The translations under genes and the position numbers were made by a program. Below, piece after piece: positions 1-64,000 of a DNA stretch of 64,000 nt. The notes under the pieces are model-generated. The model was not told the DNA's origin. It was given only the letters and a program-made list of their open reading frames with translations, and made no database searches. Location of the stretch: UHGV virus genome UHGV-1351408; one strand, 5' to 3'. Numbering within the stretch: the first letter of the stretch is position 1; each line of letters starts with the position of its first letter. The stretch comes from a virus.

Positions 1-2
1 CG

Positions 3-191
3 GAAGGTCCATTCGTTATGTTCCTGATACAGAAATTCGCCCACGTAGTTGAAGCGGTCGTTTTAGATGTAAGTCCGGTACAATGGGAAGATATAGAGCA
101 GCAACGCAAGGAAGGACACGAGGTTTGTTTGGCGATTTTATTGCGCCGCACATATCCGTCGTGCGCATTGGAAGCGTGTATGGTGTGGTAA
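3..191 (+). CDS. 3' end of an unknown gene that starts upstream of the window (partial)
   Basis: Open frame 3 from the window edge to TAA at 189-191; looks GC-richer than the bulk of the window; not in the ORF track. Confidence 0.25.
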   Translation, partial: EGPFVMFLIQKFAHVVEAVVLDVSPVQWEDIEQQRKEGHEVCLAILLRRTYPSCALEACMVW

Positions 192-274
192 GATGTCAGA
201 AATGCGCTGGCGCGAATGGCGATGGATAGCGCCGAGTTACATTTCTGGATTTTATCGTGGGAAATAAATAGTTT

Positions 275-320
275 ACCCCTAGACCACACGGTCTAGGGGT
301 AACTTTACTTTTTATTTTTT
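275..320. terminator. Bidirectional intrinsic terminator between convergent genes
   Basis: Perfect inverted repeat ACCCCTAGACC-ACAC-GGTCTAGGGGT (275-300) followed by a T-run (301-320); sits between the plus-strand ORF ending at 191 and the minus-strand ORF ending at 312. Confidence 0.6.
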
Positions 321-1067
321 GTTTGCCTTAAGCGCTTTTAAGCGTTCGGCAGTAACGTTCAGGCATTCGATTAACTCGTTAACCTGTTTCATGAACAGAC
401 CAAACAGCTCCACCCAATCGGATGCAAAATCTAACATCATCGTCAGTTCTTTCGCTACATTCGGATGAATGTTTTGTTCGGACAAGATTTCTGACGTGGT
501 GCGAATGGACTCGATTGACTTGTCGATGTTCGTCCGTAAACGTTTCGTAATTTCAACGTTCAGTGCCTTAGCACGATTGAACGCAACGTCAATCTCAGAC
601 GCGCTGTGGTACGTCTTCTCAATTGGTCGCTGGTCAATAACGTTATTAGTGTACGATTTCGCTAATAAGTTAACCAGGTCTTTCGGGTTAACATTACGTA
701 ACGGTAAATTAACGTTTTTGTAACGGAAACCAATCGGTAATGACAGTACCCCCACATCATGTGTAAGGGCCGAAAGTTGTTTATCGACCGGTAGCAGAAT
801 ACCCGTATAGATGTTTTGTAGTGAACTCCATACAGATTCTAAGCGGTTCAAGTGATCCATCACGTAGGTATTAAACCCAGGTGGAACGATAACCAACATT
901 CCCGCAAAGTGTAGGAATTTTTCTTGTTGCATCCACTTGGAAACGTCCGACATCTCGTCATAAGTGGTTAATGCAATCTCTTGTTGAGGGCCACTAAACC
1001 CTTTCGGTAAGATTGCAGACGCTTTAGCGGCGAAGCTAGATAACGCTGCAAGTGGATTTACATTCAT
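312..1067 (-). CDS. Hypothetical protein (251 aa)
   Basis: Long ORF with ATG start; no motif recognised; codon usage looks GC-richer than the rest of the window. Confidence 0.55.
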   Translation of the reverse strand: MNVNPLAALSSFAAKASAILPKGFSGPQQEIALTTYDEMSDVSKWMQQEKFLHFAGMLVIVPPGFNTYVMDHLNRLESVWSSLQNIYTGILLPVDKQLSALTHDVGVLSLPIGFRYKNVNLPLRNVNPKDLVNLLAKSYTNNVIDQRPIEKTYHSASEIDVAFNRAKALNVEITKRLRTNIDKSIESIRTTSEILSEQNIHPNVAKELTMMLDFASDWVELFGLFMKQVNELIECLNVTAERLKALKANKK

Positions 1068-1165
1068 TCTAAAACCTCGGATTATAAGTCAGGGTTACAT
1101 AGTAAAGTCTTTTTACAGTTCACCCAAACCTTATGACCGAGACTCTTCCATAAAGGTAAAGCTCG

Positions 1166-1465
1166 ATGAAAATCAAATTACTGACTCGAAACACCACACC
1201 GCGTTTAGAACCGGAAATTTATCTGACCCCTGTTAAAAAAGGTCAGAACGGTAAACCTATTCAAGTTGGAAAAGTCTTGAGCGTAACGTCGTGCCCGAGC
1301 GGTAAACGTGTTATGGAACTGGAAATTGACGAGCGTAATAAACGCCGTTTCGAGTCTATTGAAAACCCTTATCCTGAAAATGCGGAAGAAGTTACTGAGT
1401 GGGTAGAGACCTACTTTGAATTCTGGCACAACCGCCGTCTTCTTCTTCCGACCAAGAATCGTTAA
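1166..1465 (+). CDS. Hypothetical protein (99 aa)
   Basis: ATG preceded by AAGGTAAAG; divergent to 312..1067. Confidence 0.45.
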   Translation: MKIKLLTRNTTPRLEPEIYLTPVKKGQNGKPIQVGKVLSVTSCPSGKRVMELEIDERNKRRFESIENPYPENAEEVTEWVETYFEFWHNRRLLLPTKNR

Positions 1466-1502
1466 TTATCGGAGCGCTAAATGGCAGGCCCAACTAAGCA
1501 AG

Positions 1503-1712
1503 TTATCGGTGAAGTAATTCGTCCACGTTTTTTACACCTTTAAAAAGGTTGTTTGAACTGCGTTTTAAAGTTAACTGCTTATCAACCTTCACGCCCCACC
1601 TTACAGCAGATTGTTTCCCGTTGTCAATCACTTTCCCGCATAACTTTTTAGCCATGTTGCGAGCGTCATCACGAGTCTTTGTAGTAATTACAACGTTTTT
1701 GATAATAGCCAT
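1503..1712 (-). CDS. Hypothetical small protein (69 aa)
   Basis: Track ORF 1503..1727 begins at a TTG; the first ATG is at 1712, with GGAGA 8 nt upstream. Confidence 0.4.
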   Translation of the reverse strand: MAIIKNVVITTKTRDDARNMAKKLCGKVIDNGKQSAVRWGVKVDKQLTLKRSSNNLFKGVKNVDELLHR

Positions 1713-1798
1713 TTTTAAGTTCTCCAATTTAGGATTGAGTGGTAAAGCTCTTTATCTGGGGCTTACTTTATCGAACTATAAGCCCCTTGTAAAGTACT

Positions 1799-2182
1799 TT
1801 ATTTGTTAATTTTGAAGATAGTTACATAACCATCGCTGCCGATGATTTGTGATGCTCCAGCTTTTTCTACTTGATAGCCCATATTTTCAAGATGATAAAC
1901 AGCATCATCATAACCATATGCGCCGCCTTGATAACGTCTCTTATCACATCTTACTAATACCTTTCCACGTCCAGCAAGTGCATTTAGTACAGCTTTTTCA
2001 CTTGAAAGTGTACCATCTAACATGGTTGCCGTGTAATGGTTGATTCTATTCCCGTTTACATCATACTTAAAATTGAATGCGTGAACAACGATAATGTTAC
2101 CTTTAAAATTTTCATCAAGTGACTTCTCCAGTGCGTTGCGAAAGTTGTCTTTGTTGATGAATTTAGGTGCACGGTATTTCAT
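1799..2182 (-). CDS. Hypothetical protein (127 aa)
   Basis: ATG start with GGAGA 8 nt upstream; no motif recognised. Confidence 0.55.
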   Translation of the reverse strand: MKYRAPKFINKDNFRNALEKSLDENFKGNIIVVHAFNFKYDVNGNRINHYTATMLDGTLSSEKAVLNALAGRGKVLVRCDKRRYQGGAYGYDDAVYHLENMGYQVEKAGASQIIGSDGYVTIFKINK

Positions 2183-2436
2183 TTTTGAATCTCCAGTTTA
2201 GGACTTTATTTAGTGGGGAAGGTTATTCCCTCCCCGTTGATGCAAATACTAGGTAACCACGTTCAAAGAGTCAAGAAAAATTTTAAAAATATTTTTAGCA
2301 AAACTGTAATGAAACGGGCGCACACGACTACCACAAAACAGAACTATAATCAAGAATTATTTTTCAATCCGCTACAAATTTTTCTGTTGACTTTTATTTC
2401 CAGATGTGGTAGCCTTGTGAGAAATGGCGACATCCC

Positions 2437-2655
2437 CACCTGCACCCACCTACCTGCACAATTCTAAAATGATTTTTCTTGCCCGACCTGAGCGGGGTCT
2501 GCACGTTTTGAAAATGAAAAAGCTCTTTGGAGATTACCTGCACAGTTTGAAAATGAATTTTCTCTTTGGAGTTCAAAATTTTCTCTACAGATTTCTGTCC
2601 AGAACTCTACCTGCACAATCCTGAAATGAAAAAGCCCTCCTTACCTGAAAATTTA
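2437..2655. repeat. Direct-repeat (iteron-like) array in a 520-bp intergenic region
   Basis: Copies of TACCTGCACA-N-TTTGAAAATGA at 2451-2472, 2498-2523, 2534-2557, 2607-2635 and a partial at 2641-2654; two ~34-bp near-tandem units (2499-2532, 2538-2571) also share CTCTTTGGAG. Confidence 0.6.
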
Positions 2656-2701
2656 CCAGATAAGAAAGGCTTAACCTATTGTGAATATTCTACAGAGTTT
2701 C

Positions 2702-3487
2702 TTAGTTCTTTGCGTCTAAGAAGGTTACTTCCGGTGAAGAGAAAATTTCCTCAACATCCTCATCAGTTCTTGCATAGATATATGTATCTGCATCACTGCC
2801 AAATGTTACTGCAATTCTGTGATTGCTCTTCGACAGGTGGGTAACTAGAGCGTTACTTAGAGACATCTTTTCAACCGGAGGGTTACTTTGATGTATCTTG
2901 CCTTTTCTTCGTCTGAAGAGGGTAACTGTATCATCAGTGAACACTACTACACCTGCAAAGTATTCTGGTTCACAGTAGTTCTTCCAACCTGAGCGTAACT
3001 TGTGGTACATCTCACCTTCGTAGACATACAGATACACATCTACATTCTTCATCACCTGATTAATGATAACAGTGACGGCTTGAGGGTCTAGTCCACCGAT
3101 ACCTGCACCAATCATAGGTAACCCAACTTTCTTCAACTGATTGACTTCACAGTATCTGTTAAGCTGTTTCAAAGATGACTCTAAAGCACTGTATCGGGCA
3201 TCTTTACCAGTCTTAAGCTGGGTGTAAAGGTTAGCTATACATCCTTGTCTTAAACGTGCTACAGAGAAATTGCCTAGTAAATTCTCACAGGGCTTGTGGC
3301 CTATGCCACCTGCATACAGATAAACTTCTGTATCAGTCTCGTATGCTTTTGGGTAAAATTTAGAAATCTTGTCAGCGATACCTGCACCCATTAAGTTCAT
3401 ACAGTTGCAACCGTGACCGATGACATCAAACTTACCTTTATCAAATGCTGCAAAGATATCACCGTTGATGATTTTTACAATACCCAT
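2702..3487 (-). CDS. Macro-domain-like (ADP-ribose binding/processing) protein with a ~90-aa C-terminal extension
   Basis: N-terminal pattern GDIF..DVIGHGCNCMNLMGAGIADKI aligns by eye with the macro-domain GDIT..DAIVNAAN..GGGVA region, and a second glycine-rich loop GLPMIGAGIGGLD follows; GGAGA RBS; ATG overlaps the upstream stop (TAAATG). Confidence 0.5.
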   Translation of the reverse strand: MGIVKIINGDIFAAFDKGKFDVIGHGCNCMNLMGAGIADKISKFYPKAYETDTEVYLYAGGIGHKPCENLLGNFSVARLRQGCIANLYTQLKTGKDARYSALESSLKQLNRYCEVNQLKKVGLPMIGAGIGGLDPQAVTVIINQVMKNVDVYLYVYEGEMYHKLRSGWKNYCEPEYFAGVVVFTDDTVTLFRRRKGKIHQSNPPVEKMSLSNALVTHLSKSNHRIAVTFGSDADTYIYARTDEDVEEIFSSPEVTFLDAKN

Positions 3488-3724
3488 TTAACATCTCTCC
3501 CAAGTTTCTTTATCTTCTGAAGGTTTTACACGTTGCCCTTCGTGGTCTACCCAGATACATCCACAACCTTCACAGATTACTGGCATTGCATAGCCAGCTT
3601 TAAAGTCGTCTTCAGTGATAAGACCTTTTAAGTCACCTGTATCACGTCCAAACATTTCAATAGAACAATCTTTGCAGAAATCAGCCATGAATAATTGCCT
3701 CTTGAATGATGATACCTTTACCAC
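3488..3724 (-). CDS. Small cysteine-rich (zinc-ribbon-like) protein
   Basis: 78 aa with CKDC ... CEGCGC cysteine pairs. Confidence 0.45.
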   Translation of the reverse strand: MVKVSSFKRQLFMADFCKDCSIEMFGRDTGDLKGLITEDDFKAGYAMPVICEGCGCIWVDHEGQRVKPSEDKETWERC

Positions 3725-3908
3725 AACGACTTTTAAAGTGTTCTAATGGTTCAGAGATGAAGCCACGTAAACAGTCAGTGAATACTAAGTTCTTCCGGTA
3801 AGCTATCACATCATTTGCTGTAAATGGTATGACCTCATTTCGTCCAATGAACACCGCTGACCTGATAAGTCTCCGTGTCTTTTTATCTCTGGCTAGTATT
3901 ACTTTCAT
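3681..3908 (-). CDS. Hypothetical protein (75 aa)
   Basis: ORF in an operon-like minus-strand array; overlaps neighbours by a few codons. Confidence 0.35.
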   Translation of the reverse strand: MKVILARDKKTRRLIRSAVFIGRNEVIPFTANDVIAYRKNLVFTDCLRGFISEPLEHFKSRCGKGIIIQEAIIHG

Positions 3909-4248
3909 AGTTTACCTTCTCAGTTAGCTCATACAAATCAACATGTTCAATGCTATCAATGTTGATACCAATCTTTTTGAAGCGTTCTATCACTTCGTTG
4001 TCAGTCATCCATATCAGACACCAATGATTGTGGATGGATTCTTCAAGGAGGTCAACACAATCTTTAAAAGTTTTTGTATCACTTCTTGTTCCGACTACTG
4101 CGATTGTTCCATATAGCCACTTACCATTGCCATAAGATACTTGTGCTACGCCAACTTCTTTATCTTTCTCATAGTAAACGGCTACAAAGTCTCTTCCATT
4201 AATCTGCATTTGTAAGTTCCTCTGTTGGTAACTCACCATTTTCAGCAA
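3883..4248 (-). CDS. Hypothetical protein (121 aa)
   Basis: ORF in a tightly packed minus-strand array. Confidence 0.45.
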   Translation of the reverse strand: MLKMVSYQQRNLQMQINGRDFVAVYYEKDKEVGVAQVSYGNGKWLYGTIAVVGTRSDTKTFKDCVDLLEESIHNHWCLIWMTDNEVIERFKKIGINIDSIEHVDLYELTEKVNYESNTSQR

Positions 4249-4513
4249 AGTATTGAAGGTACGGCAACAACTCTTTTACCTGTTCTTGATTGAGCTTCAT
4301 TCTTTGATTACCTACAAAATCTTTACCTACTAATGCTGGGATATCAAGTGTTTTCCAGCCATTATCTAGGTACTGAACAGAGACCTCTTTAGCACCTAAC
4401 CATATACATGGTTCATATGATGAACTCTCTTGTAAAGTACAAATTTCCCCTTTAGCATCTTTAAATTCTGCATAAGAAAATCCACGATTTGTTGGCTGGA
4501 ATTGCATAATCAT
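4199..4513 (-). CDS. Hypothetical protein (104 aa)
   Basis: ORF in a tightly packed minus-strand array. Confidence 0.45.
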   Translation of the reverse strand: MIMQFQPTNRGFSYAEFKDAKGEICTLQESSSYEPCIWLGAKEVSVQYLDNGWKTLDIPALVGKDFVGNQRMKLNQEQVKELLPYLQYFAENGELPTEELTNAD

Positions 4514-4779
4514 TTCCTCGTTTTAAGAACTGCTAAGATTTCTTTAGAATCTGGTAAGAACCATGTGTAGTGATTCTCTTTGATTTCTGGATGAGTGTCA
4601 ACCTTTATTTTGCAATCTTTACCAACATGCTTAAGCTGTGCTGTGACACCTTGCATAAAAATATGACACATCACATTATCCATAATGGTAGGTATGAAGT
4701 CAATTCGCATATAAGTTTCTTTTGGTCGTGGTAACAGTAAGTATCCTTCTACGTAAAAAGTATCTTCATTCTCTGTCAT
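4510..4779 (-). CDS. Hypothetical protein (89 aa)
   Basis: ORF; its stop overlaps the next start. Confidence 0.45.
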   Translation of the reverse strand: MTENEDTFYVEGYLLLPRPKETYMRIDFIPTIMDNVMCHIFMQGVTAQLKHVGKDCKIKVDTHPEIKENHYTWFLPDSKEILAVLKTRK

Positions 4780-5045
4780 TGCTGTTTATTTCCTAATAAA
4801 ATCATATCAATAAGGTTATTAGCTTTGATTGTACACTGGTAGAATTCATCACGATAAAACTCAAGGGCTGCTGCCACATCACTACCGGTATTACCTTTGA
4901 TAGTGAATCTTGAATCTTCTTGAGTGTACTTGTCACTCTCACTTACTTGGGAGTTTTTGAATGTACTGCTCACTTTGTTCGTTGAACACCCTGACATAAT
5001 TATCAGTAACACAAACATTATAAAACTCTGGCTTAGTTTTTTCAT
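4776..5045 (-). CDS. Putative outer-membrane lipoprotein, o-spanin-like (Rz1-like)
   Basis: Signal peptide ending in the lipobox IMSGC; own RBS AGAGGT; starts inside the preceding ORF in the +1 frame (overlapped architecture). Confidence 0.45.
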   Translation of the reverse strand: MKKLSQSFIMFVLLIIMSGCSTNKVSSTFKNSQVSESDKYTQEDSRFTIKGNTGSDVAAALEFYRDEFYQCTIKANNLIDMILLGNKQQ

Positions 5046-5286
5046 ATGTTAGTACCTCTTTTGTATGCTTATTCTTAGCAAGCACGTCTTTCAAATCATT
5101 TTTGTAATTGGTGCTCAGTGTAACTAATCCTTCCTGATAAGCATCTTTAGCAACACTTATCAGCTTCTCATTGTTTAACTCAGCTTCAGCAACTTGGTAG
5201 TCTCTGTAAGAGTATCCTCCCCAGACACCCGCCCCAACTAAGAAAACAATTATGAAAGTAGCTTGACAGAACTCTTTAAATGTCAT
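4939..5286 (-). CDS. Putative inner-membrane i-spanin-like protein (Rz-like)
   Basis: N-terminal transmembrane helix (FIIVFLVGAGVWGGY) then a charged, helix-prone periplasmic domain; 3' end overlaps the lipoprotein ORF; GGAGA RBS. Confidence 0.45.
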   Translation of the reverse strand: MTFKEFCQATFIIVFLVGAGVWGGYSYRDYQVAEAELNNEKLISVAKDAYQEGLVTLSTNYKNDLKDVLAKNKHTKEVLTYEKTKPEFYNVCVTDNYVRVFNEQSEQYIQKLPSK

Positions 5287-5299
5287 TTAACAATCTCCT

Positions 5300-5330
5300 G
5301 AAATGAAAAAGGCTCCCGAAGGAGCCTGTA
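5300..5330 (-). terminator. Intrinsic terminator (GGCTCC-CGAA-GGAGCC hairpin)
   Basis: Hairpin 5311-5326 followed on the minus-strand transcript by UUUUUCAUUU. Confidence 0.6.
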
Positions 5331-5338
5331 TCTTAACC

Positions 5339-5803
5339 TTAACCGAGGACTTTAGCAAGGATATTCGCAGCCATCGAAGAAGCTTTTGCAGCAGCAACTA
5401 CGCCAGCTTTGACAGTGCTATCCTTAATAGCAGATACCGTTGCAGCATCAGTAAAGAGATAAGTGATTGTTTTAGAACCACTTGTAAAGGAAAGCATAAG
5501 AGTAGTTTCCAGATTGAAAGAGCGATACGGAGCACCTTCTTTAACGATACCTTCAGCACCTAACTCTGAAGCCTTACCCATATCATAGATAGTCATCAGG
5601 TTTTCTTTGTGTGCAGTCGTTGAACCAGCACCTTTTACGTGCTTTTTAACATTCAACAATGCACGATATTCACGAATGCTGCCATCAGCTTTTACATTAA
5701 CAGCACGAAAAATTTTACCTTCAAAGTTACCTTGAATCATTTTACGAACTACTTCAGATTTGTTTGCCGTAACGTCCAGTGCTACCGTGATGATATTGTT
5801 CAT
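5339..5803 (-). CDS. Hypothetical protein (154 aa)
   Basis: Track ORF begins at a TTG; first ATG at 5803 with GAGAG upstream. Confidence 0.5.
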   Translation of the reverse strand: MNNIITVALDVTANKSEVVRKMIQGNFEGKIFRAVNVKADGSIREYRALLNVKKHVKGAGSTTAHKENLMTIYDMGKASELGAEGIVKEGAPYRSFNLETTLMLSFTSGSKTITYLFTDAATVSAIKDSTVKAGVVAAAKASSMAANILAKVLG

Positions 5804-5814
5804 AAGTTTTTCTC

Positions 5815-6510
5815 TCAATGTTTAACTAACATGGTTTTAATGTGTGGAAGGATTCTGTTTACCTTCTGAACATTCTTCTCTGTATCTTCTATAAAACATA
5901 CTATATTAAAGTAAGGCAGAATGCAAGACTGAATCATCCTCACTTTCAAACTTTCTGCACTTATAGAATTATTCCCAAAACCACGCATAAAAAGCATGTA
6001 GTCATGCTCTGTGTTATGCCTTAAAAACATCTCAGTAGGTATTCTCTGAGATTCACCTCTGGCTGTCAAGAGTCCAATGGCAGCATGATTAGCAATTGCA
6101 TCAATAATATTGAAAACATACGTTGGTTTTGCTCTTACAGAGTCAAGAAGATTAGTGTACTGTGAAAATGACCCATCAATCAATTCTGTTGAGCAATCTT
6201 CGTGATTAAAATTTGTAAGAACACCATCAATATCTGCTAAGATGAGGTTACCTTTTTCTACAAGGTCTTTATTGACTATGACTAAACTGTCACGTCTTAC
6301 ACCTATAGATTGTCCAGTCTCTTTGTCCACAACGTTCACAATTGATTCTGAAGTGTGGAACTCTTCAAGTGAACATACAACTTCTCTTGCAGTATCTTCA
6401 AAATCCCTGCACTGTTCTGAAGTCCATACACAGGAATCAAGACCTAACTCATGAGGGTGCAAGTCGTAAGCATGACACAGGACTTCATCAGACTTTCTTA
6501 ATTTTTTCAT
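5815..6510 (-). CDS. HAD-superfamily hydrolase/phosphatase-like protein
   Basis: LILADIDGVLTN matches HAD motif I (DxDGxL); ATG with AGGT upstream. Confidence 0.5.
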   Translation of the reverse strand: MKKLRKSDEVLCHAYDLHPHELGLDSCVWTSEQCRDFEDTAREVVCSLEEFHTSESIVNVVDKETGQSIGVRRDSLVIVNKDLVEKGNLILADIDGVLTNFNHEDCSTELIDGSFSQYTNLLDSVRAKPTYVFNIIDAIANHAAIGLLTARGESQRIPTEMFLRHNTEHDYMLFMRGFGNNSISAESLKVRMIQSCILPYFNIVCFIEDTEKNVQKVNRILPHIKTMLVKH

Positions 6511-7036
6511 GGTTTACCTTAGAAATGTTTGTTGCAAATTCACATTGAGCAATAACTTTCATGTTGTTATAGACATCTTGAGAATATTTCTTAGCTTTAG
6601 GAATTTTGTATGAATACCCAGCATTATAAGATGCTAAAACTTTTTGTAAAGTCTTCTTTGACTTTGGCTGACCATGTACCTTTGTCCAAAACTCAAGCTC
6701 TTTATGCGTTTCTTTTGCGGCATAATCAAAATCTTTTAAAAGTTTCTTTTTAGCCACATTAGGACTAATTTTGTTACGCTTTACAACAGTCTTCAAGTGA
6801 TTCTGGAAAATACCATAGTCATGTGTCTTTTTATTCTCTACCTTCAGACCTAACTCTGACTCTTGTAAGGCTATAGCAGCTAGAGTGATACCCCAACCTT
6901 TACCCATATTATTCTCACCATACTGGTAAGCTTTTAACATGTTTACTTTTTGGCTAATTGATAGCTCTGGGCAGTCAACTGCATAAGATAAGTGTGCTGT
7001 AAACATTAAGCACAAACCTAGAATCAATTTCTTCAT
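6488..7036 (-). CDS. Secreted lytic transglycosylase (SLT-domain) protein; candidate endolysin or periplasmic muralytic enzyme
   Basis: N-terminal signal peptide MKKLILGLCLMFTAHLSYA; SLT-like catalytic region ALQESELG ... YGIFQ; strong RBS GGAGAACCA. Confidence 0.55.
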   Translation of the reverse strand: MKKLILGLCLMFTAHLSYAVDCPELSISQKVNMLKAYQYGENNMGKGWGITLAAIALQESELGLKVENKKTHDYGIFQNHLKTVVKRNKISPNVAKKKLLKDFDYAAKETHKELEFWTKVHGQPKSKKTLQKVLASYNAGYSYKIPKAKKYSQDVYNNMKVIAQCEFATNISKVNHEKIKKV

Positions 7037-7059
7037 TGGTTCTCCTGTTTAGTTTATCG

Positions 7060-7100
7060 TGACAACAATTATACAGTACTCTGCACAAAATACAAATAAA
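7060..7100 (-). promoter_or_regulatory. Putative promoter upstream of the transglycosylase gene
   Basis: TATAAT on the minus strand (plus 7069-7074) immediately preceded by TG, downstream of the rIIB terminator; -35 not clear. Confidence 0.3.
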
Positions 7101-7131
7101 AAAGGCCGCCGAAGCAGCCTTTTAAGAAATT
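7101..7131 (-). terminator. Intrinsic terminator after rIIB
   Basis: Minus-strand RNA stem GGCUGC-UUCG-GCGGCC (one G-U wobble) followed by UUUUUUAUUU. Confidence 0.6.
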
Positions 7132-7136
7132 ACTTA

Positions 7137-8246
7137 TTAGATTTCACGTTTACGTTGAGAGATGAGTTCACCAGCAGTGCCAACGATGACATGCAAAGCT
7201 TCGGCCTTACCATCCCATGCTTTCAGCACTTTACGTTGATTATCAACGATTGCTGTAACTTCATAACGAGAGGAACGCATCTTCATATCGTTGTAATCAG
7301 TTGGGACAGACACAACATCTCGTGGATGGACACGAACCTTCAGGATTGTATCGCCTGAGAAGCAACGAACATAATCCCAAGCACCAACATGAAGACCTTG
7401 AGAGCAAGTCACGTTACGGTTATTATCAACCATCCAACGTGGCATTTCTACAATGTTACCCAAATCATTAGGTACTTTGTATGTGCGGGAGTCAACCAGC
7501 TTGCCTTCATGAGTAGAGACTTTCTTCCAACCAATGATGTAACCTTCTTCATCAATTTCAACATCAAGGTGAGATACGAAGCCCCAAAGTTGTTCTACAG
7601 AGTCTTTAGATGGGTTTTCCATCAGTTTTTCGAAGAACATTACAAGTCGTTCAAAGCCTTTATCACCAGTCTTCATCATGTGAAGAATACGGTCAACCAG
7701 AGTAGAACGCATCTCAACAGCACCGTAGAATAACTTGTCACCTTTGATTGTGATAGCACCCTGAGTGAAGTTTTCGATAGACTTACGAATGTTCATCAGT
7801 TCAAAGGCTTTCTTGAACTCACCTTTCACAACATGAACTACAATCTCTTGATAGTTCGGATGAGTAGACTCAACAATTTCAGATTCTGAACCGTAAGTCA
7901 TAATTACAGAGTCACCAGTAATCATGTACTCAATCTTGTCATCTTTCTGCATAGCTTCATGCAGTTTATTTACCGGAGCTTTCTGTACAGAATCTTTAAC
8001 AACCTTTTCAACTGGCTTGTCAGCTTTCTTTTTAAAGGTCTTAGCAACTTGTTTCAAAGTCTTTGTAGCTGGTGTAGAAGTTGCCTTCTTCTTCCCTTTT
8101 AAGGTTGCTTCATGACGCTCTACAGCACGACCGACTGAACGGGTTGAAGTATTGAATTTCTGTGCAATAGCTGTTTTGGTCAGCTTACCTTCTTTAACCA
8201 GTTTGTAAATTTCTGCGTCAATCTGTGCTTTAGTTTTAGTAGTCAT
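7137..8246 (-). CDS. rIIB: rIIB-like protein
   Basis: 369-aa protein immediately downstream of the GHKL-ATPase protein, the typical rIIA-rIIB arrangement; call rests on synteny and size. Confidence 0.45.
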   Translation of the reverse strand: MTTKTKAQIDAEIYKLVKEGKLTKTAIAQKFNTSTRSVGRAVERHEATLKGKKKATSTPATKTLKQVAKTFKKKADKPVEKVVKDSVQKAPVNKLHEAMQKDDKIEYMITGDSVIMTYGSESEIVESTHPNYQEIVVHVVKGEFKKAFELMNIRKSIENFTQGAITIKGDKLFYGAVEMRSTLVDRILHMMKTGDKGFERLVMFFEKLMENPSKDSVEQLWGFVSHLDVEIDEEGYIIGWKKVSTHEGKLVDSRTYKVPNDLGNIVEMPRWMVDNNRNVTCSQGLHVGAWDYVRCFSGDTILKVRVHPRDVVSVPTDYNDMKMRSSRYEVTAIVDNQRKVLKAWDGKAEALHVIVGTAGELISQRKREI

Positions 8247-8325
8247 CTTATTACTCTCTCTTGTTAGTTAATAAATCATTTTGTGAGGTTATTCTAAGGG
8301 GCTTTGAAGCCCCTTGTCAAACATT

Positions 8326-10692
8326 TTAATCGTAAATTGTAGTCCCTTCTGGAACACACTTCACATCAAAGCCTAAGAACTTACTCACTTCGATAGGTGA
8401 CACTTTATTCCAATCTAAATGAGAAAGCAAGAAGTTTTCTTGTTTTCTTTTTGAAAGATAGTTTGTCACCTTAATAACCATACGGTCACCAGCTTTCTTA
8501 ATTTTATTGTACAGCTTTGTATCGTTGTCAAGGCATTCTTTCAAAGTTTGCAATCTACTAACAGTGTAAGTGTATGCAAACGGTGCAGCAACGTATTGGA
8601 TTTTACCAAACATTGCCTCTACAGCCTCTTCATTACCTTCTAGGAAGATAGTTTTGTTTGTATCCCGTGAATAGCAATAACCACGAGAAATCTTCCTGTT
8701 ATTGAATGTAAAGTTTCTGGCAATAATCCAGCTACTTGTAAGGTCAAGAACACCATTCATATAGATACGTGTCATATACCTGTTATGATTAATCCAATGA
8801 ACATCAGTTAAGCTGTCGTTCAAGAGCTTCTCATCTACTTCAATCCAGTCTTCTGGTATCTTTTTCCAATTTGCTTTTCGGAAAACATATACTGTCTTTC
8901 CAATGACATTGGCAACTGACTTAGCTACATCTTCTGGAGATGAGCAAAAACATTCGCCATCAACTGTGTCGCCTACTGCCTTAATATAAAGCTGAGGCTC
9001 TTCAATCGTATCTAAGTCTTCTGACACCTCTTTGTATGAAGCTACACCTTCTGCTGGAACAGCTTTCCAGAGTTTTACAACACCTCTTACAGCTTCTTTA
9101 CGCTGATAATGGTGTTCCTTATCAGACATCTTCACAATCTTTAACAAGCTTTTATCAAGTTTGTGTAGATTGATTAAGTCATCTAACTCTTTTTCAGTAG
9201 AGAATACAAAGACAATACCATTGTATCTGTGAAACAGACTTGACTCACTGGCATAGTCTCGACATGCACCACGCAAGATTTGGTTGCGTCCTACAGTCTT
9301 CTCAGTACCGTTTTTATTGCGACGGTCATTTATAACAAACAAAAACTGTTCAATTTGGCTTTTACGCATTGCGCCAAAGATATTGAACATGCTTGCCTCT
9401 TGAGTGTAGGAAAGTGCTGTTGCACGAATCTTACTCTCTAAAGAGTTGAACTTGACATAAGCAACTGGTTCATAAAGGTAATCTACTTTAGGTATGTTGT
9501 TCCCTTTGCTGTCAACCTTAATATTACCTTTACCATCACGTTCATAAATGACTGAACCGTCTTCTGCGTAGATAATTCCACGACGAATGTTTAGTAATTC
9601 TTCTTCCAGAGAATCAAGCTTAACACCACCCCACTCTAGCTTTGGACACACAGCATTAAACATCTCTCGTGAGTTCAAACGTAACTCAGCATAAGCCTGT
9701 GCAGCATCCATGAGTGTAGGTTGGTTATTAACACCCTTAATAACGTCCCTTGTGATTGCTTCAGTTATCTTTTTAGTAGCCTCGATGATAACATTTTTTG
9801 TCGTGTCATTCATCTGCAATGCTTCACGAGAAGCTGCAATAGCAACTGAACCAATAGGCATGTAGATGTTTACAAGGTCTACGCTCCTACGGAAAAATTC
9901 TGGCAAGACTTTGAAGAAATCATCGCCAAGTAACGCTTCCATGTTAACTGGATAGGCAATATTACCCATCACCACATTAAACTCTGTCCTGTTATCGCTA
10001 GAGCGCCAACTTAGCTTATGAATCATGGCATCATAAACACCCTCTTCACGAGCAATGACGTTCATATCTGCTAATACATCGTCGTACACAATATTACTTT
10101 CTGGTTTTACAGCAAAGTATGAGTATACATTACCAGCTTCTTCAAAGAACTTTGAGATACGATGGTCAGCAACTGCTACACGTACAGCTAAACCATTAGG
10201 TTCTTTTGTTGGGTTAGTGGTCAGCTTGGTTACTTGAGGGATACCATTCTCAAGATAAACAGAGTATTTATTAACAACACCATCAACGTAGCTAGATACT
10301 GTGAATGACTGAGCAATCGCAAACGGTGACTTTGAACCGATACCCATTGCACCAATGTAGTCATTAGAGTCATTCTTTGTAGAAGCCCCGTAGTTTAGGT
10401 ACAAACTCATAACTTTATCATGAGTTAATCCAGTTCCAAAATCACGAACTTCAAAGTAAGGCTCAAAACGAGTAGGTAAATGCACATGGAACGGGATGTT
10501 CTCTTTTCCAGCTTCTTTCTGAGCATCTACTGCGTTACATGACAGTTCACGAATAACTGCCCTTTCTTTAAATGTGTATACACCAGAACTCAAAAGGCTG
10601 AACATTTCAGGTGTCATTGTAATCTGTGCTTGAGACGTCTCTAAAGAAGTTGAACTCTTAATCACTTCTGCGTGGTCGTTTACCATGCGCAT
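8326..10692 (-). CDS. rIIA: rIIA-like protein with N-terminal GHKL-type ATPase domain
   Basis: GHKL motifs ELSCNAVDA (N box), VRDFGTGL (G1), GAMGIGSKSPF (G2); 788 aa; strong RBS AAGAGGAAA. Confidence 0.65.
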   Translation of the reverse strand: MRMVNDHAEVIKSSTSLETSQAQITMTPEMFSLLSSGVYTFKERAVIRELSCNAVDAQKEAGKENIPFHVHLPTRFEPYFEVRDFGTGLTHDKVMSLYLNYGASTKNDSNDYIGAMGIGSKSPFAIAQSFTVSSYVDGVVNKYSVYLENGIPQVTKLTTNPTKEPNGLAVRVAVADHRISKFFEEAGNVYSYFAVKPESNIVYDDVLADMNVIAREEGVYDAMIHKLSWRSSDNRTEFNVVMGNIAYPVNMEALLGDDFFKVLPEFFRRSVDLVNIYMPIGSVAIAASREALQMNDTTKNVIIEATKKITEAITRDVIKGVNNQPTLMDAAQAYAELRLNSREMFNAVCPKLEWGGVKLDSLEEELLNIRRGIIYAEDGSVIYERDGKGNIKVDSKGNNIPKVDYLYEPVAYVKFNSLESKIRATALSYTQEASMFNIFGAMRKSQIEQFLFVINDRRNKNGTEKTVGRNQILRGACRDYASESSLFHRYNGIVFVFSTEKELDDLINLHKLDKSLLKIVKMSDKEHHYQRKEAVRGVVKLWKAVPAEGVASYKEVSEDLDTIEEPQLYIKAVGDTVDGECFCSSPEDVAKSVANVIGKTVYVFRKANWKKIPEDWIEVDEKLLNDSLTDVHWINHNRYMTRIYMNGVLDLTSSWIIARNFTFNNRKISRGYCYSRDTNKTIFLEGNEEAVEAMFGKIQYVAAPFAYTYTVSRLQTLKECLDNDTKLYNKIKKAGDRMVIKVTNYLSKRKQENFLLSHLDWNKVSPIEVSKFLGFDVKCVPEGTTIYD

Positions 10693-10720
10693 AATACTTT
10701 CCTCTTAGTTTACTGTTAAA

Positions 10721-10897
10721 TTACTTATTAAACATTTTACCAGAACCACCACACATAGGGCAACAACCTGCTCTTGTATAACCTTCTCCATTACAGAAGT
10801 CACATTTTTTGTGCTCTGCATAGTACTTGCAAAGAAGGTAAACAAACACTGCTACACTACCAAGTGACAGTAAGATTTCTATCCAATATGCTTGCAT
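10721..10897 (-). CDS. Unlisted small membrane protein with two CxxCxGxG (DnaJ-type zinc-finger-like) motifs
   Basis: 58-aa ORF below the track cutoff: MQAYWIEILLSLGSVAVFVYLLCKYYAEHKKCDFCNGEGYTRAGCCPMCGGSGKMFNK; RBS GAGAGGTGA; hydrophobic N-terminal helix. Confidence 0.4.
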   Translation of the reverse strand: MQAYWIEILLSLGSVAVFVYLLCKYYAEHKKCDFCNGEGYTRAGCCPMCGGSGKMFNK

Positions 10898-11214
10898 GAC
10901 TCACCTCTCATATTCTTGTAAAGGATAAAGCTTCTATCATGGACGATACTTGTAGATACTGCAAAGTTACTTTCAAGCATCTGTTTGTTTGGATTGTAGA
11001 AGCTTTCTTTAAACTCGTCAAGAGCAAACTGGTGATGTTGTGGAAGACCTTTTACACAAACCTTTATTGTGATTGCTGCTGCAACCTTTCCAGTCAGTTC
11101 TTCTTTAGCTGCTACTAAAATTTTGTTGAGGAACTTATGACCATCTTCAGGCTTCTTGATGTTCTCCCAACGTTCTTCTAAGACAATGTTGATGTTCATT
11201 TCTTTGATTTTCAT
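10879..11214 (-). CDS. Hypothetical protein
   Basis: Track ORF begins at a TTG; first ATG at 11214 with GGTGA upstream. Confidence 0.45.
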   Translation of the reverse strand: MKIKEMNINIVLEERWENIKKPEDGHKFLNKILVAAKEELTGKVAAAITIKVCVKGLPQHHQFALDEFKESFYNPNKQMLESNFAVSTSIVHDRSFILYKNMRGESCKHIG

Positions 11215-11219
11215 AATTT

Positions 11220-11564
11220 TCACCAAGTCCAGTTAACGAGTATACCATCAAAACCTTTTGCTAAAGGTACACCCTCATGCTCATAAAATTCAGGATTAAC
11301 TTCGAATCCACGATTTTCAATATACTCTATCATGTATTTCATTACAAAGCTAATCTCTTCGTAGTCCTCTGGGTCTCTGCCAAAGAACTGTTCTATGACA
11401 AACATACCTTCTTTTGTAGCAAATTGGCAGTGGTGATTGTAGATACCTTCACAAAACTTTTCAAACTTTTCTTTACCGAGAACTTCAAGGATGTCTGTAT
11501 AGGCAACTTGTAAGTATTTCGGTTGTACAGGTTTCTTGTTAAACCATATGGAAAGGTTGTCCAT
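11220..11564 (-). CDS. Hypothetical protein (114 aa)
   Basis: ATG with GGAGA upstream. Confidence 0.5.
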   Translation of the reverse strand: MDNLSIWFNKKPVQPKYLQVAYTDILEVLGKEKFEKFCEGIYNHHCQFATKEGMFVIEQFFGRDPEDYEEISFVMKYMIEYIENRGFEVNPEFYEHEGVPLAKGFDGILVNWTW

Positions 11565-11582
11565 AGCATTCTCCAGAAATTA

Positions 11583-11610
11583 AAAAGGCTCCCGTAGGAG
11601 CCTCTTATCA
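11583..11610 (-). terminator. Intrinsic terminator after the NAMPT gene
   Basis: GGCUCC-UACG-GGAGCC hairpin followed by UUUUUAAUUU on the minus-strand transcript. Confidence 0.65.
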
Positions 11611-11617
11611 TATACTT

Positions 11618-13399
11618 TTAAAGCTGCTTGTCAATATTATTTCGAATATCACCAAGAGATGTGTAACCATACTGCTCAGAATCACTAAAGACTAAGCGTA
11701 GAGCACAAGCTGGATGTTCAAGTGCATCTGCAAAGCTTTTGAATCCATAGCCATCTACAGCTTTCAGTTTATCACCATCCCACATAGGTGCTACACCACC
11801 AAAAGCAGACTTCTTAACACCACTATCTGTTTTAGGGTCTTTTGCAAGCATAATCTCTTTACCACCAATGCTTGCAAGAGTTGCTTTAACAGCAAATGCA
11901 AAGGTGTCACGAGTCATGTACTGGTAAGTGTAGGAGCCTACGCCAAACACTACGTTAGAGCTTGCAAAACCCATTTCATACATACGCTTCAGGATTTCGT
12001 TTGCACGTTCCAGTGTGATAGAGTCACCATAGATAAGGCCAATGTGCTCATCCAGTACCTTAAAACCTTTGGAGTTGATAGTCCCTCCGAAGATGTTATA
12101 CAGAGTCTTAATAGCTCCATCAATCTCTGCTACAGGGCGTGTTACAACGTTTGCAGAACCAACCATATAAGCATTTTTCAACATCACTGTATCAGCAACT
12201 TCAAAATCTTCTCTGTCAACAACCATTTCGTAGCCTTCTGACAGTAGCCATCCAGCAATACCATAGCTGATGTTTTCAAGCTTCATATTCATAACAGCAT
12301 TCAACATTGTGTCGCTGGCTTCAAGCTTACTAAGGTGCTCATAATAAGCCTTTTTAGCGCACTCTAAGTGGATTGCTTTATAACCTGTGACAATATGTAC
12401 AGGGTCTCCAGAGTCAGGACGAATTACCAGTTTACCGTCACGTTCCATAATCTCTTTGCGAAGTGCTGGTAAGATTTCTGACACAGTTCTCCAGAAGTTA
12501 TAAGTATCTGAAACAACACTTGCAATACCAGTCGGGTAAGTCTCTGTTAAGAAACGACGGAAGGTCTGCAACTCACCTTTAAAGCGTCTTTCCTCTTCAA
12601 TCAATTCATTACCACCTTCCCAAGCAATGTTTGCACACATTACAGAGTGTTCAGTGGCTGGTACAGAACCACCAATATCAGAGACTTGGTAAGACTGTCC
12701 GTAGATGCGTTTAGCTGTATATACAGCAGGGAAGCTATCAGTCCCTTTAAAGCTGGTCAAGTGACCTACAGCATTAAATGCGTCATCAGTAAAGCCTGAC
12801 ATACCACGCATAGCAAAGTCATGGCACTGATAGGGTAAATGTAAGTCATTGTCACAAGTAAGGTCAGCCCACTTCTTACAGATGCGTTTGTAGTGCAATG
12901 CAATAGTTGCAATGGTACAAGCCTTCCAAATCTCAGCAGAGAAAGCATCTTCCAGATAACCTGCTACCCAATGAAAACCTGAAACAGTGTTCTGGAAGAC
13001 AATCATTGGGACACGCATAGGGACAACTGTGCCTTCTTCTACAGCGTATACTTCAACTGGCAGATAACCTAAGTCGTGAAGTGCTTCCCAATGTTCTCGA
13101 CCAATAGCATCTTTACCCAGAACACCGTTCATGACTTCTAAGATTTCGTCAATTGCTTCTTTTTTGTCACGTTCAAAGAAAGTGGCATTCCAATGGTCTA
13201 TCAAGTAATCTTTAACAAAACGTTGAATACCAAAAGCTACTACACCGTCAATTGCTAAGGGGCTGTTAAACCATTTGTCGCTACGTGGTGTCAGGTTGAA
13301 CATCAAGTACTCTGTTGCGCTAGGATACTGGTAAACATGACCAGATTTGTAAGCATCTGCATTTAAACCTGCTGGTACTGCGTAAAGTGATTTAGTCAT
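11618..13399 (-). CDS. nadV: Nicotinamide phosphoribosyltransferase (NAMPT/NadV family; Namat-like)
   Basis: 593-aa protein of NAMPT size and overall character, paired directly downstream of a Prs-like gene as in known phage NAMPT modules; no individual motif was checked. Confidence 0.8.
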   Translation of the reverse strand: MTKSLYAVPAGLNADAYKSGHVYQYPSATEYLMFNLTPRSDKWFNSPLAIDGVVAFGIQRFVKDYLIDHWNATFFERDKKEAIDEILEVMNGVLGKDAIGREHWEALHDLGYLPVEVYAVEEGTVVPMRVPMIVFQNTVSGFHWVAGYLEDAFSAEIWKACTIATIALHYKRICKKWADLTCDNDLHLPYQCHDFAMRGMSGFTDDAFNAVGHLTSFKGTDSFPAVYTAKRIYGQSYQVSDIGGSVPATEHSVMCANIAWEGGNELIEEERRFKGELQTFRRFLTETYPTGIASVVSDTYNFWRTVSEILPALRKEIMERDGKLVIRPDSGDPVHIVTGYKAIHLECAKKAYYEHLSKLEASDTMLNAVMNMKLENISYGIAGWLLSEGYEMVVDREDFEVADTVMLKNAYMVGSANVVTRPVAEIDGAIKTLYNIFGGTINSKGFKVLDEHIGLIYGDSITLERANEILKRMYEMGFASSNVVFGVGSYTYQYMTRDTFAFAVKATLASIGGKEIMLAKDPKTDSGVKKSAFGGVAPMWDGDKLKAVDGYGFKSFADALEHPACALRLVFSDSEQYGYTSLGDIRNNIDKQL

Positions 13400-13444
13400 C
13401 TTTTAGTCTCTCTCAAAATGGGGCTATGAAGCCCCTATAAAGTT

Positions 13445-14326
13445 TTAATCAAGGTTTGCTACAGTAACTTGACCATAATGTGTTAACCCACGGTCTTTAG
13501 CTTCCCCTAAAGAGTTTGTAGTGTAGATATGGTCAATACCATTGTCAAGTAAGTTTTCAACACCTTTAGAGAAGATACCATGTGTTACATAGAGTTCCAC
13601 ACGTTTTGCACCTGCTTCACGAAGATGTTTAGCTGCCTCTATGAAGGTTCGGCCTCCATCACAAATATCATCAAGAATCATGACGGTTTTATCTGTCAAA
13701 TCAACATCATCAAGGATTCGCATACCAGTAATTTCACCAGTCTTAAGGTTACGCACTTTAGACATTGTGATATATGGTTTATCCACCTCTTTAGCAGTTT
13801 CTGCAATCTTCTTAGAAGCACCTGCATCTGGGGCTACTAAGTAATCAACCAGTGGGTCATTTGCATAGTGGACTGCAATTTCCTTTTGAGGAATACTCTG
13901 GAAGCAGTTAAACAGGTTATCTGGCACATAACTATGAGGGTCAACTGCACAGACTGCACCAAATCCCATTGCATTAACCTGTTTAGCAAAAACCTTTAAA
14001 GCTGCTGCATCACCTTTAAACATGTGACGGTCATATCGTGCATTTGGTAAGTAGTAGAAGATGACAGTCTTTAAAGCATAGTCGTGAGGAATTAAATTAT
14101 CAATTGCTTCTTTAGCAAGTGCCACAGCAAACAATGTGTCCTTATCATAACCTTTTACAATCATAATCACATTGTTGATGGATGATGCTGCATAAGCAGT
14201 AAAATCAACAAACTCTGGTGAAAAGTGCCCACCAATCTCACCAGAAGGGAATTGGATGATATTAAACTCTTCTTCATGAGTTCCTTTAGTTGGTGAATGG
14301 GCTATAACACGGATAGATGTTTTCAT
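13445..14326 (-). CDS. prs: Ribose-phosphate pyrophosphokinase (PRPP synthetase)-like protein; possibly an ADP-ribose pyrophosphokinase (Adps-like)
   Basis: PRPP-binding loop VMILDDICDGGRTF; track ORF begins at a TTG, first ATG at 14326 with GAGAGAG upstream; immediately upstream of NAMPT. Confidence 0.7.
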   Translation of the reverse strand: MKTSIRVIAHSPTKGTHEEEFNIIQFPSGEIGGHFSPEFVDFTAYAASSINNVIMIVKGYDKDTLFAVALAKEAIDNLIPHDYALKTVIFYYLPNARYDRHMFKGDAAALKVFAKQVNAMGFGAVCAVDPHSYVPDNLFNCFQSIPQKEIAVHYANDPLVDYLVAPDAGASKKIAETAKEVDKPYITMSKVRNLKTGEITGMRILDDVDLTDKTVMILDDICDGGRTFIEAAKHLREAGAKRVELYVTHGIFSKGVENLLDNGIDHIYTTNSLGEAKDRGLTHYGQVTVANLD

Positions 14327-14337
14327 AGTTTTCTCTC

Positions 14338-14616
14338 TCAATCAAAAGTTACGTTTGTTACTGCCATTGCAGATTTGCATTTTGCAGGGTCTACAATGTG
14401 ATAAAGTACACTACAGTTGCCTGTGCTGTCTGGTACAGGTTTAACCCATTGTTGCTTGACAGTTGGTTCTCCTAAGTCTTTGTAAGAACCATCTGTAAAA
14501 TTGTTTATCATCTCAAGTGCAATTGGTTCTGGAACATGACCTCGTATCATGTACATCTCACAACCATTACCCCCTTCGCTAACTAATGGTAAAATCTCCC
14601 ACTTTTCTTTAGCCAT
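14338..14616 (-). CDS. Hypothetical protein (92 aa)
   Basis: ORF with ATG start. Confidence 0.4.
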   Translation of the reverse strand: MAKEKWEILPLVSEGGNGCEMYMIRGHVPEPIALEMINNFTDGSYKDLGEPTVKQQWVKPVPDSTGNCSVLYHIVDPAKCKSAMAVTNVTFD

Positions 14617-15124
14617 TATAAGTTGCCCTATAAACTGTCTCGAACTTCAACAGGAGAGATATTGCCAAATCTGTATAGTTGTTGTCAAGCACATCTGGCA
14701 TATTATTTTTGATATATTTCTCTTGCTCTTCATAGGTCATCTTAGGTGTGCTTAGAAGGCTATCTCCTTGCTTCTGGTTGTCAAGTTTAGTCTGGATAAA
14801 CCAGTTTGCACAGTGATGTTCACCACCTTTTGTAACAGGTTTGTGGTGACCTAATGTGAAGGATTGGCTACCTGTGTATCTACAAAGCTTATTGAGCACT
14901 GCAATGGTGTTCTTCACAACAAGACACTCATACAGGTTATCTATGGTGTAATGTGGGTAATAGTGGAATAGTGCTCTTTCACGAGTACTATCACGATTCC
15001 AGAGAATCATGTGATTGGAGTTAGAAGGGTCGTATTGGTGGGAGTCAATGAACTCTTGACGTTCCTCAAAGCTGAGTCTTAGAACTGACATTGCAGCCGA
15101 ACGTTTCAGGTTTGACAGATACAT
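14609..15124 (-). CDS. HNH homing endonuclease-like protein
   Basis: HNH core GHHKPVTKGGEHHCANW; free-standing, next to the nucleotide-metabolism genes. Confidence 0.5.
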   Translation of the reverse strand: MYLSNLKRSAAMSVLRLSFEERQEFIDSHQYDPSNSNHMILWNRDSTRERALFHYYPHYTIDNLYECLVVKNTIAVLNKLCRYTGSQSFTLGHHKPVTKGGEHHCANWFIQTKLDNQKQGDSLLSTPKMTYEEQEKYIKNNMPDVLDNNYTDLAISLLLKFETVYRATYNG

Positions 15125-15134
15125 GTTGTCTCCA

Positions 15135-15165
15135 AAATAAAAAGGGAACCTTTACAGTTCCCTTA
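15135..15165 (-). terminator. Intrinsic terminator
   Basis: GGGAAC-loop-GUUCCC hairpin followed by UUUUUAUUUU on the minus-strand transcript. Confidence 0.65.
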
Positions 15166-15175
15166 TAGTATCTGT

Positions 15176-15496
15176 TTACTGAGCTACTTTCAAGATGCTT
15201 GTGAATGAAATCTCGCTCTCATCCATAAATTCTTTTGCTTCTCCAGTAACTTTTACAAAGTTATCTAGGCAGATAATTTTCTTATCTTTCTTGCTGTAGG
15301 TTAGCTTAACCTTTTCAATATCTTTCTTAGAGCTTTCCTCTTCATTAAAGAGTTTTACAGCTTCTTTGAATGGTAGATATGAGCCGTCATTATCGCTAAT
15401 GAATCCTGTACCACAATAGTAGTAGTTATACTCTTTAGCCATAAACTGGCACAGTACGAAAATCTGTAATTTACGAGTGTTATAAACTTTGCTCAT
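15176..15496 (-). CDS. Hypothetical protein (106 aa)
   Basis: ORF with ATG start. Confidence 0.5.
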   Translation of the reverse strand: MSKVYNTRKLQIFVLCQFMAKEYNYYYCGTGFISDNDGSYLPFKEAVKLFNEEESSKKDIEKVKLTYSKKDKKIICLDNFVKVTGEAKEFMDESEISFTSILKVAQ

Positions 15497-15498
15497 GA

Positions 15499-15765
15499 TT
15501 ATTTAGCCTTCTTGTTACGTTTACGGTTACGAGCTTTCTTAGCTGCTCGTTTAATAGCTGCTGCACCAGACTGGCGGTGTGCTTGTTTCTTACCACCTTT
15601 ACCACGTCCAACGTAGATGTAAGGCTGCTGTTCAATTTGGCTTGTAAGAACCTGTGCAACCGCTGAAGCATCTACACCGACCTGCTTTCCAGCCATAGAA
15701 ACAATTGCTGCTGCTTTTGCCAGCGCCTTCAAGAATCCAGCTTTCATATTACATAAAATTCCCAT
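15499..15765 (-). CDS. Small highly basic protein, possibly nucleic-acid binding
   Basis: C-terminus KRAAKKARNRKRNKKAK; the overlapping alternate-frame ORF 15480..15671 was not taken. Confidence 0.4.
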   Translation of the reverse strand: MGILCNMKAGFLKALAKAAAIVSMAGKQVGVDASAVAQVLTSQIEQQPYIYVGRGKGGKKQAHRQSGAAAIKRAAKKARNRKRNKKAK

Positions 15766-15780
15766 TTTTAGTCTCTCTCA

Positions 15781-16134
15781 TTAAAGTTTAATACAGAACT
15801 TATGAAGTTCTTCTTCAGTGATACCTATTGGAGTGATACCTTCTCTGATATTTTGAATCCTGTAGAAGTCTCCAAACTTGTCTGATTCATGAATGACAAA
15901 CGTGACATTCTTTACAATCGTTGCAAGAGCACATAATGAACGTGAACCAAATTTTTCTCTCGTATAAATCATCCAAGCATCTAACTTGTTGATGTCGTAA
16001 GTCCACTTACCAGAATAATCATTCTGCTCGCCATTGACAATCACCTTGCCATCCATACTCTTTTCTCCACAAATTTTGGTTGTCTGAACCACGATATGGT
16101 TTAACTGTTGGTTTAGAAGAATCATACTTACCAT
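15781..16134 (-). CDS. Hypothetical protein
   Basis: ORF overlapping the 3' end of nrdG in another frame; start uncertain (ATG at 16134 or 16125). Confidence 0.3.
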   Translation of the reverse strand: MVSMILLNQQLNHIVVQTTKICGEKSMDGKVIVNGEQNDYSGKWTYDINKLDAWMIYTREKFGSRSLCALATIVKNVTFVIHESDKFGDFYRIQNIREGITPIGITEEELHKFCIKL

Positions 16135-16504
16135 CAATCACCACGTCAACATATTTCATCACATCTAGATGAATTTTTTCGTGTAACTGAAAACCTGTCC
16201 AGAGCCAGATAGATTTTTCTGGGTAAACAGTTTTAATACGTTTACATATGTTGGTGACTTCTTGAATGTTTCTGTCATCAAGAGGCTCTCCACCAAGTAT
16301 TGACAACCCACTGATGGCCTCATCATCCATTAATTTAATGATGCCGTAGAGGTTTGCATAAGTAAACTCTTTACCAGCATTAAACTTCCAAGACTCCCTG
16401 TTAAAGCAGCCTTCACAGTGATGTTTACAGCCAGCTACGAAGAGGCTTATCCGAACCCCTTCACCATTAGCTGTGTCAAATGGTCGAATCTCCATGTAAT
16501 TCAT
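16019..16504 (-). CDS. nrdG: Anaerobic ribonucleotide reductase activating protein (radical SAM)
   Basis: Radical-SAM cysteine cluster CKHHCEGC near the N-terminus; ~160 aa; next to nrdD. Confidence 0.8.
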   Translation of the reverse strand: MNYMEIRPFDTANGEGVRISLFVAGCKHHCEGCFNRESWKFNAGKEFTYANLYGIIKLMDDEAISGLSILGGEPLDDRNIQEVTNICKRIKTVYPEKSIWLWTGFQLHEKIHLDVMKYVDVVIDGKYDSSKPTVKPYRGSDNQNLWRKEYGWQGDCQWRAE

Positions 16505-16539
16505 CTCGTTACCTCACCAATATTATTTAATTGTTTTAC

Positions 16540-16935
16540 TCATTCAAACACTACCTGACAAGGAACTTGTTTAGTAATAAATTCTTCACAGTGTTCTTTA
16601 ATGAAGTTTTGTAATGGCACACAGTCTTGTGCACACGTCATTAGCATAATGTACTCTGGATTCATAATATTTTCAATGGTGTAGAAGACAACATTGTCAA
16701 ATAATTCATGACCGTCTTCTTCAGACCAAGTTCCAGTGACTATAGCTAATTTGTCAAGCAATTCATTAGGCAACGCTACACCATCTTCTACGGAATCACT
16801 TAGAACGTTGTCACCTATGTACAATGTGAAGACCGTATGGAATGTTGAGTATCTTACGTGATTCTTTTCGCAAGAGCCACACTCTGAGGCGTAATCTTTA
16901 ATCCACTCTAACTGTTTTTTGTTCAACTTAATCAT
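16540..16935 (-). CDS. Hypothetical protein (131 aa)
   Basis: ATG start; CxxC pair (ECGSCE). Confidence 0.45.
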   Translation of the reverse strand: MIKLNKKQLEWIKDYASECGSCEKNHVRYSTFHTVFTLYIGDNVLSDSVEDGVALPNELLDKLAIVTGTWSEEDGHELFDNVVFYTIENIMNPEYIMLMTCAQDCVPLQNFIKEHCEEFITKQVPCQVVFE

Positions 16936-17132
16936 AATTTCACCTTAGTTGGTAATGCACTGAATGCTATAGCTAACCCTAAAAATGGTTTGAAGCATGA
17001 CCATAAATCCATCTGACCATGATATGCGAAACTCCATTGTGGGTCTGAAAAACCCCATACCATAACACTAACTCCAAAAAAGAAAATTAGAATGTGAAGT
17101 ATGTATATCAACGTTTTTGATATTTTAAACAT
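16932..17132 (-). CDS. Small membrane protein (66 aa)
   Basis: Two hydrophobic segments; ATGA start/stop overlap with the downstream gene. Confidence 0.4.
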   Translation of the reverse strand: MFKISKTLIYILHILIFFFGVSVMVWGFSDPQWSFAYHGQMDLWSCFKPFLGLAIAFSALPTKVKL

Positions 17133-17286
17133 TTTAACTTATCTCTCAACTCACAATAAGAGAGTCCTAAAAAGAACCCCAGTAAGACAGAACCTATGAA
17201 CAGGCCAATGATGCTCTCTGCCATATCTAACATCCAATAAAAAAGGTGATGTAAGCCTATCAAGACTCACACCACCTTGTCAAGTT

Positions 17287-19431
17287 TTACATAGAAACCC
17301 TGTCACGAATCTCAGCAATTTTTGCATCATTCATTCGGGATTCACCTTTAATCTTAGTCCACCCAAGATACCCACACACTCTGTTAATCACAGAGATGTC
17401 ATGTGAATGGCAAACCTCACATTCTTCAACATCAGCCTTTGGTCTGTTGCCACAATGTTCGCAGATTGCTAAGTCAAAGTTAAGTCCCTGATAAAAGCCT
17501 TTCAACAGCCCTCTTGTAATACAACTTTTAAGTGCTGGTAAGTTTTCTGGGTTAGCTACCCTCACATACTGGATTCTGCCGCCTCTACAGATATGGAAGA
17601 ATGGCTCTTCTAAGTCCTGCTTCTCAAATGGTGAGATATCTGCTGCAACATTCATATGGAAACTGTTTGTAAAATATTCCTTATCAGAAACGCCTTTGAT
17701 AACGCCAAACATATCTCTGAACTGTTTTAGCTGAGTTCCACACAATGACTCTGCTGGAGTGCCATATACTGCATACAGGAAGCCATCTTCATTCTTAAAC
17801 TCTTCAGTTTTCATGTTAATGTATGCCAGAACATCGTATGCAAAACTAGAACTTCCAACTTCATGAAGTCGTTTACCTTCAGCAAGAACAGATAGTTCAT
17901 CAAGCGCAGTAACCCCAAAAGAAGCTGTGAAGGACTTCACGATATCCCAACCAACCTTGTCAGTAGGTTTCTTAGTCCCTTTGTACAGACCACCTTGTGT
18001 GAATGCCAGAGGGTTAGAACTTGCTGGCATGTTAGCAATCATTTCGTAGCGTTTCTTGTGGAAGCTGCGAATCATCTCTAGGTACTTATCAAGCTCTTTC
18101 CAGAAATCTAAACCATTCTCTTTAGAATACTGGTAAATCATTGGTAAGTTCAAAGATACAGCACCAATGTTAGCACGACCAACATAGAACTCTTCCCCAT
18201 CCTCATTAAGATATGGAGATAAGAAGGCTCTGCAACCCATCGGTGAAATTACCTTGCCAGAACGCTCAAAAGCTTCTGCTACAGCACCATGACCAGAGAC
18301 GCTTAAGAAATCTGGATACATTGCTTTAGAGCAACACTCAATAGCTTTACTGTACAGTTGACCTTGACAGATATTCTCATCGTGTCTCTTCTGGTCATGA
18401 ATATAAACCAGTTTAGGGAATACAACAGGCTTCTTACTCTTACCTTGTCCATTCATGCGAACATCAAGAATAGTGTTTGCAATCATGTATTGTAGTCGGT
18501 TGTCTTCATTAGACATATCTGAGTCAAGTAAACCAAATGTTAAAGTTGTGAATGCGAAATCACCACGGCTACAAGGTACAGTATTTAGCTTCATCTCTAG
18601 TGACTGGAAGCCTTGAGTTAATTCAATCTGTAGCTGCTCCATGACATAGTTATGGTAATGTTCTTTAGGAATACCGTAAGATGCTGCTTTCTCAGCATGA
18701 TAGCGTAGAGACTTCTTAGCATACGGTACAAGCACCTTATCAATCTCTGCTAAAGTAAATCCACCAAATTGCTGTGCAGTTGCTGAAAGAACTACATCAC
18801 CAATAACCTGTAAGGCTGACAGCACAGACTTCGGTTCACAGTATTCGATGCCAGACATTTCAAAGCCACCTTTCAGTACTTTACCAATGTCAAACAGACA
18901 ACAGTTGATACCACCAAAAATTAGGTCTCTTAAGTCATGGATGTAGATAAACCCTTTTTCAATGGCTTCAAGTTCCTCTGGTGTTAAATGGTACTGTTTA
19001 AAGATTTCTTTAGTCAGATAACCACGAATAATTGAGCCTTTTGTAGAAATTAGACTGCTGTCGAAGTTAGCATTTTCACGGTCACCTAAGAAGAGTGTGT
19101 CTTTAGTCTTTTGGTAAAGCTCATCCCAATTTTGAGCAACCTCTTTACGGTAATTTCTATATGTTGAGTAAGACTCATAAATCTCGTGATTGACTTCTGC
19201 CAAAGCACCCTCAACAATACTGTGAATGTCATTTACCGAGATGAGCAAATTATTCTGCTTAGTGGACTTTACCAGAATCCTCATAAATGCTGACTCAAGA
19301 GCTTGGGTAACATCTGGTGGAAGTTCTTTATACCCAACCCTGTTAGCTGACTTAGTTACTGCTGCTAAAACTTTTTTGATATCAGGTTCTTCAAGTGAGC
19401 CATTCTTTTTAATAATCTGTACTTTGTTCAT
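17287..19431 (-). CDS. nrdD: Anaerobic ribonucleoside-triphosphate reductase (class III RNR)
   Basis: C-terminal glycyl-radical motif RVCGYLG and a Cys4 zinc ribbon (CEHCG ... CEVCH); 714 aa; RBS AGGGG. Confidence 0.9.
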   Translation of the reverse strand: MNKVQIIKKNGSLEEPDIKKVLAAVTKSANRVGYKELPPDVTQALESAFMRILVKSTKQNNLLISVNDIHSIVEGALAEVNHEIYESYSTYRNYRKEVAQNWDELYQKTKDTLFLGDRENANFDSSLISTKGSIIRGYLTKEIFKQYHLTPEELEAIEKGFIYIHDLRDLIFGGINCCLFDIGKVLKGGFEMSGIEYCEPKSVLSALQVIGDVVLSATAQQFGGFTLAEIDKVLVPYAKKSLRYHAEKAASYGIPKEHYHNYVMEQLQIELTQGFQSLEMKLNTVPCSRGDFAFTTLTFGLLDSDMSNEDNRLQYMIANTILDVRMNGQGKSKKPVVFPKLVYIHDQKRHDENICQGQLYSKAIECCSKAMYPDFLSVSGHGAVAEAFERSGKVISPMGCRAFLSPYLNEDGEEFYVGRANIGAVSLNLPMIYQYSKENGLDFWKELDKYLEMIRSFHKKRYEMIANMPASSNPLAFTQGGLYKGTKKPTDKVGWDIVKSFTASFGVTALDELSVLAEGKRLHEVGSSSFAYDVLAYINMKTEEFKNEDGFLYAVYGTPAESLCGTQLKQFRDMFGVIKGVSDKEYFTNSFHMNVAADISPFEKQDLEEPFFHICRGGRIQYVRVANPENLPALKSCITRGLLKGFYQGLNFDLAICEHCGNRPKADVEECEVCHSHDISVINRVCGYLGWTKIKGESRMNDAKIAEIRDRVSM

Positions 19432-19439
19432 TATTGCCC

Positions 19440-19475
19440 CTTTACATGCTAAAAAGGTCTCCGAAGAGACCCTTT
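19440..19475 (-). terminator. Intrinsic terminator
   Basis: GGUCUC-UUCG-GAGACC hairpin (19456-19471) followed by UUUUUAG on the minus-strand transcript. Confidence 0.6.
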
Positions 19476-19479
19476 CATT

Positions 19480-19686
19480 TTAAATCTTTTTAGAAAACTT
19501 TGAAACGAGTTTTCTTAGTTTTTCAGTGATACCTAGCTGTATCTCTAATATTTCAAAGATAACCCATAGTAACATGGCTCCAAACAATGAACCTTGTTCA
19601 AAATCAGTAAATAGGTTAACAATAAGCATACCAATCACAATGGCTGGTGCATCAACAACCAAGCCTTCCCAAAGGCGTTTAAGCAT
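19480..19686 (-). CDS. Small membrane protein (68 aa)
   Basis: Hydrophobic helices (IVIGMLIVNLF, LFGAMLLWVIF). Confidence 0.4.
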   Translation of the reverse strand: MLKRLWEGLVVDAPAIVIGMLIVNLFTDFEQGSLFGAMLLWVIFEILEIQLGITEKLRKLVSKFSKKI

Positions 19687-19921
19687 TATTCACCTCTGCC
19701 ATAAAATTCTGTAGCGTTCCAACAGGTTTTAGATTTTGACCATCAGTTTTCATGATGAATGGCATCTGACGAACTGGCATCTGTGCAATATCCATCAGGT
19801 CTGACAGTTCATAATCCTGCCCTAACATTCTCACAACATGGTCAATACCACGAGCTTTTGCAAAATTCTTTGCAGTCTCACACTGAGGGCATCCAGTTTT
19901 GGAGTAAATTACATAAGTCAT
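19679..19921 (-). CDS. nrdH: Glutaredoxin/NrdH-like redoxin
   Basis: CPQC active-site motif near the N-terminus; 80 aa; sits between nrdB and nrdD. Confidence 0.55.
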   Translation of the reverse strand: MTYVIYSKTGCPQCETAKNFAKARGIDHVVRMLGQDYELSDLMDIAQMPVRQMPFIMKTDGQNLKPVGTLQNFMAEVNNA

Positions 19922-20994
19922 TAAGGAACCTCTAAAAATCCACTATTCAAATCATCGACAACAGTATTCAATAAATACGCACCGTTCTGTTGCTCCTGAT
20001 TAGCATTCTGCTCTTTATCAATTTCCATCTTCTTAATCATATACTTCAAAGGTGGTTCTTTAGGAGCTACAAAATCTCTGGGAATGCCAAACATATCATA
20101 CAGTGGGGCAGCATTATAGTAAACCCACTCATGAAGAAGCTTTGTATTCAACCCAACTACAGCACGTCCTTCGGAGAAGATATAATACGACCATTTTTCT
20201 TCACTTTCAACTACTTCATCTAAGATTACTTTAATCTCTGGAAGAATTTGTTGGAAAGCTTTTTGCCACTCATCATCTCTTAGAGTTTCTTTTAAAACTT
20301 CAATATCAATTTTAGTGTGAAGGATTTCATCAAGCATAATTTTCTGTACAGCTTGAGCAATACCCTGAAATTTATCTTGAGCATCAAGTGCAAAAGTACA
20401 TGCAAAGGATGCCATAAAAGAAATACCTTCAAGTGCAGTCACTGCAAATAGACCTTTTAGAATCACTTTATGGAAGTGTAAAGGGTCTTTGTCCAGAAGT
20501 GAGTCACGGACATAACTCAGTCGATAGTTTATACCTTCGTCCAGCAATTCTTCAAGAACACGATTCACAGTTTTTAATCGGTCTTGCACAGCAATATTCT
20601 GGTTAATCTCATCTAAGATTGTTTCAGGGTTTTTAATACATTGCCTTACAATCTCCGAGTAAGTAAGAGCATGTAGGTTTTCAATCTCAGACTGCTTCAT
20701 AATTGCAGTTGCATAAATGTCATCAGAGATGAATGGTGCAAAGGCAAACGCTAAACTCTTAGCAACTTGAGTATCTGCTTCCCATTGCCACTTAAGAATC
20801 TCAAGCATTACACCTGACATTGATGCTGGTACACTCTCAAAATCAAGACGTGATTGTTCAAAAGGGAACTCATCTTCTGACCAGTCTTGTGCTTTTTGTT
20901 GTTTATATAGTTCAAAGATTTTTGGGTAGTGTTTATTAAGTGAGTCAAACGTCTTTCTCTCACCACCTAAAAAGATTGGGTGTTGGTTAATCAT
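19921..20994 (-). CDS. nrdB: Ribonucleotide reductase class Ia small subunit
   Basis: Size and position immediately downstream of nrdA; track ORF begins at a TTG, first ATG at 20994 with AGGAGA upstream and an ATGA overlap with the preceding gene. Confidence 0.8.
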   Translation of the reverse strand: MINQHPIFLGGERKTFDSLNKHYPKIFELYKQQKAQDWSEDEFPFEQSRLDFESVPASMSGVMLEILKWQWEADTQVAKSLAFAFAPFISDDIYATAIMKQSEIENLHALTYSEIVRQCIKNPETILDEINQNIAVQDRLKTVNRVLEELLDEGINYRLSYVRDSLLDKDPLHFHKVILKGLFAVTALEGISFMASFACTFALDAQDKFQGIAQAVQKIMLDEILHTKIDIEVLKETLRDDEWQKAFQQILPEIKVILDEVVESEEKWSYYIFSEGRAVVGLNTKLLHEWVYYNAAPLYDMFGIPRDFVAPKEPPLKYMIKKMEIDKEQNANQEQQNGAYLLNTVVDDLNSGFLEVP

Positions 20995-21248
20995 AGCGTG
21001 ATTTCTCCTTTCTTTATCATCTCTAAGGCTTGTTTTCTGTCTAAAACTTCCCAATTTTCTTCATTGAACATCTCATAAGGTCTTGCGTAGATTTTACCAT
21101 CTGCTGTAGAGATGTAAGAGGCTCCAGTGACCCATAAGTCATCATTCTGCTTTATCATGATGCCTGTGCTGCTCACGTAGTATAATGTTTTGCGGGGTTT
21201 GTAGAATAAGTATATTGGCCTCTCATGTTTTTCTATTAAGTCTTTCAT
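20991..21248 (-). CDS. Hypothetical protein (85 aa) between nrdA and nrdB
   Basis: First ATG at 21248 with GGAGA upstream; track ORF extends across an upstream hairpin. Confidence 0.4.
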   Translation of the reverse strand: MKDLIEKHERPIYLFYKPRKTLYYVSSTGIMIKQNDDLWVTGASYISTADGKIYARPYEMFNEENWEVLDRKQALEMIKKGEITL

Positions 21249-21303
21249 AGTTTCTCCAAAGTTAATTTTAGAGGGTCTTTTACGACCCTCATAGTTATTA
21301 AAA

Positions 21304-23538
21304 CTAAACACCACAACCCTCGCAATAAGCATCTTGCAGTGCAGATTTACCTACACCAATGCGGCTGTTGAGGTAGTACATGGTTTTCATACCTACTGAG
21401 TTGGCATAAATCATGTACTTCAAAGCTTGAGCCAATGATACCTTCTTCGCTTTTGCGTAGTCAACATAGAAATCTGAAGAGATAGCTTGACCAGTGAACT
21501 TTTGAACAATTGCATAACAATCAATCAGGTCAAAGGTGTCAATATCCCAAGCAATTTCATAGACATACTTCAACTCTTCATAATCTGGAACAATAAACAG
21601 TACGTTACCAGTTGCAGACTTTTTAGTTAAAATAAAGTCACGAATTGGATACAAGCCATTTGTCGTATTAGTTGCCAGTGAAGAACTCTCATTAGGCATG
21701 TAAGCTTCTAATACAGAGTTACGGATTCCACCATTTTCTTTAATACGTTGTGCTAAGTCATCCCAATCATAACGAAGTTTTGCATCATGCTTCTCATCAA
21801 TCTTCCTGTTAGCTGTCTTCGGAGGAACCCAACCTTCAGGATACTTAGTGAACTGCATATACTCAGGTACACCACGTTCTTTAGCAAGTCTTAAAGAAGC
21901 TTCATGTAAGTAGTAAGAGTGCATTTCAGCAAGCTCATGAAGCTTCGTCTTACCTGCTATTGAAGAGTAGTTCACGTAGTTTTTTGCAAGGTAATGAGCC
22001 ACATTTGTAAGGCCAATCCCAACAGAGCGACGCTTCTGAACATGGTTGCGCATCGACGGATACGGATAATCCATAAGGTCAATAACGGAGTCAACCATTG
22101 CAAGAGCATAATAAGCAACGTCAGCGTATTCATCTTCTGAAATTCTCCCTGCAACCAAACTAGCTAGGAAGCAAAGAGCTACCTCACCATCCTCTTTCAC
22201 AGCATCATCTCTGTAAAGGTCTGTCTCCTTCTCAAAGCCATATACTGGCAACACAATTTCCATACAAAGGTTTGACATCTTCAAAGGCTCTTTAAATGGT
22301 GTATGTGTGTTTGCATTATTTGTGAAGAATGGATACACACGACCTGTTGCATAACGCTGCTGGATAAACAGTTTAGCAATTTCACGAGCCTTTACTCGTC
22401 TGTGCTTAACACCAGAATGTACTGCGTGACCAACTGCCATAGCAAACTCATCAGCAGATGCGGTGTAGAACATATCATAAAGTTTTGGTGCATCCTTGTA
22501 AGAGAATAGCAACCAATCTGTATCATATTGAACACACTGCCAGAAATAATCATTTGTACCGAATGAGTAGTCCATCTCATTAATACGTTTAGAAGGAACC
22601 GTTGTAGGGTGCTTCAAACGCAGTAAATCTTCAATCTGCGGGTCTAGAGCAGTGTAGAAGTTGTTAGCTGAACCACCACGGCTCTTTTGTTTGTTTGCCT
22701 CTACAGATGAACGTACAAGCTTGTAATAAGGCAGTTTACCCATGTGCTCAATAGTGTTTTGACGGATACCATCGCCAATAGTGCGAGTCTCCATCAGCAT
22801 TCCAATACCAGCTTGCTTTGTAGTCATATCATAAGCAACCTTTGCAGCAATACCGAGTGATTCAGCAGTATCATTCGCCTTAATCAAACAGCATGACGCA
22901 TAACCTGATTTAGTAGCTCTTAAACCATTCAGATAAGGCGTAGGAGCATTAATCTTCAGGTCAGATAGGTAAGTGTACAGTTTGATAACATCTTGCAGTC
23001 TACGGTGCTTTGGTTGCTTCTCAAAGGCTTTCATAGCCATACCCATAAACATAAACTGTGGTGACTCAAACAATCTTCCAGTTTTAATATCACGGATACC
23101 ATACTTGTCTCTAAACTGTTTCAAGACTGCATAACCGTAAGAGATATCTTTTGAGTGCACAATGTACCCTTGCAGATATTCAAGCTCTTCCTGAGAATAG
23201 TCCATCTTCTCCCAAAGTCCTGCTCTCTCCATATTTTTAACGAAGGTAACCAGCGTAGGAACCTTAGTAAAGCCTCCAAAGGCTTCTTTGTAGATAATCC
23301 CTAGAAGTAGCCGTCCAGCCATGTCTGAGTACTCTTGAGTTTGTTTATCAACACAAACATCAATCATGGCTTGGTGCATCTCTTTTGTAGTGCAACCTTC
23401 ATAGACACGTTTCATGGCTTCCATAGTGACTTCTGACCAGATGATTCCACGCTTATCTGCCCATGATGCCCACTTATTCAGTCTTTCTGGGTCAAAACTT
23501 ACTACTGTGCCGTTTGATTTTTTAATTGTCTTAATCAT
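21304..23538 (-). CDS. nrdA: Ribonucleotide reductase class Ia large subunit
   Basis: 744 aa; C-terminal redox-active cysteine pair (CEGCGV). Confidence 0.9.
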   Translation of the reverse strand: MIKTIKKSNGTVVSFDPERLNKWASWADKRGIIWSEVTMEAMKRVYEGCTTKEMHQAMIDVCVDKQTQEYSDMAGRLLLGIIYKEAFGGFTKVPTLVTFVKNMERAGLWEKMDYSQEELEYLQGYIVHSKDISYGYAVLKQFRDKYGIRDIKTGRLFESPQFMFMGMAMKAFEKQPKHRRLQDVIKLYTYLSDLKINAPTPYLNGLRATKSGYASCCLIKANDTAESLGIAAKVAYDMTTKQAGIGMLMETRTIGDGIRQNTIEHMGKLPYYKLVRSSVEANKQKSRGGSANNFYTALDPQIEDLLRLKHPTTVPSKRINEMDYSFGTNDYFWQCVQYDTDWLLFSYKDAPKLYDMFYTASADEFAMAVGHAVHSGVKHRRVKAREIAKLFIQQRYATGRVYPFFTNNANTHTPFKEPLKMSNLCMEIVLPVYGFEKETDLYRDDAVKEDGEVALCFLASLVAGRISEDEYADVAYYALAMVDSVIDLMDYPYPSMRNHVQKRRSVGIGLTNVAHYLAKNYVNYSSIAGKTKLHELAEMHSYYLHEASLRLAKERGVPEYMQFTKYPEGWVPPKTANRKIDEKHDAKLRYDWDDLAQRIKENGGIRNSVLEAYMPNESSSLATNTTNGLYPIRDFILTKKSATGNVLFIVPDYEELKYVYEIAWDIDTFDLIDCYAIVQKFTGQAISSDFYVDYAKAKKVSLAQALKYMIYANSVGMKTMYYLNSRIGVGKSALQDAYCEGCGV

Positions 23539-23554
23539 TTTTGAATCCTACAGA

Positions 23555-23582
23555 TGAAAAGAGCCTCCGAAGAGGCTCCCTA
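23555..23582 (-). terminator. Intrinsic terminator
   Basis: GAGCCUC-UUCG-GAGGCUC hairpin followed by UUUUCAUCUG on the minus-strand transcript. Confidence 0.6.
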
Positions 23583-23584
23583 GT

Positions 23585-23920
23585 TTAAATCTTGAAAATT
23601 TGCTCATTCTGCCACATATCGTAAAACTTATCACTTACCTTTGTGACTGAAGAGGTGTGCATACAATTCAGGAACCATGACGGTGTACTAGCATCCATAA
23701 TTGTTTCAAGTTTTTGTGTGACATTCACATCCATGTCTGCAACAACGTAATTGCCTCGCATTTTGCAAACAATTCTTCCAAACAAGATTGCACTTCTACC
23801 TCTTCGGTCATCACAGTACATAACTGTGTCCCCGTGCTTAACATCTTGCCCGATGCTATCAACACCTAATTTAGCACCTGAGATAATGTCATCATAAGAT
23901 AGCTTTTTTGCTTTAGACAC
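23585..23920 (-). CDS. Hypothetical protein (111 aa)
   Basis: GTG start with GGAGA 6 nt upstream. Confidence 0.45.
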   Translation of the reverse strand: MSKAKKLSYDDIISGAKLGVDSIGQDVKHGDTVMYCDDRRGRSAILFGRIVCKMRGNYVVADMDVNVTQKLETIMDASTPSWFLNCMHTSSVTKVSDKFYDMWQNEQIFKI

Positions 23921-24236
23921 GGTATTTCTCCAAGTTTCTTTTCAGATATAGCCAACCATAGTCAGTCCTTTCTACACCCATAAAGAGTGGAGCCATCACA
24001 ACTTTACCAAAAGTATTTCTGTGTTGGCAGATTTCAAAAGAATACTCTTTCTCAATATCAATCCCGTATTTGTACAGGACTGCTTTTAAAACTTGTTCAT
24101 TGTCCAGAAGTGTATCTGGAGTCTCACCATATTTTTCTAGTAACGGGTCATTCATAAACACCGTCATAGAAATATTGTAGTTTGAGAAGTGGCTCTTCTG
24201 AGCCACGCCTTCTTTATTAATGTTCTGTGAATCCAT
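23913..24236 (-). CDS. Hypothetical protein
   Basis: First ATG at 24236. Confidence 0.4.
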   Translation of the reverse strand: MDSQNINKEGVAQKSHFSNYNISMTVFMNDPLLEKYGETPDTLLDNEQVLKAVLYKYGIDIEKEYSFEICQHRNTFGKVVMAPLFMGVERTDYGWLYLKRNLEKYRV

Positions 24237-24972
24237 TATAACCAACCCCTTTTAACCAGCACTTCAGGTTATTAGCATCATAATTCAGTTTCGGGTATGA
24301 GGTTACATGGAACTGCTCACCATCATAGTAGACAATATCTGCAATCCATAGTCCATTCTCTTTACAGAAATCTTTATCTGCTTTAGAGGTAATTGGATTA
24401 ACTTCTACAAAACCATCTACACCCAAATCCTTTAAGCTACATACAATACCTTTGCAGATAACGCATGTGTCAGATACTACCACAAAAAGTTCTTGGCTTT
24501 CAAGTTCTACAATGTATTCACCAAGCTGAACTTTAGGTAGATTAGATTGCTTCATAATCTTCCCATCGGATGCACGAACAATTGCATACCATTCTTTGCC
24601 ATCAACTACTGACATTCTGATGATACACTCTTGACCAGTACGCTTCTCAATATCTGCAAGACGTTTTAAAGCTTCTTCATAGTCATCTGTGTACTTCAGG
24701 TCATTATTATGGCAAACGGCTTTCATAGCACCGTTATGGTCATGTTGTGACAGATAAATCAGACCATCAAGAACATATTGCAAATCTGCCTGAGCATCCA
24801 GTGTCTCAATGGGGTCTTTCTCTTCAATTGCTTTTACAAGCTCTTTTGCTTCTTCAAGCATACACAGAGACTGGGATTTTAAAGATTCCCAATACTCATC
24901 ACTGTAAGGTTGCTTTTGAGTGTTTCCACAACGAAGATTCCAGTTTTTTACTGCTTCTCTTGAGTTAAACAT
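24217..24972 (-). CDS. Hypothetical protein; possible N-terminal MazG-like NTP pyrophosphohydrolase domain
   Basis: N-terminal LEEAKELVKAIEEKDP ... LDAQADLQYVLDGL resembles the MazG EExxEL / ELGDxL helices; weak. Confidence 0.3.
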   Translation of the reverse strand: MFNSREAVKNWNLRCGNTQKQPYSDEYWESLKSQSLCMLEEAKELVKAIEEKDPIETLDAQADLQYVLDGLIYLSQHDHNGAMKAVCHNNDLKYTDDYEEALKRLADIEKRTGQECIIRMSVVDGKEWYAIVRASDGKIMKQSNLPKVQLGEYIVELESQELFVVVSDTCVICKGIVCSLKDLGVDGFVEVNPITSKADKDFCKENGLWIADIVYYDGEQFHVTSYPKLNYDANNLKCWLKGVGYNGFTEH

Positions 24973-25195
24973 TCGGACTCCTTAAAAATCTGTTAACCTT
25001 TAGCTCTCGTGTTTCAATATATTCCAGATGCTCACGTAGCTCTTGACGTTTAAGCATTAGGTGCTGCATTTGAGATTCAACAGCTTCAACCTCTTTAATT
25101 ATTGACTCTCTGGCATTTGCAAGAATGCGCTCAAGTTCTTCAATCTTGCTGTCAACTTTTGCTACATGACTCACAGCTTTACTTTTGTTAAACAT
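24965..25195 (-). CDS. Small coiled-coil protein
   Basis: First ATG at 25195 with GAGAGAG upstream; heptad-like charged sequence. Confidence 0.4.
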   Translation of the reverse strand: MFNKSKAVSHVAKVDSKIEELERILANARESIIKEVEAVESQMQHLMLKRQELREHLEYIETRELKVNRFLRSPNV

Positions 25196-25216
25196 TTTAT
25201 TCTCTCTCAATAGTTA

Positions 25217-25714
25217 TCAAGCACAATTTGCTTTCATTACCTTATGGATTCTTTTTTCAGCATCTTCATAAGTTTCTTTAGTAATAAACTTAATTGCTGC
25301 AATATTGGCATTGTAGAAGAGTCTGAGCTTAGAGTCAATCCTTTTTGTCATTACATCGAATTTATGTTGAAGGTTTGCTTCACCATAAACTAGACCACCT
25401 TTTGTGTAGTAGGTTTGAATAATGTAAAAGTCAAAAAACTCTTTTCCAAAACTCTCAATATCTTTTTTAATATACTCAGAAGAAGTCTCATAAGTCATCC
25501 AATCACTTTCCTTAGTGACTACCTTCTTCCGAGTCTTGCCAGCAACTTTTCTTTTGGTCACACTATTAAGCTGTTTCTTTCCAATATAATATTGTCCGGT
25601 TTTCTTACAGTGTACTAAATAGACAAAACCAAAATGTTTAGTGGGGTCAACTTCCCCACATAAAGATACCCAATGACCATAGGTAGGACAATTGCCAAAT
25701 CCTTTAATCTTCAT
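25217..25714 (-). CDS. GIY-YIG-like endonuclease (putative homing endonuclease)
   Basis: N-terminal GFVYLVHCKKTGQYYIGKK resembles the GIY-(10-11)-YIG motif; ATGA overlap with the upstream HNH gene. Confidence 0.45.
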   Translation of the reverse strand: MKIKGFGNCPTYGHWVSLCGEVDPTKHFGFVYLVHCKKTGQYYIGKKQLNSVTKRKVAGKTRKKVVTKESDWMTYETSSEYIKKDIESFGKEFFDFYIIQTYYTKGGLVYGEANLQHKFDVMTKRIDSKLRLFYNANIAAIKFITKETYEDAEKRIHKVMKANCA

Positions 25715-26226
25715 TCATAAGCTTCTCCGTGATTTGAAAACTCTTTATGTAGTTCTTCTCTTTTCTTTGTGACTGCATCTTTGGCATCTTCAATACTGTC
25801 AAAATACCCCAGAAAGTGAGATACCCCGTGTGCCATAACTCTGGCCTTCCATTTTTGGTTAGCCTTATAGAAAGATACACCCTTAACTCCAGATGTGTTG
25901 TTGGAGTGTGTTCTTCTATTCCAAGAGTTTTCAGCTTGTGTGCAAACCCTTAGATTTAATCTACGATTATCATTCGTAATACCGTTGCGATGGTCTACTC
26001 TGTTAGGTAGGAAACCGTCTGTGTACAGGATTGCTAAATCATGAGCCATGTATAATTTTCTTTTAATTTTTATCCTAATATAACCTCGCTTATGTGGTGT
26101 ACCTGCAATGGAACCTATAACTGTTCTGTTAGCTGCTTTCTTTATCCACGTAAAAACCCCTGTTTCGGGGTCATAGTGTAGATATTCTTTAAGTATCTGC
26201 TGAGTCAACATTTGGAGTCCAACCAT
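25711..26226 (-). CDS. HNH homing endonuclease with C-terminal AP2-like DNA-binding domain
   Basis: HNH core VDHRNGITNDNRRLNLRVCTQAENSWN; AP2-like GVKGVSFYKANQKWKARV ... GYFDSIEDA; first ATG at 26226. Confidence 0.6.
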   Translation of the reverse strand: MVGLQMLTQQILKEYLHYDPETGVFTWIKKAANRTVIGSIAGTPHKRGYIRIKIKRKLYMAHDLAILYTDGFLPNRVDHRNGITNDNRRLNLRVCTQAENSWNRRTHSNNTSGVKGVSFYKANQKWKARVMAHGVSHFLGYFDSIEDAKDAVTKKREELHKEFSNHGEAYE

Positions 26227-27235
26227 ACTTTTCAAATGAAAAAATATCTGATTTATTTCGCTCTTGATAAGCTAGGAAGAAATGTTGTTCCATTAGTTCT
26301 AACGGTGTCTTTGTAACAGTCTGTCCATCCCATGACACATAGGTGTAAGAGTCTTTTTTAGCATAGAGTTCATAGATAGCATCAAGACACTCTTTGTAGG
26401 TTTCTTTACCATCTAAAGCATTCATCACAGCTACTTTTCCAGCACCTTTAAGGCCGAAGTAGTTGTCTGCATTATCCCCAGCAACAGCCTGATAACACAA
26501 GAATTTAAAACCTACACCGACTGTTTTTGCAGCTTTTGGCTTTGATTTAATAGGGCAATCCCAGATATCACCAACATTATTATCAGCAATAAAAATCAGT
26601 GGTGACTTTTCATAAGTCATATCAATACAATAAGTCCCTTCAGCTTGTCGAAGGTCTTTGTCAATACTCATAAGAGCAGCCTTCTTACCCATCTTTTCAG
26701 CTTTAGCAATTACGATGGAATCGGCTTCGAAGCCTCCCTTTAAGAGCTTGAACTCTGGCCTAGATAGGAGATATTCACGACAAGCAACTAAGTGTGTTGG
26801 TGTGACAGCATCTTTACGGTTACCTTGATATTGGTGCTCAAGACCTTTAATGTCTTTATGTTTATGTACACCCTTCTCTGTTAAATAACCTACCCAAGTT
26901 CTTTCTTTACCAACAACCTTAAGCCATTCCTGAAGAACCTGCTGAGTAGCCATGATAGCTTCTTTTTCACTCTTAGCTTCTTTCCAAGTCTGTCTTTCCC
27001 ATTCCTCTTCATCAAATGTTAGGCCAAGTTCTTCCACGAGGATTCTCTGGTCTGCTAACCATCTTGCGGCATCTTTTGCATTATCAAATGGCTCAGATTC
27101 TTCTGCTGTAAGTTTATTCACATATTTATACTTTGCCTTTTCAACTACACAAGCACCTTTATAGGCAATACTGTCAGAGTCAATAAAGACATGCGTAACT
27201 GAATCGGGGAGTTTTGTTAGTGTGTACTTCTCCAT
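26189..27235 (-). CDS. 5'-3' exonuclease / flap endonuclease (T7 gp6-like)
   Basis: Acidic clusters VFIDSDSIAYKGA and LMSIDKDL resemble the T7 gp6 DGD and CDKD sites. Confidence 0.55.
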   Translation of the reverse strand: MEKYTLTKLPDSVTHVFIDSDSIAYKGACVVEKAKYKYVNKLTAEESEPFDNAKDAARWLADQRILVEELGLTFDEEEWERQTWKEAKSEKEAIMATQQVLQEWLKVVGKERTWVGYLTEKGVHKHKDIKGLEHQYQGNRKDAVTPTHLVACREYLLSRPEFKLLKGGFEADSIVIAKAEKMGKKAALMSIDKDLRQAEGTYCIDMTYEKSPLIFIADNNVGDIWDCPIKSKPKAAKTVGVGFKFLCYQAVAGDNADNYFGLKGAGKVAVMNALDGKETYKECLDAIYELYAKKDSYTYVSWDGQTVTKTPLELMEQHFFLAYQERNKSDIFSFEKYGWTPNVDSADT

Positions 27236-27244
27236 TGTGACTCT

Positions 27245-27280
27245 CCATATGAAAAAGCCCCATACTAAGTACAGGGCTTT
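27245..27280 (-). terminator. Intrinsic terminator
   Basis: AAAGCCC-loop-GGGCUUU hairpin followed by UUUUUCAUAUGG on the minus-strand transcript. Confidence 0.5.
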
Positions 27281-27297
27281 AAAGTAACTTTTAGAGA

Positions 27298-28155
27298 TTA
27301 GTCTTCTGTATCGAAGTCTTCATCTTCTTCGTCATCTGGGTCTGGCAAGTCTTCATCGTCGCCGTCATCGGAATTATTCGAAGGTTTGTGGTCTGTTGCG
27401 TCTTCTTCAGTGATTTCACCATTATCTTCAACGCCATCAAGACCAAGCATAGCCAGTTCGTCTTCATCCAGTTCAGGTTCACCGTTAGCACCGTTACCAC
27501 CAGTGTAGGGTACAAGAGTATCAATGATAAACTGTTCCTGAATAGGCTTTGTCAGAACATTGTTCTCAAAAGTGTAGAAGTGAGTAGAAAGAATCACACT
27601 ACCAAAAGAACCGTTACCAACTGCAATGTCTGGATGAATTACATCATAGTTCTTGTCATCTTCATGTTTGTCAGATGCTTGAGCTTTGATTTTCTTCATC
27701 GGCTGTTTAACAGCTACACGCTTACCATTTACTTCTTCAATCAGCATTACAGGGAATGACTGTTTAGCTGTCCACACAGCACCATCTTTATAAGCTGCTG
27801 CACGACTTACTTTCAAGATGTAGTAAGTGTCTGCTTCAAATGGTGGTTTGCAACCAAACTTCTCTTCGAAGTCATCTGCATCAACCGCTTCAGTAGTAAC
27901 TTTATCCCAACCTTCTGGGTTTTTCTTAGACTTAGTGAACTCTTTAAACAGCTTGTTACCATCTTCTGCCAGAATTGAAACACTGTAGTTACAGTCTTTG
28001 CCTGGGAATTTCTTATCAATAGATTTACCTTTCCCCGGACGTGGTGAAGTGTTCAGGTAATAAAACCAGACATCTTTCAGCAGGTAACGCAAAGTTTGAC
28101 GTTCAGTACCGTTGTACTTCTCTACCGGAGCTTTCATTTTAACAACTTTAGACAT
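27298..28155 (-). CDS. Single-stranded DNA-binding protein (T7 gp2.5-like) with acidic C-terminal tail
   Basis: Acidic C-terminus DDGDDEDLPDPDDEEDEDFDTED, characteristic of gp2.5-type SSBs; sits next to the primase-helicase gene. Confidence 0.5.
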   Translation of the reverse strand: MSKVVKMKAPVEKYNGTERQTLRYLLKDVWFYYLNTSPRPGKGKSIDKKFPGKDCNYSVSILAEDGNKLFKEFTKSKKNPEGWDKVTTEAVDADDFEEKFGCKPPFEADTYYILKVSRAAAYKDGAVWTAKQSFPVMLIEEVNGKRVAVKQPMKKIKAQASDKHEDDKNYDVIHPDIAVGNGSFGSVILSTHFYTFENNVLTKPIQEQFIIDTLVPYTGGNGANGEPELDEDELAMLGLDGVEDNGEITEEDATDHKPSNNSDDGDDEDLPDPDDEEDEDFDTED

Positions 28156-28227
28156 TATTTAAACCTCTATCTCAATTTATGAAGAGTACCAATTCTAATT
28201 TGTTGATACTCTATTGTCAAACATTAA

Positions 28228-28377
28228 TTACTGGAAGTTGTGCTTATCTTTAGAAGCTGCTTTACGTGCAGTTTTTCCAGTTCTTACACGCTTCTCTTCA
28301 TAGTATTTCGCTGGTTTGCCAGCAGTGGCTTTTAAGGAATCCCCAAAAACTTTTTCAAATGCTTTAGAGTGTTTCAT
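28228..28377 (-). CDS. Unlisted small lysine-rich basic protein (49 aa)
   Basis: ORF below the track cutoff: MKHSKAFEKVFGDSLKATAGKPAKYYEEKRVRTGKTARKAASKDKHNFQ; ATGA overlap with the upstream gene. Confidence 0.3.
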   Translation of the reverse strand: MKHSKAFEKVFGDSLKATAGKPAKYYEEKRVRTGKTARKAASKDKHNFQ

Positions 28378-28667
28378 GATATTCTCCGATATACTTGATA
28401 TTCAAACACATTTTCTTTAATCATAAACAGCCAACCAATATTATGTCGAGGTATAGTAATAGTGACTGTTATCATACTGTGATGGAACTTTTCTTCTACC
28501 TCAACGCCTCCATCACATTTCATGTAGAGCATTCTATAGAACCTATCAACCTTTGTCAAACACTCTTCCTGAAATTCATTTAAACTTTTTTCTTCAAAGA
28601 AGGGTATGAACCCCTCTCTTTTATAACTATCACTCAGTTTCAAACGGGCAGTCATCTGCATCCTCAC
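28374..28667 (-). CDS. Hypothetical protein (97 aa)
   Basis: ORF directly downstream of the primase-helicase gene. Confidence 0.4.
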   Translation of the reverse strand: MRMQMTARLKLSDSYKREGFIPFFEEKSLNEFQEECLTKVDRFYRMLYMKCDGGVEVEEKFHHSMITVTITIPRHNIGWLFMIKENVFEYQVYRRIS

Positions 28668-30615
28668 TTAATACAGGTGGAATCGTTGAGCTTTGACGCT
28701 GTTCTTCAGTATAGACTTCACCAGTCTCACGGTCAAACACTTCATCTTCATAATGAGGTAGAGAGTCATCATAATGGTCTTCAGCTTCACCAATACCAAA
28801 CTGTTGACGAATATTTTCTGCTGCACCATCAATGTCAACACCACATCCAGAAGCTTTGATAAGACGTCCTGTGTCTGGATTGTACCAAGTATGACCAGCA
28901 ATACCTGTTGACTTACCATGACGACGACACTTAGTTAACTTGATTTTTGTCAAGTTTTTCTTAACAGGGTCTGGGTCAACCTTGTTACGCATTAACAGAA
29001 TATTGTTCATGGAAATCTGGAAATACGCACCAGAACCTTTAATGTCCTCTTCAGAGATATCTCCACCTTCAGAGTTAGCTTTCTGACCACCTGCACTCTT
29101 ACGAACGTGACAGACGTTTACCTGTGCATACTGGTAGCGTTTGCAGCGACGTAATAGCTCAGACAAAACTTCCTCTTCATCTGTATCTGAACGTGACAGA
29201 GCCAACGTAATAGGGTCAAGAATGATAATCTTACAGTCTAAACTATTAACAAGATAGTCAACAAACTCCAGCAGGTTATCTTGGTCAATTGCCCCTTGAT
29301 GGTCAACGATATGGATGCGACGACCTTTTGAAAGCTCGGCGTGTGCTCCCTTTAATTCATCCCAATCTCGTTCATCATAGGGAATCTCAGAAATCTGCTT
29401 GCTTAGGTGGATTGCACAGAGCATCTCCATCAACTCTTCATAGGTATCTTCTACAGGAATTACACCGATATTATAATCAGTTTCTTTCCAAGCTGAATAA
29501 ATCATCTCACGAGTGTAAGCTGATTTACCTACTGAAGATGGGGCTGCAATAGTCGTAATCTCACCTAAACCGTAACCACCATAAGTCAGTCTGTTCAAAT
29601 CCCCGAAAGATTCTGGGAAAGGAATCAATGGAATCTGACCACGATTCTTCATTGCCTCAAAACCATCTGCAAAGTTCTTAATACCAGCAGGACAGTAACG
29701 AGGTGCATTGTAGATACGCTGCTTAAATCCTTCCAGAACTGTATCTTTTTCTTTATAGAACTTTGTCCACCACTCGTTAAGGTCTTTTACACCCTCTGGG
29801 TACTGGAATAAACGAACCTTCTCAATAGGTAGGATACCAGCAGCCTCTTTGGTAGCTTTAGCACCTGCTTCATCGTTATCAAAGCACAAGTAAATCTCAT
29901 CAAATGATGTGATGTACTGATAGTTGTCTTTGATAGACTTAATGTTTGCACCTGATGGGACAGATACGTGACAGTAATTCTTACGACGAGACTTGTCCTT
30001 AATCGCAAGAGAAGTCATATAGATTGCTGTCGCACATTCCATCTCACCTTCCCAGATGAATAGACGGTTACCACCTTCTGGAGCAATCCATGAACCGAAC
30101 ATTGCCAGTTCACCTTTAATGTCTCCAACACCACCTGAAAAGTCTTTTAACTTACCACGTAGGTGTTCTTTTGGATGGTCTTCTGGGTAACGGTGACGAA
30201 CACGGTAGCCAACATGTTCTAGCTTACCATCTTCATTACGTTTGTAAGTCGGATAGAAATGTGCATCAATTTCACCGTCACTGTCAATGTCAACCTTGAT
30301 ACCTAGACGTTCAAGAACTTTTGCAGGAATCTTCCTGTCTTTCAAGTCCATTGCTTCTAGGTTTTCTTTTACATCGTCTAAATCCATTCCACGGAAAGTA
30401 CGGTTTTTGTTATCTGAACCAGTAGAATAAGTGCTCACGATTTGTCCTTTATCAAAATCCCACTCTGGGAAACCTTTGTTACAGCTAAAGCAAGTCATCG
30501 AATAAGAATCATCGTCATGATGATAGATTGAACCAGCATCTGATGAACCACAACGTGGACATGCACAATGACCAATAAACTGACCAGCCTCTTTCAATTT
30601 ACGACCTTTAGACAT
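28630..30615 (-). CDS. Bifunctional DNA primase/helicase (T7 gp4-like)
   Basis: N-terminal zinc finger CPRCGS ... CFSCNKGF; Walker A AAPSSVGKSAYT in the helicase domain; track ORF begins at a GTG, first ATG at 30615. Confidence 0.85.
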   Translation of the reverse strand: MSKGRKLKEAGQFIGHCACPRCGSSDAGSIYHHDDDSYSMTCFSCNKGFPEWDFDKGQIVSTYSTGSDNKNRTFRGMDLDDVKENLEAMDLKDRKIPAKVLERLGIKVDIDSDGEIDAHFYPTYKRNEDGKLEHVGYRVRHRYPEDHPKEHLRGKLKDFSGGVGDIKGELAMFGSWIAPEGGNRLFIWEGEMECATAIYMTSLAIKDKSRRKNYCHVSVPSGANIKSIKDNYQYITSFDEIYLCFDNDEAGAKATKEAAGILPIEKVRLFQYPEGVKDLNEWWTKFYKEKDTVLEGFKQRIYNAPRYCPAGIKNFADGFEAMKNRGQIPLIPFPESFGDLNRLTYGGYGLGEITTIAAPSSVGKSAYTREMIYSAWKETDYNIGVIPVEDTYEELMEMLCAIHLSKQISEIPYDERDWDELKGAHAELSKGRRIHIVDHQGAIDQDNLLEFVDYLVNSLDCKIIILDPITLALSRSDTDEEEVLSELLRRCKRYQYAQVNVCHVRKSAGGQKANSEGGDISEEDIKGSGAYFQISMNNILLMRNKVDPDPVKKNLTKIKLTKCRRHGKSTGIAGHTWYNPDTGRLIKASGCGVDIDGAAENIRQQFGIGEAEDHYDDSLPHYEDEVFDRETGEVYTEEQRQSSTIPPVLSEDADDCPFETE

Positions 30616-30808
30616 TAGCACCTCTTCGTTGTAGTTCTGCCTTCAATCCATTTTCAATCTTGTCCAGTTCATGAATCTCATCTGCAATCTCTTTCCTTCG
30701 TGATTCAACTCTCTTAAGACGTTCAATCATTACCTCATTGGAAAGAGATGAGAGTTCCACTAAACGGTGGTCAATAACTTTAAAATTGTCTTTTACTCTC
30801 ATCTTCAT
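30608..30808 (-). CDS. Small coiled-coil protein (66 aa)
   Basis: ORF with charged, helix-prone sequence. Confidence 0.4.
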   Translation of the reverse strand: MKMRVKDNFKVIDHRLVELSSLSNEVMIERLKRVESRRKEIADEIHELDKIENGLKAELQRRGANV

Positions 30809-30816
30809 TCTCTCTT

Positions 30817-31560
30817 TTAAATCTTCAGGATAGCTCTTAGCTTGCTCTCAAGGTCTGCAAGAGTACCATTATTATGAATAATGTCACGCTCATATTTTGT
30901 AGAAATACCATTTTCTGAAACATGTGATGAAACTTTGTCCACATTGTCTCTTTTTACTTCAATGGTTTGGTGTGCAAATCTACTCAGCCACTCAGCTTCA
31001 GAGTCAAATCTTAAATCACTGATTAAAACAACACCTTCTTGATTTCTAAGTGAGCAAACATCAAAGAAATTTACCATTCGTTTTTCGAGGTCTTTAGCCC
31101 AGAACTTGTCACCCAGAACTTTACGGATAACTTCAGTGCCCCAAATCTGTTGAATTTGTCTTGATGAGAATTTATACTTTTTACTAAATCCCAGACGTGT
31201 TAATAGAGTCGGTTTAGCAACCTTCTTCAGTTCCATAATTAATCGTCCGGTTAACTCTGACATGAGTTTGAAGTCCGTATGATAACGTTCACCTCTGAAG
31301 GTAAACTCCATAGCTTCTGTGACCTTGAACATCAGTTCAGAGTATGATAAATCAAAAACCTGTGGAGTCTCTTTAGTTTCACCGTACAGGTCATTCCAAG
31401 TTAAGTCAAATATCCTTGATGCAGAGAGTTTAAGGTTGTCTGCATAGGCCATTACTGCAACATTGTAGCCATACTCATCTTCTAGGATATTCTTCACAAT
31501 AGAACATGAGGTGTCTTTTCCAGAACGTGCCTTTCCAGTAAATGCGATAATATTACTCAT
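30817..31560 (-). CDS. Deoxynucleoside monophosphate kinase-like P-loop kinase
   Basis: N-terminal P-loop FTGKARSGKDT, matching the T4 gp1-type GxxRSGKDT signature. Confidence 0.6.
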   Translation of the reverse strand: MSNIIAFTGKARSGKDTSCSIVKNILEDEYGYNVAVMAYADNLKLSASRIFDLTWNDLYGETKETPQVFDLSYSELMFKVTEAMEFTFRGERYHTDFKLMSELTGRLIMELKKVAKPTLLTRLGFSKKYKFSSRQIQQIWGTEVIRKVLGDKFWAKDLEKRMVNFFDVCSLRNQEGVVLISDLRFDSEAEWLSRFAHQTIEVKRDNVDKVSSHVSENGISTKYERDIIHNNGTLADLESKLRAILKI

Positions 31561-31621
31561 TCTATCTCCCTTAATTACTAAAAAGCCCCCAACTAAGGAG
31601 GCTTGTAAGATTTATAAATGC

Positions 31622-32434
31622 TTAGTGAAGTTGTTCACTAGTAATTTGTGAGTGCTCTTTTTCAGCCATAGCTGAGACTTGCTTCACAAAATCGTCACCA
31701 AAGTGAATGCGAAGCTTCTCTTCAATGATTGAAGCACCAATGTTTACCAAAACATCATTGATTGCTTGCATACTGACACCACCAGTCATCTCCTCAACGA
31801 ACTCAATGGTTACACCCAACATCTGAGCAAGTTGGATTAGTGCAACGATATTCATCATTGTAGAAATAGCTGGAATCATCAGAGCGACCTTCACCTGTAG
31901 TGGTTCTACATCAGCTACAGAATCATCTTTCACAGCTTCTGCTAAAGACTCTTTAGTTTGCTGGATAATCTCTCTGATTCGTGGGGTTAACTCTTCTACA
32001 CCCCAATCAAACTTTTCATATCGTGAAAGCTTCTCTTCCATGCGCTTCTCAAGAGCAGCCATAACAGCACTTGTTGATGCAATGATTGTATCAATAAGGG
32101 AATCATTATCCTGAGTCAGCAACAGTTCTTTATTTTCGTCTGACATCCTGATATAGTCATTCTTTTGCATTTCATAAAAAATGAACTCAGCAAGTGCGTC
32201 AACACCAACAGCGATAGATGCCAGAGCTAGTGGAGTGTCTGTCAACATCATGTTAACCTGTTCTGCAAAAGCACCGTTATCAGACTTGTCTTTAGGCAAG
32301 TTATAGCTTGCAGGCATAAACCGTTCTGTGTAGTTGTTTCCACGAAGAATCATAGCCATGCTTTCTACGGCATTGATTAAGAATGCTTCGTCAATACCTT
32401 TTTCTTTAAGCATTTGGTCTACAGTAGTATTCAT
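31622..32434 (-). CDS. Hypothetical protein (270 aa)
   Basis: ORF with ATG start. Confidence 0.5.
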   Translation of the reverse strand: MNTTVDQMLKEKGIDEAFLINAVESMAMILRGNNYTERFMPASYNLPKDKSDNGAFAEQVNMMLTDTPLALASIAVGVDALAEFIFYEMQKNDYIRMSDENKELLLTQDNDSLIDTIIASTSAVMAALEKRMEEKLSRYEKFDWGVEELTPRIREIIQQTKESLAEAVKDDSVADVEPLQVKVALMIPAISTMMNIVALIQLAQMLGVTIEFVEEMTGGVSMQAINDVLVNIGASIIEEKLRIHFGDDFVKQVSAMAEKEHSQITSEQLH

Positions 32435-32435
32435 A

Positions 32436-32858
32436 TTATTTCTCTCTCAGTTGGTTAAGTTTCTTTCTAGAGCATTTTAAGTTTTCTGATGAAGAAAAGT
32501 CAAGTGTCTTTTCAGAACGTGGATAGTAATGTCTATCCCAAGAAGTTTCAACATCGTTAATCAGTGACGCTAGATTACACAGGTCTGTACCACTTTGCAA
32601 CCTCTTTTTAAGAGAATCTAGTAAAGCAACTGTGTCTTTAGCTTTACGTCTCGCTGTAGCAACATCTTTCATATGCTCAAATACAGAGCATTTTAAGTCA
32701 TCTTCATAGTTTTCAGACAACTCTATTTCATGTTGTATATCAACCATTCTCCTGTGATGGTGAGCATATTCCCGTTGAGCAGCAATGTCAAGTTCTTCCA
32801 ACTTCTGCAAAGCCCTAACAAAGTCAGCTATGTCTGGGTGAACAAACATTTTCTGCAT
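32436..32858 (-). CDS. Hypothetical protein (140 aa)
   Basis: First gene of the minus-strand block, next to the divergent intergenic region. Confidence 0.5.
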   Translation of the reverse strand: MQKMFVHPDIADFVRALQKLEELDIAAQREYAHHHRRMVDIQHEIELSENYEDDLKCSVFEHMKDVATARRKAKDTVALLDSLKKRLQSGTDLCNLASLINDVETSWDRHYYPRSEKTLDFSSSENLKCSRKKLNQLREK

Positions 32859-33115
32859 GTAAGCCTCTTTTAAGTAACTATTAAGTTTTAATCTTTTATC
32901 TTAACGTATTCTATACGTTATACTTTAAAGCTTTTTAAAAGCTATTAAATAATCTTTTAAGAGTTTTAAAGTATCTGTATAGTTAAACTGTTAAGTAACC
33001 TTTTAAGTAAAAACCCACTTCGCAAAGATTAACACCTTGTCAAGTACATTGTCAACTTGCTTTTTATAATTTTTTGCAGTAATGTATGAGGTTAATGATT
33101 TTAGAGGGAGTAAAA
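32859..33115. promoter_or_regulatory. Divergent AT-rich control region between the two early blocks
   Basis: Palindrome TAACGTAT-TCT-ATACGTTA (32902-32920); three CTTTTAAG copies (32867, 32953, 33000); TTGTCAA direct repeat (33038, 33049); TATAAT at 33066-33071. Confidence 0.5.
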
Positions 33116-35815
33116 ATGGAAAACGTAGATTTTAAAAACTTACATTTAGTTGGTGATACAGAAACTGATGGTTTACTCCTTGAGTTCACTAAAGTGCACG
33201 TAATGGCTTTCGCAGACTATAAATCTGACGATGAAGAGCCACCTGTATGGGTCTTTACAGATGAGCCTATCCTCGGTCACAAGTATACCAAGTACATTAA
33301 GGGTGGTTTGCGTGAAGGTATTGAGTTTGCGTTAAAGGCAAAACGACTTTGCATCCATAATGGTTTAGGGTATGACTGGTGGGTTTTCAATCACATTGCA
33401 CCTGATTTGTGGAACTTTGATAATCCAAAGTGTAAGCCGTGGAGTAATTTCTTTCAGGATTCTCTTATCCAGTCTCGTGTTCAGTGGATGGATAGACCAA
33501 CTCCAAAAGGCTATAAAGGTGCTCATGGCTTGGCAGCATGGGGTGCTCGTGTTGGTGTCCGTAAACCAGAGATTGAACATTGGGGTGTGTGGAATGCAGA
33601 AATCTTCACTCGTGTTGTGGAAGATATCCGTATTAACGCCAAAACTAAACGTGCATTGGATAATGAATATCTGAAGCTAAAGAAGTGTGGCATAGACACC
33701 TATGAAACCTACATGCGAGCTAAAGAAACATCTTTCTGGATGAGTCAACAAGCTATCAATGGTTGGAAAGCTGATAAAGAGCTTATGGAGTTCCATGTAA
33801 AGGAACTTGACAAATTGACTAATGAGCTTGCTTCAGAAGTTGAACCACATCTTCCTCCAACTATTAAGACCAAAGGTAAAGTCACTGGAGAAGAGTTTGC
33901 AAAAGCTTGGAATGAGTATGTTGAAGCATTTGGTCATGCAGATGGACTGAAGAGAATTACCAAGTACCCTAAGACAAAGTATCGTCAACAGGTACGTAAC
34001 GGTGAGATGCAGACATATGAAATCAAGCCATTTGGTAAGCCAACTACAAAGATTTTTAACATTGAAAAGAGAAATTGCTATACACCAACCAACTCTGTAA
34101 CTGGTGAAGAGTACAAGGAAGGTTTTGTAGCAATGAAGGATGCTCGTGCAATTTGCAATGAGTTGAACGCAAAGATTGGTAAGAAATGCAAAGACTGGAA
34201 GCCAGTAAAAACAGTTAAAACTGTGAAGTACTATAACAGTCATGTTGTTAACCACTTTGAACTTGAGTCAAGTCGCTACACAGGTTTGATTGATGCACCA
34301 TATACACCAATTGAGTTCGAAGTTTCTCGTATGACTCAGGTAGCAGTTGTTAAAGACTACTTGAAATCAGTTGGTTGGATTCCAGATGACTGGAACTACA
34401 AGAAAGATTCAGATGGTCGTCCTGTTAAGGTTTGTCGCTTCAAAGACAACAAAAAGATGATTACAAAGCATCCTAAATGGCAGGAGATGGTTGAACGGTG
34501 CGGCTTGAGTTATGTTGAACATGAAGGTGTCCAGTACATTGAACATAACTGGTCTGTGAAGAAGTACACAGATTTGCTTGAACCTTGTTTAATCCGTACT
34601 TCACCAAAACTTACTGAATCATCTTATGATACGATTGAAGGTGAGCTTGGACAGAAGATTGCTAAGTACTATACTTTGATGCACCGACGCAGAACTATTG
34701 AGAACTCAAAGGATGATGAAAAAGGTTGGTTGAACCAGATTCGTCCAGATGGTCGCCTTAGTGCTGGCGCAATGGTGTTTGGTACTTCAACTGGACGTAT
34801 GACACAATATGGTATTGTAAACGTACCGTCTGGTGCTGCTGTCTATGGGGAACCAATGAGGGCAGTGTGGATTTGTGAAGAAGGTACTAACGTTGTCTCT
34901 GTAGACATGAACTCAGCCCAGCTAGTTCTTCTTTGCAACTTTATGGGTGACAAAGACTTCACCAAAGCGGTAACGCAAGGTAAAGAAGAGATTGAGTTTA
35001 TTCGTCAAGAAGATGGACGCTATTACTGCAAACACTTTGATGAGTACCTCAACCCAGAGATTGATAAGTACCTGCGCTATGACTCTGAGAATGACCTGTA
35101 CGTTGTCTATTCAGGGACTGATGCACATACACTGAACAGTATTTACTTTAGCTTGAATGATGAGCAGGATATCTTGACTTGTCGTGCAACGCAGGATGAG
35201 AATCTTCTTCATGAGATTAGTAAAGGTCGTAAGAAAGCTAAGAATGGTATCTATGCACTGCTGTTTGGTGCAGGTGATGAGAAGTTTGCTAAAACTATTA
35301 AGGCAGCCACTACTCAGGAAGGTGCATTAACTAAACAGACTTACTTTGTGCGTTTGCCAAAGATTAAGAAATTATTAGATAACTTGGAAGCTGACTACAA
35401 AGCAACTAAAAAGGCACTTGAAGAGGTGTTTGGTAAGACTGCTGCAATCTCTAAAGGGGGTTTTGTAAAGGTTGCTGGAGCTTGGTTGTGGTGTAAATCT
35501 CCACATAAGTTATTGAATTATTTGCTCATGGGTTCGGAGGCTCAGATTCAAAATGAGGCAATTAACCTGGCTTGTCGTCGTATGATTGACGAAGGCTTGA
35601 TGAAGTTGAATGGTCGTAAACCAGCTATTGGTGCTCGCTTACTCTGCGCATATCACGATGAAACGAGTTGGGAATGCCCAGAAAGTATGACGGCAGAGGT
35701 GAAAGCAGTCACTGACTGGTATTATGGGCAAGCTTCTAAGAACTTAGGTCTTAAGAAAGAAACACTTGTAACAGGTACTGGTAAGGTTGGTAAAAGCTGG
35801 CTTGAGGTTCACTAA
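33116..35815 (+). CDS. DNA polymerase, family A (T7-like), with 3'-5' exonuclease domain
   Basis: Exo I motif LVGDTETDGL; T7 gp5-like LCIHNGLGYDWWVF and AHGLAAWGARVG; ATG at 33116 with GAGGGAG upstream (track ORF starts at 33086). Confidence 0.9.
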   Translation: MENVDFKNLHLVGDTETDGLLLEFTKVHVMAFADYKSDDEEPPVWVFTDEPILGHKYTKYIKGGLREGIEFALKAKRLCIHNGLGYDWWVFNHIAPDLWNFDNPKCKPWSNFFQDSLIQSRVQWMDRPTPKGYKGAHGLAAWGARVGVRKPEIEHWGVWNAEIFTRVVEDIRINAKTKRALDNEYLKLKKCGIDTYETYMRAKETSFWMSQQAINGWKADKELMEFHVKELDKLTNELASEVEPHLPPTIKTKGKVTGEEFAKAWNEYVEAFGHADGLKRITKYPKTKYRQQVRNGEMQTYEIKPFGKPTTKIFNIEKRNCYTPTNSVTGEEYKEGFVAMKDARAICNELNAKIGKKCKDWKPVKTVKTVKYYNSHVVNHFELESSRYTGLIDAPYTPIEFEVSRMTQVAVVKDYLKSVGWIPDDWNYKKDSDGRPVKVCRFKDNKKMITKHPKWQEMVERCGLSYVEHEGVQYIEHNWSVKKYTDLLEPCLIRTSPKLTESSYDTIEGELGQKIAKYYTLMHRRRTIENSKDDEKGWLNQIRPDGRLSAGAMVFGTSTGRMTQYGIVNVPSGAAVYGEPMRAVWICEEGTNVVSVDMNSAQLVLLCNFMGDKDFTKAVTQGKEEIEFIRQEDGRYYCKHFDEYLNPEIDKYLRYDSENDLYVVYSGTDAHTLNSIYFSLNDEQDILTCRATQDENLLHEISKGRKKAKNGIYALLFGAGDEKFAKTIKAATTQEGALTKQTYFVRLPKIKKLLDNLEADYKATKKALEEVFGKTAAISKGGFVKVAGAWLWCKSPHKLLNYLLMGSEAQIQNEAINLACRRMIDEGLMKLNGRKPAIGARLLCAYHDETSWECPESMTAEVKAVTDWYYGQASKNLGLKKETLVTGTGKVGKSWLEVH

Positions 35816-35876
35816 TTAGTGTTGACAAGGTGCTCAGGGAAGAGTACCTTATACTGTATCTTGTATAGGAGGGCTT

Positions 35877-36086
35877 ATGAGCCACCGTGGAAGAACCCAT
35901 GCAGCGATGATGAAAGGTGCTTCAAAGGAAACTATCAAGAACCGTAAGCAGAAGTTGTTTGAGAGAATGAACAGGTTGATTGACAATTCATCTCTTTCAG
36001 GTTCTGAGAAGGTTTTCTTGAAAGGTAATCTGAAAAGCATTGCACAAGAACTTATTGACATTGAGTATTGGAGACACCAAAAATGA
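35877..36086 (+). CDS. Hypothetical early protein (69 aa)
   Basis: GGAGGG RBS; ATGA overlap with the next gene. Confidence 0.45.
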   Translation: MSHRGRTHAAMMKGASKETIKNRKQKLFERMNRLIDNSSLSGSEKVFLKGNLKSIAQELIDIEYWRHQK

Positions 36087-36295
36087 CACTTGCAGACGTT
36101 ATTCAGCAACTTCACGACAATTGCTATACTCCAGAGTTGATTCAGGAGATGCTTATTGTAGTGATGCCTAGTAAGTTCGTAAAAGGTTTTAATAGTGAAT
36201 CTTTAAAGTCTGCACATATCCTTATTGTTGACGGTAAGATTGCAAGAGACCGCACAGGAGTCCTTAAAGGTGAACGTATTAGTATTAACCTCTGA
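36083..36295 (+). CDS. Hypothetical early protein (70 aa)
   Basis: ATG at 36083 with GGAGA 8 nt upstream (track ORF begins at a TTG, 36068). Confidence 0.45.
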   Translation: MTLADVIQQLHDNCYTPELIQEMLIVVMPSKFVKGFNSESLKSAHILIVDGKIARDRTGVLKGERISINL

Positions 36296-36312
36296 ATATT
36301 GTGGATACCAAA

Positions 36313-36468
36313 ATGAAACGTAAAGTAAAATTCTTCAGTTTATATGGAAGAGTCGGTAAAGGTTTTGATTGGCAACTTCTACGTTCAGATGTTAAAAGCA
36401 ATGAGTTAGCACAGCTCATCATAAACTACAGACGAACGTACAGAGAGGTAGAACATCGTGAACAGTAA
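36313..36468 (+). CDS. Unlisted small ORF (51 aa)
   Basis: ATG..TAA; fills the gap between neighbouring genes; weak RBS. Confidence 0.25.
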   Translation: MKRKVKFFSLYGRVGKGFDWQLLRSDVKSNELAQLIINYRRTYREVEHREQ

Positions 36469-36712
36469 AATTGAAAAGTCTGATGAAGTTATCAGAAGCA
36501 AAGACAAAGCTACAGCCCTAATCGCTGACGCTTGGAGCAGAGGCTTAGATTACGAATGGTATCTTAGTGTATGTCAAGAGTTATCAGTCTCCCCAGTATC
36601 AAAAGAAACTTTCGATAAACTCTACGCAGTTTGTCAAGAGGGATACAATGAAGCCATGCTTCAAAACTGCATGAGTTTAACCAACCCAAAAGCATCTGAC
36701 TTATTCTTTTAA
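36458..36712 (+). CDS. Hypothetical early protein (84 aa)
   Basis: GTG start with GAGGTAG upstream. Confidence 0.4.
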   Translation: MNSKIEKSDEVIRSKDKATALIADAWSRGLDYEWYLSVCQELSVSPVSKETFDKLYAVCQEGYNEAMLQNCMSLTNPKASDLFF

Positions 36713-36721
36713 GGTGAAGAT

Positions 36722-36928
36722 ATGCAAGTTCTAGTAAACTACATCTACTGTTATGATACTGTTCACTCCACTACAACGGTAGCCCAACGTAACCCAATCG
36801 TCCCACGGGAAGGTGAGTTGGTTAGAATCGAGGGTTGGACTTACACTGTGGAAAGCATCACCCATAAGTTTGATGTTGCTGGTGATGTTCAAGTTATTGA
36901 CGTAGAAATTGGTGGTAAGAGAAAATGA
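36722..36928 (+). CDS. Hypothetical early protein (68 aa)
   Basis: AAGGTGAAG RBS. Confidence 0.45.
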   Translation: MQVLVNYIYCYDTVHSTTTVAQRNPIVPREGELVRIEGWTYTVESITHKFDVAGDVQVIDVEIGGKRK

Positions 36929-37086
36929 AATCTAAGCAAACAATGACAGATGCAATCTTCACAGTACACAGTTTCGAAAGGTTGTGCATCAAAGATGCAA
37001 AGGATACCCCAAAATGCGTTGTGCATTTCATTAAAAGATGTAGCAACAGGTCTTATATGAAATCTGAAAAGGAAAGAGCAGAATGA
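36925..37086 (+). CDS. Unlisted small ORF (53 aa)
   Basis: ATGA overlaps at both ends link it translationally to its neighbours; RBS GGTAAGAG. Confidence 0.3.
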   Translation: MKSKQTMTDAIFTVHSFERLCIKDAKDTPKCVVHFIKRCSNRSYMKSEKERAE

Positions 37087-37274
37087 ATAAAGAAGGTAAG
37101 AATAAGAATGCTGTACTTACTCCTGATGGGAAGGTTCAATCCTTCATCCTGACAGTTGGTGGAAAACCTTTTCGTTGCCACTGCGGAGCAAACTGCTTTC
37201 ATAAACCGGATAAAAATGACTTAGAGCTTTACGCATGTAATGCTTGCAATACTTGGTATCACTCAGAGGAATAA
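37083..37274 (+). CDS. Small cysteine/histidine-rich (zinc-binding) protein
   Basis: CHC ... C ... H ... C ... CNAC pattern in 63 aa. Confidence 0.45.
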   Translation: MNKEGKNKNAVLTPDGKVQSFILTVGGKPFRCHCGANCFHKPDKNDLELYACNACNTWYHSEE

Positions 37275-37275
37275 A

Positions 37276-38379
37276 ATGACAATACTGTACAAACAAAATA
37301 AAGACGGCTCTTTTAACGTCTGGTCGTGTGTTGCTGTAGGTGACAAAGTTATTACAACCTACGGTAAAGAAAATGGCAAGATGATGTTTGAAGAGTATAC
37401 AGCAGAACCTAAAAACATCGGTAAAAAGAATGAGCGTAACGCTGAACAGCAAGCTCTCTTTGAAGTTGCTGCAAAGTATAAAAAGCAAGTTGACCGTAAA
37501 GGTTATGCTTACACAAAAGAGTCTGCACAGAATACTGAGAAGGTAGGTGTACAGCTTGCTCATGATGCTGCAAAGGTTAGCCATGCAAAGTATCTGAAGT
37601 TCCCTGCTGATGCTCAACCGAAACTTGATGGTGTCCGTTGTAGGATTTCAAGGCACTTGAGTATTGGCAGTGTATTTACAGCATATTCTCGTGAGAATAC
37701 TGTTTACAAAATCCCTACTGAACTAATACCTGACATTATGGCAATGTTAAGGCTCCACAAAGATGTTGATGAATTTGATGGAGAGATTTATGCTCATGGG
37801 TGGGACTTAGAAGATATCGTCTCCATGATTAAAAATGAAGATAATCCTGACAGACACTTGCTCAAGTTTTACTGGTACGATATCTGTGACAGTACTAAGA
37901 CGTGGCCTGAGCGTAGAGATATTATTGAGACTTCACCATTGAATGACTTCAGAGACGGCTGTAAAGTTGTACCTGTTAAGTCTCGTCGTGTGAACTCTTG
38001 GGAAGAGTTTGATGAAGCTCATGATAAGTGGGTTGAAGCTAAGTTTGAAGGTGCAATGTACCGTTCAATCTCTGAAGAATCTTTCTACGAGTGTTGTCAC
38101 CGTTCATACTTCTTGATTAAACACAAGAAGATGCACACTGAAGAGTTTAAAGTGACTGGTGTCAAGACCGATAAACGTGGTCATGGCAAGTTCGTTGTAG
38201 AGACTCTTCCTAACGTCTTTGTAGATGTCTCATGGAAGACTACTCATGAGAAGAAACAGTATCTTGCTGAGCATCCTGAAGAGTTTATCGGGAAACCTTT
38301 AACGGTACAGTTCCAGAAGATGACTCGTAAGGGTTCTTTACAGTTCCCTGTCGGACTAGTTATTAGGGATTATGAATAA
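37276..38379 (+). CDS. ATP-dependent DNA ligase
   Basis: Adenylation motif I KLDGVRC; ~368 aa; ATG at 37276 with GAGGAA upstream (track ORF starts at 37240). Confidence 0.85.
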   Translation: MTILYKQNKDGSFNVWSCVAVGDKVITTYGKENGKMMFEEYTAEPKNIGKKNERNAEQQALFEVAAKYKKQVDRKGYAYTKESAQNTEKVGVQLAHDAAKVSHAKYLKFPADAQPKLDGVRCRISRHLSIGSVFTAYSRENTVYKIPTELIPDIMAMLRLHKDVDEFDGEIYAHGWDLEDIVSMIKNEDNPDRHLLKFYWYDICDSTKTWPERRDIIETSPLNDFRDGCKVVPVKSRRVNSWEEFDEAHDKWVEAKFEGAMYRSISEESFYECCHRSYFLIKHKKMHTEEFKVTGVKTDKRGHGKFVVETLPNVFVDVSWKTTHEKKQYLAEHPEEFIGKPLTVQFQKMTRKGSLQFPVGLVIRDYE

Positions 38380-38385
38380 AAGTTG

Positions 38386-38441
38386 TTGACATAGAAAATT
38401 TGGTGAGTATACTGAGCAGCATAAACCGACGGGTACTCACC
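38386..38441 (+). promoter_or_regulatory. Sigma70-like promoter plus stem-loop
   Basis: TTGACA (38386-38391), 16-nt spacer, TATACT (38408-38413); an 8-bp stem GGTGAGTA/TACTCACC (38402-38441) spans the -10 and the predicted start. Confidence 0.5.
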
Positions 38442-38443
38442 AG

Positions 38444-38712
38444 CATCACTTAAGAGTCTTTTAAAAGGGTTTTTAAGTGATGTCTGGTAAAGTATGGTTC
38501 TGTCCGGTAATGCGATGTATGCTATGGTTTGGTGTGGGTAGTTAGTCTCAGCTACATTAAAATGAGACTTACCTTTTTAAAAGGTCTTTAAGAGGGTCTT
38601 TTAATGAGGTGGGGTCTGGTTTGGTATGGTAATGCGAGGTATGGGTCAGGTGGGGTGAGGTGTAGTTAGGTCTGGTATGGGTGGATGGTAGTAGCCACAT
38701 TAAAAATCTACC
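38444..38712. repeat. Two tandem ~130-nt G/T-rich hairpin-bounded elements (units A and B)
   Basis: A 38444-38573: CATCACTTAA/TTAAGTGATG hairpin, C-poor GGTATGG-type run, terminal hairpin AGTCTCA/TGAGACT. B 38574-38712: CTTTTTAAAAGGTCTTTAAGAGGGTCTTTTAATGAGG head, G/T run, terminal hairpin GGTAG/CTACC. Paralogous to 39849-40114. Confidence 0.6.
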
Positions 38713-38770
38713 AAGTTTCTAAAGAGTCTTCTGTTGAGGGTTCTTTACAAACAACTTAACAATCAACTAA

Positions 38771-39376
<606 letters not shown>

Positions 39377-39378
39377 TT

Positions 39379-39819
39379 ATGAATACAAAAGCATTAGCAG
39401 CAAAGTTTAGTTACGGTGACACTGTATCACATTCTGAGATGGACACCTTCTTAGGTATTGTGAAGCCAACTTATCAAGGTGACATTGTTAAGTACGAAGA
39501 TGAAATGAAGGCTTATGCACTTACACGTCTAAACCGACTTGAGAAGTTTATTGAGAAACTTCTTAAAGAAGAGAAGATTTATCTGGTTGCTTCAATGGGT
39601 GTTGGTTATCGTGTGGTTGAACCTAAACATCAAGCAACTATTGCAAAACGTAAAATGTCTGGTAAGATTGGTCGTGCTTTAAAACAAGCCACTCAAGCAA
39701 TTGAGAATGTGAACACTATGGCACTTAGTCATCAAGAACGTTCACGACTGATTGAACAGCAAAACCATTTAGCTGCTATGAAAGCTAACATTAACAAGCA
39801 ACGTAGAAAACCTTTCTAA
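39379..39819 (+). CDS. Hypothetical protein (146 aa), second gene of the repeat-flanked cassette
   Basis: ATG 2 nt after the upstream stop; basic C-terminus (KQRRKPF); no motif recognised. Confidence 0.55.
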   Translation: MNTKALAAKFSYGDTVSHSEMDTFLGIVKPTYQGDIVKYEDEMKAYALTRLNRLEKFIEKLLKEEKIYLVASMGVGYRVVEPKHQATIAKRKMSGKIGRALKQATQAIENVNTMALSHQERSRLIEQQNHLAAMKANINKQRRKPF

Positions 39820-39828
39820 GTTGACTAG

Positions 39829-39855
39829 GTAGCCTCTTCGGAGGCTCCTTTTTAA
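39829..39855 (+). terminator. Intrinsic terminator
   Basis: AGCCUC-UUCG-GAGGCU hairpin followed by UUUUU. Confidence 0.65.
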
Positions 39856-40114
39856 AAGGTCTTTAAACAGGGTCTTTTAATGAGGTTTGTTATGGTCAGG
39901 TATGGTGTGGTGTTGTAAAGTTTGGTGCGGTCAGGTTAGGCTTGGTATGGGTAGTTAATCGAAACTACATAAAAATTCGATTACATCACTTAAGAGTCTT
40001 CTAAGAGGATTTTTAAGTGATGTCTAGTCAGGTATTGTCCGGTATGGCAAAGCATGGTTCGGTTCGGCAGGGCTTGGTATGGAAGGATGGTAGTAGCCTT
40101 ATAAAAAATCTGCC
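39849..40114. repeat. Two tandem ~130-nt G/T-rich hairpin-bounded elements (units B' and A')
   Basis: B' 39849-39982 shares the unit-B head and ends in hairpin AATCGAA/TTCGATT. A' 39983-40114 shares the ACATCACTTAA/TTAAGTGATGT hairpin and ends in hairpin GGTAG/CTGCC. Confidence 0.6.
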
Positions 40115-40133
40115 AAATAAGCTATAAAATCTG

Positions 40134-40162
40134 TTGACAAGTCAGGTGTTATAGCTTATTTT
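40134..40162 (+). promoter_or_regulatory. Putative sigma70-like promoter
   Basis: TTGACA (40134-40139), 17-nt spacer, TATTTT (40157-40162); upstream of the 40207 gene. Confidence 0.35.
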
Positions 40163-40206
40163 TATACTCAATGTAATACAAAATTTAATATAACTTTGAG
40201 GTCATT

Positions 40207-40590
40207 ATGAAAAAGATTTTATTAGCTGCTGCAATGGTTATGGCAATGAATTTACCAGTCAATGCAACAGAACTCCCAAATGTGGACTTATCAGGTGTTT
40301 CAGAAGACACTTGCCAGATTGTTAAAGGTGTTGCTCTAGCTAATGGTGAGCTACTTAAACCAATCTCTGAAGAGTCTTTGACAGAGATGACTGATAAGGT
40401 AACTGACTATCAATATCGCGTTCTTGCAGAGTATTTCCTGCAATCTGCAAATATTAAAGAGAAGCACCATGATGATATTGATGTACAGGCTATGCTCAAT
40501 CATCGTATTCAGTTTAAAGAAGATTTGATGCAAAAAGCTATGTATGGTGTTGAGTATTTCTTAGAAAACAGAAGCTGCACAGGTATTTGA
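40207..40590 (+). CDS. Secreted/periplasmic protein with signal peptide
   Basis: N-terminal MKKILLAAAMVMAMNLPVNA then TE; TGAGGT RBS. Confidence 0.5.
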   Translation: MKKILLAAAMVMAMNLPVNATELPNVDLSGVSEDTCQIVKGVALANGELLKPISEESLTEMTDKVTDYQYRVLAEYFLQSANIKEKHHDDIDVQAMLNHRIQFKEDLMQKAMYGVEYFLENRSCTGI

Positions 40591-40591
40591 T

Positions 40592-40804
40592 ATGGCTCTT
40601 AAAAAGTTACATCCCCGAAGCGGTTATGGTAAGATAATTGACGATACAGATGGCTTTACAGTCTTTACAGTTATCTGTCAAGATGATTCACAGATTGAAA
40701 AGGCTCTTGATGATTACCTTAACGATGAACGTGAAAAGGTTAGAGCTACAAACATAGATTCATTGATTGACACTTCACGTAAACGGAAGAAGAAAGATGA
40801 ATGA
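40592..40804 (+). CDS. Hypothetical early protein (70 aa)
   Basis: AGGTA RBS; lysine-rich C-terminus. Confidence 0.45.
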   Translation: MALKKLHPRSGYGKIIDDTDGFTVFTVICQDDSQIEKALDDYLNDEREKVRATNIDSLIDTSRKRKKKDE

Positions 40805-41096
40805 AGTTTTTGACCCTTATGCTCCACAAGATGATTGGGAGGCTGACAGAGAGGCTGAAATGGAGAGTTATGTTTGTCCAATGGATGTAGACGAAATGAG
40901 AGACTTCGTTGCACACCGTTTTAAGAAAGAGATTAAATCCAGAGGTCTTTCTCAAGAGCAAGTTGCTAAAATTTGTGGTATCTCTCAGGCTCGCGTATCC
41001 AACATAATTAATCTCACTGGTAATGTCTCTCTTGAGTTTATGTTGGAAGTATGTGAAAAATTTGGTGTTAATTTTAATTTAAGGCTGGCAGATTAA
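40797..41096 (+). CDS. Helix-turn-helix (XRE-like) DNA-binding protein
   Basis: HTH signature LSQEQVAKICGISQARVSNIIN; ATG at 40797 overlaps the upstream stop (track ORF starts at 40767). Confidence 0.55.
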   Translation: MNEVFDPYAPQDDWEADREAEMESYVCPMDVDEMRDFVAHRFKKEIKSRGLSQEQVAKICGISQARVSNIINLTGNVSLEFMLEVCEKFGVNFNLRLAD

Positions 41097-41097
41097 T

Positions 41098-41457
41098 ATG
41101 AAACGTGAAAACATTATCCACTCTGAAAACTTCGCATTAGGTTTTTATGGTGTACCGACTCACCTTGAAAAGTATTATGGTGTGAAGATTCTTTCCAATC
41201 TCATTATGGCTTACAAAGATGGTAAGATTAAGCATACTGAGAAGAAACGTGTCATGGGTTATATGGCTGTAGGTTCAGCAATCTCAAACATTAAGCTGGA
41301 AACAACTAGCAGCCAGATTGTGAAAGACCACTTCATCAAAGAGCTTTACCAGAATCTTGACGGTGTAGATGTTCAGGCTGTTTGGTTGGATGTTGATGGT
41401 CACAACTACACAAGTTTTGTTTTCAAAAATGATGACATTAAGTGTCTGTTCCCATAA
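41098..41457 (+). CDS. Hypothetical protein (119 aa)
   Basis: ORF with ATG start. Confidence 0.45.
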   Translation: MKRENIIHSENFALGFYGVPTHLEKYYGVKILSNLIMAYKDGKIKHTEKKRVMGYMAVGSAISNIKLETTSSQIVKDHFIKELYQNLDGVDVQAVWLDVDGHNYTSFVFKNDDIKCLFP

Positions 41458-41470
41458 TAGGTGATTAACT

Positions 41471-41986
41471 ATGATTGATATCTACTTACAAGATGCTCAT
41501 GCAGACTTCCTTAAAGTGATGCTTAAAAAGTTTATGGCTTCACAGTATGAGAATGAAGCATCTTTTAAAATAGTTACATGTGGCGACGAAGCTGGTTTTG
41601 TTGAGATTGAACATGAAGGTACTGGAAAGACTGTTTGTAAGTTACCTGATAGCATGTTCTCTCCTGTGTTCTTAACAAAGACTAGTATAAATGTTAAGCT
41701 TGTACCTCAGATTGAAACATACTCTGGTACAGATTACCCTAAAGGCTTTAAGTCACTGATGAAGTACTTCTTAGATGACTTTGTGAGTAATCTTCTGAGA
41801 GAGGTAAAAGAAAGCCGCACAGTGTTGACTGTAGAGAATATGGGTGGCGCTATTAGAGTTACTTCTGACTGCTTTGTTATGAGCCTCTTCGACTTCGTTC
41901 CTAAGAACTTTGATGGTATTCTGGATGAAGAAGATGATTGTGTAGACTTTATATTGGTTCTTGAACCAGTTTTTGAGGTTAAATAA
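41471..41986 (+). CDS. Hypothetical protein (171 aa)
   Basis: AGGTGA RBS. Confidence 0.5.
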   Translation: MIDIYLQDAHADFLKVMLKKFMASQYENEASFKIVTCGDEAGFVEIEHEGTGKTVCKLPDSMFSPVFLTKTSINVKLVPQIETYSGTDYPKGFKSLMKYFLDDFVSNLLREVKESRTVLTVENMGGAIRVTSDCFVMSLFDFVPKNFDGILDEEDDCVDFILVLEPVFEVK

Positions 41987-42247
41987 ATGAAAATTGAACA
42001 CTGTTATGAGTCTGATGGGACACCTATCCGATGCCCACATTGTGGATGTACAGACTTGCAAGGTGAAGTTCATGTGATTGTTAATGGTAACATAGCTGAA
42101 GAGAGTACTACATGTGTTGGTTGCGGTGAGCATCTATCATTCTGGGCTTATGGTTCATACCAACCTACACCACACTTAATCTACCACAGCAATAAAGCTG
42201 TGAAGAGTGTTATCAACTGGTTCATTAATAAAGGGTTTATAAAATGA
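41987..42247 (+). CDS. Small zinc-ribbon protein
   Basis: CPHCGC ... CVGCGEH cysteine pairs. Confidence 0.45.
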   Translation: MKIEHCYESDGTPIRCPHCGCTDLQGEVHVIVNGNIAEESTTCVGCGEHLSFWAYGSYQPTPHLIYHSNKAVKSVINWFINKGFIK

Positions 42248-42789
42248 TTAAATTAATCTTCGCAAGTGGTGAAAATGGTGAATTTGGTACTCCAACTGGT
42301 ATGCCGTGGCCTCGACATAAACAGGATATGCAAGAGTTTAAGAGGCTCACTAAAAACAACTTAGTAGTGATGGGTAATGAGACTTTTAAGACTCTGGGGA
42401 GTAAACCTTTACCAGAACGTGCAAACCTAATCTTAACAAATTCTGTACCATATTTAGGCATAGACTTTGGCAAAGATGATATAATGTATGCTAAGGCCAC
42501 TAAAGAGTCATTTGGAGCATTTTTGAAGTATCTTGATAGCTCTATTGATGAAGATGTCTTTGTAATTGGTGGTGCAGGTGTTCTTGTTAATGCTTTACCG
42601 TATGCTGATGTAGTGTTCCATACAGTTTTCCATAAAGTTACTGAAGAGGTCACTGTGTATTTACCTTTTGAAAACTTCTTCGATAAACTGTATGATAACC
42701 GTGTATTTGCAAAGGTGCAGTCAAGACCCTCAGATGATGGTAAAGCAACCTTTGAAATCTATGTTCCACAAGTAAAAGGCCACTTTTGA
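42244..42789 (+). CDS. frd: Dihydrofolate reductase
   Basis: N-terminal MIKLIFA ... GMPWP ... and LVVMGNETFKTLG match DHFR signatures; immediately upstream of thymidylate synthase. Confidence 0.8.
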   Translation: MIKLIFASGENGEFGTPTGMPWPRHKQDMQEFKRLTKNNLVVMGNETFKTLGSKPLPERANLILTNSVPYLGIDFGKDDIMYAKATKESFGAFLKYLDSSIDEDVFVIGGAGVLVNALPYADVVFHTVFHKVTEEVTVYLPFENFFDKLYDNRVFAKVQSRPSDDGKATFEIYVPQVKGHF

Positions 42790-42790
42790 T

Positions 42791-43690
42791 ATGTCACAAG
42801 CTGATTTGAGTTACAAAAATATCCTGAACCATGTTTTATCCGTTGGTGAACTGCGTACTACACGAACTGGAGATGTTATCTCTGCATTTGCTCCACCACA
42901 ATTTCGTTTTGATATGCGTACTGGTTTCCCACTCTTAACATCTAAACAGGTGTTTACACGGCAAGTTATTGGGGAAGCTTTATGGTTCCTGAATGGTGAG
43001 AATAAACTTGGTGAACTTCGTTACCGTACTTGGGGTGAAAATGATGGGGAACGCTGGACTATCTGGTCAGATGATTTTAAACGCTGGTTGAGTTCTAATT
43101 ATTCTTCTGAACAAGACTGGTTAGAGGATGCAGGTGGGAGAATCTACGGAGTTCAGTGGAGAAACTTTGAAGGTCATAATGGTTGTGTTGTAGACCAGTT
43201 AGAAACCTTAGTAACGAAGATGAAGGGTGATATCACAGACCGTTACATGCTTGTTAATGCTTGGAATGCAGCAGATATTGCAGCAAACTCAATGGCTCTA
43301 GCACCTTGTCATGTTCTGTTTCAGATTTATATTACTAACGAGGGTGAAGTTGACTTACAATGGTATCAGCGTTCAGTAGACACCTTTTTAGGACTTCCGT
43401 TTAATATTGCATCTTATGGTTTTATTCTGGAAGTTCTTTGTAAGATGACTGGATACACTCCACGGTACTTGATAGGTGTCTTTGGGGATACTCAGATTTA
43501 TCAGAATCATATGAAGCAGGTTTATGAACTGATGAACAATGAAGAGTTCCATGCACCAACTTTTGAGATTGGTATCCCACTTAACACTTTAAGTGACTTA
43601 AAACACCTCACTGCAAGTGACTTTATCGGTGGTATTAACAATTACCAACATGCAGGAAAGATTGAAGCACCTTTGTCAGTAGGTAAATAA
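42791..43690 (+). CDS. thyA: Thymidylate synthase (ThyA family)
   Basis: Catalytic LAPCH, then QWYQRSVDTFLGLPFNIASY and GDTQIYQNH. Confidence 0.8.
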   Translation: MSQADLSYKNILNHVLSVGELRTTRTGDVISAFAPPQFRFDMRTGFPLLTSKQVFTRQVIGEALWFLNGENKLGELRYRTWGENDGERWTIWSDDFKRWLSSNYSSEQDWLEDAGGRIYGVQWRNFEGHNGCVVDQLETLVTKMKGDITDRYMLVNAWNAADIAANSMALAPCHVLFQIYITNEGEVDLQWYQRSVDTFLGLPFNIASYGFILEVLCKMTGYTPRYLIGVFGDTQIYQNHMKQVYELMNNEEFHAPTFEIGIPLNTLSDLKHLTASDFIGGINNYQHAGKIEAPLSVGK

Positions 43691-43694
43691 AACA

Positions 43695-43725
43695 AAAAAG
43701 GCTCCCGTAAAAAGGAGCCTTAAAC
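43695..43725. terminator. Bidirectional intrinsic terminator at the convergence of the plus and minus blocks
   Basis: GGCTCC-CGTAAAAA-GGAGCC hairpin (43700-43719) flanked by an A-run on one side and T-rich sequence on the other. Confidence 0.65.
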
Positions 43726-43726
43726 T

Positions 43727-44098
43727 TTACTTTTCAGTATTCTTTGTGTTCTTTTCAGTAATAGCTTGGAGGGCTGATACTGATTGAGCCAGATTGTTCA
43801 CACTATCAGAGAATTTATCAAGAGTCTTAGTAAGTTTTGCGTTCTCACCCTTAACATTCTCTAACTGGACTTTCTGGTTCTCCATCCCTAGCTGAAGCAG
43901 CCTCATATCAGACTGTAAATCACGAATAGCTGAATAATTACTTTTGGAATAATTATCTAACTGCTGTAACTTTGTTGTGATAGACACTTCTTGCTTACCA
44001 TCCGAGACTTGCATGGTGGTATACATACCAATAACACTAAAAATACCAACTACAATTGCACCAATATTATTTTTAAAAGCTTCCTCTAGCCACTTCAT
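43727..44098 (-). CDS. Membrane-anchored coiled-coil protein
   Basis: One N-terminal transmembrane helix (IGAIVVGIFSVIGMY), then a long helix-prone domain. Confidence 0.4.
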   Translation of the reverse strand: MKWLEEAFKNNIGAIVVGIFSVIGMYTTMQVSDGKQEVSITTKLQQLDNYSKSNYSAIRDLQSDMRLLQLGMENQKVQLENVKGENAKLTKTLDKFSDSVNNLAQSVSALQAITEKNTKNTEK

Positions 44099-44292
44099 TT
44101 ATTCTCCCCCTTAAAAGCTTTTTCTAAGTTATCTACGAACTCATCATCAATAGGTGTGTCTGTTTTACTCGCAAGGTATCTTGCAAGCCTAAAGAACACT
44201 TTCTCAATCATGTATTCACTTAGAAGGGATAAAATGAGTTTCCAGAAGAAGCTACCTAGATTTTTTAGAAGAATTGCTAGGATTGTAGGCAT
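44095..44292 (-). CDS. Small membrane protein (holin-like, speculative)
   Basis: 65 aa, one hydrophobic helix, charged C-terminus; overlaps the downstream gene. Confidence 0.35.
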   Translation of the reverse strand: MPTILAILLKNLGSFFWKLILSLLSEYMIEKVFFRLARYLASKTDTPIDDEFVDNLEKAFKGENK

Positions 44293-44371
44293 TTAATCAC
44301 CTCATCAGCCAAGATGGTGAGAATACCCATAAAAAATATTAACACCATCTTAACAATCAGTCAACAAGGGA

Positions 44372-46756
44372 TTAAGCAGTTCTTACCCAAGCCATTAACT
44401 TGTAGAACTGGTTAGTAACACTAAATGCCGAACCAGAACCTGTACTACCAGTATTACCACTAACTGTGTGGCTGTGAGCACCAATGCCTACAGAGTGGGA
44501 ATGGTTACCAGCACCACTTGTAGTACCAGACCATGTGTGTGTATGGTTACCAGTTGTGTTAGTGTTAGGGAACTTGTTATCAGTTCTGTCAAGCCAGTCA
44601 AGAGTTCTTGTCTTATTGTTACCAATAGTGGTATATCCGTACTGAGCATCACCACCATTAACCAATAGCAGACCTAAGTGGTGAGCGTGGTTACCAGCAG
44701 CACTTGTTGTACCACTTACAGAGTGAGTATGACCACCAGTGCTATTAGTACCCTTCGTACCATAATCAAAAGATGAAGTGGTAGCAGAGAAACTGTGAGT
44801 GTGTGATGGTAAGTTACCAACAGCTAACGTTACAGAATCTGAACCACCAGTTGTAGCAACATCTGAACCATTTGCTGCTGCGATTCTGATAGTTCTACCA
44901 ACACCATTGTTCAGGTATGTCCAAGTTAGACCAGGAAGTGCTGTATTAGGGTTAACATTACTGTTAAACCACGTTACAATACCAACTGGGTAGATTTTAT
45001 TAAGGTCTGTAGAGTCACTTACTGCCTGTGCAATCTTCTGGTCAGTCTCAGCTTTAGTGTATGCACCGATATCTGAAGGGGTTGGTTTAAAATCAGTTGT
45101 GTAAAGCTGTGCCTCTCCGGCATAGTCACCATTTTTGTCATAGGCATAGGTGAATGTTGCCAAACCATTTGAACCGTATACAAAAGAGATACCCCTTGCA
45201 TGTGCAGCAGACTTATTAGAGTGAGCAACATGAATTGCCAACTCTTTCAGACCACTAGTCACACTGTTGTTTCTGACAAAACCTGAATACCCAAGATTAA
45301 ATGCTGAAGGGTTTTCAAGATTATCTACAGATACAGTCATCAAGGATTGATTTAATAACTGAGTCTTAACAAAGTATCTAGCATCTAAGTTAGACCAATC
45401 AGATGGCTGAACTTGACCAGTAATGGTTAGATTCTTATTAGCCTTAATCACTGAAGTCCCAAGAGTAATTTGAGTGCCAGAGAAACTATTGTTTAAGGCT
45501 ACATCAGTAGAATTTGTGCCACCCACACCTACCCACCATCTAGATACATTCGCAGTATCAACACCACGGATATATTGTGGCTGCCCCTGTGTTAAGTTCC
45601 TTAATACTACGCCTTCATTATTTGATACAATAGTTTGCACATTCACAAATGTGTTAGCAACATTAAGTTTAGGTAGGTTACTCAAAGTTGCGGCTGGGAT
45701 GTATCTAGAGTCAATGTTAGCCCAATCTGAAGGTTGAACTTGACCACCAATTTGGACTGTTCTGCTCATGGTAATGGTGTTACCTAGTGAGATTTGTGTT
45801 CTTGCTAAATAGTTATAGATGTTTACAATGTTCTCATCACCGTCATTACCAATGTACCACTTATTAGTTCCATCTGATTTTCTTGCTTGGATATACAAAG
45901 CAGCAGTTGTATCTACATTTTGCAGAGTAATAGCATTAGCATTCTTCTTAACAACAAAATTAGTGAAAATATTAGAGCCACTAAATGTGTTATTACCAGC
46001 TAACTGTGCAAATCTCTGGTTAGCTTCTGTTTGAGTAAAATATCTAGCATCCAAGTTAGCAAAACTTGATGGCTGAACTTGACCAGCAATTTGAAGAGTC
46101 CTGTTGACTGTTACTAAATTTCCCAAAATAGCAATTGAAACGTCAGTCTTGACATTCTTTAACACAAGGTTGTCTGTGCCTTTATTATCATTACCTAGAT
46201 ACCACCTGTTAGTACCGTCTGCATCTTGACCACGAATATATAGCGGCATTCCTTGTGTAATGTTCTTAACAATAAGAGCTTCATTATCAGAGAGGATAGC
46301 TTGAGTACCTCTAAATGTGTTATTTACAGCTAATCTTGCATATCTTGCATCATTCTCTTCATTAGTTCTCATCCCAAGTTCATTAGGACTTGGTTTATTC
46401 AGAGTATGGTAAACAGTTGCTGACCTTGAAGCATCTGCAATAGTTAGCTTAAGACCATTTGAGTTGATTTTAAAAGACTTTAAAACATCTCCGATATTAA
46501 TCTCAGAAGAGCCTGTTGGGTCAAATACTGTCTTACCACCATAAAGTAACTTAACAATTCCTAAGTCACCTGCCATAGTGCTACCAGCAATCTGAACAAA
46601 TCTCTCAAGTTTAAAAGATGCTAAGAAGTCTTGATAGGTCATTCGACGGTCTTCATCACCCAGCATTTCAGGTCTCTTTTTAACTCTGACATGAAGAAGG
46701 TCATCTGAACGGATTGTGTCGATTGAGTTTAATTCACTCAACTTGTAATCTGCCAT
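44372..46756 (-). CDS. Tail fiber protein (long) with His-rich HxH-repeat C-terminal tip
   Basis: 794 aa, Thr/Asn/Gly-rich; C-terminal [44 protein letters not shown] repeats; follows the baseplate genes. Confidence 0.7.
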
Positions 46757-46769
46757 TATAAATTTTCCT

Positions 46770-46800
46770 CTTAAAAGGGGCTATAAAGCCCCTGTAAAGA
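46770..46800 (-). terminator. Stem-loop between the two tail-fiber genes
   Basis: GGGGCT-loop-AGCCCC hairpin followed by UUUU and the RBS AAGAGGAAAA. Confidence 0.4.
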
Positions 46801-46802
46801 AA

Positions 46803-47990
46803 TTAAGCTGTTCTCTGCCATACATACAGTACGAATGATGGCTGCTCAATGTTGAAAGCTTGTCCACCACCAACACTGTTAGTGTTTCCGCTATGTGTAT
46901 GCTCAGAAGAAGAAACTGTCACAGTACCGTTGTGTGTATGTGAACCAATACCAACTGTATGGCTATGAGCACCAATACCCACTGTGTGATTGTGGTTACC
47001 GGTTGTGTTAGTGGTAACGCTAAAAGAGTGGGTGTGCGAACCAGCGACTTCGCAGACAGCATCTGCTGAGTACCACGATTGGTCATTCCTTGTAGACCAA
47101 ACCATTGCAGGTCTTTCCGACAGACCACCACCTGCTTCATAAGTCAATCTGTGGTTGTGAGCACCAGCAGCACTTGTTGACCCACTACCAACGTGATTGT
47201 GGTTACCAGTTGTGTTAGTGGTCTTTGTTCCATAGTCAAAAGAGTTGGTAGTCTTAGTTCCATAGTCAAAAGCTGAGATTGAAACAGTTGCATTATGAGT
47301 GTGACCACCACCACTGAGAGACACAGAGTGTGAGTGTTGAGGCATATTATTAACTGACAAAGTGACAGTTGAAGCACCAAATACAGAACCTGCTGGCCTT
47401 GTATCAGAGTCATAACCAACCAATGCCCTACCTTTTGAAACTAACTCCCAAGTACCTCCACAAATTAAGTATGTAGAAGGATTTGCAGAGTTCATAGAAA
47501 GATGGATAGTACCTACTGGATAAGAAGCCTGAACAGCCTTGTACAAGTTATTTACTGCTCTTGCTGTAGCATACTTATCTGCATCTTCGTTATACAGATT
47601 AGATGTTGTCCAGTTCTGGACATTACTTAAACCAACCTGTGCCTTAGTTGTATTGTGTGGGTTACTCTTGTCCTTAATATGTTGCTGAACAAGGTTATTA
47701 ACCTCTTCTGAAGACATAATCTGTAGATTTGCTCTTGCCTCAGCTACATTAACAATATCTGATAAGTTATTTGCAGCAACTAACTGAAGAGCATTAATAA
47801 CATTATCTAAACCAATTTGTGTCTTAGTAACACCATGAGGGTTATTTTTTAGGCTTGAGTGTGGAGCAAGTAATTGCTCAAGAGTACATCTCTTATCCTC
47901 AATACCCTGCTTAAGATGGAAGATATCACTAAGGTCAATTGGTAAGGCTGCTTGAGGCAAGGCACTAATTTGAATTTCACCTACTGCCAT
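46803..47990 (-). CDS. Tail fiber protein (short paralogue) with HxH-repeat C-terminus
   Basis: 395 aa; C-terminal [42 protein letters not shown] and an ending (FVLYVWQRTA) similar to the long fiber ([11 protein letters not shown]). Confidence 0.65.
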   Translation of the reverse strand: MAVGEIQISALPQAALPIDLSDIFHLKQGIEDKRCTLEQLLAPHSSLKNNPHGVTKTQIGLDNVINALQLVAANNLSDIVNVAEARANLQIMSSEEVNNLVQQHIKDKSNPHNTTKAQVGLSNVQNWTTSNLYNEDADKYATARAVNNLYKAVQASYPVGTIHLSMNSANPSTYLICGGTWELVSKGRALVGYDSDTRPAGSVFGASTVTLSVNNMPQHSHSVSLSGGGHTHNATVSISAFDYGTKTTNSFDYGTKTTNTTGNHNHVGSGSTSAAGAHNHRLTYEAGGGLSERPAMVWSTRNDQSWYSADAVCEVAGSHTHSFSVTTNTTGNHNHTVGIGAHSHTVGIGSHTHNGTVTVSSSEHTHSGNTNSVGGGQAFNIEQPSFVLYVWQRTA

Positions 47991-47992
47991 TA

Positions 47993-56008
<8,016 letters not shown>

Positions 56009-56009
<1 letters not shown>

Positions 56010-56248
56010 TACATTTTTCCTGCTCTTCTAAGTTCGTTGTAAGCAATTTCCTCTTTATACGACCTCTGAATTTCAAGAAATTGTCTCAATGATAATAAAT
56101 CAGAGAATGTCATAGCAAAGAGTTGGTCAAGTGTTTCTTTACACCCTTCCATACCATAAATAGCAAGCACAAATTTCATCTCGTCTGCTTCTTCATAGGT
56201 TGCCTCTACAGCAGCATCAGTCAGTGGTGTCTGTAGAGTGTTACCCAT
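56009..56248 (-). CDS. Tail assembly chaperone, frameshift-extension (T-like) segment
   Basis: In the -1 frame relative to 56251..56649; open from the slippery site through this ORF. Confidence 0.5.
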
Positions 56249-56250
56249 GT

Positions 56251-56649
56251 TTACTGAGAAGTTAGGCTTTTGAAAATGCTTGCTTCGAAAAAACTTCCGA
56301 AATTTGCCTCCAGCGCAAATGCTAAGTAATCAATAAATTCACCATAGTTTGCTTGGAAGTATGTATCAATATTAAGTGGGAAGTCATCAACAGTTGCCCC
56401 TTGAAATAATAGGGTAGCCATTTCTTCAAGGTTAATTTCTTCAATTCTGTCAAAACAAGCTTCAACAAGTTCTTTAAATGGAACCATTGGAGCTTCTTTC
56501 TTATCTTTATCAGTCAGACTTGATAGCATCTGTGCAAAAGTTGGAACAACAATTTTACCCAACTTCATAGACATCTTAATACCATCTCTTGCCCCAAGCA
56601 GAACGATATTTACTTTCTTACCATTAATTACTCTAGATTCTGTTTTCAT
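56251..56649 (-). CDS. Tail assembly chaperone (G-like)
   Basis: 132 aa between the tube and tape measure genes; contains a slippery site near its 3' end. Confidence 0.55.
   Translation of the reverse strand: MKTESRVINGKKVNIVLLGARDGIKMSMKLGKIVVPTFAQMLSSLTDKDKKEAPMVPFKELVEACFDRIEEINLEEMATLLFQGATVDDFPLNIDTYFQANYGEFIDYLAFALEANFGSFFEASIFKSLTSQ
56287..56293 (-). other. Candidate -1 programmed ribosomal frameshift slippery site (T_TTT_TTC)
   Basis: In-frame AGT TTT TTC (S F F) about 12 codons before the stop; a -1 shift continues R S K H F Q K P N F S V N M G into ORF 56009..56248 with no stop. Confidence 0.5.
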
Positions 56650-56674
56650 TGTGATTCCTTAATACTTTTAAAAG

Positions 56675-56712
56675 AAACAAAAAAGGGGAAGACCTTTTAA
56701 AGTCTCCCCCTT
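56675..56712 (-). terminator. Intrinsic terminator after the tail tube gene
   Basis: Imperfect GC-rich hairpin followed by UUUUUUGUUUCUUUU on the minus-strand transcript. Confidence 0.6.
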
Positions 56713-56722
56713 ATAGGATTTA

Positions 56723-57169
56723 TTAAACACTTGACGCTGGAATTGTAGAAGTGTAGTCTAGCTTCTCACAACCAAAAATCCAAGTTTTAGAGTTCTGGTC
56801 ACGACCAAGTTCAATCTGCGGTAATTCCTGCAACCAAGCATTAATACCAGTTGCCAGAACAGAGCCTGATGGGTCGTAGATTACGAAGTTAGAAGAGATA
56901 TCTTCTTCAAGTTCCATATTGTCTTGTTTAGCTTGAATTGCAGAAAGCATCTGATTAGAGAGAGAAGTCTGCATTAGCTCAATCTCAATAGTACCTGTCT
57001 TGTCTGCATTTCTTGTCAGAGCAACCTGACCACCTGCACCTACAACTGGTGTAATAAGTGGTGATGTTCTCTGTAGACGTAAGAATGAATCTGGAGCAAA
57101 GCCTTCAATAGCAATGCCGTTCCAGCTACACACAACGTCTTTAGGGGAATATTGCTGATACATAGCCAT
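56723..57169 (-). CDS. Tail tube protein
   Basis: 148 aa directly downstream of the sheath gene. Confidence 0.6.
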   Translation of the reverse strand: MAMYQQYSPKDVVCSWNGIAIEGFAPDSFLRLQRTSPLITPVVGAGGQVALTRNADKTGTIEIELMQTSLSNQMLSAIQAKQDNMELEEDISSNFVIYDPSGSVLATGINAWLQELPQIELGRDQNSKTWIFGCEKLDYTSTIPASSV

Positions 57170-57184
57170 TCCAATTTACCTCTA

Positions 57185-58537
57185 TTATTCGTAAGCCACT
57201 GTACCTTTCAAGTCAACATCCAAGATAGCCCCTGCTAAGATACCTGCGAAGGTAACATCTTTCAGGATACGAGCTTTCTTGTCTGCCAAAGCAACTTGAG
57301 AGGCTTTAGGAACATTAACTGTGTAAGATGACAGGAAGTTTCTGTTGACTGCTCTTTGTAGAGAGGTTTCAATGACTTGACGAATACGGGTAATACCAGT
57401 ATCATCATAAGTAATCTTACCACCCTTCTGGTTAATTAGCAAGTCTCTCAGAGAAGTTTTCAGGTCTGATTCCAACCAGTCAACGCCACGGATGATATCA
57501 ATCCATTCCCCACCAGAAGTAATCCCTCTACGAACCACTGGAACACCACCATCAAGGTCAATAAAGTTACAGTGACGTGCATCTAAAGCTGACTTCTGAA
57601 TACTTGTCAGAGGTCTCTTATTAGCTGGCTGTAGAGAAGCAGCTACACCAGTCAACTGAGCATTACCCCAAGCAATTGACCCTGCATCGTATGGAGCACC
57701 GTAAGCAATGTATGCCATCTCTGGATAGTCTTCTGCTGCTGTGTGATGCCACAAGCAAACTGTGCGGGTATACATACTCTTAGCAAGCTGTGCTGGAACA
57801 TCGTTTGCACTGTTTAATTCTGTACCTTGTAGTGCTGATACATCAGAGTTAGCAGTGAAGAAGATTTTCTTACGAGCCTGAATCTCAGAAGCCATTGCTA
57901 AGACAAACTGTTGAGTTCTGTCTTCTGCTGCAATGAAATACCAGTCAGTTGAATAAGCTTCAATAGCTGCTAGAGCAGTTGATGCTGTATCGGCAGTTGT
58001 GCTTGCAATAGATACAGTCTGTGCTGTAGTTGTTACTTTCACAAAGTCATTATCACCAGCTTTAGTGATAATCATTGTGGCAGAACCACCGCTACCAGTT
58101 ACGTTCACAGAAACCTTATCTTTAATTGTTGGGTCAGCTTCAATCTGTGTTTTGAACTGTTGCAAAACTTTCTCAGCAGTATCTGATTCCACTGCTGTAT
58201 ACTGATATGGTTGAGAAATTCCACCGCCAGCAGCTACAGTAATTGAGTAGTCTGTACTTTCGGTAACAGCATCAGGAATTGATACAGTATACTGCATAGC
58301 ACGTCTACCAATATAAAGCTGAGTTACTTTAGGAGTCTGACTCCAAAGTTGTTTAGCAGCCTTATATGCAGCAGAGTTTTCATCGAAATCTTCAGCAACT
58401 TCAGTTAAGGAAGTGTAACCACGCACTCTTTCTTCAAAGTTATCTGTTGAAGCTAAGAATAGTGGCAGCCCAAAACCTTCTCTTGTAGTTCCTGCGGTGT
58501 TCAATGTAATATCTACATTAACAATTGGATTCCACAT
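57185..58537 (-). CDS. Tail sheath protein
   Basis: 450 aa immediately upstream of the tube gene; canonical sheath-tube-chaperone-tape measure order. Confidence 0.7.
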   Translation of the reverse strand: MWNPIVNVDITLNTAGTTREGFGLPLFLASTDNFEERVRGYTSLTEVAEDFDENSAAYKAAKQLWSQTPKVTQLYIGRRAMQYTVSIPDAVTESTDYSITVAAGGGISQPYQYTAVESDTAEKVLQQFKTQIEADPTIKDKVSVNVTGSGGSATMIITKAGDNDFVKVTTTAQTVSIASTTADTASTALAAIEAYSTDWYFIAAEDRTQQFVLAMASEIQARKKIFFTANSDVSALQGTELNSANDVPAQLAKSMYTRTVCLWHHTAAEDYPEMAYIAYGAPYDAGSIAWGNAQLTGVAASLQPANKRPLTSIQKSALDARHCNFIDLDGGVPVVRRGITSGGEWIDIIRGVDWLESDLKTSLRDLLINQKGGKITYDDTGITRIRQVIETSLQRAVNRNFLSSYTVNVPKASQVALADKKARILKDVTFAGILAGAILDVDLKGTVAYE

Positions 58538-59137
58538 TTATTTTACCCCTTTGGAGTCTACATCTAGATGGATAGTATATTCTGGCGGCTCTTGTCCTTC
58601 TTCGTAAACTAATTCACCATCCACAATGACACGCTCAATAATACTTCCACGTTCATCTTTCAGGACTGAATTTTTTACAAGAGTTACAACAAGAGGTGCA
58701 GAATTTTCGAAATCTGTATTGAGATAAGTATAGTCATTCGGGATTGCTCCAGTATCTAGTACTGTAGCCCCTGTTTCTTCAAGGATTAAATCTCTGACTG
58801 AACTCATCTCTAATCGTTGTTTAAGCTCAAGCATGATGCTGTGAGCACCCTTACCATTTACCGTAATCAATACAGGAATCTGAAAAGCAATTCTGTAGCA
58901 AACTACATCATCTTCAACAAATTTATCAAGAACCCAACCATAAGGTGTTGCAGCATCTTGACAATATACGGTAATGAATGGCTGGTCAGGTTTTAAACCT
59001 TTGTCATTTGAGTTATCAGAAGGGTAAGCTCTAATTACATTTGGTCTATTATTTTTATCACGAGCTAGTCTGTGACCAATAACATCCACTAAGGTTCTAA
59101 CTAGACCTTTTTCAAGTTCTGCTGTTTCTAACTGCAT
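58538..59137 (-). CDS. Head-tail joining / tail completion protein
   Basis: Position between the capsid and sheath genes. Confidence 0.35.
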   Translation of the reverse strand: MQLETAELEKGLVRTLVDVIGHRLARDKNNRPNVIRAYPSDNSNDKGLKPDQPFITVYCQDAATPYGWVLDKFVEDDVVCYRIAFQIPVLITVNGKGAHSIMLELKQRLEMSSVRDLILEETGATVLDTGAIPNDYTYLNTDFENSAPLVVTLVKNSVLKDERGSIIERVIVDGELVYEEGQEPPEYTIHLDVDSKGVK

Positions 59138-59513
59138 TCATTTTATCCCTTCTAATAATGATATATTCATAATGGGACGTATGGGCTAATTGCTGTGACC
59201 AATCCATAGTCATAAATACTTCATACTCATGACCATCAATCATAACAATATCAGACTCATTCCACTCTACATCATCTGAAGTTCTAAGTTTATATGTGGT
59301 ATACAGGATTCTTGTATCGGTAAGCCTAATACCTTCCGGTAAAGCAATCTGTGTACCATTCTTTACAGAACCTTTGATATATGGCTGGATATTACCTTTG
59401 CAGTTAACCTCTACAATATCTTGTGAAGCTACCCAATCACCATCATCATTATAATAACCATCTTCAGAGACTTTACGCTTTACTACAAAGCTGTGTCTGT
59501 TTAAGAGTCTCAT
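59112..59513 (-). CDS. Head-tail connector protein
   Basis: Position. Confidence 0.35.
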   Translation of the reverse strand: MRLLNRHSFVVKRKVSEDGYYNDDGDWVASQDIVEVNCKGNIQPYIKGSVKNGTQIALPEGIRLTDTRILYTTYKLRTSDDVEWNESDIVMIDGHEYEVFMTMDWSQQLAHTSHYEYIIIRRDKMNAVRNSRT

Positions 59514-59992
59514 TTTTTAATACCCTTCTTAGTAGAAATTTTATAAGCAAGGTTGTCTCTTAAGTCACCTGTCTCAACAAGAGGTGCATTAAAGCCTTTT
59601 TTCTTGACTGTGGAAGGTGCGTTAGGAGGGAGGATAGCAGAATTACCAAAACCTCTTTTAATTGCCTTTTGAGCATTCTTTGCAAATGCTTCTAAGGTAT
59701 TTGAAGGGTCTGTGTTGAGACTGCTAAGTTGCTTATATAGATTCTTCTTAGTCTGCTCTAACAAGGTCTGTTTGTTTAGCATCATAGTGATTTCAAACAA
59801 CCTACGATATACTTTACCAGAAGCTGAGGGAACCCCAATAACTTCTTGTAAATACATTAAAGCAGGATAAGAAAAACCAGAGCTATGTTGACCTTGTTCT
59901 TGAAAATACCCAACTTGAGCATTAGCCGTTTGCAAGTTCTTCATAGCCCCGACTAATTTTGCTCTAGCGGGGTGAATAACCCTTTTAACCAT
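59510..59992 (-). CDS. Head-tail connector protein
   Basis: Position; stop/start overlap with neighbours. Confidence 0.35.
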   Translation of the reverse strand: MVKRVIHPARAKLVGAMKNLQTANAQVGYFQEQGQHSSGFSYPALMYLQEVIGVPSASGKVYRRLFEITMMLNKQTLLEQTKKNLYKQLSSLNTDPSNTLEAFAKNAQKAIKRGFGNSAILPPNAPSTVKKKGFNAPLVETGDLRDNLAYKISTKKGIKK

Positions 59993-60441
59993 TATTCATC
60001 TCGCTCGATAATAAATACGCCATTAACACGGTTGCAGTAATCTCTGCCTTCGTATCTGGCAGCATCACCATATTCTGTGTATTTCTTGACAGAGCAAGGA
60101 TTCTGACGACGCATATCAATGTCGCACTGATTAATACCACCTGCATAGGGTAGTCCTGAAACAGAGCTTTTAACAAGGTCGTCATAAACAGCTTTCAGAG
60201 ATTTGAATCTGGAAGAGTTACGTAAATAAACACCACCAACCTTCTCATCTCCCATCTTGGCTACTTGAAAGAGTAAATATTTAAGAGCTTTGATGGCTGC
60301 TTTCTTTTCATCCTTTCCAGATTCTAGATAGAACCACTCTAGCACAGACTGCTCAATAAGAATTTCATCATTATTAGTGTCTGTGCAGAGGATTCTTACT
60401 CTATCAAGAGGGTTATTGGCTGGGTCGCCTGTATAACACAT
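59992..60441 (-). CDS. Head completion / adaptor protein
   Basis: Position directly downstream of the major capsid gene. Confidence 0.35.
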   Translation of the reverse strand: MCYTGDPANNPLDRVRILCTDTNNDEILIEQSVLEWFYLESGKDEKKAAIKALKYLLFQVAKMGDEKVGGVYLRNSSRFKSLKAVYDDLVKSSVSGLPYAGGINQCDIDMRRQNPCSVKKYTEYGDAARYEGRDYCNRVNGVFIIERDE

Positions 60442-60462
60442 TAATAACCCTCCTTAAGAATA

Positions 60463-61566
60463 TTAGTCTTTGGCGTCAGCACGAACATCTACCAGCAACT
60501 GAGGACGAGTACAGTATGGCAGCATGTAAGAGTGAGCTTCAAAGTCAATACCTTCGTCACGGTCTTTTTCGTATTCGAATACGTACAGTTCCTGACCAAG
60601 TGTATTTGCGTAACCCATCTTAGGACATGGACCATAAGCCACTTCGAAGATGTTGTTTGCTTCACCCAGCATAGAAACGTTAGGGAAGGCATGACCAACA
60701 CCAACAGTTGCTGCTGCACCATCAATGCTCACCAGAGTGTGAACCTTACCGCGCTTGTCTTTGAACTTACCGTTGTACTGGACAAACTTAACACCACCGT
60801 AGTAGAAGGTGTTCATATGAGCCTGAACGCCGTCAGTACCACCAGTTCTCAGAGAACCAGTAATCTGTTGCCAAGCCAGCGGAGTCTGCTGTGCAAGATA
60901 AGCGTCACGAATCTTAGGATGTTTAGTCAGCTTGCTGAAGAACACACGGTCAACAACTACGTGAATTTCTTCACCGTTGATTACAGTGCCAGTCTTAGCT
61001 TCATCTTCCATGTGCATACGCAGTTCTTCAATAGAAGCGTCGATATCCGCATTAGGGTTGTCAAGGTCGAAGTAAACAGTCTTCTTCTCAACATCGAACT
61101 GCTTGTACAGGTCAGCGTACAGAGTACCACGAGCATCGACAACTTTACCCTTCAGAGCTTGCATAAACAGGAACTCACGAGTAATATCGAACTTGGTACG
61201 AATCTTCATCAGCTTCTTAGCACGTACTACAGCTTCAGTAGTAAGCTCGTTTGCAGTGCCTGGCTGACGTACACCCTGAATTTCATCAGGAGTGATGCTT
61301 TCAACTTCTTTGAAGTACATCATTGGGAAGCTGATTTGACGAACACGCTCAGGTGCGCTAGTCTCTGCTTTACGGCTATCACGGTCTACCGCATCAAGCA
61401 AGCTAACATCCCAATCAGTCAAGTCCATAAGGAAAGTAGTTTGGGTGATTGGTGCTGAACGGAACAGACCTAAGTTGGAAATATACCCATAAGTATTTGG
61501 GATAGACTGGACTTCACCAGTCAGGTCAGCAAGGAAAAATCTGCTTTTTTCAGAATTAGTCAACAT
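60463..61566 (-). CDS. Major capsid protein
   Basis: 367 aa following the protease/scaffold and decoration genes; RBS GGAGAA. Confidence 0.7.
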   Translation of the reverse strand: MLTNSEKSRFFLADLTGEVQSIPNTYGYISNLGLFRSAPITQTTFLMDLTDWDVSLLDAVDRDSRKAETSAPERVRQISFPMMYFKEVESITPDEIQGVRQPGTANELTTEAVVRAKKLMKIRTKFDITREFLFMQALKGKVVDARGTLYADLYKQFDVEKKTVYFDLDNPNADIDASIEELRMHMEDEAKTGTVINGEEIHVVVDRVFFSKLTKHPKIRDAYLAQQTPLAWQQITGSLRTGGTDGVQAHMNTFYYGGVKFVQYNGKFKDKRGKVHTLVSIDGAAATVGVGHAFPNVSMLGEANNIFEVAYGPCPKMGYANTLGQELYVFEYEKDRDEGIDFEAHSYMLPYCTRPQLLVDVRADAKD

Positions 61567-61599
61567 TGTAAAATTCTCCAGAATGTCTTATTATTGTTA

Positions 61600-61977
61600 T
61601 TACAGGCCAGTTGGTACGAAATCAATACCTTTAGCAGCCAGAGCTTTCTTGACGTTCTCAGCATTAACACCAGACTCAAGAGTAAGCATGTCTTTCAGTT
61701 CTGCATCACGGTAAATACCAACAACTTTCAACTGACCGTGGTAAGACAGTTGCAGGTCTGCATAAAAGTTAACGATACATACAGAATCAGCCTGAGTTTC
61801 TTCCCCTGCTGCAACTTTAGTACCATCTGCTTTCAGAACTTCACCTACACGGTATTCTGTTGAAGCAACTGGAGTGTACTCTTTACGAGAGTGGCCTGTT
61901 GGGGTAATCTGTTCCCAAAGAATGATATCATTCAGAGGTTCTCTTTTACCTAGCTTAGTAAAACCTTCATATGCCAT
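61600..61977 (-). CDS. Head decoration protein (lambda gpD-like by position)
   Basis: 125 aa between the protease/scaffold and capsid genes. Confidence 0.4.
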   Translation of the reverse strand: MAYEGFTKLGKREPLNDIILWEQITPTGHSRKEYTPVASTEYRVGEVLKADGTKVAAGEETQADSVCIVNFYADLQLSYHGQLKVVGIYRDAELKDMLTLESGVNAENVKKALAAKGIDFVPTGL

Positions 61978-61988
61978 TATTGTGTTCC

Positions 61989-63335
61989 TTATTTAATAAG
62001 AGATTTTAGAGCATTCTGGAGAGCCAGTTTGCGTTGTTCAGCGGTGTCTTCGGAAGCATTCTTAGCTGGTTCGTTTTCTTCTTCAACCAAATCAGCTTCG
62101 CCGTCATTACCCATTTCTTCCATAGCGTTGGAATGTTCAAGAACAGCACCAGCAGTTTCTTTCAGCTTGGTAATTTCTGATTCTTTTTCTTCCATTGCAG
62201 AAGCGTGGGACGCGATAGTTTCATTAAGTTTCTGGTTAGCACCTTCCATAGCATTCATAAACAGAACACTCAGAGGGTTATCAAGACCAGCACCTAAAAT
62301 AGTTGTTGCAGCTTCTTTTGCATCAAATCCAAAAGCTTCAGCAGAAGCAGAAATCTTATTAGTCAAATCTGACAAAGCAGCTTCCTGTTCTTTGGCTTTC
62401 ATTTGAGCAACCTGAAGACGCAAAGCTTCTAGTTCTTGCTTTTCTTGTTCAGTCATTTCTTCACCTGAATTGTTAACGTTTAAACTTACAGGAGCCTCTT
62501 CAGAACCTTGTAAGTAATTTAAGAAATCATCTTGAGACATGATTGAGTTAATTAAACCAAGTTCAAGAGCTTCCTGAGCAGAATAAACATTCGCCTCAGT
62601 ATTCTTTACAGCTTCTTCAGAGAGATTACGAGATTCAGCTACAAAACCTGTAAAGGTTGCGTAGGTATCATTAATTCTCTTTTGAAGTCTTTCTTTGCTT
62701 TCTTCTGAAAGTGCTTGGAATGGTGAACCCATACCTTTAAACTCACCAGCTTTGATGACGTTAATTGTTACGCCATTCTTTTCAAATGCCTTAGTTAATT
62801 CCTGATGAACCATGATTACACCAATAGAACCAACATCTGCATCTGGTGATGCAATAATTTCTTCAGCAGAAGATGCAAGAGCGTATGCAGCGGAACAAGC
62901 GAACTCATCTACATAAGCAATAATTTTCTTTTGGCCTCTTGAAGCCATAATGTGACGTGCTAATTCAAAGCAACCTGAAGCTTCACCACCACCGGAATCA
63001 ATATGCAGAACAATAGTCTTAATTGACTCATCTGCTAAAGCTTCGTCAAAGCCTCTGCGTAAACCTTCATAAGAGCTTAAACCACCTGTACACATTGCAT
63101 CAATGAATGTCATACGATGAGTTAAGCCACCCATAATAGGGATAATAGCAATATCATCTTTTACTTTTAAAAGACTTCTTGCTTCACCTTTGGGTTTATC
63201 AAAGTTTACTGCTGCTTGGACATCACCCAGCAATCTGTTATTCACATAAGTTGCTGCTGAGTGAGCTAATGATTCAGTGGCTAGTAAAGGTTGGTTGAAT
63301 AATCTATCAGCAAGTCTGAAGATATTCGAACTCAT
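61989..63335 (-). CDS. Prohead protease (S49/ClpP-like) fused to a scaffold domain
   Basis: N-terminal peptidase region IVLHIDSGGGEASGCFE ... AYVDEFACSAAYALA; C-terminal ~200 aa Ala/Glu/Lys-rich coiled coil. Confidence 0.7.
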   Translation of the reverse strand: MSSNIFRLADRLFNQPLLATESLAHSAATYVNNRLLGDVQAAVNFDKPKGEARSLLKVKDDIAIIPIMGGLTHRMTFIDAMCTGGLSSYEGLRRGFDEALADESIKTIVLHIDSGGGEASGCFELARHIMASRGQKKIIAYVDEFACSAAYALASSAEEIIASPDADVGSIGVIMVHQELTKAFEKNGVTINVIKAGEFKGMGSPFQALSEESKERLQKRINDTYATFTGFVAESRNLSEEAVKNTEANVYSAQEALELGLINSIMSQDDFLNYLQGSEEAPVSLNVNNSGEEMTEQEKQELEALRLQVAQMKAKEQEAALSDLTNKISASAEAFGFDAKEAATTILGAGLDNPLSVLFMNAMEGANQKLNETIASHASAMEEKESEITKLKETAGAVLEHSNAMEEMGNDGEADLVEEENEPAKNASEDTAEQRKLALQNALKSLIK

Positions 63336-63346
63336 TTTTACTCACC

Positions 63347-63679
63347 CTATTTGTTTAAATCTACAGAGACTGAAGAGATAACATAGATACCTTCTTCAGC
63401 AAAGAATTGAGGTTTGCTAAGAGCACCAGTTGCCACGCATTTATCGTTGGCATCCCACAAGCTATAGTGTGAGACCGTTGCAGAAGCTGGGACAGTAATA
63501 TTAACTGTGTCTTCTGAGGCAATTAAGCCATTATCCGGTTCAGAAAAATAAATAGCCACTGGATGAGTAACCTTATTTGCTGTAGGGTCTGCCGTTGGGT
63601 CTACATTGTGTAAAATAATAGTCGTTGGGGTTAGCGTGGCGAGGATTTTATTCTTACCATCAATAGTTAATGTTCCCAT
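63347..63679 (-). CDS. Hypothetical protein (110 aa)
   Basis: ORF upstream of the protease/scaffold gene. Confidence 0.4.
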   Translation of the reverse strand: MGTLTIDGKNKILATLTPTTIILHNVDPTADPTANKVTHPVAIYFSEPDNGLIASEDTVNITVPASATVSHYSLWDANDKCVATGALSKPQFFAEEGIYVISSVSVDLNK

Positions 63680-63933
63680 TAATTAAACCTTACTTTTTGT
63701 TTAAGGACTGTTGAATGGTTACCAGATTCATCTACCACATTTACAATCATATCATATACTTTACCTTTGACAAGTACTTTGTAATCATTTTGTGAAAAAA
63801 TGTATTCAAGTCTGTTTGTTTCTTTATTAACTATCATTGGAGATTGAAATGCAGTGTCGAGGGTAATGAAAGAGGCTTCAATGCTATTAACATTGATACG
63901 TTTATTCTCGCAGTTATATAACTTTACACCCAA
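63679..63933 (-). CDS. Hypothetical protein (84 aa)
   Basis: ORF; stop/start overlap with the downstream gene. Confidence 0.4.
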   Translation of the reverse strand: MGVKLYNCENKRINVNSIEASFITLDTAFQSPMIVNKETNRLEYIFSQNDYKVLVKGKVYDMIVNVVDESGNHSTVLKQKVRFN

Positions 63934-64000
63934 AAGGCATGAACTGTCAAATGGAATTTTAACAATTTCACTACAATTTCCTGAAATAAACGATTTTCCA

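Follow-up and report, generated by a model that had tools for sequence, protein, structure and literature searches.

A probable chimeric contig end: jumbo-phage DNA at the start of a Felixounavirus genome

The first 1.5 kb of the 64,000-nucleotide stretch analysed here (the window) are probably a chimeric contig end produced during assembly or amplification, and not an acquired accessory island; from sequence comparison we put the probability of this reading at about 0.7. Comparison with other phage genomes strongly supports the view that positions 1–1531 are a slice of an unrelated jumbo phage, foreign to the remaining genome. The chimera reading rests on near-identity to the donor, exact donor synteny, breakpoints that lie within genes, the absence of the block from a sister genome and the crowding of errors at the extreme end.

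Composition and origin of positions 1–1531

The initial annotation had called the left end GC-richer and enriched in CG-containing codons, and the windowed GC and codon statistics that it proposed as a check do depart from the genome mean. GC content is 0.438 in 1–1531 and 0.390 in the remainder of the 64-kb window. Sub-windows of 1.5 kb have a mean GC content of 0.391 (sd 0.0165); positions 1–1500, at 0.439, lie 2.9 sd above it and rank 10th of 1251. GC reaches 0.444 near 60.4 kb, so the value at the left end is unusual, not unique. The decisive compositional signal is CpG, with a frequency of 0.068 at the left end compared with 0.0187 (z = 6.6, rank 1 of 1251) and an observed/expected ratio of 1.44 in 1–1531 versus 0.48 in 1532–64000. 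In the two complete left-end genes, 12.7% and 16.2% of the codons contain CG, against a mean of 2.7% and a maximum of 7.8% in the 64 other ORFs that are at least 100 aa long. Their GC3 is 0.48 and 0.41 (other ORFs: mean 0.325, maximum 0.433), and all 18 of their arginine codons belong to the CGN box, AGA and AGG being unused, compared with about half in the other ORFs. The composition of 1–1531 equals that of a donor-type jumbo contig, L004 (GC 0.446, CpG observed/expected 1.29). As a side observation, the CpG ratio is a far better discriminator of the two genomes than GC: it is ~0.5 in Felixounaviruses, a strong depletion, and ~1.3 in the jumbo phage. The block had been drawn to end at about 1500 or 1750; its edge is in fact sharp at 1531, and 1532–1750 is normal Felixounavirus sequence.

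Positions 1–1531 aligned over their full length, at 96.6–98.8% identity, to 20 jumbo-phage contigs from gut metagenomes (212–226 kb, genome ~224 kb), and the alignments stop exactly at 1531. The gene order of the block is that of the donor: the 3′ end of a 299-aa gene, a terminator, a 251-aa gene, a 99-aa gene and the start of a UvsX-like gene. Identical alleles of the 251-aa product occur in 416 indexed blocks of the collection, and of the 99-aa product in 467. Relative to the 20 jumbo genomes we found three private changes, all in the first 192 nt (two frameshifting T insertions and G192); simple arithmetic gives such clustering a probability of (192/1531)^3, or ~0.002, under uniform placement. 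No private substitution relative to the same genomes occurs in 193–1531, and there is no amelioration.

Asesino, SPN3US and Goslar are characterised relatives of the ~224-kb donor. The Erskinevirus and Seoulvirus loci ASESINO_236, STRATTON_237-239 and SPN3US ACQ60_gp052-050 have the same architecture and lengths as the left block, with a common layout of a 251-aa gene (−), a spacer of ~98 nt, a 99-aa gene (+), a 15-nt gap and a UvsX-like gene of ~497 aa (+). Nucleotide identity between these loci and the window is 69–72% over 305–1531, and the 251-aa proteins are 72–76% identical. The donor, an uncultured ~224-kb gut phage at 97–99% identity to the block, is distinct from Asesino, Stratton and SPN3US; its upstream genes also differ, being two ~300-aa paralogues, against 180-aa genes in SPN3US and Stratton.

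The remainder of the window is a Felixounavirus. Positions 1531–64000 are collinear with the whole genome of Felixounavirus LMP33, and 227 Felixounavirus records match the window from 1529/1563 onward. The presence or absence of the locus in relatives had been suggested as a further check, and none of these 227 records matches 1–1528. A closely related sequence, CYGL01000008.1, is 99.89% identical to window positions 1523–12173 and goes on with the intact 85-aa gene and then normal Felixounavirus early genes, with no jumbo DNA; in the gene index, the exact intact 85-aa protein has entries for CYGL01000008.1 and SRR32242779 contigs only. The 85-aa gene is an early gene, a homologue of UAB_69 gp015 (PHROG 5089). 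Over 2194–13487 the window agrees at 100% identity with independent Logan contigs from the runs ERR975218/224/225/226. The Logan contigs from these runs that carry the Felixounavirus genes we looked up end at 2194, 2575 or 1736, short of the junction, and these ends fall in or beside repeat-bearing intergenic stretches (~1736, 2194). The early region is mosaic among relatives, with indels of 280–560 nt relative to LMP33. An apparent start of phage ULIM9 had suggested a natural Felixounavirus terminus at 1530; this was ruled out, since ULIM9 has a homologous gene at 1411–1668 and its range '1..2633' came from the joining of pieces.

Genes of the left block

The features of the block and of the adjoining chimeric ORF are collected in Table 1.

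Table 1. Features identified in positions 1–1712 of the window
Feature	Positions	Strand	Basis or remark
299-aa jumbo-phage gene, last 266 nt (~88 codons)	1..266	+	PHROG 6160; alignment and translation against the intact L004 gene
Bidirectional intrinsic-terminator hairpin, 13-bp stem, 4-nt loop, T-runs on both sides	273..302		Terminator scan, both strands
Complete 251-aa gene	312..1067	−	PHROG 4682; protein 100% identical to the common allele of the ~224-kb gut jumbo phage
Divergent intergenic region of the donor locus, 98 nt	1068..1165		Equal spacing in SPN3US, Stratton and metagenome jumbo contigs
Complete 99-aa gene	1166..1465	+	PHROG 10750, E 4e-38
UvsX-like recombinase gene start, 17 codons of 498 aa	1481..1531	+	L004 gene 8091-9587; phrog_97, E 1e-55
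Junction, run of six T	1526..1531		Donor CCACGTTTT/AACG... vs Felix parent ...GTGTTTTT/ACACC
Chimeric ORF	1503..1712	−	61 native residues of the Felixounavirus 85-aa gene, then 8 residues and a stop, both from the antisense of the jumbo UvsX-like start

The partial plus-strand gene that had been reported at the left end is present, and it is further disrupted by two insertions of a single T in homopolymers, one at 49/50 and one within 136–139, so that the reading frame shifts from 2 to 3 to 1. An AcrVA2-like label (PF26125) is attached to the 299-aa gene in a precomputed index only and was not confirmed by a Pfam hmmscan (0 matches at E ≤ 0.01) or by phmmer against the PDB (0 matches). The bidirectional terminator had been recognised correctly. 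In the window, as in the donor, it separates the convergent 299-aa and 251-aa genes; its loop is inverted relative to L004 (CACA versus GTGT), and a terminator is annotated at the corresponding position in Goslar.

The divergent pair downstream also exists as described. The pair was said to have no recognisable motifs; profile searches, which had been proposed for both proteins, instead placed each in a PHROG family. A third truncated gene, the UvsX-like start, had been overlooked. The intergenic region between the divergent genes presumably contains jumbo-phage promoters; a promoter scan of the left block gave no convincing candidate, with one weak sigma-70-like match in this region and 6 sites where 4.7 were expected. 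In the donor, the UvsX-like recombinase gene follows the 99-aa gene in the same orientation after a gap of 15 nt. The 99-aa protein had a sub-threshold match to the Pfam ASCH family (E 0.034, 15.3 bits against a cutoff of 21.2), and its AF2 model (pLDDT 57) was too poor for a fold search.

The 251-aa protein matched phrog_4682 over residues 1–248 of 251 (E 2.6e-83), and Goslar gp192 (vB_EcoM_Goslar, HOV27_gp192) itself matches this family (E 3.2e-24). A profile of the 251-aa protein matched gp192 in the PDB at E 4e-5 over residues 46–245, nearly the full length, and hhalign of the two gave a probability of 85% (E 6.5e-6). The loci are also alike: RNase H lies upstream and a terminator follows the gene in both Goslar and the donor, and both genes are divergent from the UvsX-like gene and have an RNA polymerase beta fragment downstream. 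The divergent arrangement with the UvsX-like gene is the same in donor contigs, SPN3US, Stratton and Goslar. The proteins differ in that they share only ~20% identity and are 251 and 280 aa long, the 251-aa protein having the shorter N-terminus, and Goslar lacks a 99-aa gene between gp192 and gp193. The AF2 model of the 251-aa protein is all-helical (pLDDT 78) and had no significant match in a Foldseek PDB library (to 2026-04-08) that apparently lacks the Goslar entry. A phiKZ orthologue was not found among cluster names or in the phiKZ atlas paper. gp192 is a component of a capsid-internal vertex binding complex (Goslar preprint 10.64898/2026.04.21.720040; PDB 11fg/11mk, chain 'PVC protein gp192'). 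The 251-aa protein is a remote homologue and positional counterpart of gp192, possibly with a vertex-complex role. A vertex-complex protein of a jumbo capsid has no plausible role or partners in a Felixounavirus virion. In their true context the two complete genes are ordinary conserved jumbo-phage genes, one for a putative vertex-complex protein and the other a small gene that is probably transcribed with the UvsX-like gene.

These assignments bear on the earlier interpretation of the block as a recently acquired moron or accessory island, fixed in the Felixounavirus lineage and carrying defence, anti-defence or host-interaction genes. That the block is foreign has held up (0 of 227 relatives, donor-like composition, 97–99% jumbo identity). 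Its nature as an island has not: the join is intragenic and terminal, and the island reading is largely refuted and in our view hardly credible. Like phage morons, for example those of lambdoid phages, the block deviates from its carrier in composition, has its own terminator and is absent from relatives, and neighbouring donor genes bear the AcrVA2-like index label. Morons, however, sit between intact neighbours as self-contained transcription units. The block corresponds to one continuous stretch of a conserved region in another virus; its terminator and two intact genes are accompanied by two truncated donor genes. In the window, carrier sequence does not flank it on both sides between genes that are adjacent in relatives, as its right boundary is intragenic and, on the left, the window starts inside donor sequence; nor was it seen in a second related genome, among the Felixounavirus records or in IMG/VR, JGI metagenomes or GTDB. 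The cargo consists of a structural-protein homologue, related to gp192, and a small gene linked to a recombinase gene, both in the exact synteny of the donor. Neither complete gene matched a known defence or anti-defence family: PADLOC returned 0 matches for the 251-aa and 99-aa proteins, and Pfam and NCBIfam nothing significant. The AcrVA2-like gene is present only as a frameshifted stub whose label was not reproduced, and the sister genome does not carry the block.

The junction at position 1531

The switch at 1531 is abrupt, joins two segments that are near-identical to different genomes, and interrupts genes on both sides, the UvsX-like gene at codon 17 and the Felixounavirus 85-aa gene at codon 61. 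To its left, no Felixounavirus sequence is visible in the window, which starts inside donor sequence; the window thus shows a join at a terminus and does not demonstrate an insertion. The position of the join is ambiguous by 3 nt (TTT; p = 0.054 by simulation), and the first 7–8 nt of the Felixounavirus side (TTTACACC) are found a second time in the donor, 5 nt downstream (p ~ 0.0012 by simulation, post hoc). A junction 43-mer and 26-mer were not found by exact search of IMG/VR, JGI metagenomes and GTDB genomes, and neither the 69-aa nor the 74-aa version of the chimeric ORF product was found in a 15-billion-protein index. The donor's intact sequence at the same site was found in IMG/VR.

The sharp switch that cuts genes on both sides, and a junction and chimeric ORF missing from every collection searched, would also be expected of a bookkeeping artefact, in which the end of a jumbo contig and the start of a Felixounavirus contig adjoin in a concatenated multi-contig file. 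We consider this very unlikely. In our simulations such microhomology was rare in random end-to-end joins, and the three private errors lie ~1.3–1.5 kb from the supposed jumbo contig end, beside position 1, as if position 1 were itself a contig end.

The non-random appearance of the junction, with its 3-nt ambiguity and 7–8-nt recurrence, points to a homology-guided physical join and away from file concatenation or a k-mer mis-join. Such a join could have been made in vivo, by genuine and very recent illegitimate recombination in a co-infected enterobacterial cell through microhomology-mediated end joining or replication template switching, giving a packaged Felixounavirus recombinant in which at least 1.5 kb of jumbo DNA replaces part of the early-gene region. 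Relatives of both phages infect Escherichia and Salmonella, both kinds of phage are present in gut samples, and the mosaic early region described above would fit such an event. We nevertheless judge it unlikely, as the breakpoint wrecks genes on both sides and a benefit from the cargo is implausible, no amelioration or private substitution is seen in 193–1531, a 99.9%-identical Felixounavirus genome lacks the block, the junction is missing from every collection searched, private frameshift errors crowd the very end and no left Felixounavirus flank is visible. A phage nucleus should in addition limit contact between jumbo-phage DNA and the DNA of a co-infecting phage, and relatives of the donor replicate inside such a protein-shelled compartment. 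Asesino is one such relative (PMC11724907). It is rather improbable that, over the past few generations, a Felix-O1-like myovirus in a gut community took at least 1.5 kb from a jumbo phage of the nucleus-forming (Chimalliviridae-like) kind. Counting against a chimeric end, illegitimate recombination in vivo would make an identical molecule, and intact 251-aa and 99-aa genes without private mutations would also be expected of a very recent real transfer.

In the chimeric-end reading, which we prefer, a fragment of a putatively co-occurring ~224-kb gut jumbo phage would have been attached to the Felixounavirus genome in vitro or in silico, during library preparation or assembly. The sequence shared at the junction amounts to 3 nt and an 8-mer 5 nt away, much less than a de Bruijn mis-join would need; a physical chimeric molecule is therefore required. 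Template switching by a polymerase at the short T-run, during amplification of virus-particle DNA, may have produced this molecule, which would then appear as a side branch on the circular Felixounavirus assembly graph. A table entry in PMC10888812 names the assembly 'HumMal, Ma_F259_Contig_623', which would fit an MDA-amplified virome from the study of Malawian twins as the putative source. The assembler may have opened the circle at the branch and retained the low-coverage 1.5-kb jumbo 'tip' as the first bases of the contig, with window position 1 as the probable contig end. Errors clustered at the extreme end, combined with a Felixounavirus part that is 100% identical to independent contigs, fit a low-coverage tip on a high-coverage genome. 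Chimeric contigs from MDA viromes and assembly-graph tips resemble the window in joining two genomes at a few bases of microhomology, at a contig extremity and with poor tip sequence; as here, their joins are unreplicated elsewhere and a sister assembly lacks them. For the window the diagnosis is made by exclusion and pattern.

Implications

The consequence is mainly one of quality control: comparative genomics of Felixounavirus, host prediction and accessory-gene mining should use this contig only after its left 1.5 kb have been trimmed or flagged. Left untrimmed, it would credit a jumbo-phage capsid gene and an AcrVA2-like stub to a Felix-like phage. A side gain is a tentative structural annotation, via Goslar gp192, of PHROG 4682, a widespread hypothetical family of jumbo phages. 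If the junction were real, it would be a rare transfer caught in the act from a nucleus-forming jumbo phage to an unrelated lytic phage, and direct evidence for microhomology-mediated recombination between DNA protected by a phage nucleus and a co-infecting phage in the cytoplasm.

Composition and source of the left end

As the initial annotation had proposed, the left end (1–1531) differs in composition from the rest of the window. For the first 1.5 kb the GC content was 0.439, where windows of this size average 0.391 (sd 0.0165; z 2.9; rank 10 of 1251 windows), which is unusual yet not unique, because values up to 0.444 occur near 60.4 kb. CpG frequency departed further, at 0.068 versus 0.0187 (z 6.6, rank 1 of 1251), and the observed/expected (o/e) CpG ratio was 1.44 in 1–1531 and 0.48 in 1532–64000. 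Codon usage was the stronger part of the compositional claim: CG-containing codons make up 12.7% and 16.2% of the two complete left-end genes, compared with a mean of 2.7% and a maximum of 7.8% among 64 further ORFs of 100 aa or longer. GC3 was 0.48 and 0.41 versus 0.325 (maximum 0.433) in other ORFs, and arginine codons were CGN in 18 of 18 cases, with AGA and CGT in similar use elsewhere in the window.

CpG depletion is strong in Felixounavirus, with o/e ratios of 0.48 in 1532–64000 and 0.51 in the whole genome of LMP33 (MK482689.1); GpC is not depleted in the Felixounavirus part of the window (o/e ~ 0.64–1.38 in the 500-nt windows listed). The depletion appears to be genus-wide, and the jumbo-phage fragment therefore stands out against it.

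We found 227 Felixounavirus records that match the window from 1529 or 1563 onward at 90–96% identity, and none of these 227 matched 1–1528. By contrast, 20 contigs of an uncultured ~ 224-kb gut jumbo phage, hereafter the donor, aligned end to end with 1–1531 at 96.6–98.8% identity and stopped exactly at 1531. The composition of the donor (GC 0.446, CpG o/e 1.29) matches that of the left end, which is thus foreign to the rest of the genome. An exact-sequence look-up found proteins identical to the 251-aa and 99-aa products indexed in 416 and 467 collection blocks, respectively, the longest carriers being uncultured phage contigs of 212–226 kb from gut and other metagenomes. A more sensitive search aligned 305–1531 as one block of ungapped synteny, at 69–72% identity, with the jumbo phages of Erskinevirus (phiEaH2, Stratton, Asesino) and Seoulvirus (SPN3US), where the order is 251 aa (−), ~ 98-nt spacer, 99 aa (+), 15-nt gap and UvsX-like gene of ~ 497 aa (+).

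Gene content of the left end

The bidirectional terminator and the divergent gene pair of the initial annotation were both present (Table). Its partial plus-strand gene is indeed a gene end, but one belonging to a 299-aa donor gene; two extra T's relative to all 20 donor genomes shift the frame twice, hence the short ORF ending at 191 that had been called.

Features of the window (a slash marks the switch at 1531)
Feature	Position	Detail
3′ end of donor 299-aa gene	1–266	one additional T in each of two homopolymers, at 49/50 and 136–139
Donor terminator, two-way hairpin	273–302	
Intact donor genes	312–1067 (−) and 1166–1465 (+)	
First 17 codons of donor 498-aa UvsX-like recombinase gene	1481–1531	phrog_97, E 1e-55
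Junction, donor	1531	...CCACGTTTT / AACGTTTACACC...
Junction, Felixounavirus	1531	...CAGTGTTTTT / ACACCTTTAAAAAGG...
Junction, window	1531	...CCACGTTTTTTACACCTTTAAAAAGG
Intergenic cassettes	1703–1815 (~ 100 nt) and 2180–2242 (63 nt)	terminator-like hairpin, conserved upstream sequence, ribosome-binding site
Direct repeat copies	2451–2479, 2499–2571, 2608–2644	spacing 39–84 nt
Segments without LMP33 counterpart	4223–4502, 11226–11568, 15619–16022, 25720–26218, 36287–36721, 45087–45647	

At 283–292 the 4-nt terminator loop is inverted, reading ACAC/CACA in the window versus GTGT in donor contig L004, with identical stems; other donor genomes carry either orientation, seen as secondary reverse-strand matches. 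The difference amounts to a flipped loop within a perfect palindrome, arising either biologically or during assembly. In the donor, two tandem paralogous ~ 300-aa genes lie upstream of the terminator (L004 10802–12653, with equivalents in L005–L023), whereas the genes at this place in SPN3US and Stratton are different and shorter. A precomputed index tags the paralogues as PF26125 AcrVA2-like, and the gene truncated at 1–266 bears the same label. Scans against Pfam, the PDB and PADLOC lent the label no support; the sole match was PHROG 6160, which has no assigned function.

The divergent pair had been described as unknown genes. Both are members of known, though poorly annotated, jumbo-phage families: the 251-aa protein falls in PHROG 4682 (E 2.6e-83) and the 99-aa protein in PHROG 10750. 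Homologues of the former are uniformly ~ 250–290 aa, and all those that are named or lie on long contigs come from jumbo phages of roughly 240–250 kb. A profile of 25 homologues matched PDB chains of gp192 (HOV27_gp192) of Escherichia phage vB_EcoM_Goslar over residues 46–245 (E 4e-5); hhalign gave a probability of 85% (E 6.5e-6), and gp192 itself belongs to PHROG 4682 (E 3e-24). Like the 251-aa gene, gp192 follows RNase H and a terminator and diverges from a UvsX-like gene, with an RNA-polymerase beta fragment a few genes away, as in the donor. The Goslar cryo-EM preprint (10.64898/2026.04.21.720040) assigns gp192 to a 'vertex binding complex' of five proteins, located on the inside of every capsid vertex other than the portal. 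Given this homology and synteny, the 251-aa protein is probably a capsid-internal structural protein. Its AF2 model is all-helical (pLDDT 78), and no PDB neighbour of the model was found. In the PDB, chain 5 of 36za ('Tail Tube gp217') and chain Z of 11fg ('PVC Protein gp192') have the same sequence save a 32-residue N-terminal offset; in the Goslar genome it corresponds to HOV27_gp192. Because the Goslar tail tube is a different protein (10.64898/2026.04.21.720040), the former name is apparently a slip in the table or the entry.

The 99-aa protein had only a sub-threshold ASCH match in Pfam and a structure model too poor for use. Its gene is tightly coupled to and co-oriented with the UvsX-like recombinase gene, which suggests co-expression; a mediator-like role would be a guess. 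The defence or anti-defence cargo anticipated for this locus was not borne out: neither complete protein matched such a family in Pfam, PADLOC or NCBIfam. The closest characterised relatives, Asesino and Goslar, are Chimalliviridae, and Asesino is described as nucleus-forming (PMC11724907).

The Felixounavirus part

LMP33 is collinear with 1531–64000 throughout, broken only by six small indels of 280–560 nt; 1–1530 is the only segment both unmatched in LMP33 and different in composition. The six segments (CpG o/e 0.22–0.71, a Felixounavirus-like depletion) are mosaic indels of the ordinary kind, and as carriers of true small accessory genes they are more plausible than the left end. Logan contigs from runs ERR975218/224/225/226 were 100% identical to the window over 2194–13487, so this part is accurately assembled.

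The early region encodes a 261-aa Macro domain protein (2702–3487 (−); PF01661, precomputed index), recorded in exact form on four Logan contigs only, from the same four runs. Beside it, 2200–2700 holds ~ 500 nt without a convincing ORF and three to four copies of a ~ 30–35-nt direct repeat with the core TACCTGCACA.TT..AAATGA. Conservation of the stretch extends to Felixounavirus relatives, and a regulatory or origin-like role is possible; one Logan contig breaks off within it, at 2575. Cassettes of the type tabulated recur between many small early Felixounavirus genes (multiple extra BLAST hits, L030, L032, L034), and Logan contigs from several runs stop at them, at 1736 and 2194.

The junction and its origin

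The switch from donor to Felixounavirus falls within a six-T run. The Felixounavirus side starts within an 85-aa early gene, a homologue of UAB_69 gp015, giving a chimeric ORF of 61 native residues followed by 8 from donor antisense. With the UvsX-like gene also cut, the single boundary in view interrupts a gene on either side; the window starts inside donor DNA, and no Felixounavirus flank is visible to the left. The initial annotation had read the left end as a recently acquired moron or accessory island, which it resembles only in foreign composition and terminator. The boundary within genes, the missing second flank, the lack of the block in any Felixounavirus relative and the truncated genes in the cargo make a true moron very improbable.

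The Felixounavirus contig CYGL01000008.1 (GCA_001292545.1), from virtually the same strain, is 99.89% identical to 12173–1523 and continues beyond 1523 with an intact 85-aa gene and the usual early genes. At 102,764 bp it exceeds the ~ 88-kb Felixounavirus genome by ~ 15 kb, and probably contains a terminal duplication that circular or concatemeric assembly introduced. The contig shows 10 gap openings against the window in 10.7 kb, indel errors on its own side that split rIIA into three ORFs and cut the macro-domain gene to 172 aa. PMC10888812 names a sister contig 'Assembly HumMal, Ma_F259_Contig_623'.

We did not detect the junction sequence in IMG/VR, JGI metagenomes or GTDB genomes, nor the chimeric ORF product in the protein index; the intact donor sequence at this site is present in IMG/VR. 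Only three differences in the donor part are private to the window. All lie in the first 192 nt and two are the frameshifting homopolymer errors, which gives the look of a low-coverage contig tip and suggests that position 1 is a contig end.

Over 3 nt the position of the join is ambiguous (p 0.054), and the initial 7–8 nt of Felixounavirus sequence are found again in the donor, 5 nt downstream (p ~ 0.0012 from 200,000 random joins, post hoc). The shared sequence falls well short of what a k-mer mis-join requires, and simple concatenation would not give such a junction, so that two records merely joined in a file are improbable and a physical chimeric molecule made by template switching or microhomology-mediated joining is likeliest. 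Such a molecule would form a side branch on the circular Felixounavirus assembly graph, and the assembler would open the circle there. Chimeric molecules are a familiar product of multiple-displacement amplification (MDA) of virome DNA, and the ERR9752xx runs presumably stem from an MDA-amplified gut virome study. We put the probability that the left end is a chimeric artefact at about 70%; the anomaly is real, yet most probably not a property of the Felixounavirus genome.

Recent illegitimate recombination in vivo between a Felixounavirus genome and jumbo-phage DNA would yield the same junction sequence, but the near-identical contig with its intact 85-aa gene points away from a stable biological island, and we consider this origin unlikely. 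A Felixounavirus virion would have no use for the cargo. A fresh transfer of DNA, with a nucleus-forming jumbo phage as its source and a conventional phage as recipient, is likewise quite doubtful; if true, it would be a moderately interesting case.

What the first reader, a model, noticed from the sequence alone, without database searches (positions are those of the whole stretch)
2437..2655. Near-tandem direct-repeat array in a 520-bp intergenic gap
The gap between two minus-strand genes contains at least four copies of TACCTGCACA-N-TTTGAAAATGA plus a partial fifth; two ~34-bp units (2499-2532 and 2538-2571) are nearly identical, 39 bp apart, and both carry CTCTTTGGAG. Clustered direct repeats at this density suggest a replication origin, a transcription-factor binding array or a set of phage-specific promoters, rather than a simple spacer.
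Basis: seen in the sequence. Interest (0 to 1): 0.55.

Follow-up and report, generated by a model that had tools for sequence, protein, structure and literature searches.

The report
Conserved repeat array in Felix-O1-like phages
A 180-bp stretch between two early genes of a Felix O1-like phage holds four copies of a ~22-base motif that has been kept, in the same place and orientation, across very distantly related phages, so it is a real functional non-coding element, but its job (a small decoy RNA, or a protein-binding DNA site such as an origin) is not yet known.

Summary
Window 2451-2634 holds four direct copies of TGCAC-N7-AAATGA-(A/T)5, spaced 45/39/73 bp. None is expected by chance and none occurs elsewhere in the 64 kb. 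The window is a Felixounavirus. The array lies between the terminator of a DarG-like macro-domain gene and the promoters of the last early operon, about 7 kb from the physical genome end. It is conserved in all four Ounavirinae genera and in four far more distant metagenomic lineages (macro protein 35-43% identical). These carry 4-6 copies with an invariant TGCAC-N9-ATGA. The cores are more conserved than the flanking genes. The array is not coding, not a structured RNA, not an Rfam family, not a dispersed promoter class, not the packaging end and not a ToxI homologue. In at least five lineages a sigma70-like promoter on the strand opposite to the genes points into the array, and a hairpin follows it. 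My best reading (about 0.35) is an orphan non-coding RNA with repeated unstructured modules that acts as a multivalent decoy. The main rival (about 0.3 in total) is a DNA-level binding array: an origin, DnaA-like boxes or operators. No paper or record I examined describes it. Function is unresolved and interest is moderate.

The parts
2451..2477 (+). Repeat R1: TACCTGCACAATTCTAAAATGA plus TTTTT
   Evidence: Orthologous to unit 2 of Erwinia phage M7; by my count the two agree at about 31 of 37 positions (sequences).
2496..2522 (+). Repeat R2: GGTCTGCACGTTTTGAAAATGA plus AAAAG (5' flank degenerate)
2535..2561 (+). Repeat R3: TACCTGCACAGTTTGAAAATGA plus ATTTT
2608..2634 (+). Repeat R4: TACCTGCACAATCCTGAAATGA plus AAAAG. 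Its A-run is the complement of the U-tract of the minus-strand terminator.
2436..2450 (+). Partial extra copy of the 5' half of the core (CCACCTGCACCCACC). It lies in the variable segment 2397-2450, which many relatives replace with a G-rich allele.
   Evidence: (family D4).
2523..2532 (+). Spacer motif CTCTTTGGAG after R2; a second copy lies at 2562-2571 after R3
   Evidence: Conserved in Felixounavirus, Suspvirus and Mooglevirus; replaced by CTTGCCAGACC-type spacers in Kolesnikvirus.
2632..2672 (-). Intrinsic terminator hairpin of the macro-domain gene. It would also be the 3' hairpin of any + strand transcript of the array.
   Evidence: 17 pairs plus T-run, minus strand. The G-U pairs make it stronger on the minus strand.
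2387..2415 (+). Candidate promoter on the strand opposite to the genes, pointing into the array: TTGACT, 17 nt, TGg-TAGCCT (extended -10)
   Evidence: Read from the sequence. The -35 box is invariant in the enterobacterial genera. Promoter-like sites in the same position and orientation occur in M7 (10/12), L274 (10/12) and L271 (10/12). In L276 I read TTGACT-18-TAGTCT from the sequence; the scan tool did not flag it.
2340..2396 (.). 57-bp block holding two back-to-back -35 boxes; as conserved as the repeat cores
   Evidence: 89% mean pairwise identity.
2325..2353 (-). Candidate gene-strand promoter P2 (TTGATT, 17 nt, TGg-TAGTCG). Its -10 region is an inverted repeat of the + strand promoter's -10 region.
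   Evidence: inverted repeat I1: 2321-2335 / 2405-2419. The leader GTGCGCCCGTTTC..TTACAG is conserved even in the distant lineage L276.
2246..2274 (-). Main sigma70-type promoter P1 of the downstream operon (TTGACT, 17 nt, TAGTAT) with an AT-rich upstream element
   Evidence: Conserved in all lineages.
2702..3487 (-). Flanking gene: macro-domain protein. Its best NCBIfam match is the DarG macro domain, below that family's cut-off.
1799..2182 (-). Flanking gene of unknown function (phrog_4495). Not conserved next to the array in Erwinia phage M7.

Best explanation
The array is the body of an orphan non-coding transcription unit on the strand opposite to all surrounding genes.

In the window, a host-type promoter (TTGACT-17-TGgTAGCCT, 2387-2415) would start a + strand RNA near 2422. 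That RNA would run through the four modules (each UGCAC-N7-AAAUGA-W5) and reach the shared hairpin at 2632-2672, giving a product of roughly 250 nt. The modules are sequence motifs, not folded domains.

I infer that the RNA works as a multivalent decoy or sponge: several identical single-stranded sites that bind and titrate one conserved trans-acting factor early in infection. That factor could be a host RNA-binding protein or ribonuclease, or a conserved phage regulator.

What is shown: the repeats, their deep conservation, their uniqueness in the genome, the absence of coding and of structure, and the recurrent layout of promoter-like site, array, hairpin. What is inferred: that the promoter fires, that the RNA accumulates, and that it acts by titration. 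The partner is unknown.
For: 1. Promoter-like sites on the anti-gene strand point into the array in five lineages whose flanks are otherwise unalignable. These are M7 TTGACG-18-TATACT (10/12), L274 TTGACA-18-TAAAGT with TG (10/12), L271 TTGACA-18-GACAAT (10/12), L276 TTGACT-18-TAGTCT (read from the sequence; the scan did not flag it) and the window's TTGACT-17-TGgTAGCCT. No ORF follows any of them.

2. The motif always has the same polarity relative to that promoter, and a hairpin always follows.

3. Unit length varies widely: 35-47 nt, with some 73-91 nt intervals. It keeps no helical phase between genera. That suits independent sites on a flexible RNA better than a phased DNA-protein complex.

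4. Four to six copies of a conserved core in variable spacers is the format of known sponge RNAs.

5. The core is far more conserved than the neighbouring proteins. This points to a slowly evolving partner.

6. The neighbourhood has a counter-defence flavour: a DarG-like macro domain and a polynucleotide-kinase-like protein.
Against: No transcript has been observed; I found no transcriptome of these phages in the searchable literature. In the many relatives that carry the G-rich allele, the -10 of the + strand promoter is poor (TAAGAG). Individual promoter-like matches are not significant against shuffles. The hairpin is a good terminator only for the gene strand; in Felixounavirus the + strand lacks a U-tract. 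No partner protein is identified. No bacterial RNA with the same motif exists in E. coli genomes, in plasmids or in Enterobacterales representative genomes. Universal conservation across the whole clade is more typical of a core cis-element than of an accessory counter-defence.
Confidence: 0.35

Rival explanations
1. Replication origin. The repeats are iterons for an initiator. The opposite-strand promoter supplies transcriptional activation or a primer, and the AT-rich promoter block (2275-2400) is the unwinding zone. The replisome is T7-like (primase-helicase plus PolA-type polymerase).
For: The array is a unique, deeply conserved, non-coding set of direct repeats with flanking A/T tracts. 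The adjacent AT-rich DNA is in the least stable 0.2-1% of 40-60-bp windows. Promoters read into and away from it. The replisome genes are T7-like.
Against: The spacing of 37-47 bp is not phased and is not conserved. No initiator-like gene is adjacent. GC skew simply follows transcription. The cumulative skew minimum and the most AT-rich DNA are at 32.86-33.09 kb, between the primase-helicase side and the DNA polymerase gene.
Confidence: 0.15
2. A cluster of binding sites for host DnaA or another conserved host DNA-binding protein. It could titrate DnaA, block transcription as a roadblock, or, as proposed for the T5 injection-stop region, hold the entering genome at a boundary about 8% from the end.
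For: On the + strand the core begins with yTATGCAC in four of seven lineages. That matches positions 2-8 of the DnaA box TTWTNCACA. M7 copies match 8/9; one L270 copy, TTATGCACA, matches 9/9 (my count on the sequences). A conserved host protein would explain why the core outlasts phage proteins. In relative D4 the array lies 7.0-7.5 kb from a 581-bp terminal repeat, about 8% of the genome. This resembles the T5 iss region, which holds DnaA boxes and is better conserved than its ORFs (10.1101/866236).
Against: In the window and in all Felixounavirus, Mooglevirus and L271 copies the box is ACCTGCACA (6/9), and the CC is itself conserved. This is unexpected if E. coli DnaA were the ligand. The second invariant block, ATGA nine bases away, has no counterpart in DnaA sites. 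The match was found after I had tried roughly 15 motifs. No two-step entry is known for these phages.
Confidence: 0.08
3. An operator array for a phage-encoded regulator that controls the boundary between two early operons. It would repress or insulate P2, P1 and the opposite-strand promoter, or block read-through from the macro-gene operon.
For: The array always sits between an operon terminator and the promoter cluster of the next operon. The lineage-specific flanks of the core (CC versus TA) suggest a co-evolving phage protein. How these phages time their transcription is unknown (PMC3185647).
Against: The sites lie 35-400 bp from the promoters and do not overlap them. There is no dyad symmetry. 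No DNA-binding protein was recognised among the neighbours.
Confidence: 0.1
4. A type III antitoxin mimic, like pseudo-ToxI of phage PhiTE. The + strand RNA would be cut into ~38-nt units that inhibit a ToxN/AbiQ-type abortive-infection ribonuclease.
For: The format fits: promoter, 4-6 tandem 35-47-nt units, hairpin. Kolesnikvirus has a regular 39/37/37 period. Every unit holds AAAU, which I recall as the ToxN cleavage motif (own knowledge, not checked here). ToxIN plasmids with the P. atrosepticum toxI repeat are common in E. coli and Salmonella. Two Lachnospiraceae toxIN loci have 37-nt repeats with the same TGCAC-N7-AAATGA skeleton.
Against: There is no sequence similarity to ToxI above shuffles, apart from one isolated gapped alignment for Moogle. 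There is no excess of ToxI-like pseudoknot solutions on either strand: z is -0.3 to -1.0, against +7.6 for ToxI. Unit lengths are unequal in most lineages. No cognate bacterial array was found in E. coli genomes, plasmids or Enterobacterales. The window holds no toxin gene. The Lachnospiraceae match was forced by the search pattern.
Confidence: 0.05
5. Tandem promoters, either phage-specific or sigma70.
For: The core contains -10-like GAAAAT and -35-like TTGAAA. In M7 one unit scores TTGCCA-17-GAAAAT, 9/12.
Against: No such motif occurs elsewhere in the 64 kb or elsewhere in related genomes. The hexamer geometry is not conserved between copies or genera. The promoters would fire against all neighbouring genes.
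Confidence: 0.03
6. A small protein-coding gene with internal repeats (ORFs 2424..2624 + or 2394..2576 -), as annotated in some GenBank records.
For: R1-R3 are spaced in multiples of three in Felixounavirus (45 and 39). Some records call a 51-74-aa ORF here.
Against: R4 is out of frame (73). Spacing in other genera is 41/75, 39/37/37, 47 and so on, so no frame is conserved. There is no ribosome-binding site. The called ORFs differ from record to record.
Confidence: 0.01

Closest known systems
ToxI, and the phage PhiTE pseudo-ToxI array (type III antitoxin RNA; PMC3475682, PMC3401426)
   Same: Promoter, then several tandem 35-47-nt units, then a hairpin. It is non-coding, sits in a phage intergenic region and contains A-rich AAAU sites.
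   Different: There is no sequence similarity and no pseudoknot potential. Unit lengths are unequal. No toxin gene and no bacterial cognate were found. The array is universally conserved, not sporadic.
Protein-sponge RNAs with repeated single-stranded motifs (CsrB/RsmZ for CsrA, CrcZ for Hfq/Crc). Comparison from my own knowledge.
   Same: Multiple copies of a conserved motif in variable spacers, irregular spacing, its own promoter and terminator.
   Different: The motif here is long and bipartite (TGCAC-N9-ATGA), lacks GGA or ARN repeats, and is not presented in hairpin loops. The partner is unknown and the element is phage-borne.
Iteron arrays of phage and plasmid origins (lambda ori, P1 oriR, lactococcal phage 'per' origins). 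Comparison from my own knowledge.
   Same: Four to six direct repeats of about 20 bp with A/T tracts, next to AT-rich DNA and promoters, in a non-coding stretch that is unique in the genome.
   Different: The period is 37-47 bp and unphased. There is no adjacent initiator gene. Skew and AT-richness point to another site at about 33 kb.
Phage T5 injection-stop (iss) repeat region with DnaA boxes (Davison, bioRxiv 10.1101/866236)
   Same: A non-coding repeat region about 8% from a genome end, better conserved than the neighbouring ORFs, with DnaA-box-like 9-mers.
   Different: The T5 region is 1.2-1.6 kb, lies inside a 10-kb terminal repeat, is rich in inverted repeats and has paired boxes 3 bp apart. 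Here there are 4-6 direct repeats, the terminal repeat is 0.6 kb, and the boxes are poor in the E. coli phages.
F plasmid sopC centromere (12 tandem 43-bp repeats). Comparison from my own knowledge.
   Same: Direct repeats of about 40 bp, each with one binding core.
   Different: sopC cores are inverted repeats bound by a ParB-type protein. A virulent 88-kb phage has no evident need for partition.

Membership tests
Type III toxin-antitoxin antitoxin RNA (ToxI/CptI/TenpI, or a phage mimic) | Tandem repeats of about 31-60 nt, near-equal in length | tested here: inconclusive
   Kolesnikvirus has 39/37/37. The window has 45/39/73. Distant lineages have 37-47 with outliers of 81-91.
Type III toxin-antitoxin antitoxin RNA (ToxI/CptI/TenpI, or a phage mimic) | Each unit can fold into a compact pseudoknot | tested here: not met
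   In the crude H-type pseudoknot count, ToxI scores z = +7.6 while the window, M7 and Moogle arrays score z = -0.3 to -1.0 on both strands. RNAfold and alifold show no structure.
Type III toxin-antitoxin antitoxin RNA (ToxI/CptI/TenpI, or a phage mimic) | A promoter upstream and a terminator downstream on the same strand, followed by a toxin gene | tested here: not met
   Promoter-like sites and a hairpin are present. No ORF follows the hairpin and the window holds no ToxN homologue.
Type III toxin-antitoxin antitoxin RNA (ToxI/CptI/TenpI, or a phage mimic) | For a mimic: sequence resemblance to a bacterial antitoxin of the host range | tested here: not met
   No similarity to ToxI of P. atrosepticum above shuffles, apart from one isolated gapped alignment for Moogle. 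No hit in 5,426 E. coli genomes or 72,556 plasmids. No Enterobacterales hit in the genome scan.
Iteron-type replication origin | Three or more direct repeats of about 17-22 bp in one orientation | tested here: met
   Four cores of about 22 bp, all in one orientation. Relatives have 3-6.
Iteron-type replication origin | Regular, helically phased spacing | tested here: not met
   Spacings are 45/39/73, 45/41/75, 39/37/37 and 37-47. The phase is not conserved.
Iteron-type replication origin | An adjacent AT-rich unwinding element, and a strand-composition switch | tested here: inconclusive
   AT-rich DNA at 2274-2400 is in the least stable 0.2-1% of windows. The least stable DNA and the skew switch are at about 33 kb.
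Iteron-type replication origin | A cognate initiator gene nearby | tested here: not met
   Neighbours are a macro-domain protein and proteins of unknown function. The downstream gene is not conserved.
Iteron-type replication origin | Origin activity | not testable with these tools
   Needs marker-frequency analysis or an origin-cloning assay.
DnaA-box cluster | 9-mers matching TTWTNCACA | tested here: inconclusive
   My count on the repeat sequences: the window copies match 6/9 (ACCTGCACA, GTCTGCACG); M7, L270, L272 and L274 match 7-9/9.
Dispersed phage or sigma70 promoter class | The motif recurs upstream of genes across the genome with a fixed -35/-10 geometry | tested here: not met
   One locus only. 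The array cores are not among the promoter matches of the scan.
Known RNA families (Rfam 15) | A covariance-model match | tested here: not met
   No hit at gathering threshold over the window. Only chance-level hits at E up to 10 in the gap. No tRNA.
Packaging site or genome terminus | Location at or next to the physical end or terminal repeat | tested here: not met
   Relative D4 has identical 581-bp terminal repeats, and the array lies 7.0-7.5 kb inside. Terminal repeats of 581 and 608 bp are reported in PMC8303462 and PMC4837284.
Protein-coding gene | A conserved reading frame | tested here: not met
   Spacing differs by non-multiples of three between and within lineages.

The most novel reading that the evidence does not exclude
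Felix O1-like phages and their distant relatives express, from an orphan promoter on the anti-gene strand, an unstructured RNA made of 4-6 copies of a bipartite UGCAC-N9-AUGA module. This RNA sequesters a highly conserved host RNA-binding protein or defence ribonuclease. It would be a new class of phage RNA decoy, unrelated in sequence and fold to ToxI-type antitoxins.
Probability: 0.15. Interest if true: 0.75.

Novelty: new variant of a known kind. Interest (0 to 1): 0.5.

Why it matters
Felix O1 is a classical typing and biocontrol phage, and how it times transcription and starts replication is still unknown (PMC3185647). This array is one of the two most conserved non-coding segments of its intergenic gap, and more conserved than the coding sequence beside it. 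It survives in lineages whose neighbouring proteins have diverged to about 35% identity. Every deposited record I inspected leaves it unannotated or covers it with a doubtful small ORF.

Identifying its partner would give one of three things: the origin or a key switch of the early programme, a new host factor that the phage exploits, or a new kind of RNA decoy. It also matters in practice. Engineered Felix O1-type phages should not lose or interrupt this 180-bp element.

Tried and rejected
- **Tandem Repeats Finder** finds nothing, because the units are too irregular.
- **Rfam** gives nothing at the gathering or the permissive threshold, and there is no tRNA.
- **Conserved RNA structure** is absent on either strand apart from the terminator hairpin.
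- **ToxI homology** was rejected by alignment against shuffles (one isolated gapped Moogle alignment aside) and by a pseudoknot count with ToxI as positive control.
- **A bacterial cognate** does not appear. There is no blastn hit in E. coli genomes or plasmids. The two-core pattern scan of 185,579 species genomes gave only unrelated tandem repeats in other phyla, plus two Lachnospiraceae toxIN loci that the pattern itself selects for.
- **A packaging site** is ruled out: the terminal repeat lies 7 kb away.
- **A GC-skew origin signal** is absent at the array.
- **Small-ORF readings** are rejected because no frame is conserved.
- **A T4 RegA-like translational operator or sponge** was considered. 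The motif resembles what I recall of the RegA SELEX consensus, but the window has no RegA homologue.
- **Other motif families checked by eye** all fail at defining positions: sigma54, sigma32 and sigmaE promoters; NtrC, CRP, IHF, Fis and Fur boxes; Chi (GCAGGTGG is 7/8 in one allele only); CRISPR repeats; tRNA remnants.
- **Structure prediction of the macro-domain protein** from a single sequence failed (pLDDT 35), so I did not use it.
- **Literature** searches found no transcriptome of these phages and no earlier description of the array.

Full report
**What is there.** The gap 2183-2701 (519 bp) lies between two minus-strand genes, 2702..3487 and 1799..2182. On the + strand it holds four direct copies of a ~22-27-nt core: R1 2451-2477, R2 2496-2522, R3 2535-2561 and R4 2608-2634. 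The form is (TAC)CTGCAC-R-N6-AAATGA followed by five A/T, and the spacing is 45/39/73 bp. The degenerate 22-mer never occurs in 100 dinucleotide-preserving shuffles. A looser pattern finds the four copies and nothing else in the 64 kb. The 'partial fifth' copy is in fact an arm of the terminator hairpin 2632-2672. Tandem Repeats Finder reports nothing, because conserved cores sit in variable spacers.

**Where it is.** The window is a Felixounavirus (Felix O1-like myovirus, Ounavirinae), 92-96% identical to many E. coli and Salmonella phages. The upstream gene encodes a macro-domain protein whose best NCBIfam match is the DarG macro domain, below that family's cut-off. A polynucleotide-kinase-like gene lies 3 kb further on.

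Read in the direction of the genes (minus strand), the gap runs in this order:
- stop codon of the macro gene;
- a strong intrinsic terminator;
- R4, R3, R2, R1;
- a variable segment (2397-2450);
- a 57-bp block with two back-to-back -35 boxes (2340-2396);
- a sigma70 promoter with an AT-rich upstream element (TTGACT-17-TAGTAT, 2274..2246);
- the next operon.

The minus-strand unit that ends at the macro gene starts about 30 kb away, at a divergent AT-rich region near 33 kb. It carries the primase-helicase, ribonucleotide reductases and rIIA/B. Relative D4 has identical 581-bp terminal repeats, and the array lies 7.0-7.5 kb from one of them. Terminal repeats of 581 and 608 bp have been reported for this genus (PMC8303462 and PMC4837284). 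The array is therefore not the packaging end.

**Conservation.** The gap matches 289 phage records. In Erwinia phages only the repeat region (window 2455-2557) is still detectable, at 73% identity. All four Ounavirinae genera carry the array at the same place and in the same orientation. Felixounavirus and Suspvirus have spacing 45/39/73. Mooglevirus has 45/41/75 or 45/39/77. Kolesnikvirus has a regular 39/37/37. One phage, Si3, has three copies.

Among 21 enterobacterial-phage sequences, mean pairwise identity varies by segment:

| Segment | Mean pairwise identity |
|---|---|
| Repeat cores | 89% |
| Block 2340-2396 | 89% |
| Spacers between cores | 76% |
| 3' end of the macro gene | 67% |
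| Codon third positions of that gene | 59% |

Between the window and Erwinia phage M7 the macro protein is only 31% identical, yet the cores are almost unchanged (about 32 bits of information).

Homologues of the macro protein led to four much more distant metagenomic lineages, with 35-43% protein identity. Each carries an array of 4-6 copies on the gene strand in the form TCAT-N9-GTGCA. Periods are 35-47 nt, with occasional intervals of 81-91 nt. Each array sits after an operon terminator and before the next promoter cluster, but one to five genes away from the macro gene. Across all seven lineages the invariant is TGCAC-N9-ATGA on the window's + strand. The flanks are lineage-specific (CCTGCAC versus TATGCAC).

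Scans of IMG/VR, of 241 million metagenome records and of 185,579 species genomes found the array only in this phage clade. Deposited records leave it unannotated or call inconsistent small ORFs over it. The Felix O1 genome paper lists other repeats but not this one (PMC3185647).

**What it is not.**
- It is not coding, because spacings differ by non-multiples of three.
- It is not a known RNA family or a tRNA.
- It is not a structured RNA. Consensus folding finds only the terminator hairpin. The minus-strand z-score of -2.85 comes largely from that hairpin, and arrays of distant lineages fold no better than shuffles.
- It is not a dispersed promoter class.
- It is not a ToxI relative. The ToxI sequence I used was verified against pECA1039. 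The same toxI repeat sits on 75 plasmids, mostly of E. coli and Salmonella, but the phage array shows no similarity above shuffles apart from one isolated gapped alignment for Moogle.
- It lacks ToxI-like fold potential. A pseudoknot-compatibility count separates ToxI cleanly (z = +7.6) from the phage arrays on either strand (z = -0.3 to -1.0).
- No ToxN or RegA homologue is encoded in the window.
- No similar sequence exists in E. coli genomes or plasmids.

**The most telling context feature.** In every lineage where the flank is available, a sigma70-like promoter on the strand opposite to the genes points into the array, with no ORF behind it:
- M7: TTGACG-18-TATACT, 10/12;
- L274: TTGACA-18-TAAAGT with TG, 10/12;
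- L271: TTGACA-18-GACAAT, 10/12;
- L276: TTGACT-18-TAGTCT, read from the sequence and not flagged by the scan;
- the window: TTGACT-17-TGgTAGCCT, 2387-2415.

The -35 box of the window's promoter is invariant in the enterobacterial genera. Many relatives replace the -10 region with a G-rich allele (TAAGAG). The motif always has the same polarity relative to this promoter, and a hairpin follows.

This is the layout of a small non-coding RNA gene. Together with the unphased, variable unit length and the multi-copy core, it leads me to rank 'orphan non-coding RNA with repeated unstructured modules acting as a multivalent decoy' first, at about 0.35. The weaknesses are plain. No transcript has been seen. 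Individual promoter matches are not significant. The hairpin is a good terminator mainly for the gene strand. No partner is known.

**DNA-level rivals together carry about 0.3.** An origin (0.15) fits the classical picture of a unique direct-repeat array next to AT-rich DNA and promoters, and these phages have a T7-like replisome. Against it, there is no phasing and no initiator gene, and the skew switch and the least stable DNA lie at about 33 kb.

A host-factor site (0.08) is suggested because four of the seven lineages read yTATGCAC, which matches positions 2-8 of the DnaA box. The location, about 8% from the genome end in a region better conserved than its ORFs, also recalls the T5 injection-stop region with its DnaA boxes (10.1101/866236). 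But the E. coli and Salmonella phages conserve CCTGCAC (6/9), and the second invariant block has no DnaA counterpart.

An operator or insulator array for a co-evolving phage regulator (0.10) would fit the lineage-specific flanks and the position between two operons.

**Verdict.** The element is ancient, unique in the genome and under strong purifying selection. No paper or record I examined describes it. An RNA-level role is at least as likely. Function is unresolved, and a handful of standard experiments would settle it.

Noticed in passing
window 2321-2335 and 2405-2419: The -10 regions of the two divergent candidate promoters are a 15-nt inverted repeat: TGTGGTAGTCGTGTG on the minus strand and TGTGGTAGCCTTGTG on the plus strand. 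Both have the unusual form TTGAYT-17-TGgTAGYCK.
   Followed up: partly
window 2310-2330 (minus strand); L276 4249-4272: The sequence just downstream of candidate promoter P2, GTGCGCCCGTTTCATTACAG, is conserved even in a lineage whose macro protein is 43% identical. It may be a conserved leader or a small RNA start.
   Followed up: no
L006 and L007 (relatives), aligned to window 2397-2450: Many relatives replace this segment with a perfect homopurine mirror repeat, GGGGAGAGGGGGAG-TAA-GAGGGGGAGAGGGG. This is a textbook triplex (H-DNA) and G-quadruplex motif. The window's allele is C-rich on the same strand instead.
   Followed up: partly
window 32859-33085: This 227-bp divergent intergenic region lies between the primase-helicase-side operon and the DNA polymerase gene. 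It holds the most AT-rich, least stable DNA of the window and the GC-skew sign change. It also has CTTTTAAGTAAC repeats and a 27-nt imperfect palindrome (32920-32974). It is a better positional candidate for an origin or for the early promoter hub.
   Followed up: partly
window 2702-3487 (minus strand): The macro-domain protein (macro domain at residues 5-168) has the DarG antitoxin macro domain as its best NCBIfam hit, and TARG1/OARD1 as its best solved relatives. It also has an uncharacterised ~95-residue C-terminal part. It may be a counter-defence enzyme against DNA or RNA ADP-ribosylation.
   Followed up: partly
window 5815-6510 (minus strand): A polynucleotide-kinase-like protein (phrog_3970) sits in the same run of small early genes. 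The equivalent gene in distant lineages is a HAD/PNKP-like gene.
   Followed up: no
L165 1-581 and L166 9860-10440 (phage D4, PP886228.1): The 581-bp direct terminal repeat is packed with CTTGTTA/CTGTTAAG-type short repeats. This motif is different from the array studied here.
   Followed up: no
L132 (minus strand) 818-892; L139 555-629: Two Lachnospiraceae MAG loci are textbook toxIN systems: promoter, two 37-nt repeats, terminator, then a ToxN-family gene (Pfam PF13958, E about 1e-47). Their repeat shares the TGCAC-N7-AAATGA skeleton because the search pattern required it.
   Followed up: partly
L142, L135, L164, L150 and other genome-contig hits: Long tandem arrays of 21-nt units such as TTGCACTTCGTGCAAATGATG occur in gut and environmental MAGs. 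They are unrelated to the phage element.
   Followed up: no
window 38608-38688 and 39924-40090: These are runs of GG-N-GG repeats on the + strand, inside the plus-strand operon. They may encode a glycine-rich or repetitive protein segment.
   Followed up: no
L271 4205-4440: In one distant lineage, other short repeat families (CTACGAAGCTGGGGTACG x3, CCAGAAACGC x4-5) and a G-cluster lie between the terminator and the array.
   Followed up: no

Follow-up and report, generated by a model that had tools for sequence, protein, structure and literature searches.

An early macro-domain protein of a FelixO1-like phage as a candidate counter-defence enzyme with an orphan C-terminal domain

Tk.4 of phage T4, also named AdfM, is a single-domain macro protein of 155 amino acids; its gene, like the counterpart in FelixO1-like phages, is early and non-essential and lies in the genome of a large myovirus. 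In T4, tk.4 was the single HIDEN-SEQ match for DarTG2, and a clean knockout makes T4 sensitive to this system (10.1101/2025.11.20.689424). The evidence in T4 is genetic; that Tk.4 strips ADP-ribose from DNA "seems likely" according to the same preprint (10.1101/2025.11.20.689424). The unrelated phage macro protein gp104 of PhiKZ, also called AdfM, removes DarT2-made ADP-ribose from ssDNA in vitro and loses its activity in the N23A mutant (PMC13309987); the macro-based strategy against DarT2 is thus real in phages. In the bacterial antitoxin DarG2, a macro domain is joined to a C-terminal domain that binds DarT (PMC11825919, PMC11481870). Another activity is documented within the same broad Poa1p-like family: Adpp of Vibrio phage Gary (KNV71_gp137), a single-domain protein encoded between Adps and Namat in a NARP1-AP system, is an ADP-ribose-1''-phosphate (ADPR-1P) phosphatase (10.64898/2026.01.28.702374), as is yeast Poa1p, which has a role in eukaryotic tRNA splicing that sets it apart from the phage protein described here.

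The window analysed here, 64,000 nucleotides of the virus genome UHGV-1351408, comes from a FelixO1-like myovirus and contains one macro-domain gene; a tblastn search of the window found no other. The gene had been predicted from the sequence as an open reading frame at 2702-3487, and this frame (at exactly these positions, 261 amino acids, minus strand) is a real gene, in which the quoted motifs GDIF and DVIGHGCNCMNLMGAGIA were found. It was already annotated long ago in FelixO1 as ORF13, in a record dated 2003 that names it a "phosphatase" and a homologue of the T4 tk-vs 17.5 kDa protein. The protein shares 95-98% amino acid identity with Felixounavirus proteins and belongs to PHROG 335 (E 1.2e-113), a family contained in approximately 2,800 phage genomes. 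The gene and its parts are as follows.

2702-3487, minus strand: open reading frame of 261 amino acids plus stop, with ATG start (ORF list); orthologue of FelixO1 ORF13 (NP_944801, annotated "phosphatase"), a two-domain macro protein
3017..3487, minus strand: macro domain, residues 1-157, Poa1p/TARG1/DarG-like and of Tk.4/AdfM type (Pfam, AF2, Foldseek, T4 Tk.4)
3374..3415, minus strand: H25-G-C-N28-C...M33-G-A-G-I-A38, first ADP-ribose/phosphate-binding loop with the conserved Asn
3218..3232, minus strand: N86-L-Y-T-Q90 motif (invariant columns, ungapped HMMER alignment to TARG1, motif table)
3092..3118, minus strand: P124-M-I-G-A-G-I-G-G132, second glycine-rich, diphosphate-binding loop
2705..3016, minus strand: orphan C-terminal domain, residues 158-261, with one helix, six beta-strands and a C-terminal helix
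3495..3501, minus strand: Shine-Dalgarno-like GGGAGAG, read from the sequence 7 nt 5' of the ATG, within the end of the upstream ORF
2632..2672, minus strand: terminator-like hairpin with T-run, 30 nt past the stop, a pattern match from a consensus scan

The TAA stop of the upstream ORF abuts the ATG of the macro gene, which is the final gene of the early rIIA-rIIB block; judged from its sequence pattern, the hairpin at 2632..2672 probably ends the transcription of this block. The small Cys-rich ORF upstream was considered as a conserved partner and rejected, since it is kept in close relatives only and unrelated genes take its place in distant ones. Rfam and tRNA scans of the gene's neighbourhood gave no matches.

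Residues 1-157 confidently represent a genuine macro domain. The original prediction of an N-terminal macro domain is borne out by Pfam Macro (PF01661), whose gathering score of 22 is exceeded with 33.5 bits (E 4.4e-8); the match extends over residues 25-141, equivalent to profile positions 2-117 of 118, and the domain as a whole over residues ~3-157. A non-macro fold would have spoken against the prediction; instead, the AF2 model (pLDDT 90.7, pTM 0.88) and Foldseek agree on the three-layer alpha/beta/alpha macro fold, with 242 PDB matches at E<=0.001, the best 50 of which are all macro domains or macro-scaffold designs. The first and best fold match is human TARG1/OARD1 (PDB 4J5R; E 1.9e-10, target TM 0.86), which belongs to the same macro class. 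Among the MacroD, DarG and PARG families that had been proposed for comparison, DarG emerged as a close relative: Foldseek ranks 1-12 are occupied by TARG1, Poa1p and DarG, not by MacroD or PARG, and over residues 19-163 the DarG models of NCBIfam (E 1.7e-12) and PADLOC (E 1.9e-13) both outscore generic Macro. The protein is accordingly placed in the Poa1p-like / TARG1-DarG (ALC1-like) macro class. The macro domain of DarG2 (NCBIfam NF048014; PDB 5M31, 5M3E, 5M3I) is recognisably similar (E ~1e-12), and both proteins combine an N-terminal macro domain with an extra C-terminal domain; yet the Felix protein, at 47 bits, stays far below the equivalog cutoff of 250, it lacks the catalytic lysine, no DarT gene is adjacent, and its C-terminal domain is unrelated in sequence to that of DarG2 and has no structural match.

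The nucleotide-binding loops are strongly conserved. Across 30 homologues, H25, G26, N28, C29, M33, G36 and A38 are invariant in the first loop, which aligns with HSCNCNGSWGGGIA of Poa1p and NTVNCVGVMGKGIA of DarG; in the second loop, which aligns with PRIGCGLD of TARG1, P124, G127, G129 and I130 are invariant. Taken together, N28, G34-A-G36 and G127-A-G129-I-G-G132 show almost no variation or none, and they align with the loops of DarG and Poa1p. In yeast Poa1p (PDB 6LFQ; ~22% identity, structural E 3.5e-10) the series HSCNC...GGGIA...YPKA corresponds to HGCNC...GAGIA...YPKA in the Felix protein, and Poa1p Ser30, mutated in 6LFT, corresponds to Leu32. The TARG1 dyad Lys84/Asp125 is replaced by Gln90 and Gly131 in an ungapped alignment, so that the protein is not of the TARG1/DarG catalytic type; the invariant Q90 occupies the position of the catalytic TARG1 Lys84 (LITK84K against LYTQ90L) and likewise that of the catalytic lysine in the FPTK motif of DarG. 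This lysine is an invariant glutamine in the Felix protein and in T4 Tk.4 alike, which excludes a DarG-like mechanism in unmodified form.

The HGCNC motif had been taken for a divergent one, in which cysteines substitute for the canonical asparagines, suggesting altered chemistry, which would be new and thiol-based. The cysteines do flank the conserved Asn on both sides, and C29 does not vary within the family. However, alignment with DarG of M. tuberculosis (NTVNC) and with yeast Poa1p (HSCNC) demonstrates that neither canonical asparagine has given way to a cysteine: the second of them, which matters for catalysis, is kept as N28, the equivalent of PhiKZ AdfM N23 (PMC13309987), while the first Asn position is taken by His25, C27 stands opposite Val or Cys, and C29 stands opposite a Cys of DarG and Poa1p, neither of which uses thiol chemistry. 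H-x-C-N-C is the usual signature of the Poa1p-like subclass, identical in T4 Tk.4 (HGCNC), and C27 is replaced by Ala (HGANC) in five relatives. With the Asn retained and one of the two cysteines dispensable in relatives, the argument for altered chemistry is baseless, and the thiol reading is hardly tenable.

The closest characterised relative, with similarity of orthology grade, is T4 Tk.4 (34% identity over residues 3-157, E 5e-24; 34-37% over the whole domain), a member of the same macro subfamily and of PHROG 335, with Gln at the TARG1 Lys84 position and with HGCNC, NLYTQ and IGAGIG motifs identical to those of the Felix protein, which in turn adds an orphan C-terminal domain of ~105 amino acids. 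The gene is tentatively interpreted, with a probability of roughly 45%, as an early counter-defence enzyme and the Ounavirinae counterpart of Tk.4 (AdfM), with DNA ADP-ribose made by DarT2 as the likeliest substrate; the early block, the cassette swap, the two alleles described below and the fast-evolving C-terminal domain all count for an anti-defence role. The two glycine-rich loops of the macro domain would hold the ADP-ribose moiety, and the attachment at ribose C1'' would be cleaved through the conserved Asn28/His25/Gln90 environment, the catalytic lysine of TARG1 and DarG not being used. The likeliest target would be the ADP-ribose that the DarT2 toxin of DarTG2 puts on thymidines of single-stranded phage DNA; its removal would allow phage DNA replication and packaging to go ahead. 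PhiKZ gp104, for which the same biological role has been proposed, shares the conserved Asn (N23 = N28) but belongs to another, DarG-like lineage (ITVNV, and FPTKD with Lys), is imported into the phage nucleus (PMC13309987), and matches the Felix protein in a lone local segment of 23 amino acids (E 0.001). Reversal of ADP-ribosylation-based immunity, as originally predicted, fits the family through T4 Tk.4, which is needed against DarTG2; for the Felix protein this function is extrapolated from homology, and a literature search found nothing that ties Felixounavirus to DarTG2.

Several observations weigh against the Tk.4-like interpretation and lead to a second candidate function. The phage carries a NARP1-like locus of its own on the same strand:

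11618..14341, minus strand: NARP1-like NAD+ reconstitution pair, 8 kb upstream of the macro gene
13445-14341, minus strand: Adps-like gene (Pfam Pribosyltran/Pribosyl_synth)
11618-13399, minus strand: Namat-like gene (Pfam NAPRTase/NAMPT_N)

T4, unlike the Felix phage, is not known to carry NARP1. The macro protein could act in trans as an Adpp, converting the ADP-ribose-1''-phosphate that results from NAD+ phosphorolysis by the RES domain of aRES into ADP-ribose, from which the phage's own Adps and Namat would rebuild NAD+. Since NARP1 lies 8 kb upstream in the same phage, this is a serious rival, although on balance a rather doubtful one; it is compatible with the Tk.4-like role, as one enzyme could do both. 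The Poa1p-like macro proteins of NARP1 operons are ADPR-1P phosphatases needed against aRES, and NARP1 by itself fails against aRES (10.64898/2026.01.28.702374), systems of this type having been cloned out of E. coli, Klebsiella and Enterobacter, which are related to the hosts of this phage. Gary Adpp and the Felix protein share H-x-C-N-C, also present in the yeast phosphatase Poa1p, together with x-Y-x-Q and G-x-G-x-x-G-G, and both phages encode Adps and Namat. The NARP1 layout is shared by FelixO1, L006-L008 and Erwinia phage M7, and in each of these, which comprise every Ounavirinae lineage examined, macro gene and NARP1 are in fixed synteny; as both occur inside one phage subfamily, however, this co-occurrence amounts to a single evolutionary observation. 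M7 had been considered as a natural experiment, with a macro gene and no NARP1, and dropped out because it has NARP1 too. In Vibrio phages the NARP1-AP operon directly follows rIIA-rIIB. While Gary Adpp is encoded between its partners, the Felix gene lies ~14 genes (8.1 kb) from Namat and thus lies outside the two-gene distance used in the aRES preprint, whose Table S1 does not include Felix, Escherichia, Salmonella or Erwinia phages. Against Gary Adpp, whose activity is validated and whose motifs take the variant forms HQCNC, NVYGQ and IGCGLAGG, the Felix protein scores just 53 bits, compared with 81-94 bits against Tk.4-type proteins; T4 AdfM, on the other hand, scores 77 bits against Gary Adpp, about the same as against the Felix protein, and the family includes the biochemically validated ADPR-1P phosphatase. 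In Acinetobacter phages, a macro protein encoded next to NARP1 resembles Tk.4 in its motifs and groups with a "Tk.4" protein (bootstrap 91); sequence thus does not separate the two activities. A neighbor-joining tree groups the Felix clade with Tk.4-type proteins at a node with less than 50% bootstrap support. Motif classes (HGCNC/NLYTQ/IGAG versus HQ[AC]NC/N[LV]YGQ/IGCG) were rejected as a functional classifier, being undermined by the Acinetobacter phiAbaA1 protein, which combines a place beside NARP1 with motifs of the Tk.4 kind, and net charge or pI revealed no pattern in either domain that would tell DNA-acting from small-molecule enzymes. A small-molecule phosphatase has no obvious reason to be fused to a hypervariable domain, or to be swapped as a cassette beside NARP1 genes that remain ~95% identical. 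As a separate point, coordinate arithmetic from the FelixO1 record was used to locate the counterpart of the FelixO1 "NAD synthetase" in the window, and led instead to a SegE-like GIY-YIG endonuclease.

Quite unlikely is the reversal of other types of ADP-ribosylation, such as protein or RNA modified by a host or phage ART (CmdT-type modification of mRNA, or Alt/Mod-like self-modification), or the destruction or sequestration of gcADPR or His-ADPR signals. Macro domains act on diverse 1''- and 2''-linked ADP-ribose conjugates (PMC9503650), TARG1 as the best structural match works on ADP-ribose attached to both protein and nucleic acid, and the early position of the gene would suit counter-defence of this kind; yet the ORFs scanned and the FelixO1 annotation contain no ART gene, such substrates have been shown for no family member, and the family has two validated activities, namely DarTG2 resistance and ADPR-1P hydrolysis. 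Phage proteins known to counter Thoeris act as sponges or block active sites rather than being macro hydrolases, and the predicted breakdown of cyclic ADPR-type signals finds no support in the present analysis. A housekeeping function in RNA repair, clearing the ADP-ribose 1''-phosphate or Appr>p that a 2'-phosphotransferase of the Tpt1/KptA type generates, would mirror yeast Poa1p, whose motif the protein shares, and would explain the old "phosphatase" annotation; the operon of the macro gene includes a HAD-PNKP-like gene, one relative has the macro domain fused to a cREC "cyclic-phosphate processing" domain, and the phage has many tRNAs. Nevertheless, neither an RNA ligase nor KptA/Tpt1 is among the FelixO1 annotations, and allele swapping and a hypervariable C-terminal domain are ill-suited to a housekeeping enzyme, which makes this function very improbable.

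The C-terminal region (residues 158-261, ~100 amino acids), rightly predicted to be an extra part of the protein with no known function, matches no known family or fold in profile and structure searches; in a BFVD fold search, the sole match was the SUSP2 orthologue. A PH domain was considered and discarded, since it came up neither repeatedly in profile searches nor significantly in fold searches. The domain is confined to Ounavirinae-type fusions; it diverges at about twice the rate of the macro domain, and its pI spans 4.6 to 9.5, so that charge is not conserved. In Erwinia phage M7, gp101 was not matched by the HMM of the C-terminal domain, but its C-terminal region falls on the same PHROG 335 columns, and by this alignment it probably carries a highly divergent version. 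Five giant repeat proteins matched by the domain profile were rejected, as repeats inflate their summed scores; these proteins also match many unrelated Pfam families. Under the Tk.4-like interpretation, the C-terminal domain would most likely be a binding or specificity module, whose partner may be the toxin or a different host factor, or else the DNA substrate, and would parallel the DarT-binding domain of DarG2 in logic, not by homology. That it binds a toxin or defence protein, turning the protein into a convergent, complete DarG2 mimic that erases the modification and also blocks the writer, with alleles matched to host toxin variants, is an unlikely extension.

The Felix protein is best viewed as a member of a known counter-defence family that has a new domain architecture; its novelty is limited to the fast-evolving orphan C-terminal domain and to two very different gene versions among sister phages. 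The "phosphatase" of FelixO1 now stands in a family with two experimentally supported counter-defence activities, against DarTG2 and in ADPR-1P recycling against aRES, and the lack of a clean sequence boundary between them calls for caution in annotation. FelixO1-like phages serve widely for typing, for biocontrol and in therapy directed at Salmonella and E. coli, and knowledge of the defences that they can disarm helps to predict host range. The Felix lineage has provided its macro enzyme with a hypervariable, swappable C-terminal module; if this module is a specificity or inhibitor domain, the protein would represent a compact, natural two-pronged anti-toxin, and its two alleles a ready-made system for phage-defence co-evolution. 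The exchanged region, mapped by blastn of genome L008 against the window, is the following:

2654..3345, minus strand: segment swapped in the alternative allele (42% amino acid identity)

The segment extends from approximately codon 48 to just beyond the stop codon. Nucleotide identity between L008 and the window is ~95% over 14115-3902 and 85% over 3695-3345; similarity is absent from 3345 to 2654 and returns at 2654. As a cassette, the macro locus has been exchanged within a backbone of ~95% identity, while the NARP1 genes stay conserved. The two alleles are discrete, with identities between 42% and 95% not seen, and the alternative allele (allele B, of the BPS17L1, Si3 or finno type) is represented in 13 phage records.

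The window derives from a FelixO1-like myovirus of the genus Felixounavirus, and the 2.5-kb stretch around its sole macro gene has counterparts in 245 phage records, most of them with 90-96% nucleotide identity. The gene was read as follows:

2702-3487, minus strand: macro ORF with ATG start, 261 aa
7 nt upstream of the macro ATG, minus strand: ribosome-binding site GGGAGAG, read from the sequence

The stop codon of a preceding small ORF abuts the macro ATG, and the gene is placed in an early operon. The product (the query) shares 95-98% identity with its counterparts in many Felixounaviruses, among them FelixO1 ORF13 (annotated as 'phosphatase; hypothetical 17.5 kD protein in tk-vs intergenic region'); the gene is therefore real and has long been annotated.

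The query carries a genuine macro domain of the Poa1p/TARG1 class. Pfam Macro matches residues 25-141 (33.5 bits; gathering score 22) and PHROG 335 ('phosphatase') matches at E 1e-113; the DarG models of NCBIfam and PADLOC (residues 19-163, E about 1e-12 to 1e-13) match more strongly than the generic Macro model, yet fall far short of the 250-bit equivalog cutoff. In Foldseek searches of the PDB with a confident AlphaFold2 model built on 30 homologues (pLDDT 90.7, pTM 0.88), the macrodomains of TARG1, Poa1p and DarG ranked first (E 2e-10 to 3e-9, target TM 0.76-0.87), in alignments spanning only about 155-178 columns, the N-terminal domain of the query.

The HGCNC motif, regarded as divergent in the original prediction, is not divergent: it is identical in T4 Tk.4 and has its counterparts in yeast Poa1p (PDB 6LFQ; HSCNCNGSWGGGIA..YPKA, aligned with HGCNCMNLMGAGIA..YPKA in the query) and in Mycobacterium tuberculosis DarG (NTVNCVGVMGKGIA). 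Its N28 is the conserved second asparagine, equivalent to N23 of PhiKZ AdfM, whose N23A mutant loses activity (PMC13309987); the first asparagine position is occupied by His25, for which the two-domain orthologue gp101 of Erwinia phage M7 (L010:8998-9780, in the M7 locus) has glutamine (QGCNC) in place of the otherwise invariant histidine. Of the two motif cysteines, one is matched by Cys or Val and the other by a Cys common to DarG and Poa1p, and C27 is replaced by Ala in several family members. With N28 retained and the cysteines thus accounted for, the earlier proposal that cysteines substitute for asparagines and alter the chemistry loses its footing, and we consider it extremely improbable. 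The real difference from TARG1 and DarG is that their catalytic lysine aligns with an invariant glutamine (NLYTQ) in the query's family; TARG1 Asp125 aligns with Gly131, the human TARG1 sequence in alignments and trees being verified against the HMMER alignment for residues 61-144 only. To judge from this alignment, any hydrolysis by the query, and equally by T4 Tk.4, must proceed by a non-lysine mechanism.

Two recent preprints give the phage Poa1p-like family an experimental meaning. In T4, tk.4 was the single transposon-sequencing hit, conditionally essential on a DarTG2 host, and its clean deletion sensitised the phage; the gene was named AdfM (anti-DarT factor), and removal of ADP-ribose from DNA was inferred by the authors (10.1101/2025.11.20.689424). 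Poa1p-like macro proteins embedded in operons of the NAD+ reconstitution pair NARP1 (Adps and Namat) were described by Osterman et al. as Adpp, for example gp137 of Vibrio phage Gary; Adpp dephosphorylates the ADPR-1''-phosphate that the NAD+ phosphorylase aRES produces, and lets NARP1, which alone fails against aRES, rebuild NAD+ (10.64898/2026.01.28.702374). PhiKZ gp104, also named AdfM, strips DarT2 ADP-ribose from ssDNA in vitro (PMC13309987); it is a different, DarG-like phage macro protein with only marginal similarity to the query. T4 Tk.4, in contrast, is 34% identical to the query across the whole macro domain (E 5e-24). T4 is not known to carry NARP1. A different C-terminal fusion occurs in the same family: P0027, a metagenomic protein of 339 aa, joins a Tk.4-like macro domain to cREC_REC (PF20274, 'cyclic-phosphate processing receiver'), which may point to a connection with cyclic-phosphate or RNA-end chemistry.

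The window also encodes a NARP1 pair on the strand of the macro gene, 8 kb upstream of it and upstream of rIIA/rIIB:

13445-14341, minus strand: Adps-like protein, 298 aa, Pribosyltran/Pribosyl_synth
11618-13399, minus strand: Namat-like protein, 593 aa, NAPRTase/NAMPT_N

The gene order is Adps, Namat, two small ORFs, rIIA, rIIB, further genes, the macro gene and a terminator-like hairpin. The Adps-Namat-rIIA-rIIB-macro layout recurs in FelixO1, three divergent metagenomic relatives and Erwinia phage M7; co-occurrence of macro gene and NARP1 is therefore lineage-wide, yet it constitutes one evolutionary observation. In Vibrio phage 166E36-1 (locus L009), the NARP1 cluster includes a pair of distinct macro 'phosphatase' genes. 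The first (L009:3919-4359; very divergent, about 26 bits to the query) lies just ahead of Adps, the second (L009:6001-6471) between an HNH endonuclease gene and Namat.

We favour, with a probability of about 0.45, an AdfM-like role, in which the macro enzyme would clear DarT2-installed ADP-ribose off phage ssDNA. A strong if somewhat unlikely rival, compatible with this role, is an Adpp acting in trans on behalf of the same-strand, lineage-wide NARP1 pair; against it, the macro gene lies outside the two-gene distance by which the preprint defines NARP1 association, its Table S1 (10.64898/2026.01.28.702374) contains no Felix-like phage, and the bit scores of the Felix protein are 81-94 with Tk.4-type proteins, 46-76 with NARP1-linked ones and 53 with the validated Gary Adpp. 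It also shares the motif variants of Tk.4, and is a member of the phage family that holds both T4 AdfM and Gary Adpp (77 bits to each other), somewhat nearer to AdfM; in neighbour-joining trees of about 150 columns, the deep node joining the Felix clade with Tk.4 has bootstrap support under 50%. The NARP1-adjacent macro protein of Acinetobacter phage vB_AbaM_phiAbaA1 (Table S1, 10.64898/2026.01.28.702374) has Tk.4-type motifs (HGCNC, NAYTQ, IGAGLAGG) and groups, at a bootstrap of 91, with a 'Tk.4' from Acinetobacter phage Konradin that is not linked to NARP1. Genomic context thus changes inside clades, and sequence does not tell AdfM from Adpp. The family is a continuum in which substrates cannot be assigned by sequence only, and one enzyme could plausibly have both activities. 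Other ADP-ribose substrates or signals are improbable, and a housekeeping role in RNA repair is very improbable.

Under the AdfM-like reading, the C-terminal domain (residues 158-261) would act as a binding or specificity module; the two domains would then parallel, in logic, those of DarG2, which pairs a macro domain with a DarT-binding one (PMC11825919, PMC11481870). Modelled with reasonable confidence both within the full-length protein and alone (pLDDT 80, pTM 0.72), it is predicted to fold as one helix, six beta-strands and a C-terminal helix. It is an orphan, clade-restricted and fast-evolving domain: a 16-sequence profile searched against 1.84 billion representatives recovered only macro fusions of the query's clade, plus fragments, and a BFVD search returned the SUSP2 orthologue alone. 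Other profile matches were rejected as repeat-protein artefacts, and a faint hint of a PH domain did not recur in other members. The two-domain proteins, that of M7 included, group in a single clade (bootstrap 93-97); the 16-sequence HMM does not match the M7 C-terminal region, which falls on the same PHROG 335 columns as that of the query, and the domain therefore appears to go back to the ancestor of Ounavirinae-type phages and to have diverged extremely far. In a given protein, it is roughly half as identical to the query as the macro domain is (macro vs. C-terminal domain: 79 vs. 53%, 54 vs. 23%, 43 vs. 22%, 40 vs. 19%), only two residues are invariant, and charge is not conserved (pI 4.6 to 9.5). 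Such a profile would be expected of a structural or binding module with surface turnover, but not of a second catalytic site or of a conserved surface for nucleic-acid binding.

The macro gene is a dimorphic cassette. The metagenomic contig L008 shares about 95% identity with the window across 10 kb, NARP1 genes and rIIA/rIIB included; DNA similarity is lost from 3345 to 2654 on the minus strand (L008:10143-10834), a segment running from about codon 48 of the macro gene to shortly beyond its stop codon, and returns further downstream. The protein of the swapped allele (P0009) is only 42% identical to the query. This second allele occurs at 95% identity or more in 13 sequenced Felixounaviruses (BPS17L1, Si3, finno, ECML-1, phiWec172/174/177 and others), whereas the remaining records are at most 42% identical to it, without intermediates; the record named VpaE1_ev035 carries the second allele and VpaE1 that of the window. 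Discrete dimorphism of one gene, set in an otherwise conserved backbone, is a pattern known from loci subject to diversifying or balancing selection; the neighbouring NARP1 genes, in contrast, are conserved. Both the gene and its family are known and widely annotated, and counter-defence has experimental precedent in close homologues; no description was found of the two-domain architecture with an orphan hypervariable domain, the dimorphic cassette behaviour, or the lineage-wide pairing with a non-adjacent NARP1.

The small ORF preceding the macro gene (window 3488-3724, minus strand; TAA stop) encodes a Cys-rich protein (CxxC ... CxGC, PHROG 2210) of 78 aa, or 66 aa if an internal ATG is used; it is 98% conserved in L008 despite the different macro allele there, and more distant relatives have unrelated small genes in its place. 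The same early block (5815-7036, minus strand) encodes a 182-aa homologue of T4 Vs.1 (SLT-like in relatives) and a 231-aa HAD-PNKP-like protein ('polynucleotide kinase' in the FelixO1 annotation), the window copies of both being below Pfam significance. Just downstream of the macro gene, a gene-free region of about 500 nt contains three to four local direct repeats (2425-2644, plus strand; TACCTGCACA..N..GAAAATGA, units of 29-34 nt spaced 39-84 nt apart), perhaps regulatory sites; they have no Rfam match, and their exact decamer is found nowhere else in the 64 kb. Promoters and terminators were called by consensus matching only. A perfect hairpin with a 13-bp stem (273-302, both strands; TTACCCCTAGACC..GGTCTAGGGGTAA) has T-runs on either strand beside it and resembles a bidirectional terminator separating convergent genes.

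Follow-up and report, generated by a model that had tools for sequence, protein, structure and literature searches.

Several described systems combine elements of the kind considered here. In Bacillus phage phi29, the divergent promoters A2c/A2b and A3 are accompanied by p4 sites and by p6 coating, and the DNA is bent and coated at repeated A/T-rich protein sites, which set the timing. Arrays of short repeats are bound by small ribbon-helix-helix proteins in R1 parC/ParR (ten 11-bp repeats) and in the pSM19035 omega system (heptads), while the T4 oriF/oriG and T7 primary origins each consist of a promoter with an AT-rich unwinding element downstream. T4 MotA-dependent middle promoters carry a MotA box (TGCTTtA) 12 ± 1 bp upstream of the −10, in a phage that encodes MotA/AsiA, and in the lambda late promoter Q loading is helped by a −35-like word within the spacer. 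We set these systems beside a non-coding region of a Felix O1-like phage.

The window analysed (the whole stretch of viral DNA, 64 kb long) is a Felixounavirus (Felix O1-like) genome, 96–99% identical to many records, and the replisome genes of this phage are a T7-like primase-helicase and a family A polymerase. The region under study (32859..33115) lies between the start of a 140-aa ORF (32436..32858, minus strand), which is the first gene of the leftward dNMP kinase/primase-helicase operon, and the ATG at 33116 of the rightward DNA polymerase gene, as placed from the open reading frames and the annotation of relatives. It is exactly the intergenic region of Felix O1 genes 96–97, where divergent early promoters are assumed in the Felix O1 genome paper, which found none, and the divergent control region proposed in the preliminary description is supported. 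The same paper describes a genome without RNA polymerase or known polymerase modifiers, in which the replication ORFs (ORF 96 included) are transcribed within 5 min by RT-PCR timing. The searchable literature contained no transcription start, transcriptome, footprint or binding data for Felix O1-like phages, and no published description of the repeats reported below. On balance, we read the region as a divergent early control region for the replication genes, served by the host sigma-70 RNA polymerase and furnished with a leader of phased protein sites.

At 25.6% GC (vs 39.1% for the window), the region is the AT-richest stretch of the window at the 100, 150 and 250 bp scales. The cumulative GC-skew minimum of the 64-kb window falls within it, at 33056, though GC skew tracks gene orientation here and a minimum is thus expected at any divergent point. 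Compared with Suspvirus and Mooglevirus, the region retains 82–89% nucleotide identity, equal to that of the polymerase coding sequence. A hidden small gene was rejected, as the core of the region contains no ORF of 20 aa or longer and has 1-nt indels between genera; the 43-aa ORF annotated in pEC-M719 is probably spurious. An Rfam search of the window returned nothing at the gathering threshold and, near the region, a single chance snoRNA match (E = 0.4). The flanking 140-aa and 270-aa ORFs gave no Pfam or PDB matches. In PHROGs the former is of unknown function and the latter belongs to a family named “minor tail protein” (a name that is unverified), and the AlphaFold model of the 140-aa ORF (pLDDT 71) is a helical hairpin whose matches are generic coiled coils, with no informative fold match.

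The sequence predicts a strong leftward promoter (P_left) on the minus strand. Its −35 hexamer, TTGACA at 33050..33055, is a perfect consensus that is invariant in eight BLAST-derived relatives, and a TGTCAAG word is also retained in Erwinia and Pectobacterium phages. An extended −10 follows at 33026..33034, composed of TG (33034–33033), T and TAATCT (33031–33026), at 18 bp from the −35; the pair thus has the sigma-70 form of TTGACA and TAnnnT hexamers 16–18 bp apart (here N18, with TG at −15/−14), and the predicted transcription start would lie near 33019. TA(A/G)TCT, TGn and the 18-bp spacing were retained in 25/25 distinct homologues, and the more distant phages phiEa104 and Arno18 have equivalent TTGACA-N17/18-TAnnnT promoters. 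The reference genome contains 26 TTGACA-N16–18-TAnnnT sites, mostly intergenic and P_left among them. This promoter resembles E. coli sigma-70 extended −10 promoters in its TTGACA, 18-bp spacer, TGn and TAATCT (T1, A2 and T6 kept), and the phage has ~20 intergenic promoters of this form, but standard sigma-70 promoters lack a second perfect TTGACA such as that found in the P_left spacer. This tandem −35-like hexamer (33038..33043, minus strand) sits 12 bp downstream of the first, an offset that is fixed in three paralogous promoters. The TTGTCAA direct repeat that had been noticed on the plus strand is present as described, at 33037 and 33049, but is actually the reverse complement of this tandem −35, TTGACA-N6-TTGACA.

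Back to back with P_left, with the two −35 elements 1 bp apart, is a candidate rightward promoter for the polymerase gene (P_right, 33057..33085, plus strand), made up of TTGCTT (33057–33062), a 17-bp spacer and TAATGT (33080–33085). Its start would be expected near 33092; the promoter precedes the polymerase ATG by ~24 nt, and the Shine-Dalgarno sequence of that gene, GAGGGAG, occupies 33104–33110. The spacer keeps a constant 17 bp despite five sequence versions among homologues, and variation in the −10 is limited to TA(A/G)(T/G)GT; because the consensus match is weak (3/6 + 3/6), the call is tentative. The TATAAT to which the preliminary description drew attention does exist (33065..33070, plus strand), but it falls in the variable spacer of P_right and is probably irrelevant. 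Its distance from the TTGTCA words is 10 or 22 bp where 16–18 bp is needed, it is not conserved outside Felixounavirus (other genera have GAAACT, GTGTCG, GAAGAA and others), and a simple promoter scan does not call it; we rejected it as a −10 on spacing and lack of conservation. We also rejected TTGCTTTTT as a T4 MotA box on spacing and on the absence of MotA/AsiA: TGCTTTT at 33058–33064 directly abuts TATAAT (0 bp) and stands 15 bp away from TAATGT, no MotA or AsiA matches occur among the small ORFs, and the Felix O1 authors report neither protein.

Downstream of P_left, starting ~10–20 nt beyond its predicted start, lies a phased array of short words (32867..33007). The three CTTTTAAG copies reported earlier were confirmed at 32867, 32954 and 33000, yet the motif is broader than had been described: it is CTNTWAAG, in seven copies all on the plus strand, the others being CTATTAAG at 32878, CTTTAAAG at 32923, CTGTATAG at 32975 and CTGTTAAG at 32988. 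The array has an 11-bp periodicity (z = 12–17), although adjacent words are spaced 11–14 bp rather than strictly 11. The ribosome-binding region of the 140-aa ORF (32864..32874, minus strand; sense CTTAAAAGAGGCTTAC-ATG) overlaps the first copy. Array core positions 1, 2, 7 and 8 vary in 2/28 columns, against 31/77 spacer columns (Fisher p = 0.0008), a pattern that indicates position-specific purifying selection on the words. Conservation of the core extends over three genera, and the array can be recognised throughout the Ounavirinae, with the same type present in Arno18 and phiEa104.

Could such an array arise from nothing more than a low-complexity, AT-rich spacer in which short A/T words and palindromes accumulate by chance? 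We consider this very improbable. An 8-bp palindrome does occur in 18% of composition-matched shuffles, and the exact CTTTTAAG copies elsewhere in the window share no common context, most of them falling within genes, in terminator tails or near ribosome-binding sites. However, within the region CTTTTAAG occurs 3 times vs 0.06 expected and CTNTWAAG 6 times vs 0.20 expected, counts that 0/5000 composition-matched (dinucleotide) shuffles of the region reached, and other 160-bp stretches of the window hold at most two same-strand copies each. The words lie on one strand with an 11-bp period, the region is as well conserved as an essential gene, conservation within the word depends on position, and the palindrome has compensatory changes. 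The motif search that had been suggested for the whole sequence likewise found CTTTTAAG to be commoner than composition predicts, with 16 copies in the window vs 4.9 expected and 0/100 shuffles reaching 16. A general ribosome-binding feature was discarded as the meaning of the word, as only ~9/95 gene starts have anything similar, and by-eye comparison with IHF, Fis, DnaA, PhoB/OmpR, NrdR and TyrR sites gave no convincing match.

The words are shared with other parts of the genome, though the strongest sharing is with loci outside the window and not with the G/T-rich units near 38590 and 39860, to which the preliminary description had extended the motif. Those units do contain TCTTTAAGAG and TCTTTTAAT/A, but they have no exact CTTTTAAG and few or no position-weight-matrix matches, and their words have a polarity relative to transcription opposite to that in the control region. 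Instead, paralogous promoter-plus-leader modules occur where the structural operon begins and at one early gene; in AYO145A the TTGACA-N6-TTGACA(AGGTGT) module is found at two other operon heads, with the equivalent modules at 24198 and 13453. P_left and its leader are collinear with the structural operon head, which shares a 35-nt block at 83% identity, has its first word at the same 23-nt distance, and contains further words together with a palindrome and a comparable ribosome-binding region; this paralogous ribosome-binding region, CTTATAAGAGGCATAC, precedes the first structural-operon gene of AYO145A. The third module, at the early gene, has the same build as the control region. In all three promoter-leader modules, word polarity relative to transcription is identical and the distance from promoter to first word is fixed. 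Words of this family, again with an 11-bp period, also fill a 1.5-kb ORF-free region outside the window that is bounded by convergent terminators and takes in AYO145A 15650–15760. The UAB_Phi87 paper gives no coordinates for the physical genome ends relative to this 1.5-kb array; the UAB_Phi87 record begins in the tRNA region. Among 2.9 million viral contigs, tandem CTGTTAAG-N3-CTGTTAAG was found mostly on Felix-like contigs of 81–94 kb. The proposal that a shared motif marks a common regulator or promoter element thus survives in part: the word is a genuine, conserved motif that recurs in further regulatory or non-coding parts of the genome, but it is not a single-copy promoter box, and forms an 11-bp-phased multi-copy array downstream of the leftward promoter.

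Within the leader, the perfect 8-3-8 palindrome is present as first described (32902..32920; TAACGTAT-TCT-ATACGTTA) and could be a small hairpin or a symmetric protein site. By itself, a perfect 8-bp inverted repeat is not beyond chance in this region. The palindrome occurs only once in the window and only once in the reference genome. Across genera, two stem pairs are changed on both sides (C-G to T-A, A-T to T-A) and the loop changes from TCT to GTT, the Moogle-type variant reading TATGTAT-GTT-ATACATA; this number of double-changed pairs (2/8) is reached by 13/500 shuffles, and slid controls give 0–1, but the covariation is weak because only six distinct sequences are available. Hairpin energies of −5.8, −4.9 and −3.5 kcal/mol fall short of a stable fold, and the hairpin is absent from the minimum-energy fold of the whole leader, for which fold z-scores are modest (−1.9 and −2.5). 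Predicted single-strand folds are dominated instead by an imperfect inverted repeat (32920..32974) with 27-nt arms that are 78% complementary and carry near-palindromic CTTTAAAG/GCTTTTTAAAAGC/CTTTTAAG words; as it is almost invariant across genera, it yields no covariation information.

The partner suggested for these elements was the helix-turn-helix protein encoded at 40797..41096, which is a genuine XRE/HTH_3 (Cro-C1 type) protein, annotated as a transcriptional regulator in relatives. It was the only protein with a DNA-binding domain detected among the 65 small ORFs of the reference genome, and would be expected to bind a palindrome rather than direct repeats. That the palindrome is its operator, through which it represses or times the divergent promoters, is nonetheless unlikely. 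As in Cro/CI operators, there is a 19-bp site of perfect two-fold symmetry, whose half-sites are centred 11 bp apart, and an XRE-type protein in the genome; both have the same generic distribution, the protein being confined by tblastn to Felixounavirus, Suspvirus and Mooglevirus (259 records) and the palindrome being absent or degenerate in Arno18 and phiEa104. However, the recognition helix (ISQ[AS]RVSNI[ILV]N) hardly varies, whereas the half-site differs at two positions, and vB_SflM_004 pairs a Moogle-type protein with a Felix-type palindrome, so that neither helix nor protein type tracks the site variants and co-variation of the two was rejected. Unlike Cro/CI operators, moreover, the palindrome is one copy in the genome, where several related sites are usual, and it overlaps neither promoter (~100 bp from P_left, ~170 bp from P_right, and ~100 bp or more from either predicted −10).

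Two further alternatives concern the leader as a whole. It is doubtful, though compatible with a promoter role, that the region is a replication origin of the T4 oriF/oriG or T7 primary type, in which the promoter would fire into an AT-rich unwinding element, an R-loop or opened duplex would prime replication by the T7-like primase-helicase and polymerase, and the words would be iteron-like or unwinding features. The likeness is considerable: a strong promoter beside the replication genes, with the primase-helicase operon on one side and the polymerase gene on the other, is aimed into 160 bp of direct repeats and palindrome at 20–25% GC, seven same-strand 8-mers form an array of direct repeats, as in iteron-type origins, in the AT-richest part of the window, the GC-skew minimum falls at 33056, and conservation is high for non-coding DNA. 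Yet gene orientation confounds that minimum, no initiator gene could be recognised, the words, at 8 bp, are shorter than iterons (17–22 bp), and their position-specific conservation exceeds the needs of an unwinding element. The promoter is also of host sigma-70 rather than MotA-dependent or T7-polymerase type, and the AT-rich stretch is built of conserved words. With the same build at the structural operon and the early gene, there would have to be three origins, or the build is transcriptional. The array, being transcribed, also has a possible RNA-level role that is not separable from a DNA-level one. Array and hairpin might act in the 5′ UTR of the leftward mRNA (sense CUUWANAG), e.g., in antitermination or processivity factor loading, or in translational or stability control, and the tandem −35-like word brings to mind the lambda late promoter. 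Such a leader would explain terminator read-through in the long operons, which is left unexplained for numerous terminators in the Felix O1 genome paper, and it accords with the position of the array between the predicted start (~33019) and the start codon (32858), with the constant polarity and promoter distance of words in the three modules and with the two compensatory pairs of the hairpin. We nevertheless hold it distinctly unlikely, since the same words, at an 11-bp helical period, fill a 1.5-kb region between convergent terminators that is unlikely to be much transcribed, the fold statistics are modest, the hairpin is weak and missing from the leader's minimum-energy fold, and there is no Rfam match.

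We therefore return to the divergent early control region with a phased leader, which builds on the elements, statistics, periodicity, conservation and paralogous modules described above and on the early transcription of the flanking genes in the literature. In this model, the strong leftward promoter (TTGACA-N18-TAATCT with TGn, and a second TTGACA 12 bp downstream) would drive the replication operon, and the weaker rightward TTGCTT-N17-TAATGT would drive the polymerase gene. The leftward transcript, from ~33019, would cross the ~160-bp leader before reaching the first gene. The CTNTWAAG words would be putative sites of a DNA-binding protein aligned along one helix face, which may tune or time expression of the operon, and the 8-3-8 palindrome would be an added symmetric element, acting as a nucleic-acid hairpin or as a site for a dimer. 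The transcription starts, protein binding of the words, the identity of the binder and the direction of its regulatory effect belong to the inferred part of the model. The model resembles phi29 in its short AT-rich region between divergent operons and its back-to-back promoters of host sigma-A/sigma-70 type; the likeness extends to protein sites only through the repeated words, whose binding is putative, and phi29 differs in having inverted CTTTTT-N15-AAAATG sites rather than direct 8-mers at an 11-bp period, and p4 and p6, of which no homologues were found in the Felix-like phage. The ParR and omega arrays are alike in their many short, same-orientation repeats, about one helical turn apart and at or beside a promoter, and in the reuse of the repeat across the replicon, a large array included. 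Here, however, the word sequence is unrelated, no ribbon-helix-helix or ParR-like domain was detected among the 65 small ORFs of the reference genome (a search that sequence-undetectable proteins could escape), and partition is of no obvious use to a lytic phage.

A broader reading, which we offer tentatively as possible, is that CTNTWAAG words are sites of a phage or host protein that polymerises on 11-bp-phased arrays and occupies two kinds of site, i.e., the leaders of a small class of tandem-TTGACA promoters (replication operon, structural operon and one early gene) and the 1.5-kb array of ~50 sites between convergent operons. If true, such a binder would link transcription timing to genome architecture, be it the start of replication, packaging or protection of the ends.

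Typing of Salmonella and E. coli, biocontrol and therapy all make wide use of Felix O1-like phages, yet the genome paper accounts neither for the promoters at this locus nor for terminator read-through or the temporal programme, and the family has no known polymerase-modifying factor or mechanism of timing. The analysis adds a conserved leftward sigma-70 promoter that had previously been missed, a promoter class with a tandem −35, and a conserved, phased word array common to three operon heads and a large non-coding array. If the words are protein-bound, their binder would be the family's first candidate for a timing or architectural factor, and the region would also be a compact regulatory part for the engineering of Felix O1-like phages. 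Were it a promoter-driven origin instead, replication initiation would have been located.

By sequence similarity, the window is assigned to a Felix O1-like myovirus of the genus Felixounavirus (Ounavirinae). Nucleotide database comparison of 32000–34500 returned >250 phage records at 96–99% identity, together with lower-identity matches in Suspvirus, Mooglevirus, Erwinia and Pectobacterium relatives. Two records with a Felix O1-like locus (96–98% identity) are named Staphylococcus phage SA1 (GU169904.1) and Campylobacter phage A132 (MG065664.1); these are probably mislabeled or contaminated. The AT-rich stretch studied here (32859–33115) is the gap separating two transcription units. The leftward unit opens with a 140-aa ORF (32436..32858, minus), followed by a 270-aa ORF, dNMP kinase, a 66-aa ORF and primase/helicase, and the DNA polymerase gene, with its ATG at 33116, heads the rightward unit. 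Many records, and PHROGs as well (phrog_4251), call the 270-aa ORF (31622–32434, minus) a “minor tail protein”, an annotation that looks doubtful; the ORF matches nothing in Pfam or PDB and has the control region on one side and the dNMP kinase and primase genes on the other. In relatives, HNH homing endonuclease genes sit either between control region and polymerase gene (Erwinia phage phiEa104, 1333–1809; Salmonella phage PMBT37, 1379–1858) or directly after the latter (Michonne, 3220–3732; SUSP1, 5004–5531), and the locus is therefore an insertion hot spot.

A divergent phage early control region is an ordinary kind of element, and the literature had already assumed one here. The Felix O1 genome paper treats the stretch as the gene 96–97 intergenic region, where divergent promoters were assumed to launch early transcription and no sigma-70-like sequence was found; the phage was described as without an RNA polymerase or known polymerase modifiers, and its temporal control and terminator read-through were termed unexplained. 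RT-PCR of Felix O1 detected replication ORFs, ORF 96 included, within 5 min. A literature search for mapped transcription starts or transcriptomes in the Felix O1-like group found none.

The preliminary description of this gap held overall as an observation, with every literal feature (palindrome, repeated words, TTGTCAA direct repeat, TATAAT) where it had been placed, though some acquire a different meaning. On the minus strand, the TTGTCAA repeat becomes a pair of perfect -35 hexamers with a 12-bp offset (TTGACA-ATGTAC-TTGACA, 33055–33038), and 18 bp past the first of these lies an extended -10 (TAATCT, 33031–33026, minus) with TG at -15/-14. The hexamers, TGn, TA(A/G)TCT and spacing are kept in 25/25 homologues, the more distant phages phiEa104 and Arno18 have TTGACA-N18-TACATT and TTGACA-N17-TAGGCT in the same place, and the site is among 26 TTGACA-N16-18-TAnnnT sites, mostly intergenic, in the whole reference genome AYO145A. 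On these grounds we consider the predicted leftward promoter well supported; transcription from it would start near 33019. The rightward promoter is more tentative and weak by consensus: the best candidate for the polymerase gene is TTGCTT (33057–33062, plus), a 17-bp spacer and TAATGT (33080–33085), where the spacer occurs across genera in five sequence versions yet always at 17 bp, and -10 variation is limited to TA(A/G)(T/G)GT. The TATAAT, by comparison, lies 10 or 22 bp from the two TTGTCA words, within sequence that no other genus shares. The AYO145A record annotates two in silico promoters here (3 mismatches each), neither coinciding with our sites. Elsewhere, in the operon with the gene for an HTH_3 (XRE-type) protein, the promoter region (40130–40175) reads TTGACAAGTCAGGTGTTATAGCTTATTTTTATACT and has TTGACAAG...GGTGTTA in common with the leftward promoter.

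The repeated word CTTTTAAG is enriched in the window (16 vs. 4.9 expected) and in the control region (3 vs. 0.06 expected), where none of 5000 dinucleotide shuffles of the 258-bp region itself—a fair control at 25.6% GC—reached three. The motif is nonetheless a broader, phased family. In relatives, CTTTTAAG is replaced by CTGTTAAG, CTATTAAG, CTGTAAAG, CTATAAAG or CTTTATAG, and a motif scan with the broadened definition CTNTWAAG/CTNTWWAG finds seven words, all on the plus strand (32867, 32878, 32923, 32954, 32975, 32988, 33000), compared with two or three at most in other 160-bp stretches of the window. This count was matched in 0/5000 composition-matched shuffles, and the words follow an 11-bp period (z = 12–17 vs. 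shuffles). Among 25 distinct homologues (three genera), variable columns number 2/28 at word positions 1, 2, 7, and 8, 8/28 at positions 3–6 and 31/77 in spacers (core vs. spacer, Fisher p = 0.0008), in agreement with a matrix trained on other parts of the genome, whose information profile reads C, T, K, T, W, W, A, G. Intergenic identity between genera (82–89%) is on par with that of the polymerase coding sequence (84–85%), and the adjacent 140-aa ORF is less conserved (68–78%). In Pectobacterium phage Arno18 and Erwinia phage phiEa104, where the control-region nucleotide sequence is beyond alignment, CTGTTAAG/CTTTAAAG-type words, five or six in number and stepped by 12–14 bp, occupy the same place and are followed by a TGTCAAG word.

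The same build recurs in the genome outside the window. The leftward promoter and its leader (the ~160 bp up to the 140-aa ORF) are collinear with the AYO145A region upstream of gp045, the first structural-unit gene (“P41” region in the Felix O1 paper). The two share a 35-nt block (TAAAAAG...TTGACAA.G.ACTTGACAAGGTGT, 83% identical) and a first word, ACTTAAAAGGTT upstream of gp045, at the same 23-nt distance; beyond it follow same-polarity words, a palindrome of 7 bp, 14 identical nt in inverted orientation and a ribosome-binding region that is similar as well. This paralogous structural-operon head (AYO145A 23956–24347) has a palindrome of its own, AGATATC-TTTCTG-GATATCT, and 11 nt past its second TTGACA stands TATAAATA, the T4 late-promoter word. 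A third module, before an early gene (AYO145A 13453), comprises TTGACA-N6-TTGACA, TGG-TAACTT, GGGGGTTTATCTAAAAGG and more words. Tandem or triple TTGACA-like words in 12-bp steps occur in this third module (AYO145A 13453–13640) and, in the window, at 13531–13560 (minus), where the ribose-phosphate pyrophosphokinase gene ends, upstream of the NAMPT gene.

The word family also fills an ORF-free 1.5 kb between two convergent terminators (AYO145A 14880–16360), with ~50 copies of CTTGTTAG/CTGTTAAG/TTGTTAAG/CTATAAAG, an 11-bp period (z up to 29) and a polarity switch near the middle (~15320). Terminal repeats of ~0.6 kb at the physical genome ends are reported, without coordinates, for UAB_Phi87. 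Among 2.9 million viral contigs, tandem CTGTTAAG-N3-CTGTTAAG is found on 40, ~25 of them Felix-like (81–94 kb; Mooglevirus and Suspvirus included). An element shared across regulatory regions had been proposed, and in substance this is right and stronger than was visible from the window, but the element is an array and not a promoter box. Its suggested recurrence at G/T-rich units is approximate: the units contain TCTTTAAGAG and TCTTTTAAT/A, but exact CTTTTAAG is absent and matrix hits are few or none. By alignment these units number four, of ~135–145 nt each (38440–38716 and 39846–40118), with a body of 5-nt GGTNN periodicity, many GTC/GGTC words, and a terminal hairpin whose loop (~CTACATTAAAA) is conserved and whose stems are unlike between units yet complementary. 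A consensus promoter (TTGACA at 38386, N16, TATACT at 38408–38413) lies ~30 nt upstream of the start of the first unit; the units belong to no Rfam family and probably represent either non-coding transcripts or a DNA element.

The palindrome alone is unremarkable, since 18% of dinucleotide shuffles of the control region hold an 8-bp perfect inverted repeat; it occurs once in the window and once in AYO145A. Among the relatives compared it takes four forms: TAACGTAT-TCT-ATACGTTA in Felixounavirus, TACGTAT-TCT-ATACGTA in Suspvirus and ESh21-type phages, an 8-bp form in pEC-M719, and TATGTAT-GTT-ATACATA in Moogle, Sf14 and Michonne. Both sides of the stem change at two positions (C-G to T-A; A-T to T-A), as does the loop, a result reached by 13/500 shuffles (slid controls, 0–1), which argues that the symmetry is under selection. 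It may act as a hairpin or as a dimer site; hairpin stability is low (-3.5 to -5.8 kcal/mol), and the minimum-energy fold of the whole leader does not include the hairpin. The HTH_3 protein (40797..41096) put forward as its partner is genuine (E = 5e-11) and, by tblastn, is found only in the three genera that carry the palindrome. Its recognition helix, however, is near-invariant, and Shigella phage vB_SflM_004, a mosaic, pairs a control region identical to the Felixounavirus type, palindrome included (1–400), with a Mooglevirus-type regulator (8615–8914); thus there is no evidence of co-evolution. The palindrome also overlaps no promoter.

Together, the best-supported reading is a divergent early control region served by host RNA polymerase, and the preliminary interpretation is partly supported. 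Back-to-back promoters would launch early transcription both ways, and the leftward transcript would traverse a leader whose conserved words lie on one face of the helix (11 bp). Most simply, by analogy, such phased arrays would be sites at which a putative protein coats or bends the DNA, with expression damped, timed or coupled as a result. The phi29 proteins p4/p6 and the ParR or omega arrays at promoters are comparison systems for such proteins, the former resembling the proposed coating or bending and the latter an array beside a promoter. A search for such a protein among 65 small ORFs of the reference genome gave no candidate; the HTH_3 protein alone has a recognizable DNA-binding domain, and the ORFs neighboring the control region are uninformative as to a binder.

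A replication origin of T4 oriF/G-like or T7-like type, i.e., a promoter with an AT-rich unwinding element, also fits a site that lies between replisome genes and is the window's most AT-rich stretch at 100, 150, and 250 bp. The cumulative GC-skew minimum of the 64-kb window falls at 33056, exactly on the back-to-back -35 elements, but gene orientation confounds this signal, and the recurrence of the build at the head of two other operons speaks for a role in transcription. Action of the leader at the RNA level (e.g., antitermination-factor loading) fits a word polarity that is constant and a first word at fixed distance, yet leaves both the helical period and the 1.5-kb array between terminators unexplained.

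To our knowledge, the concrete promoters, the tandem -35 promoter class and the genome-shared phased CTNTWAAG array are previously undescribed, and they make the question of Felix O1 gene timing directly testable.
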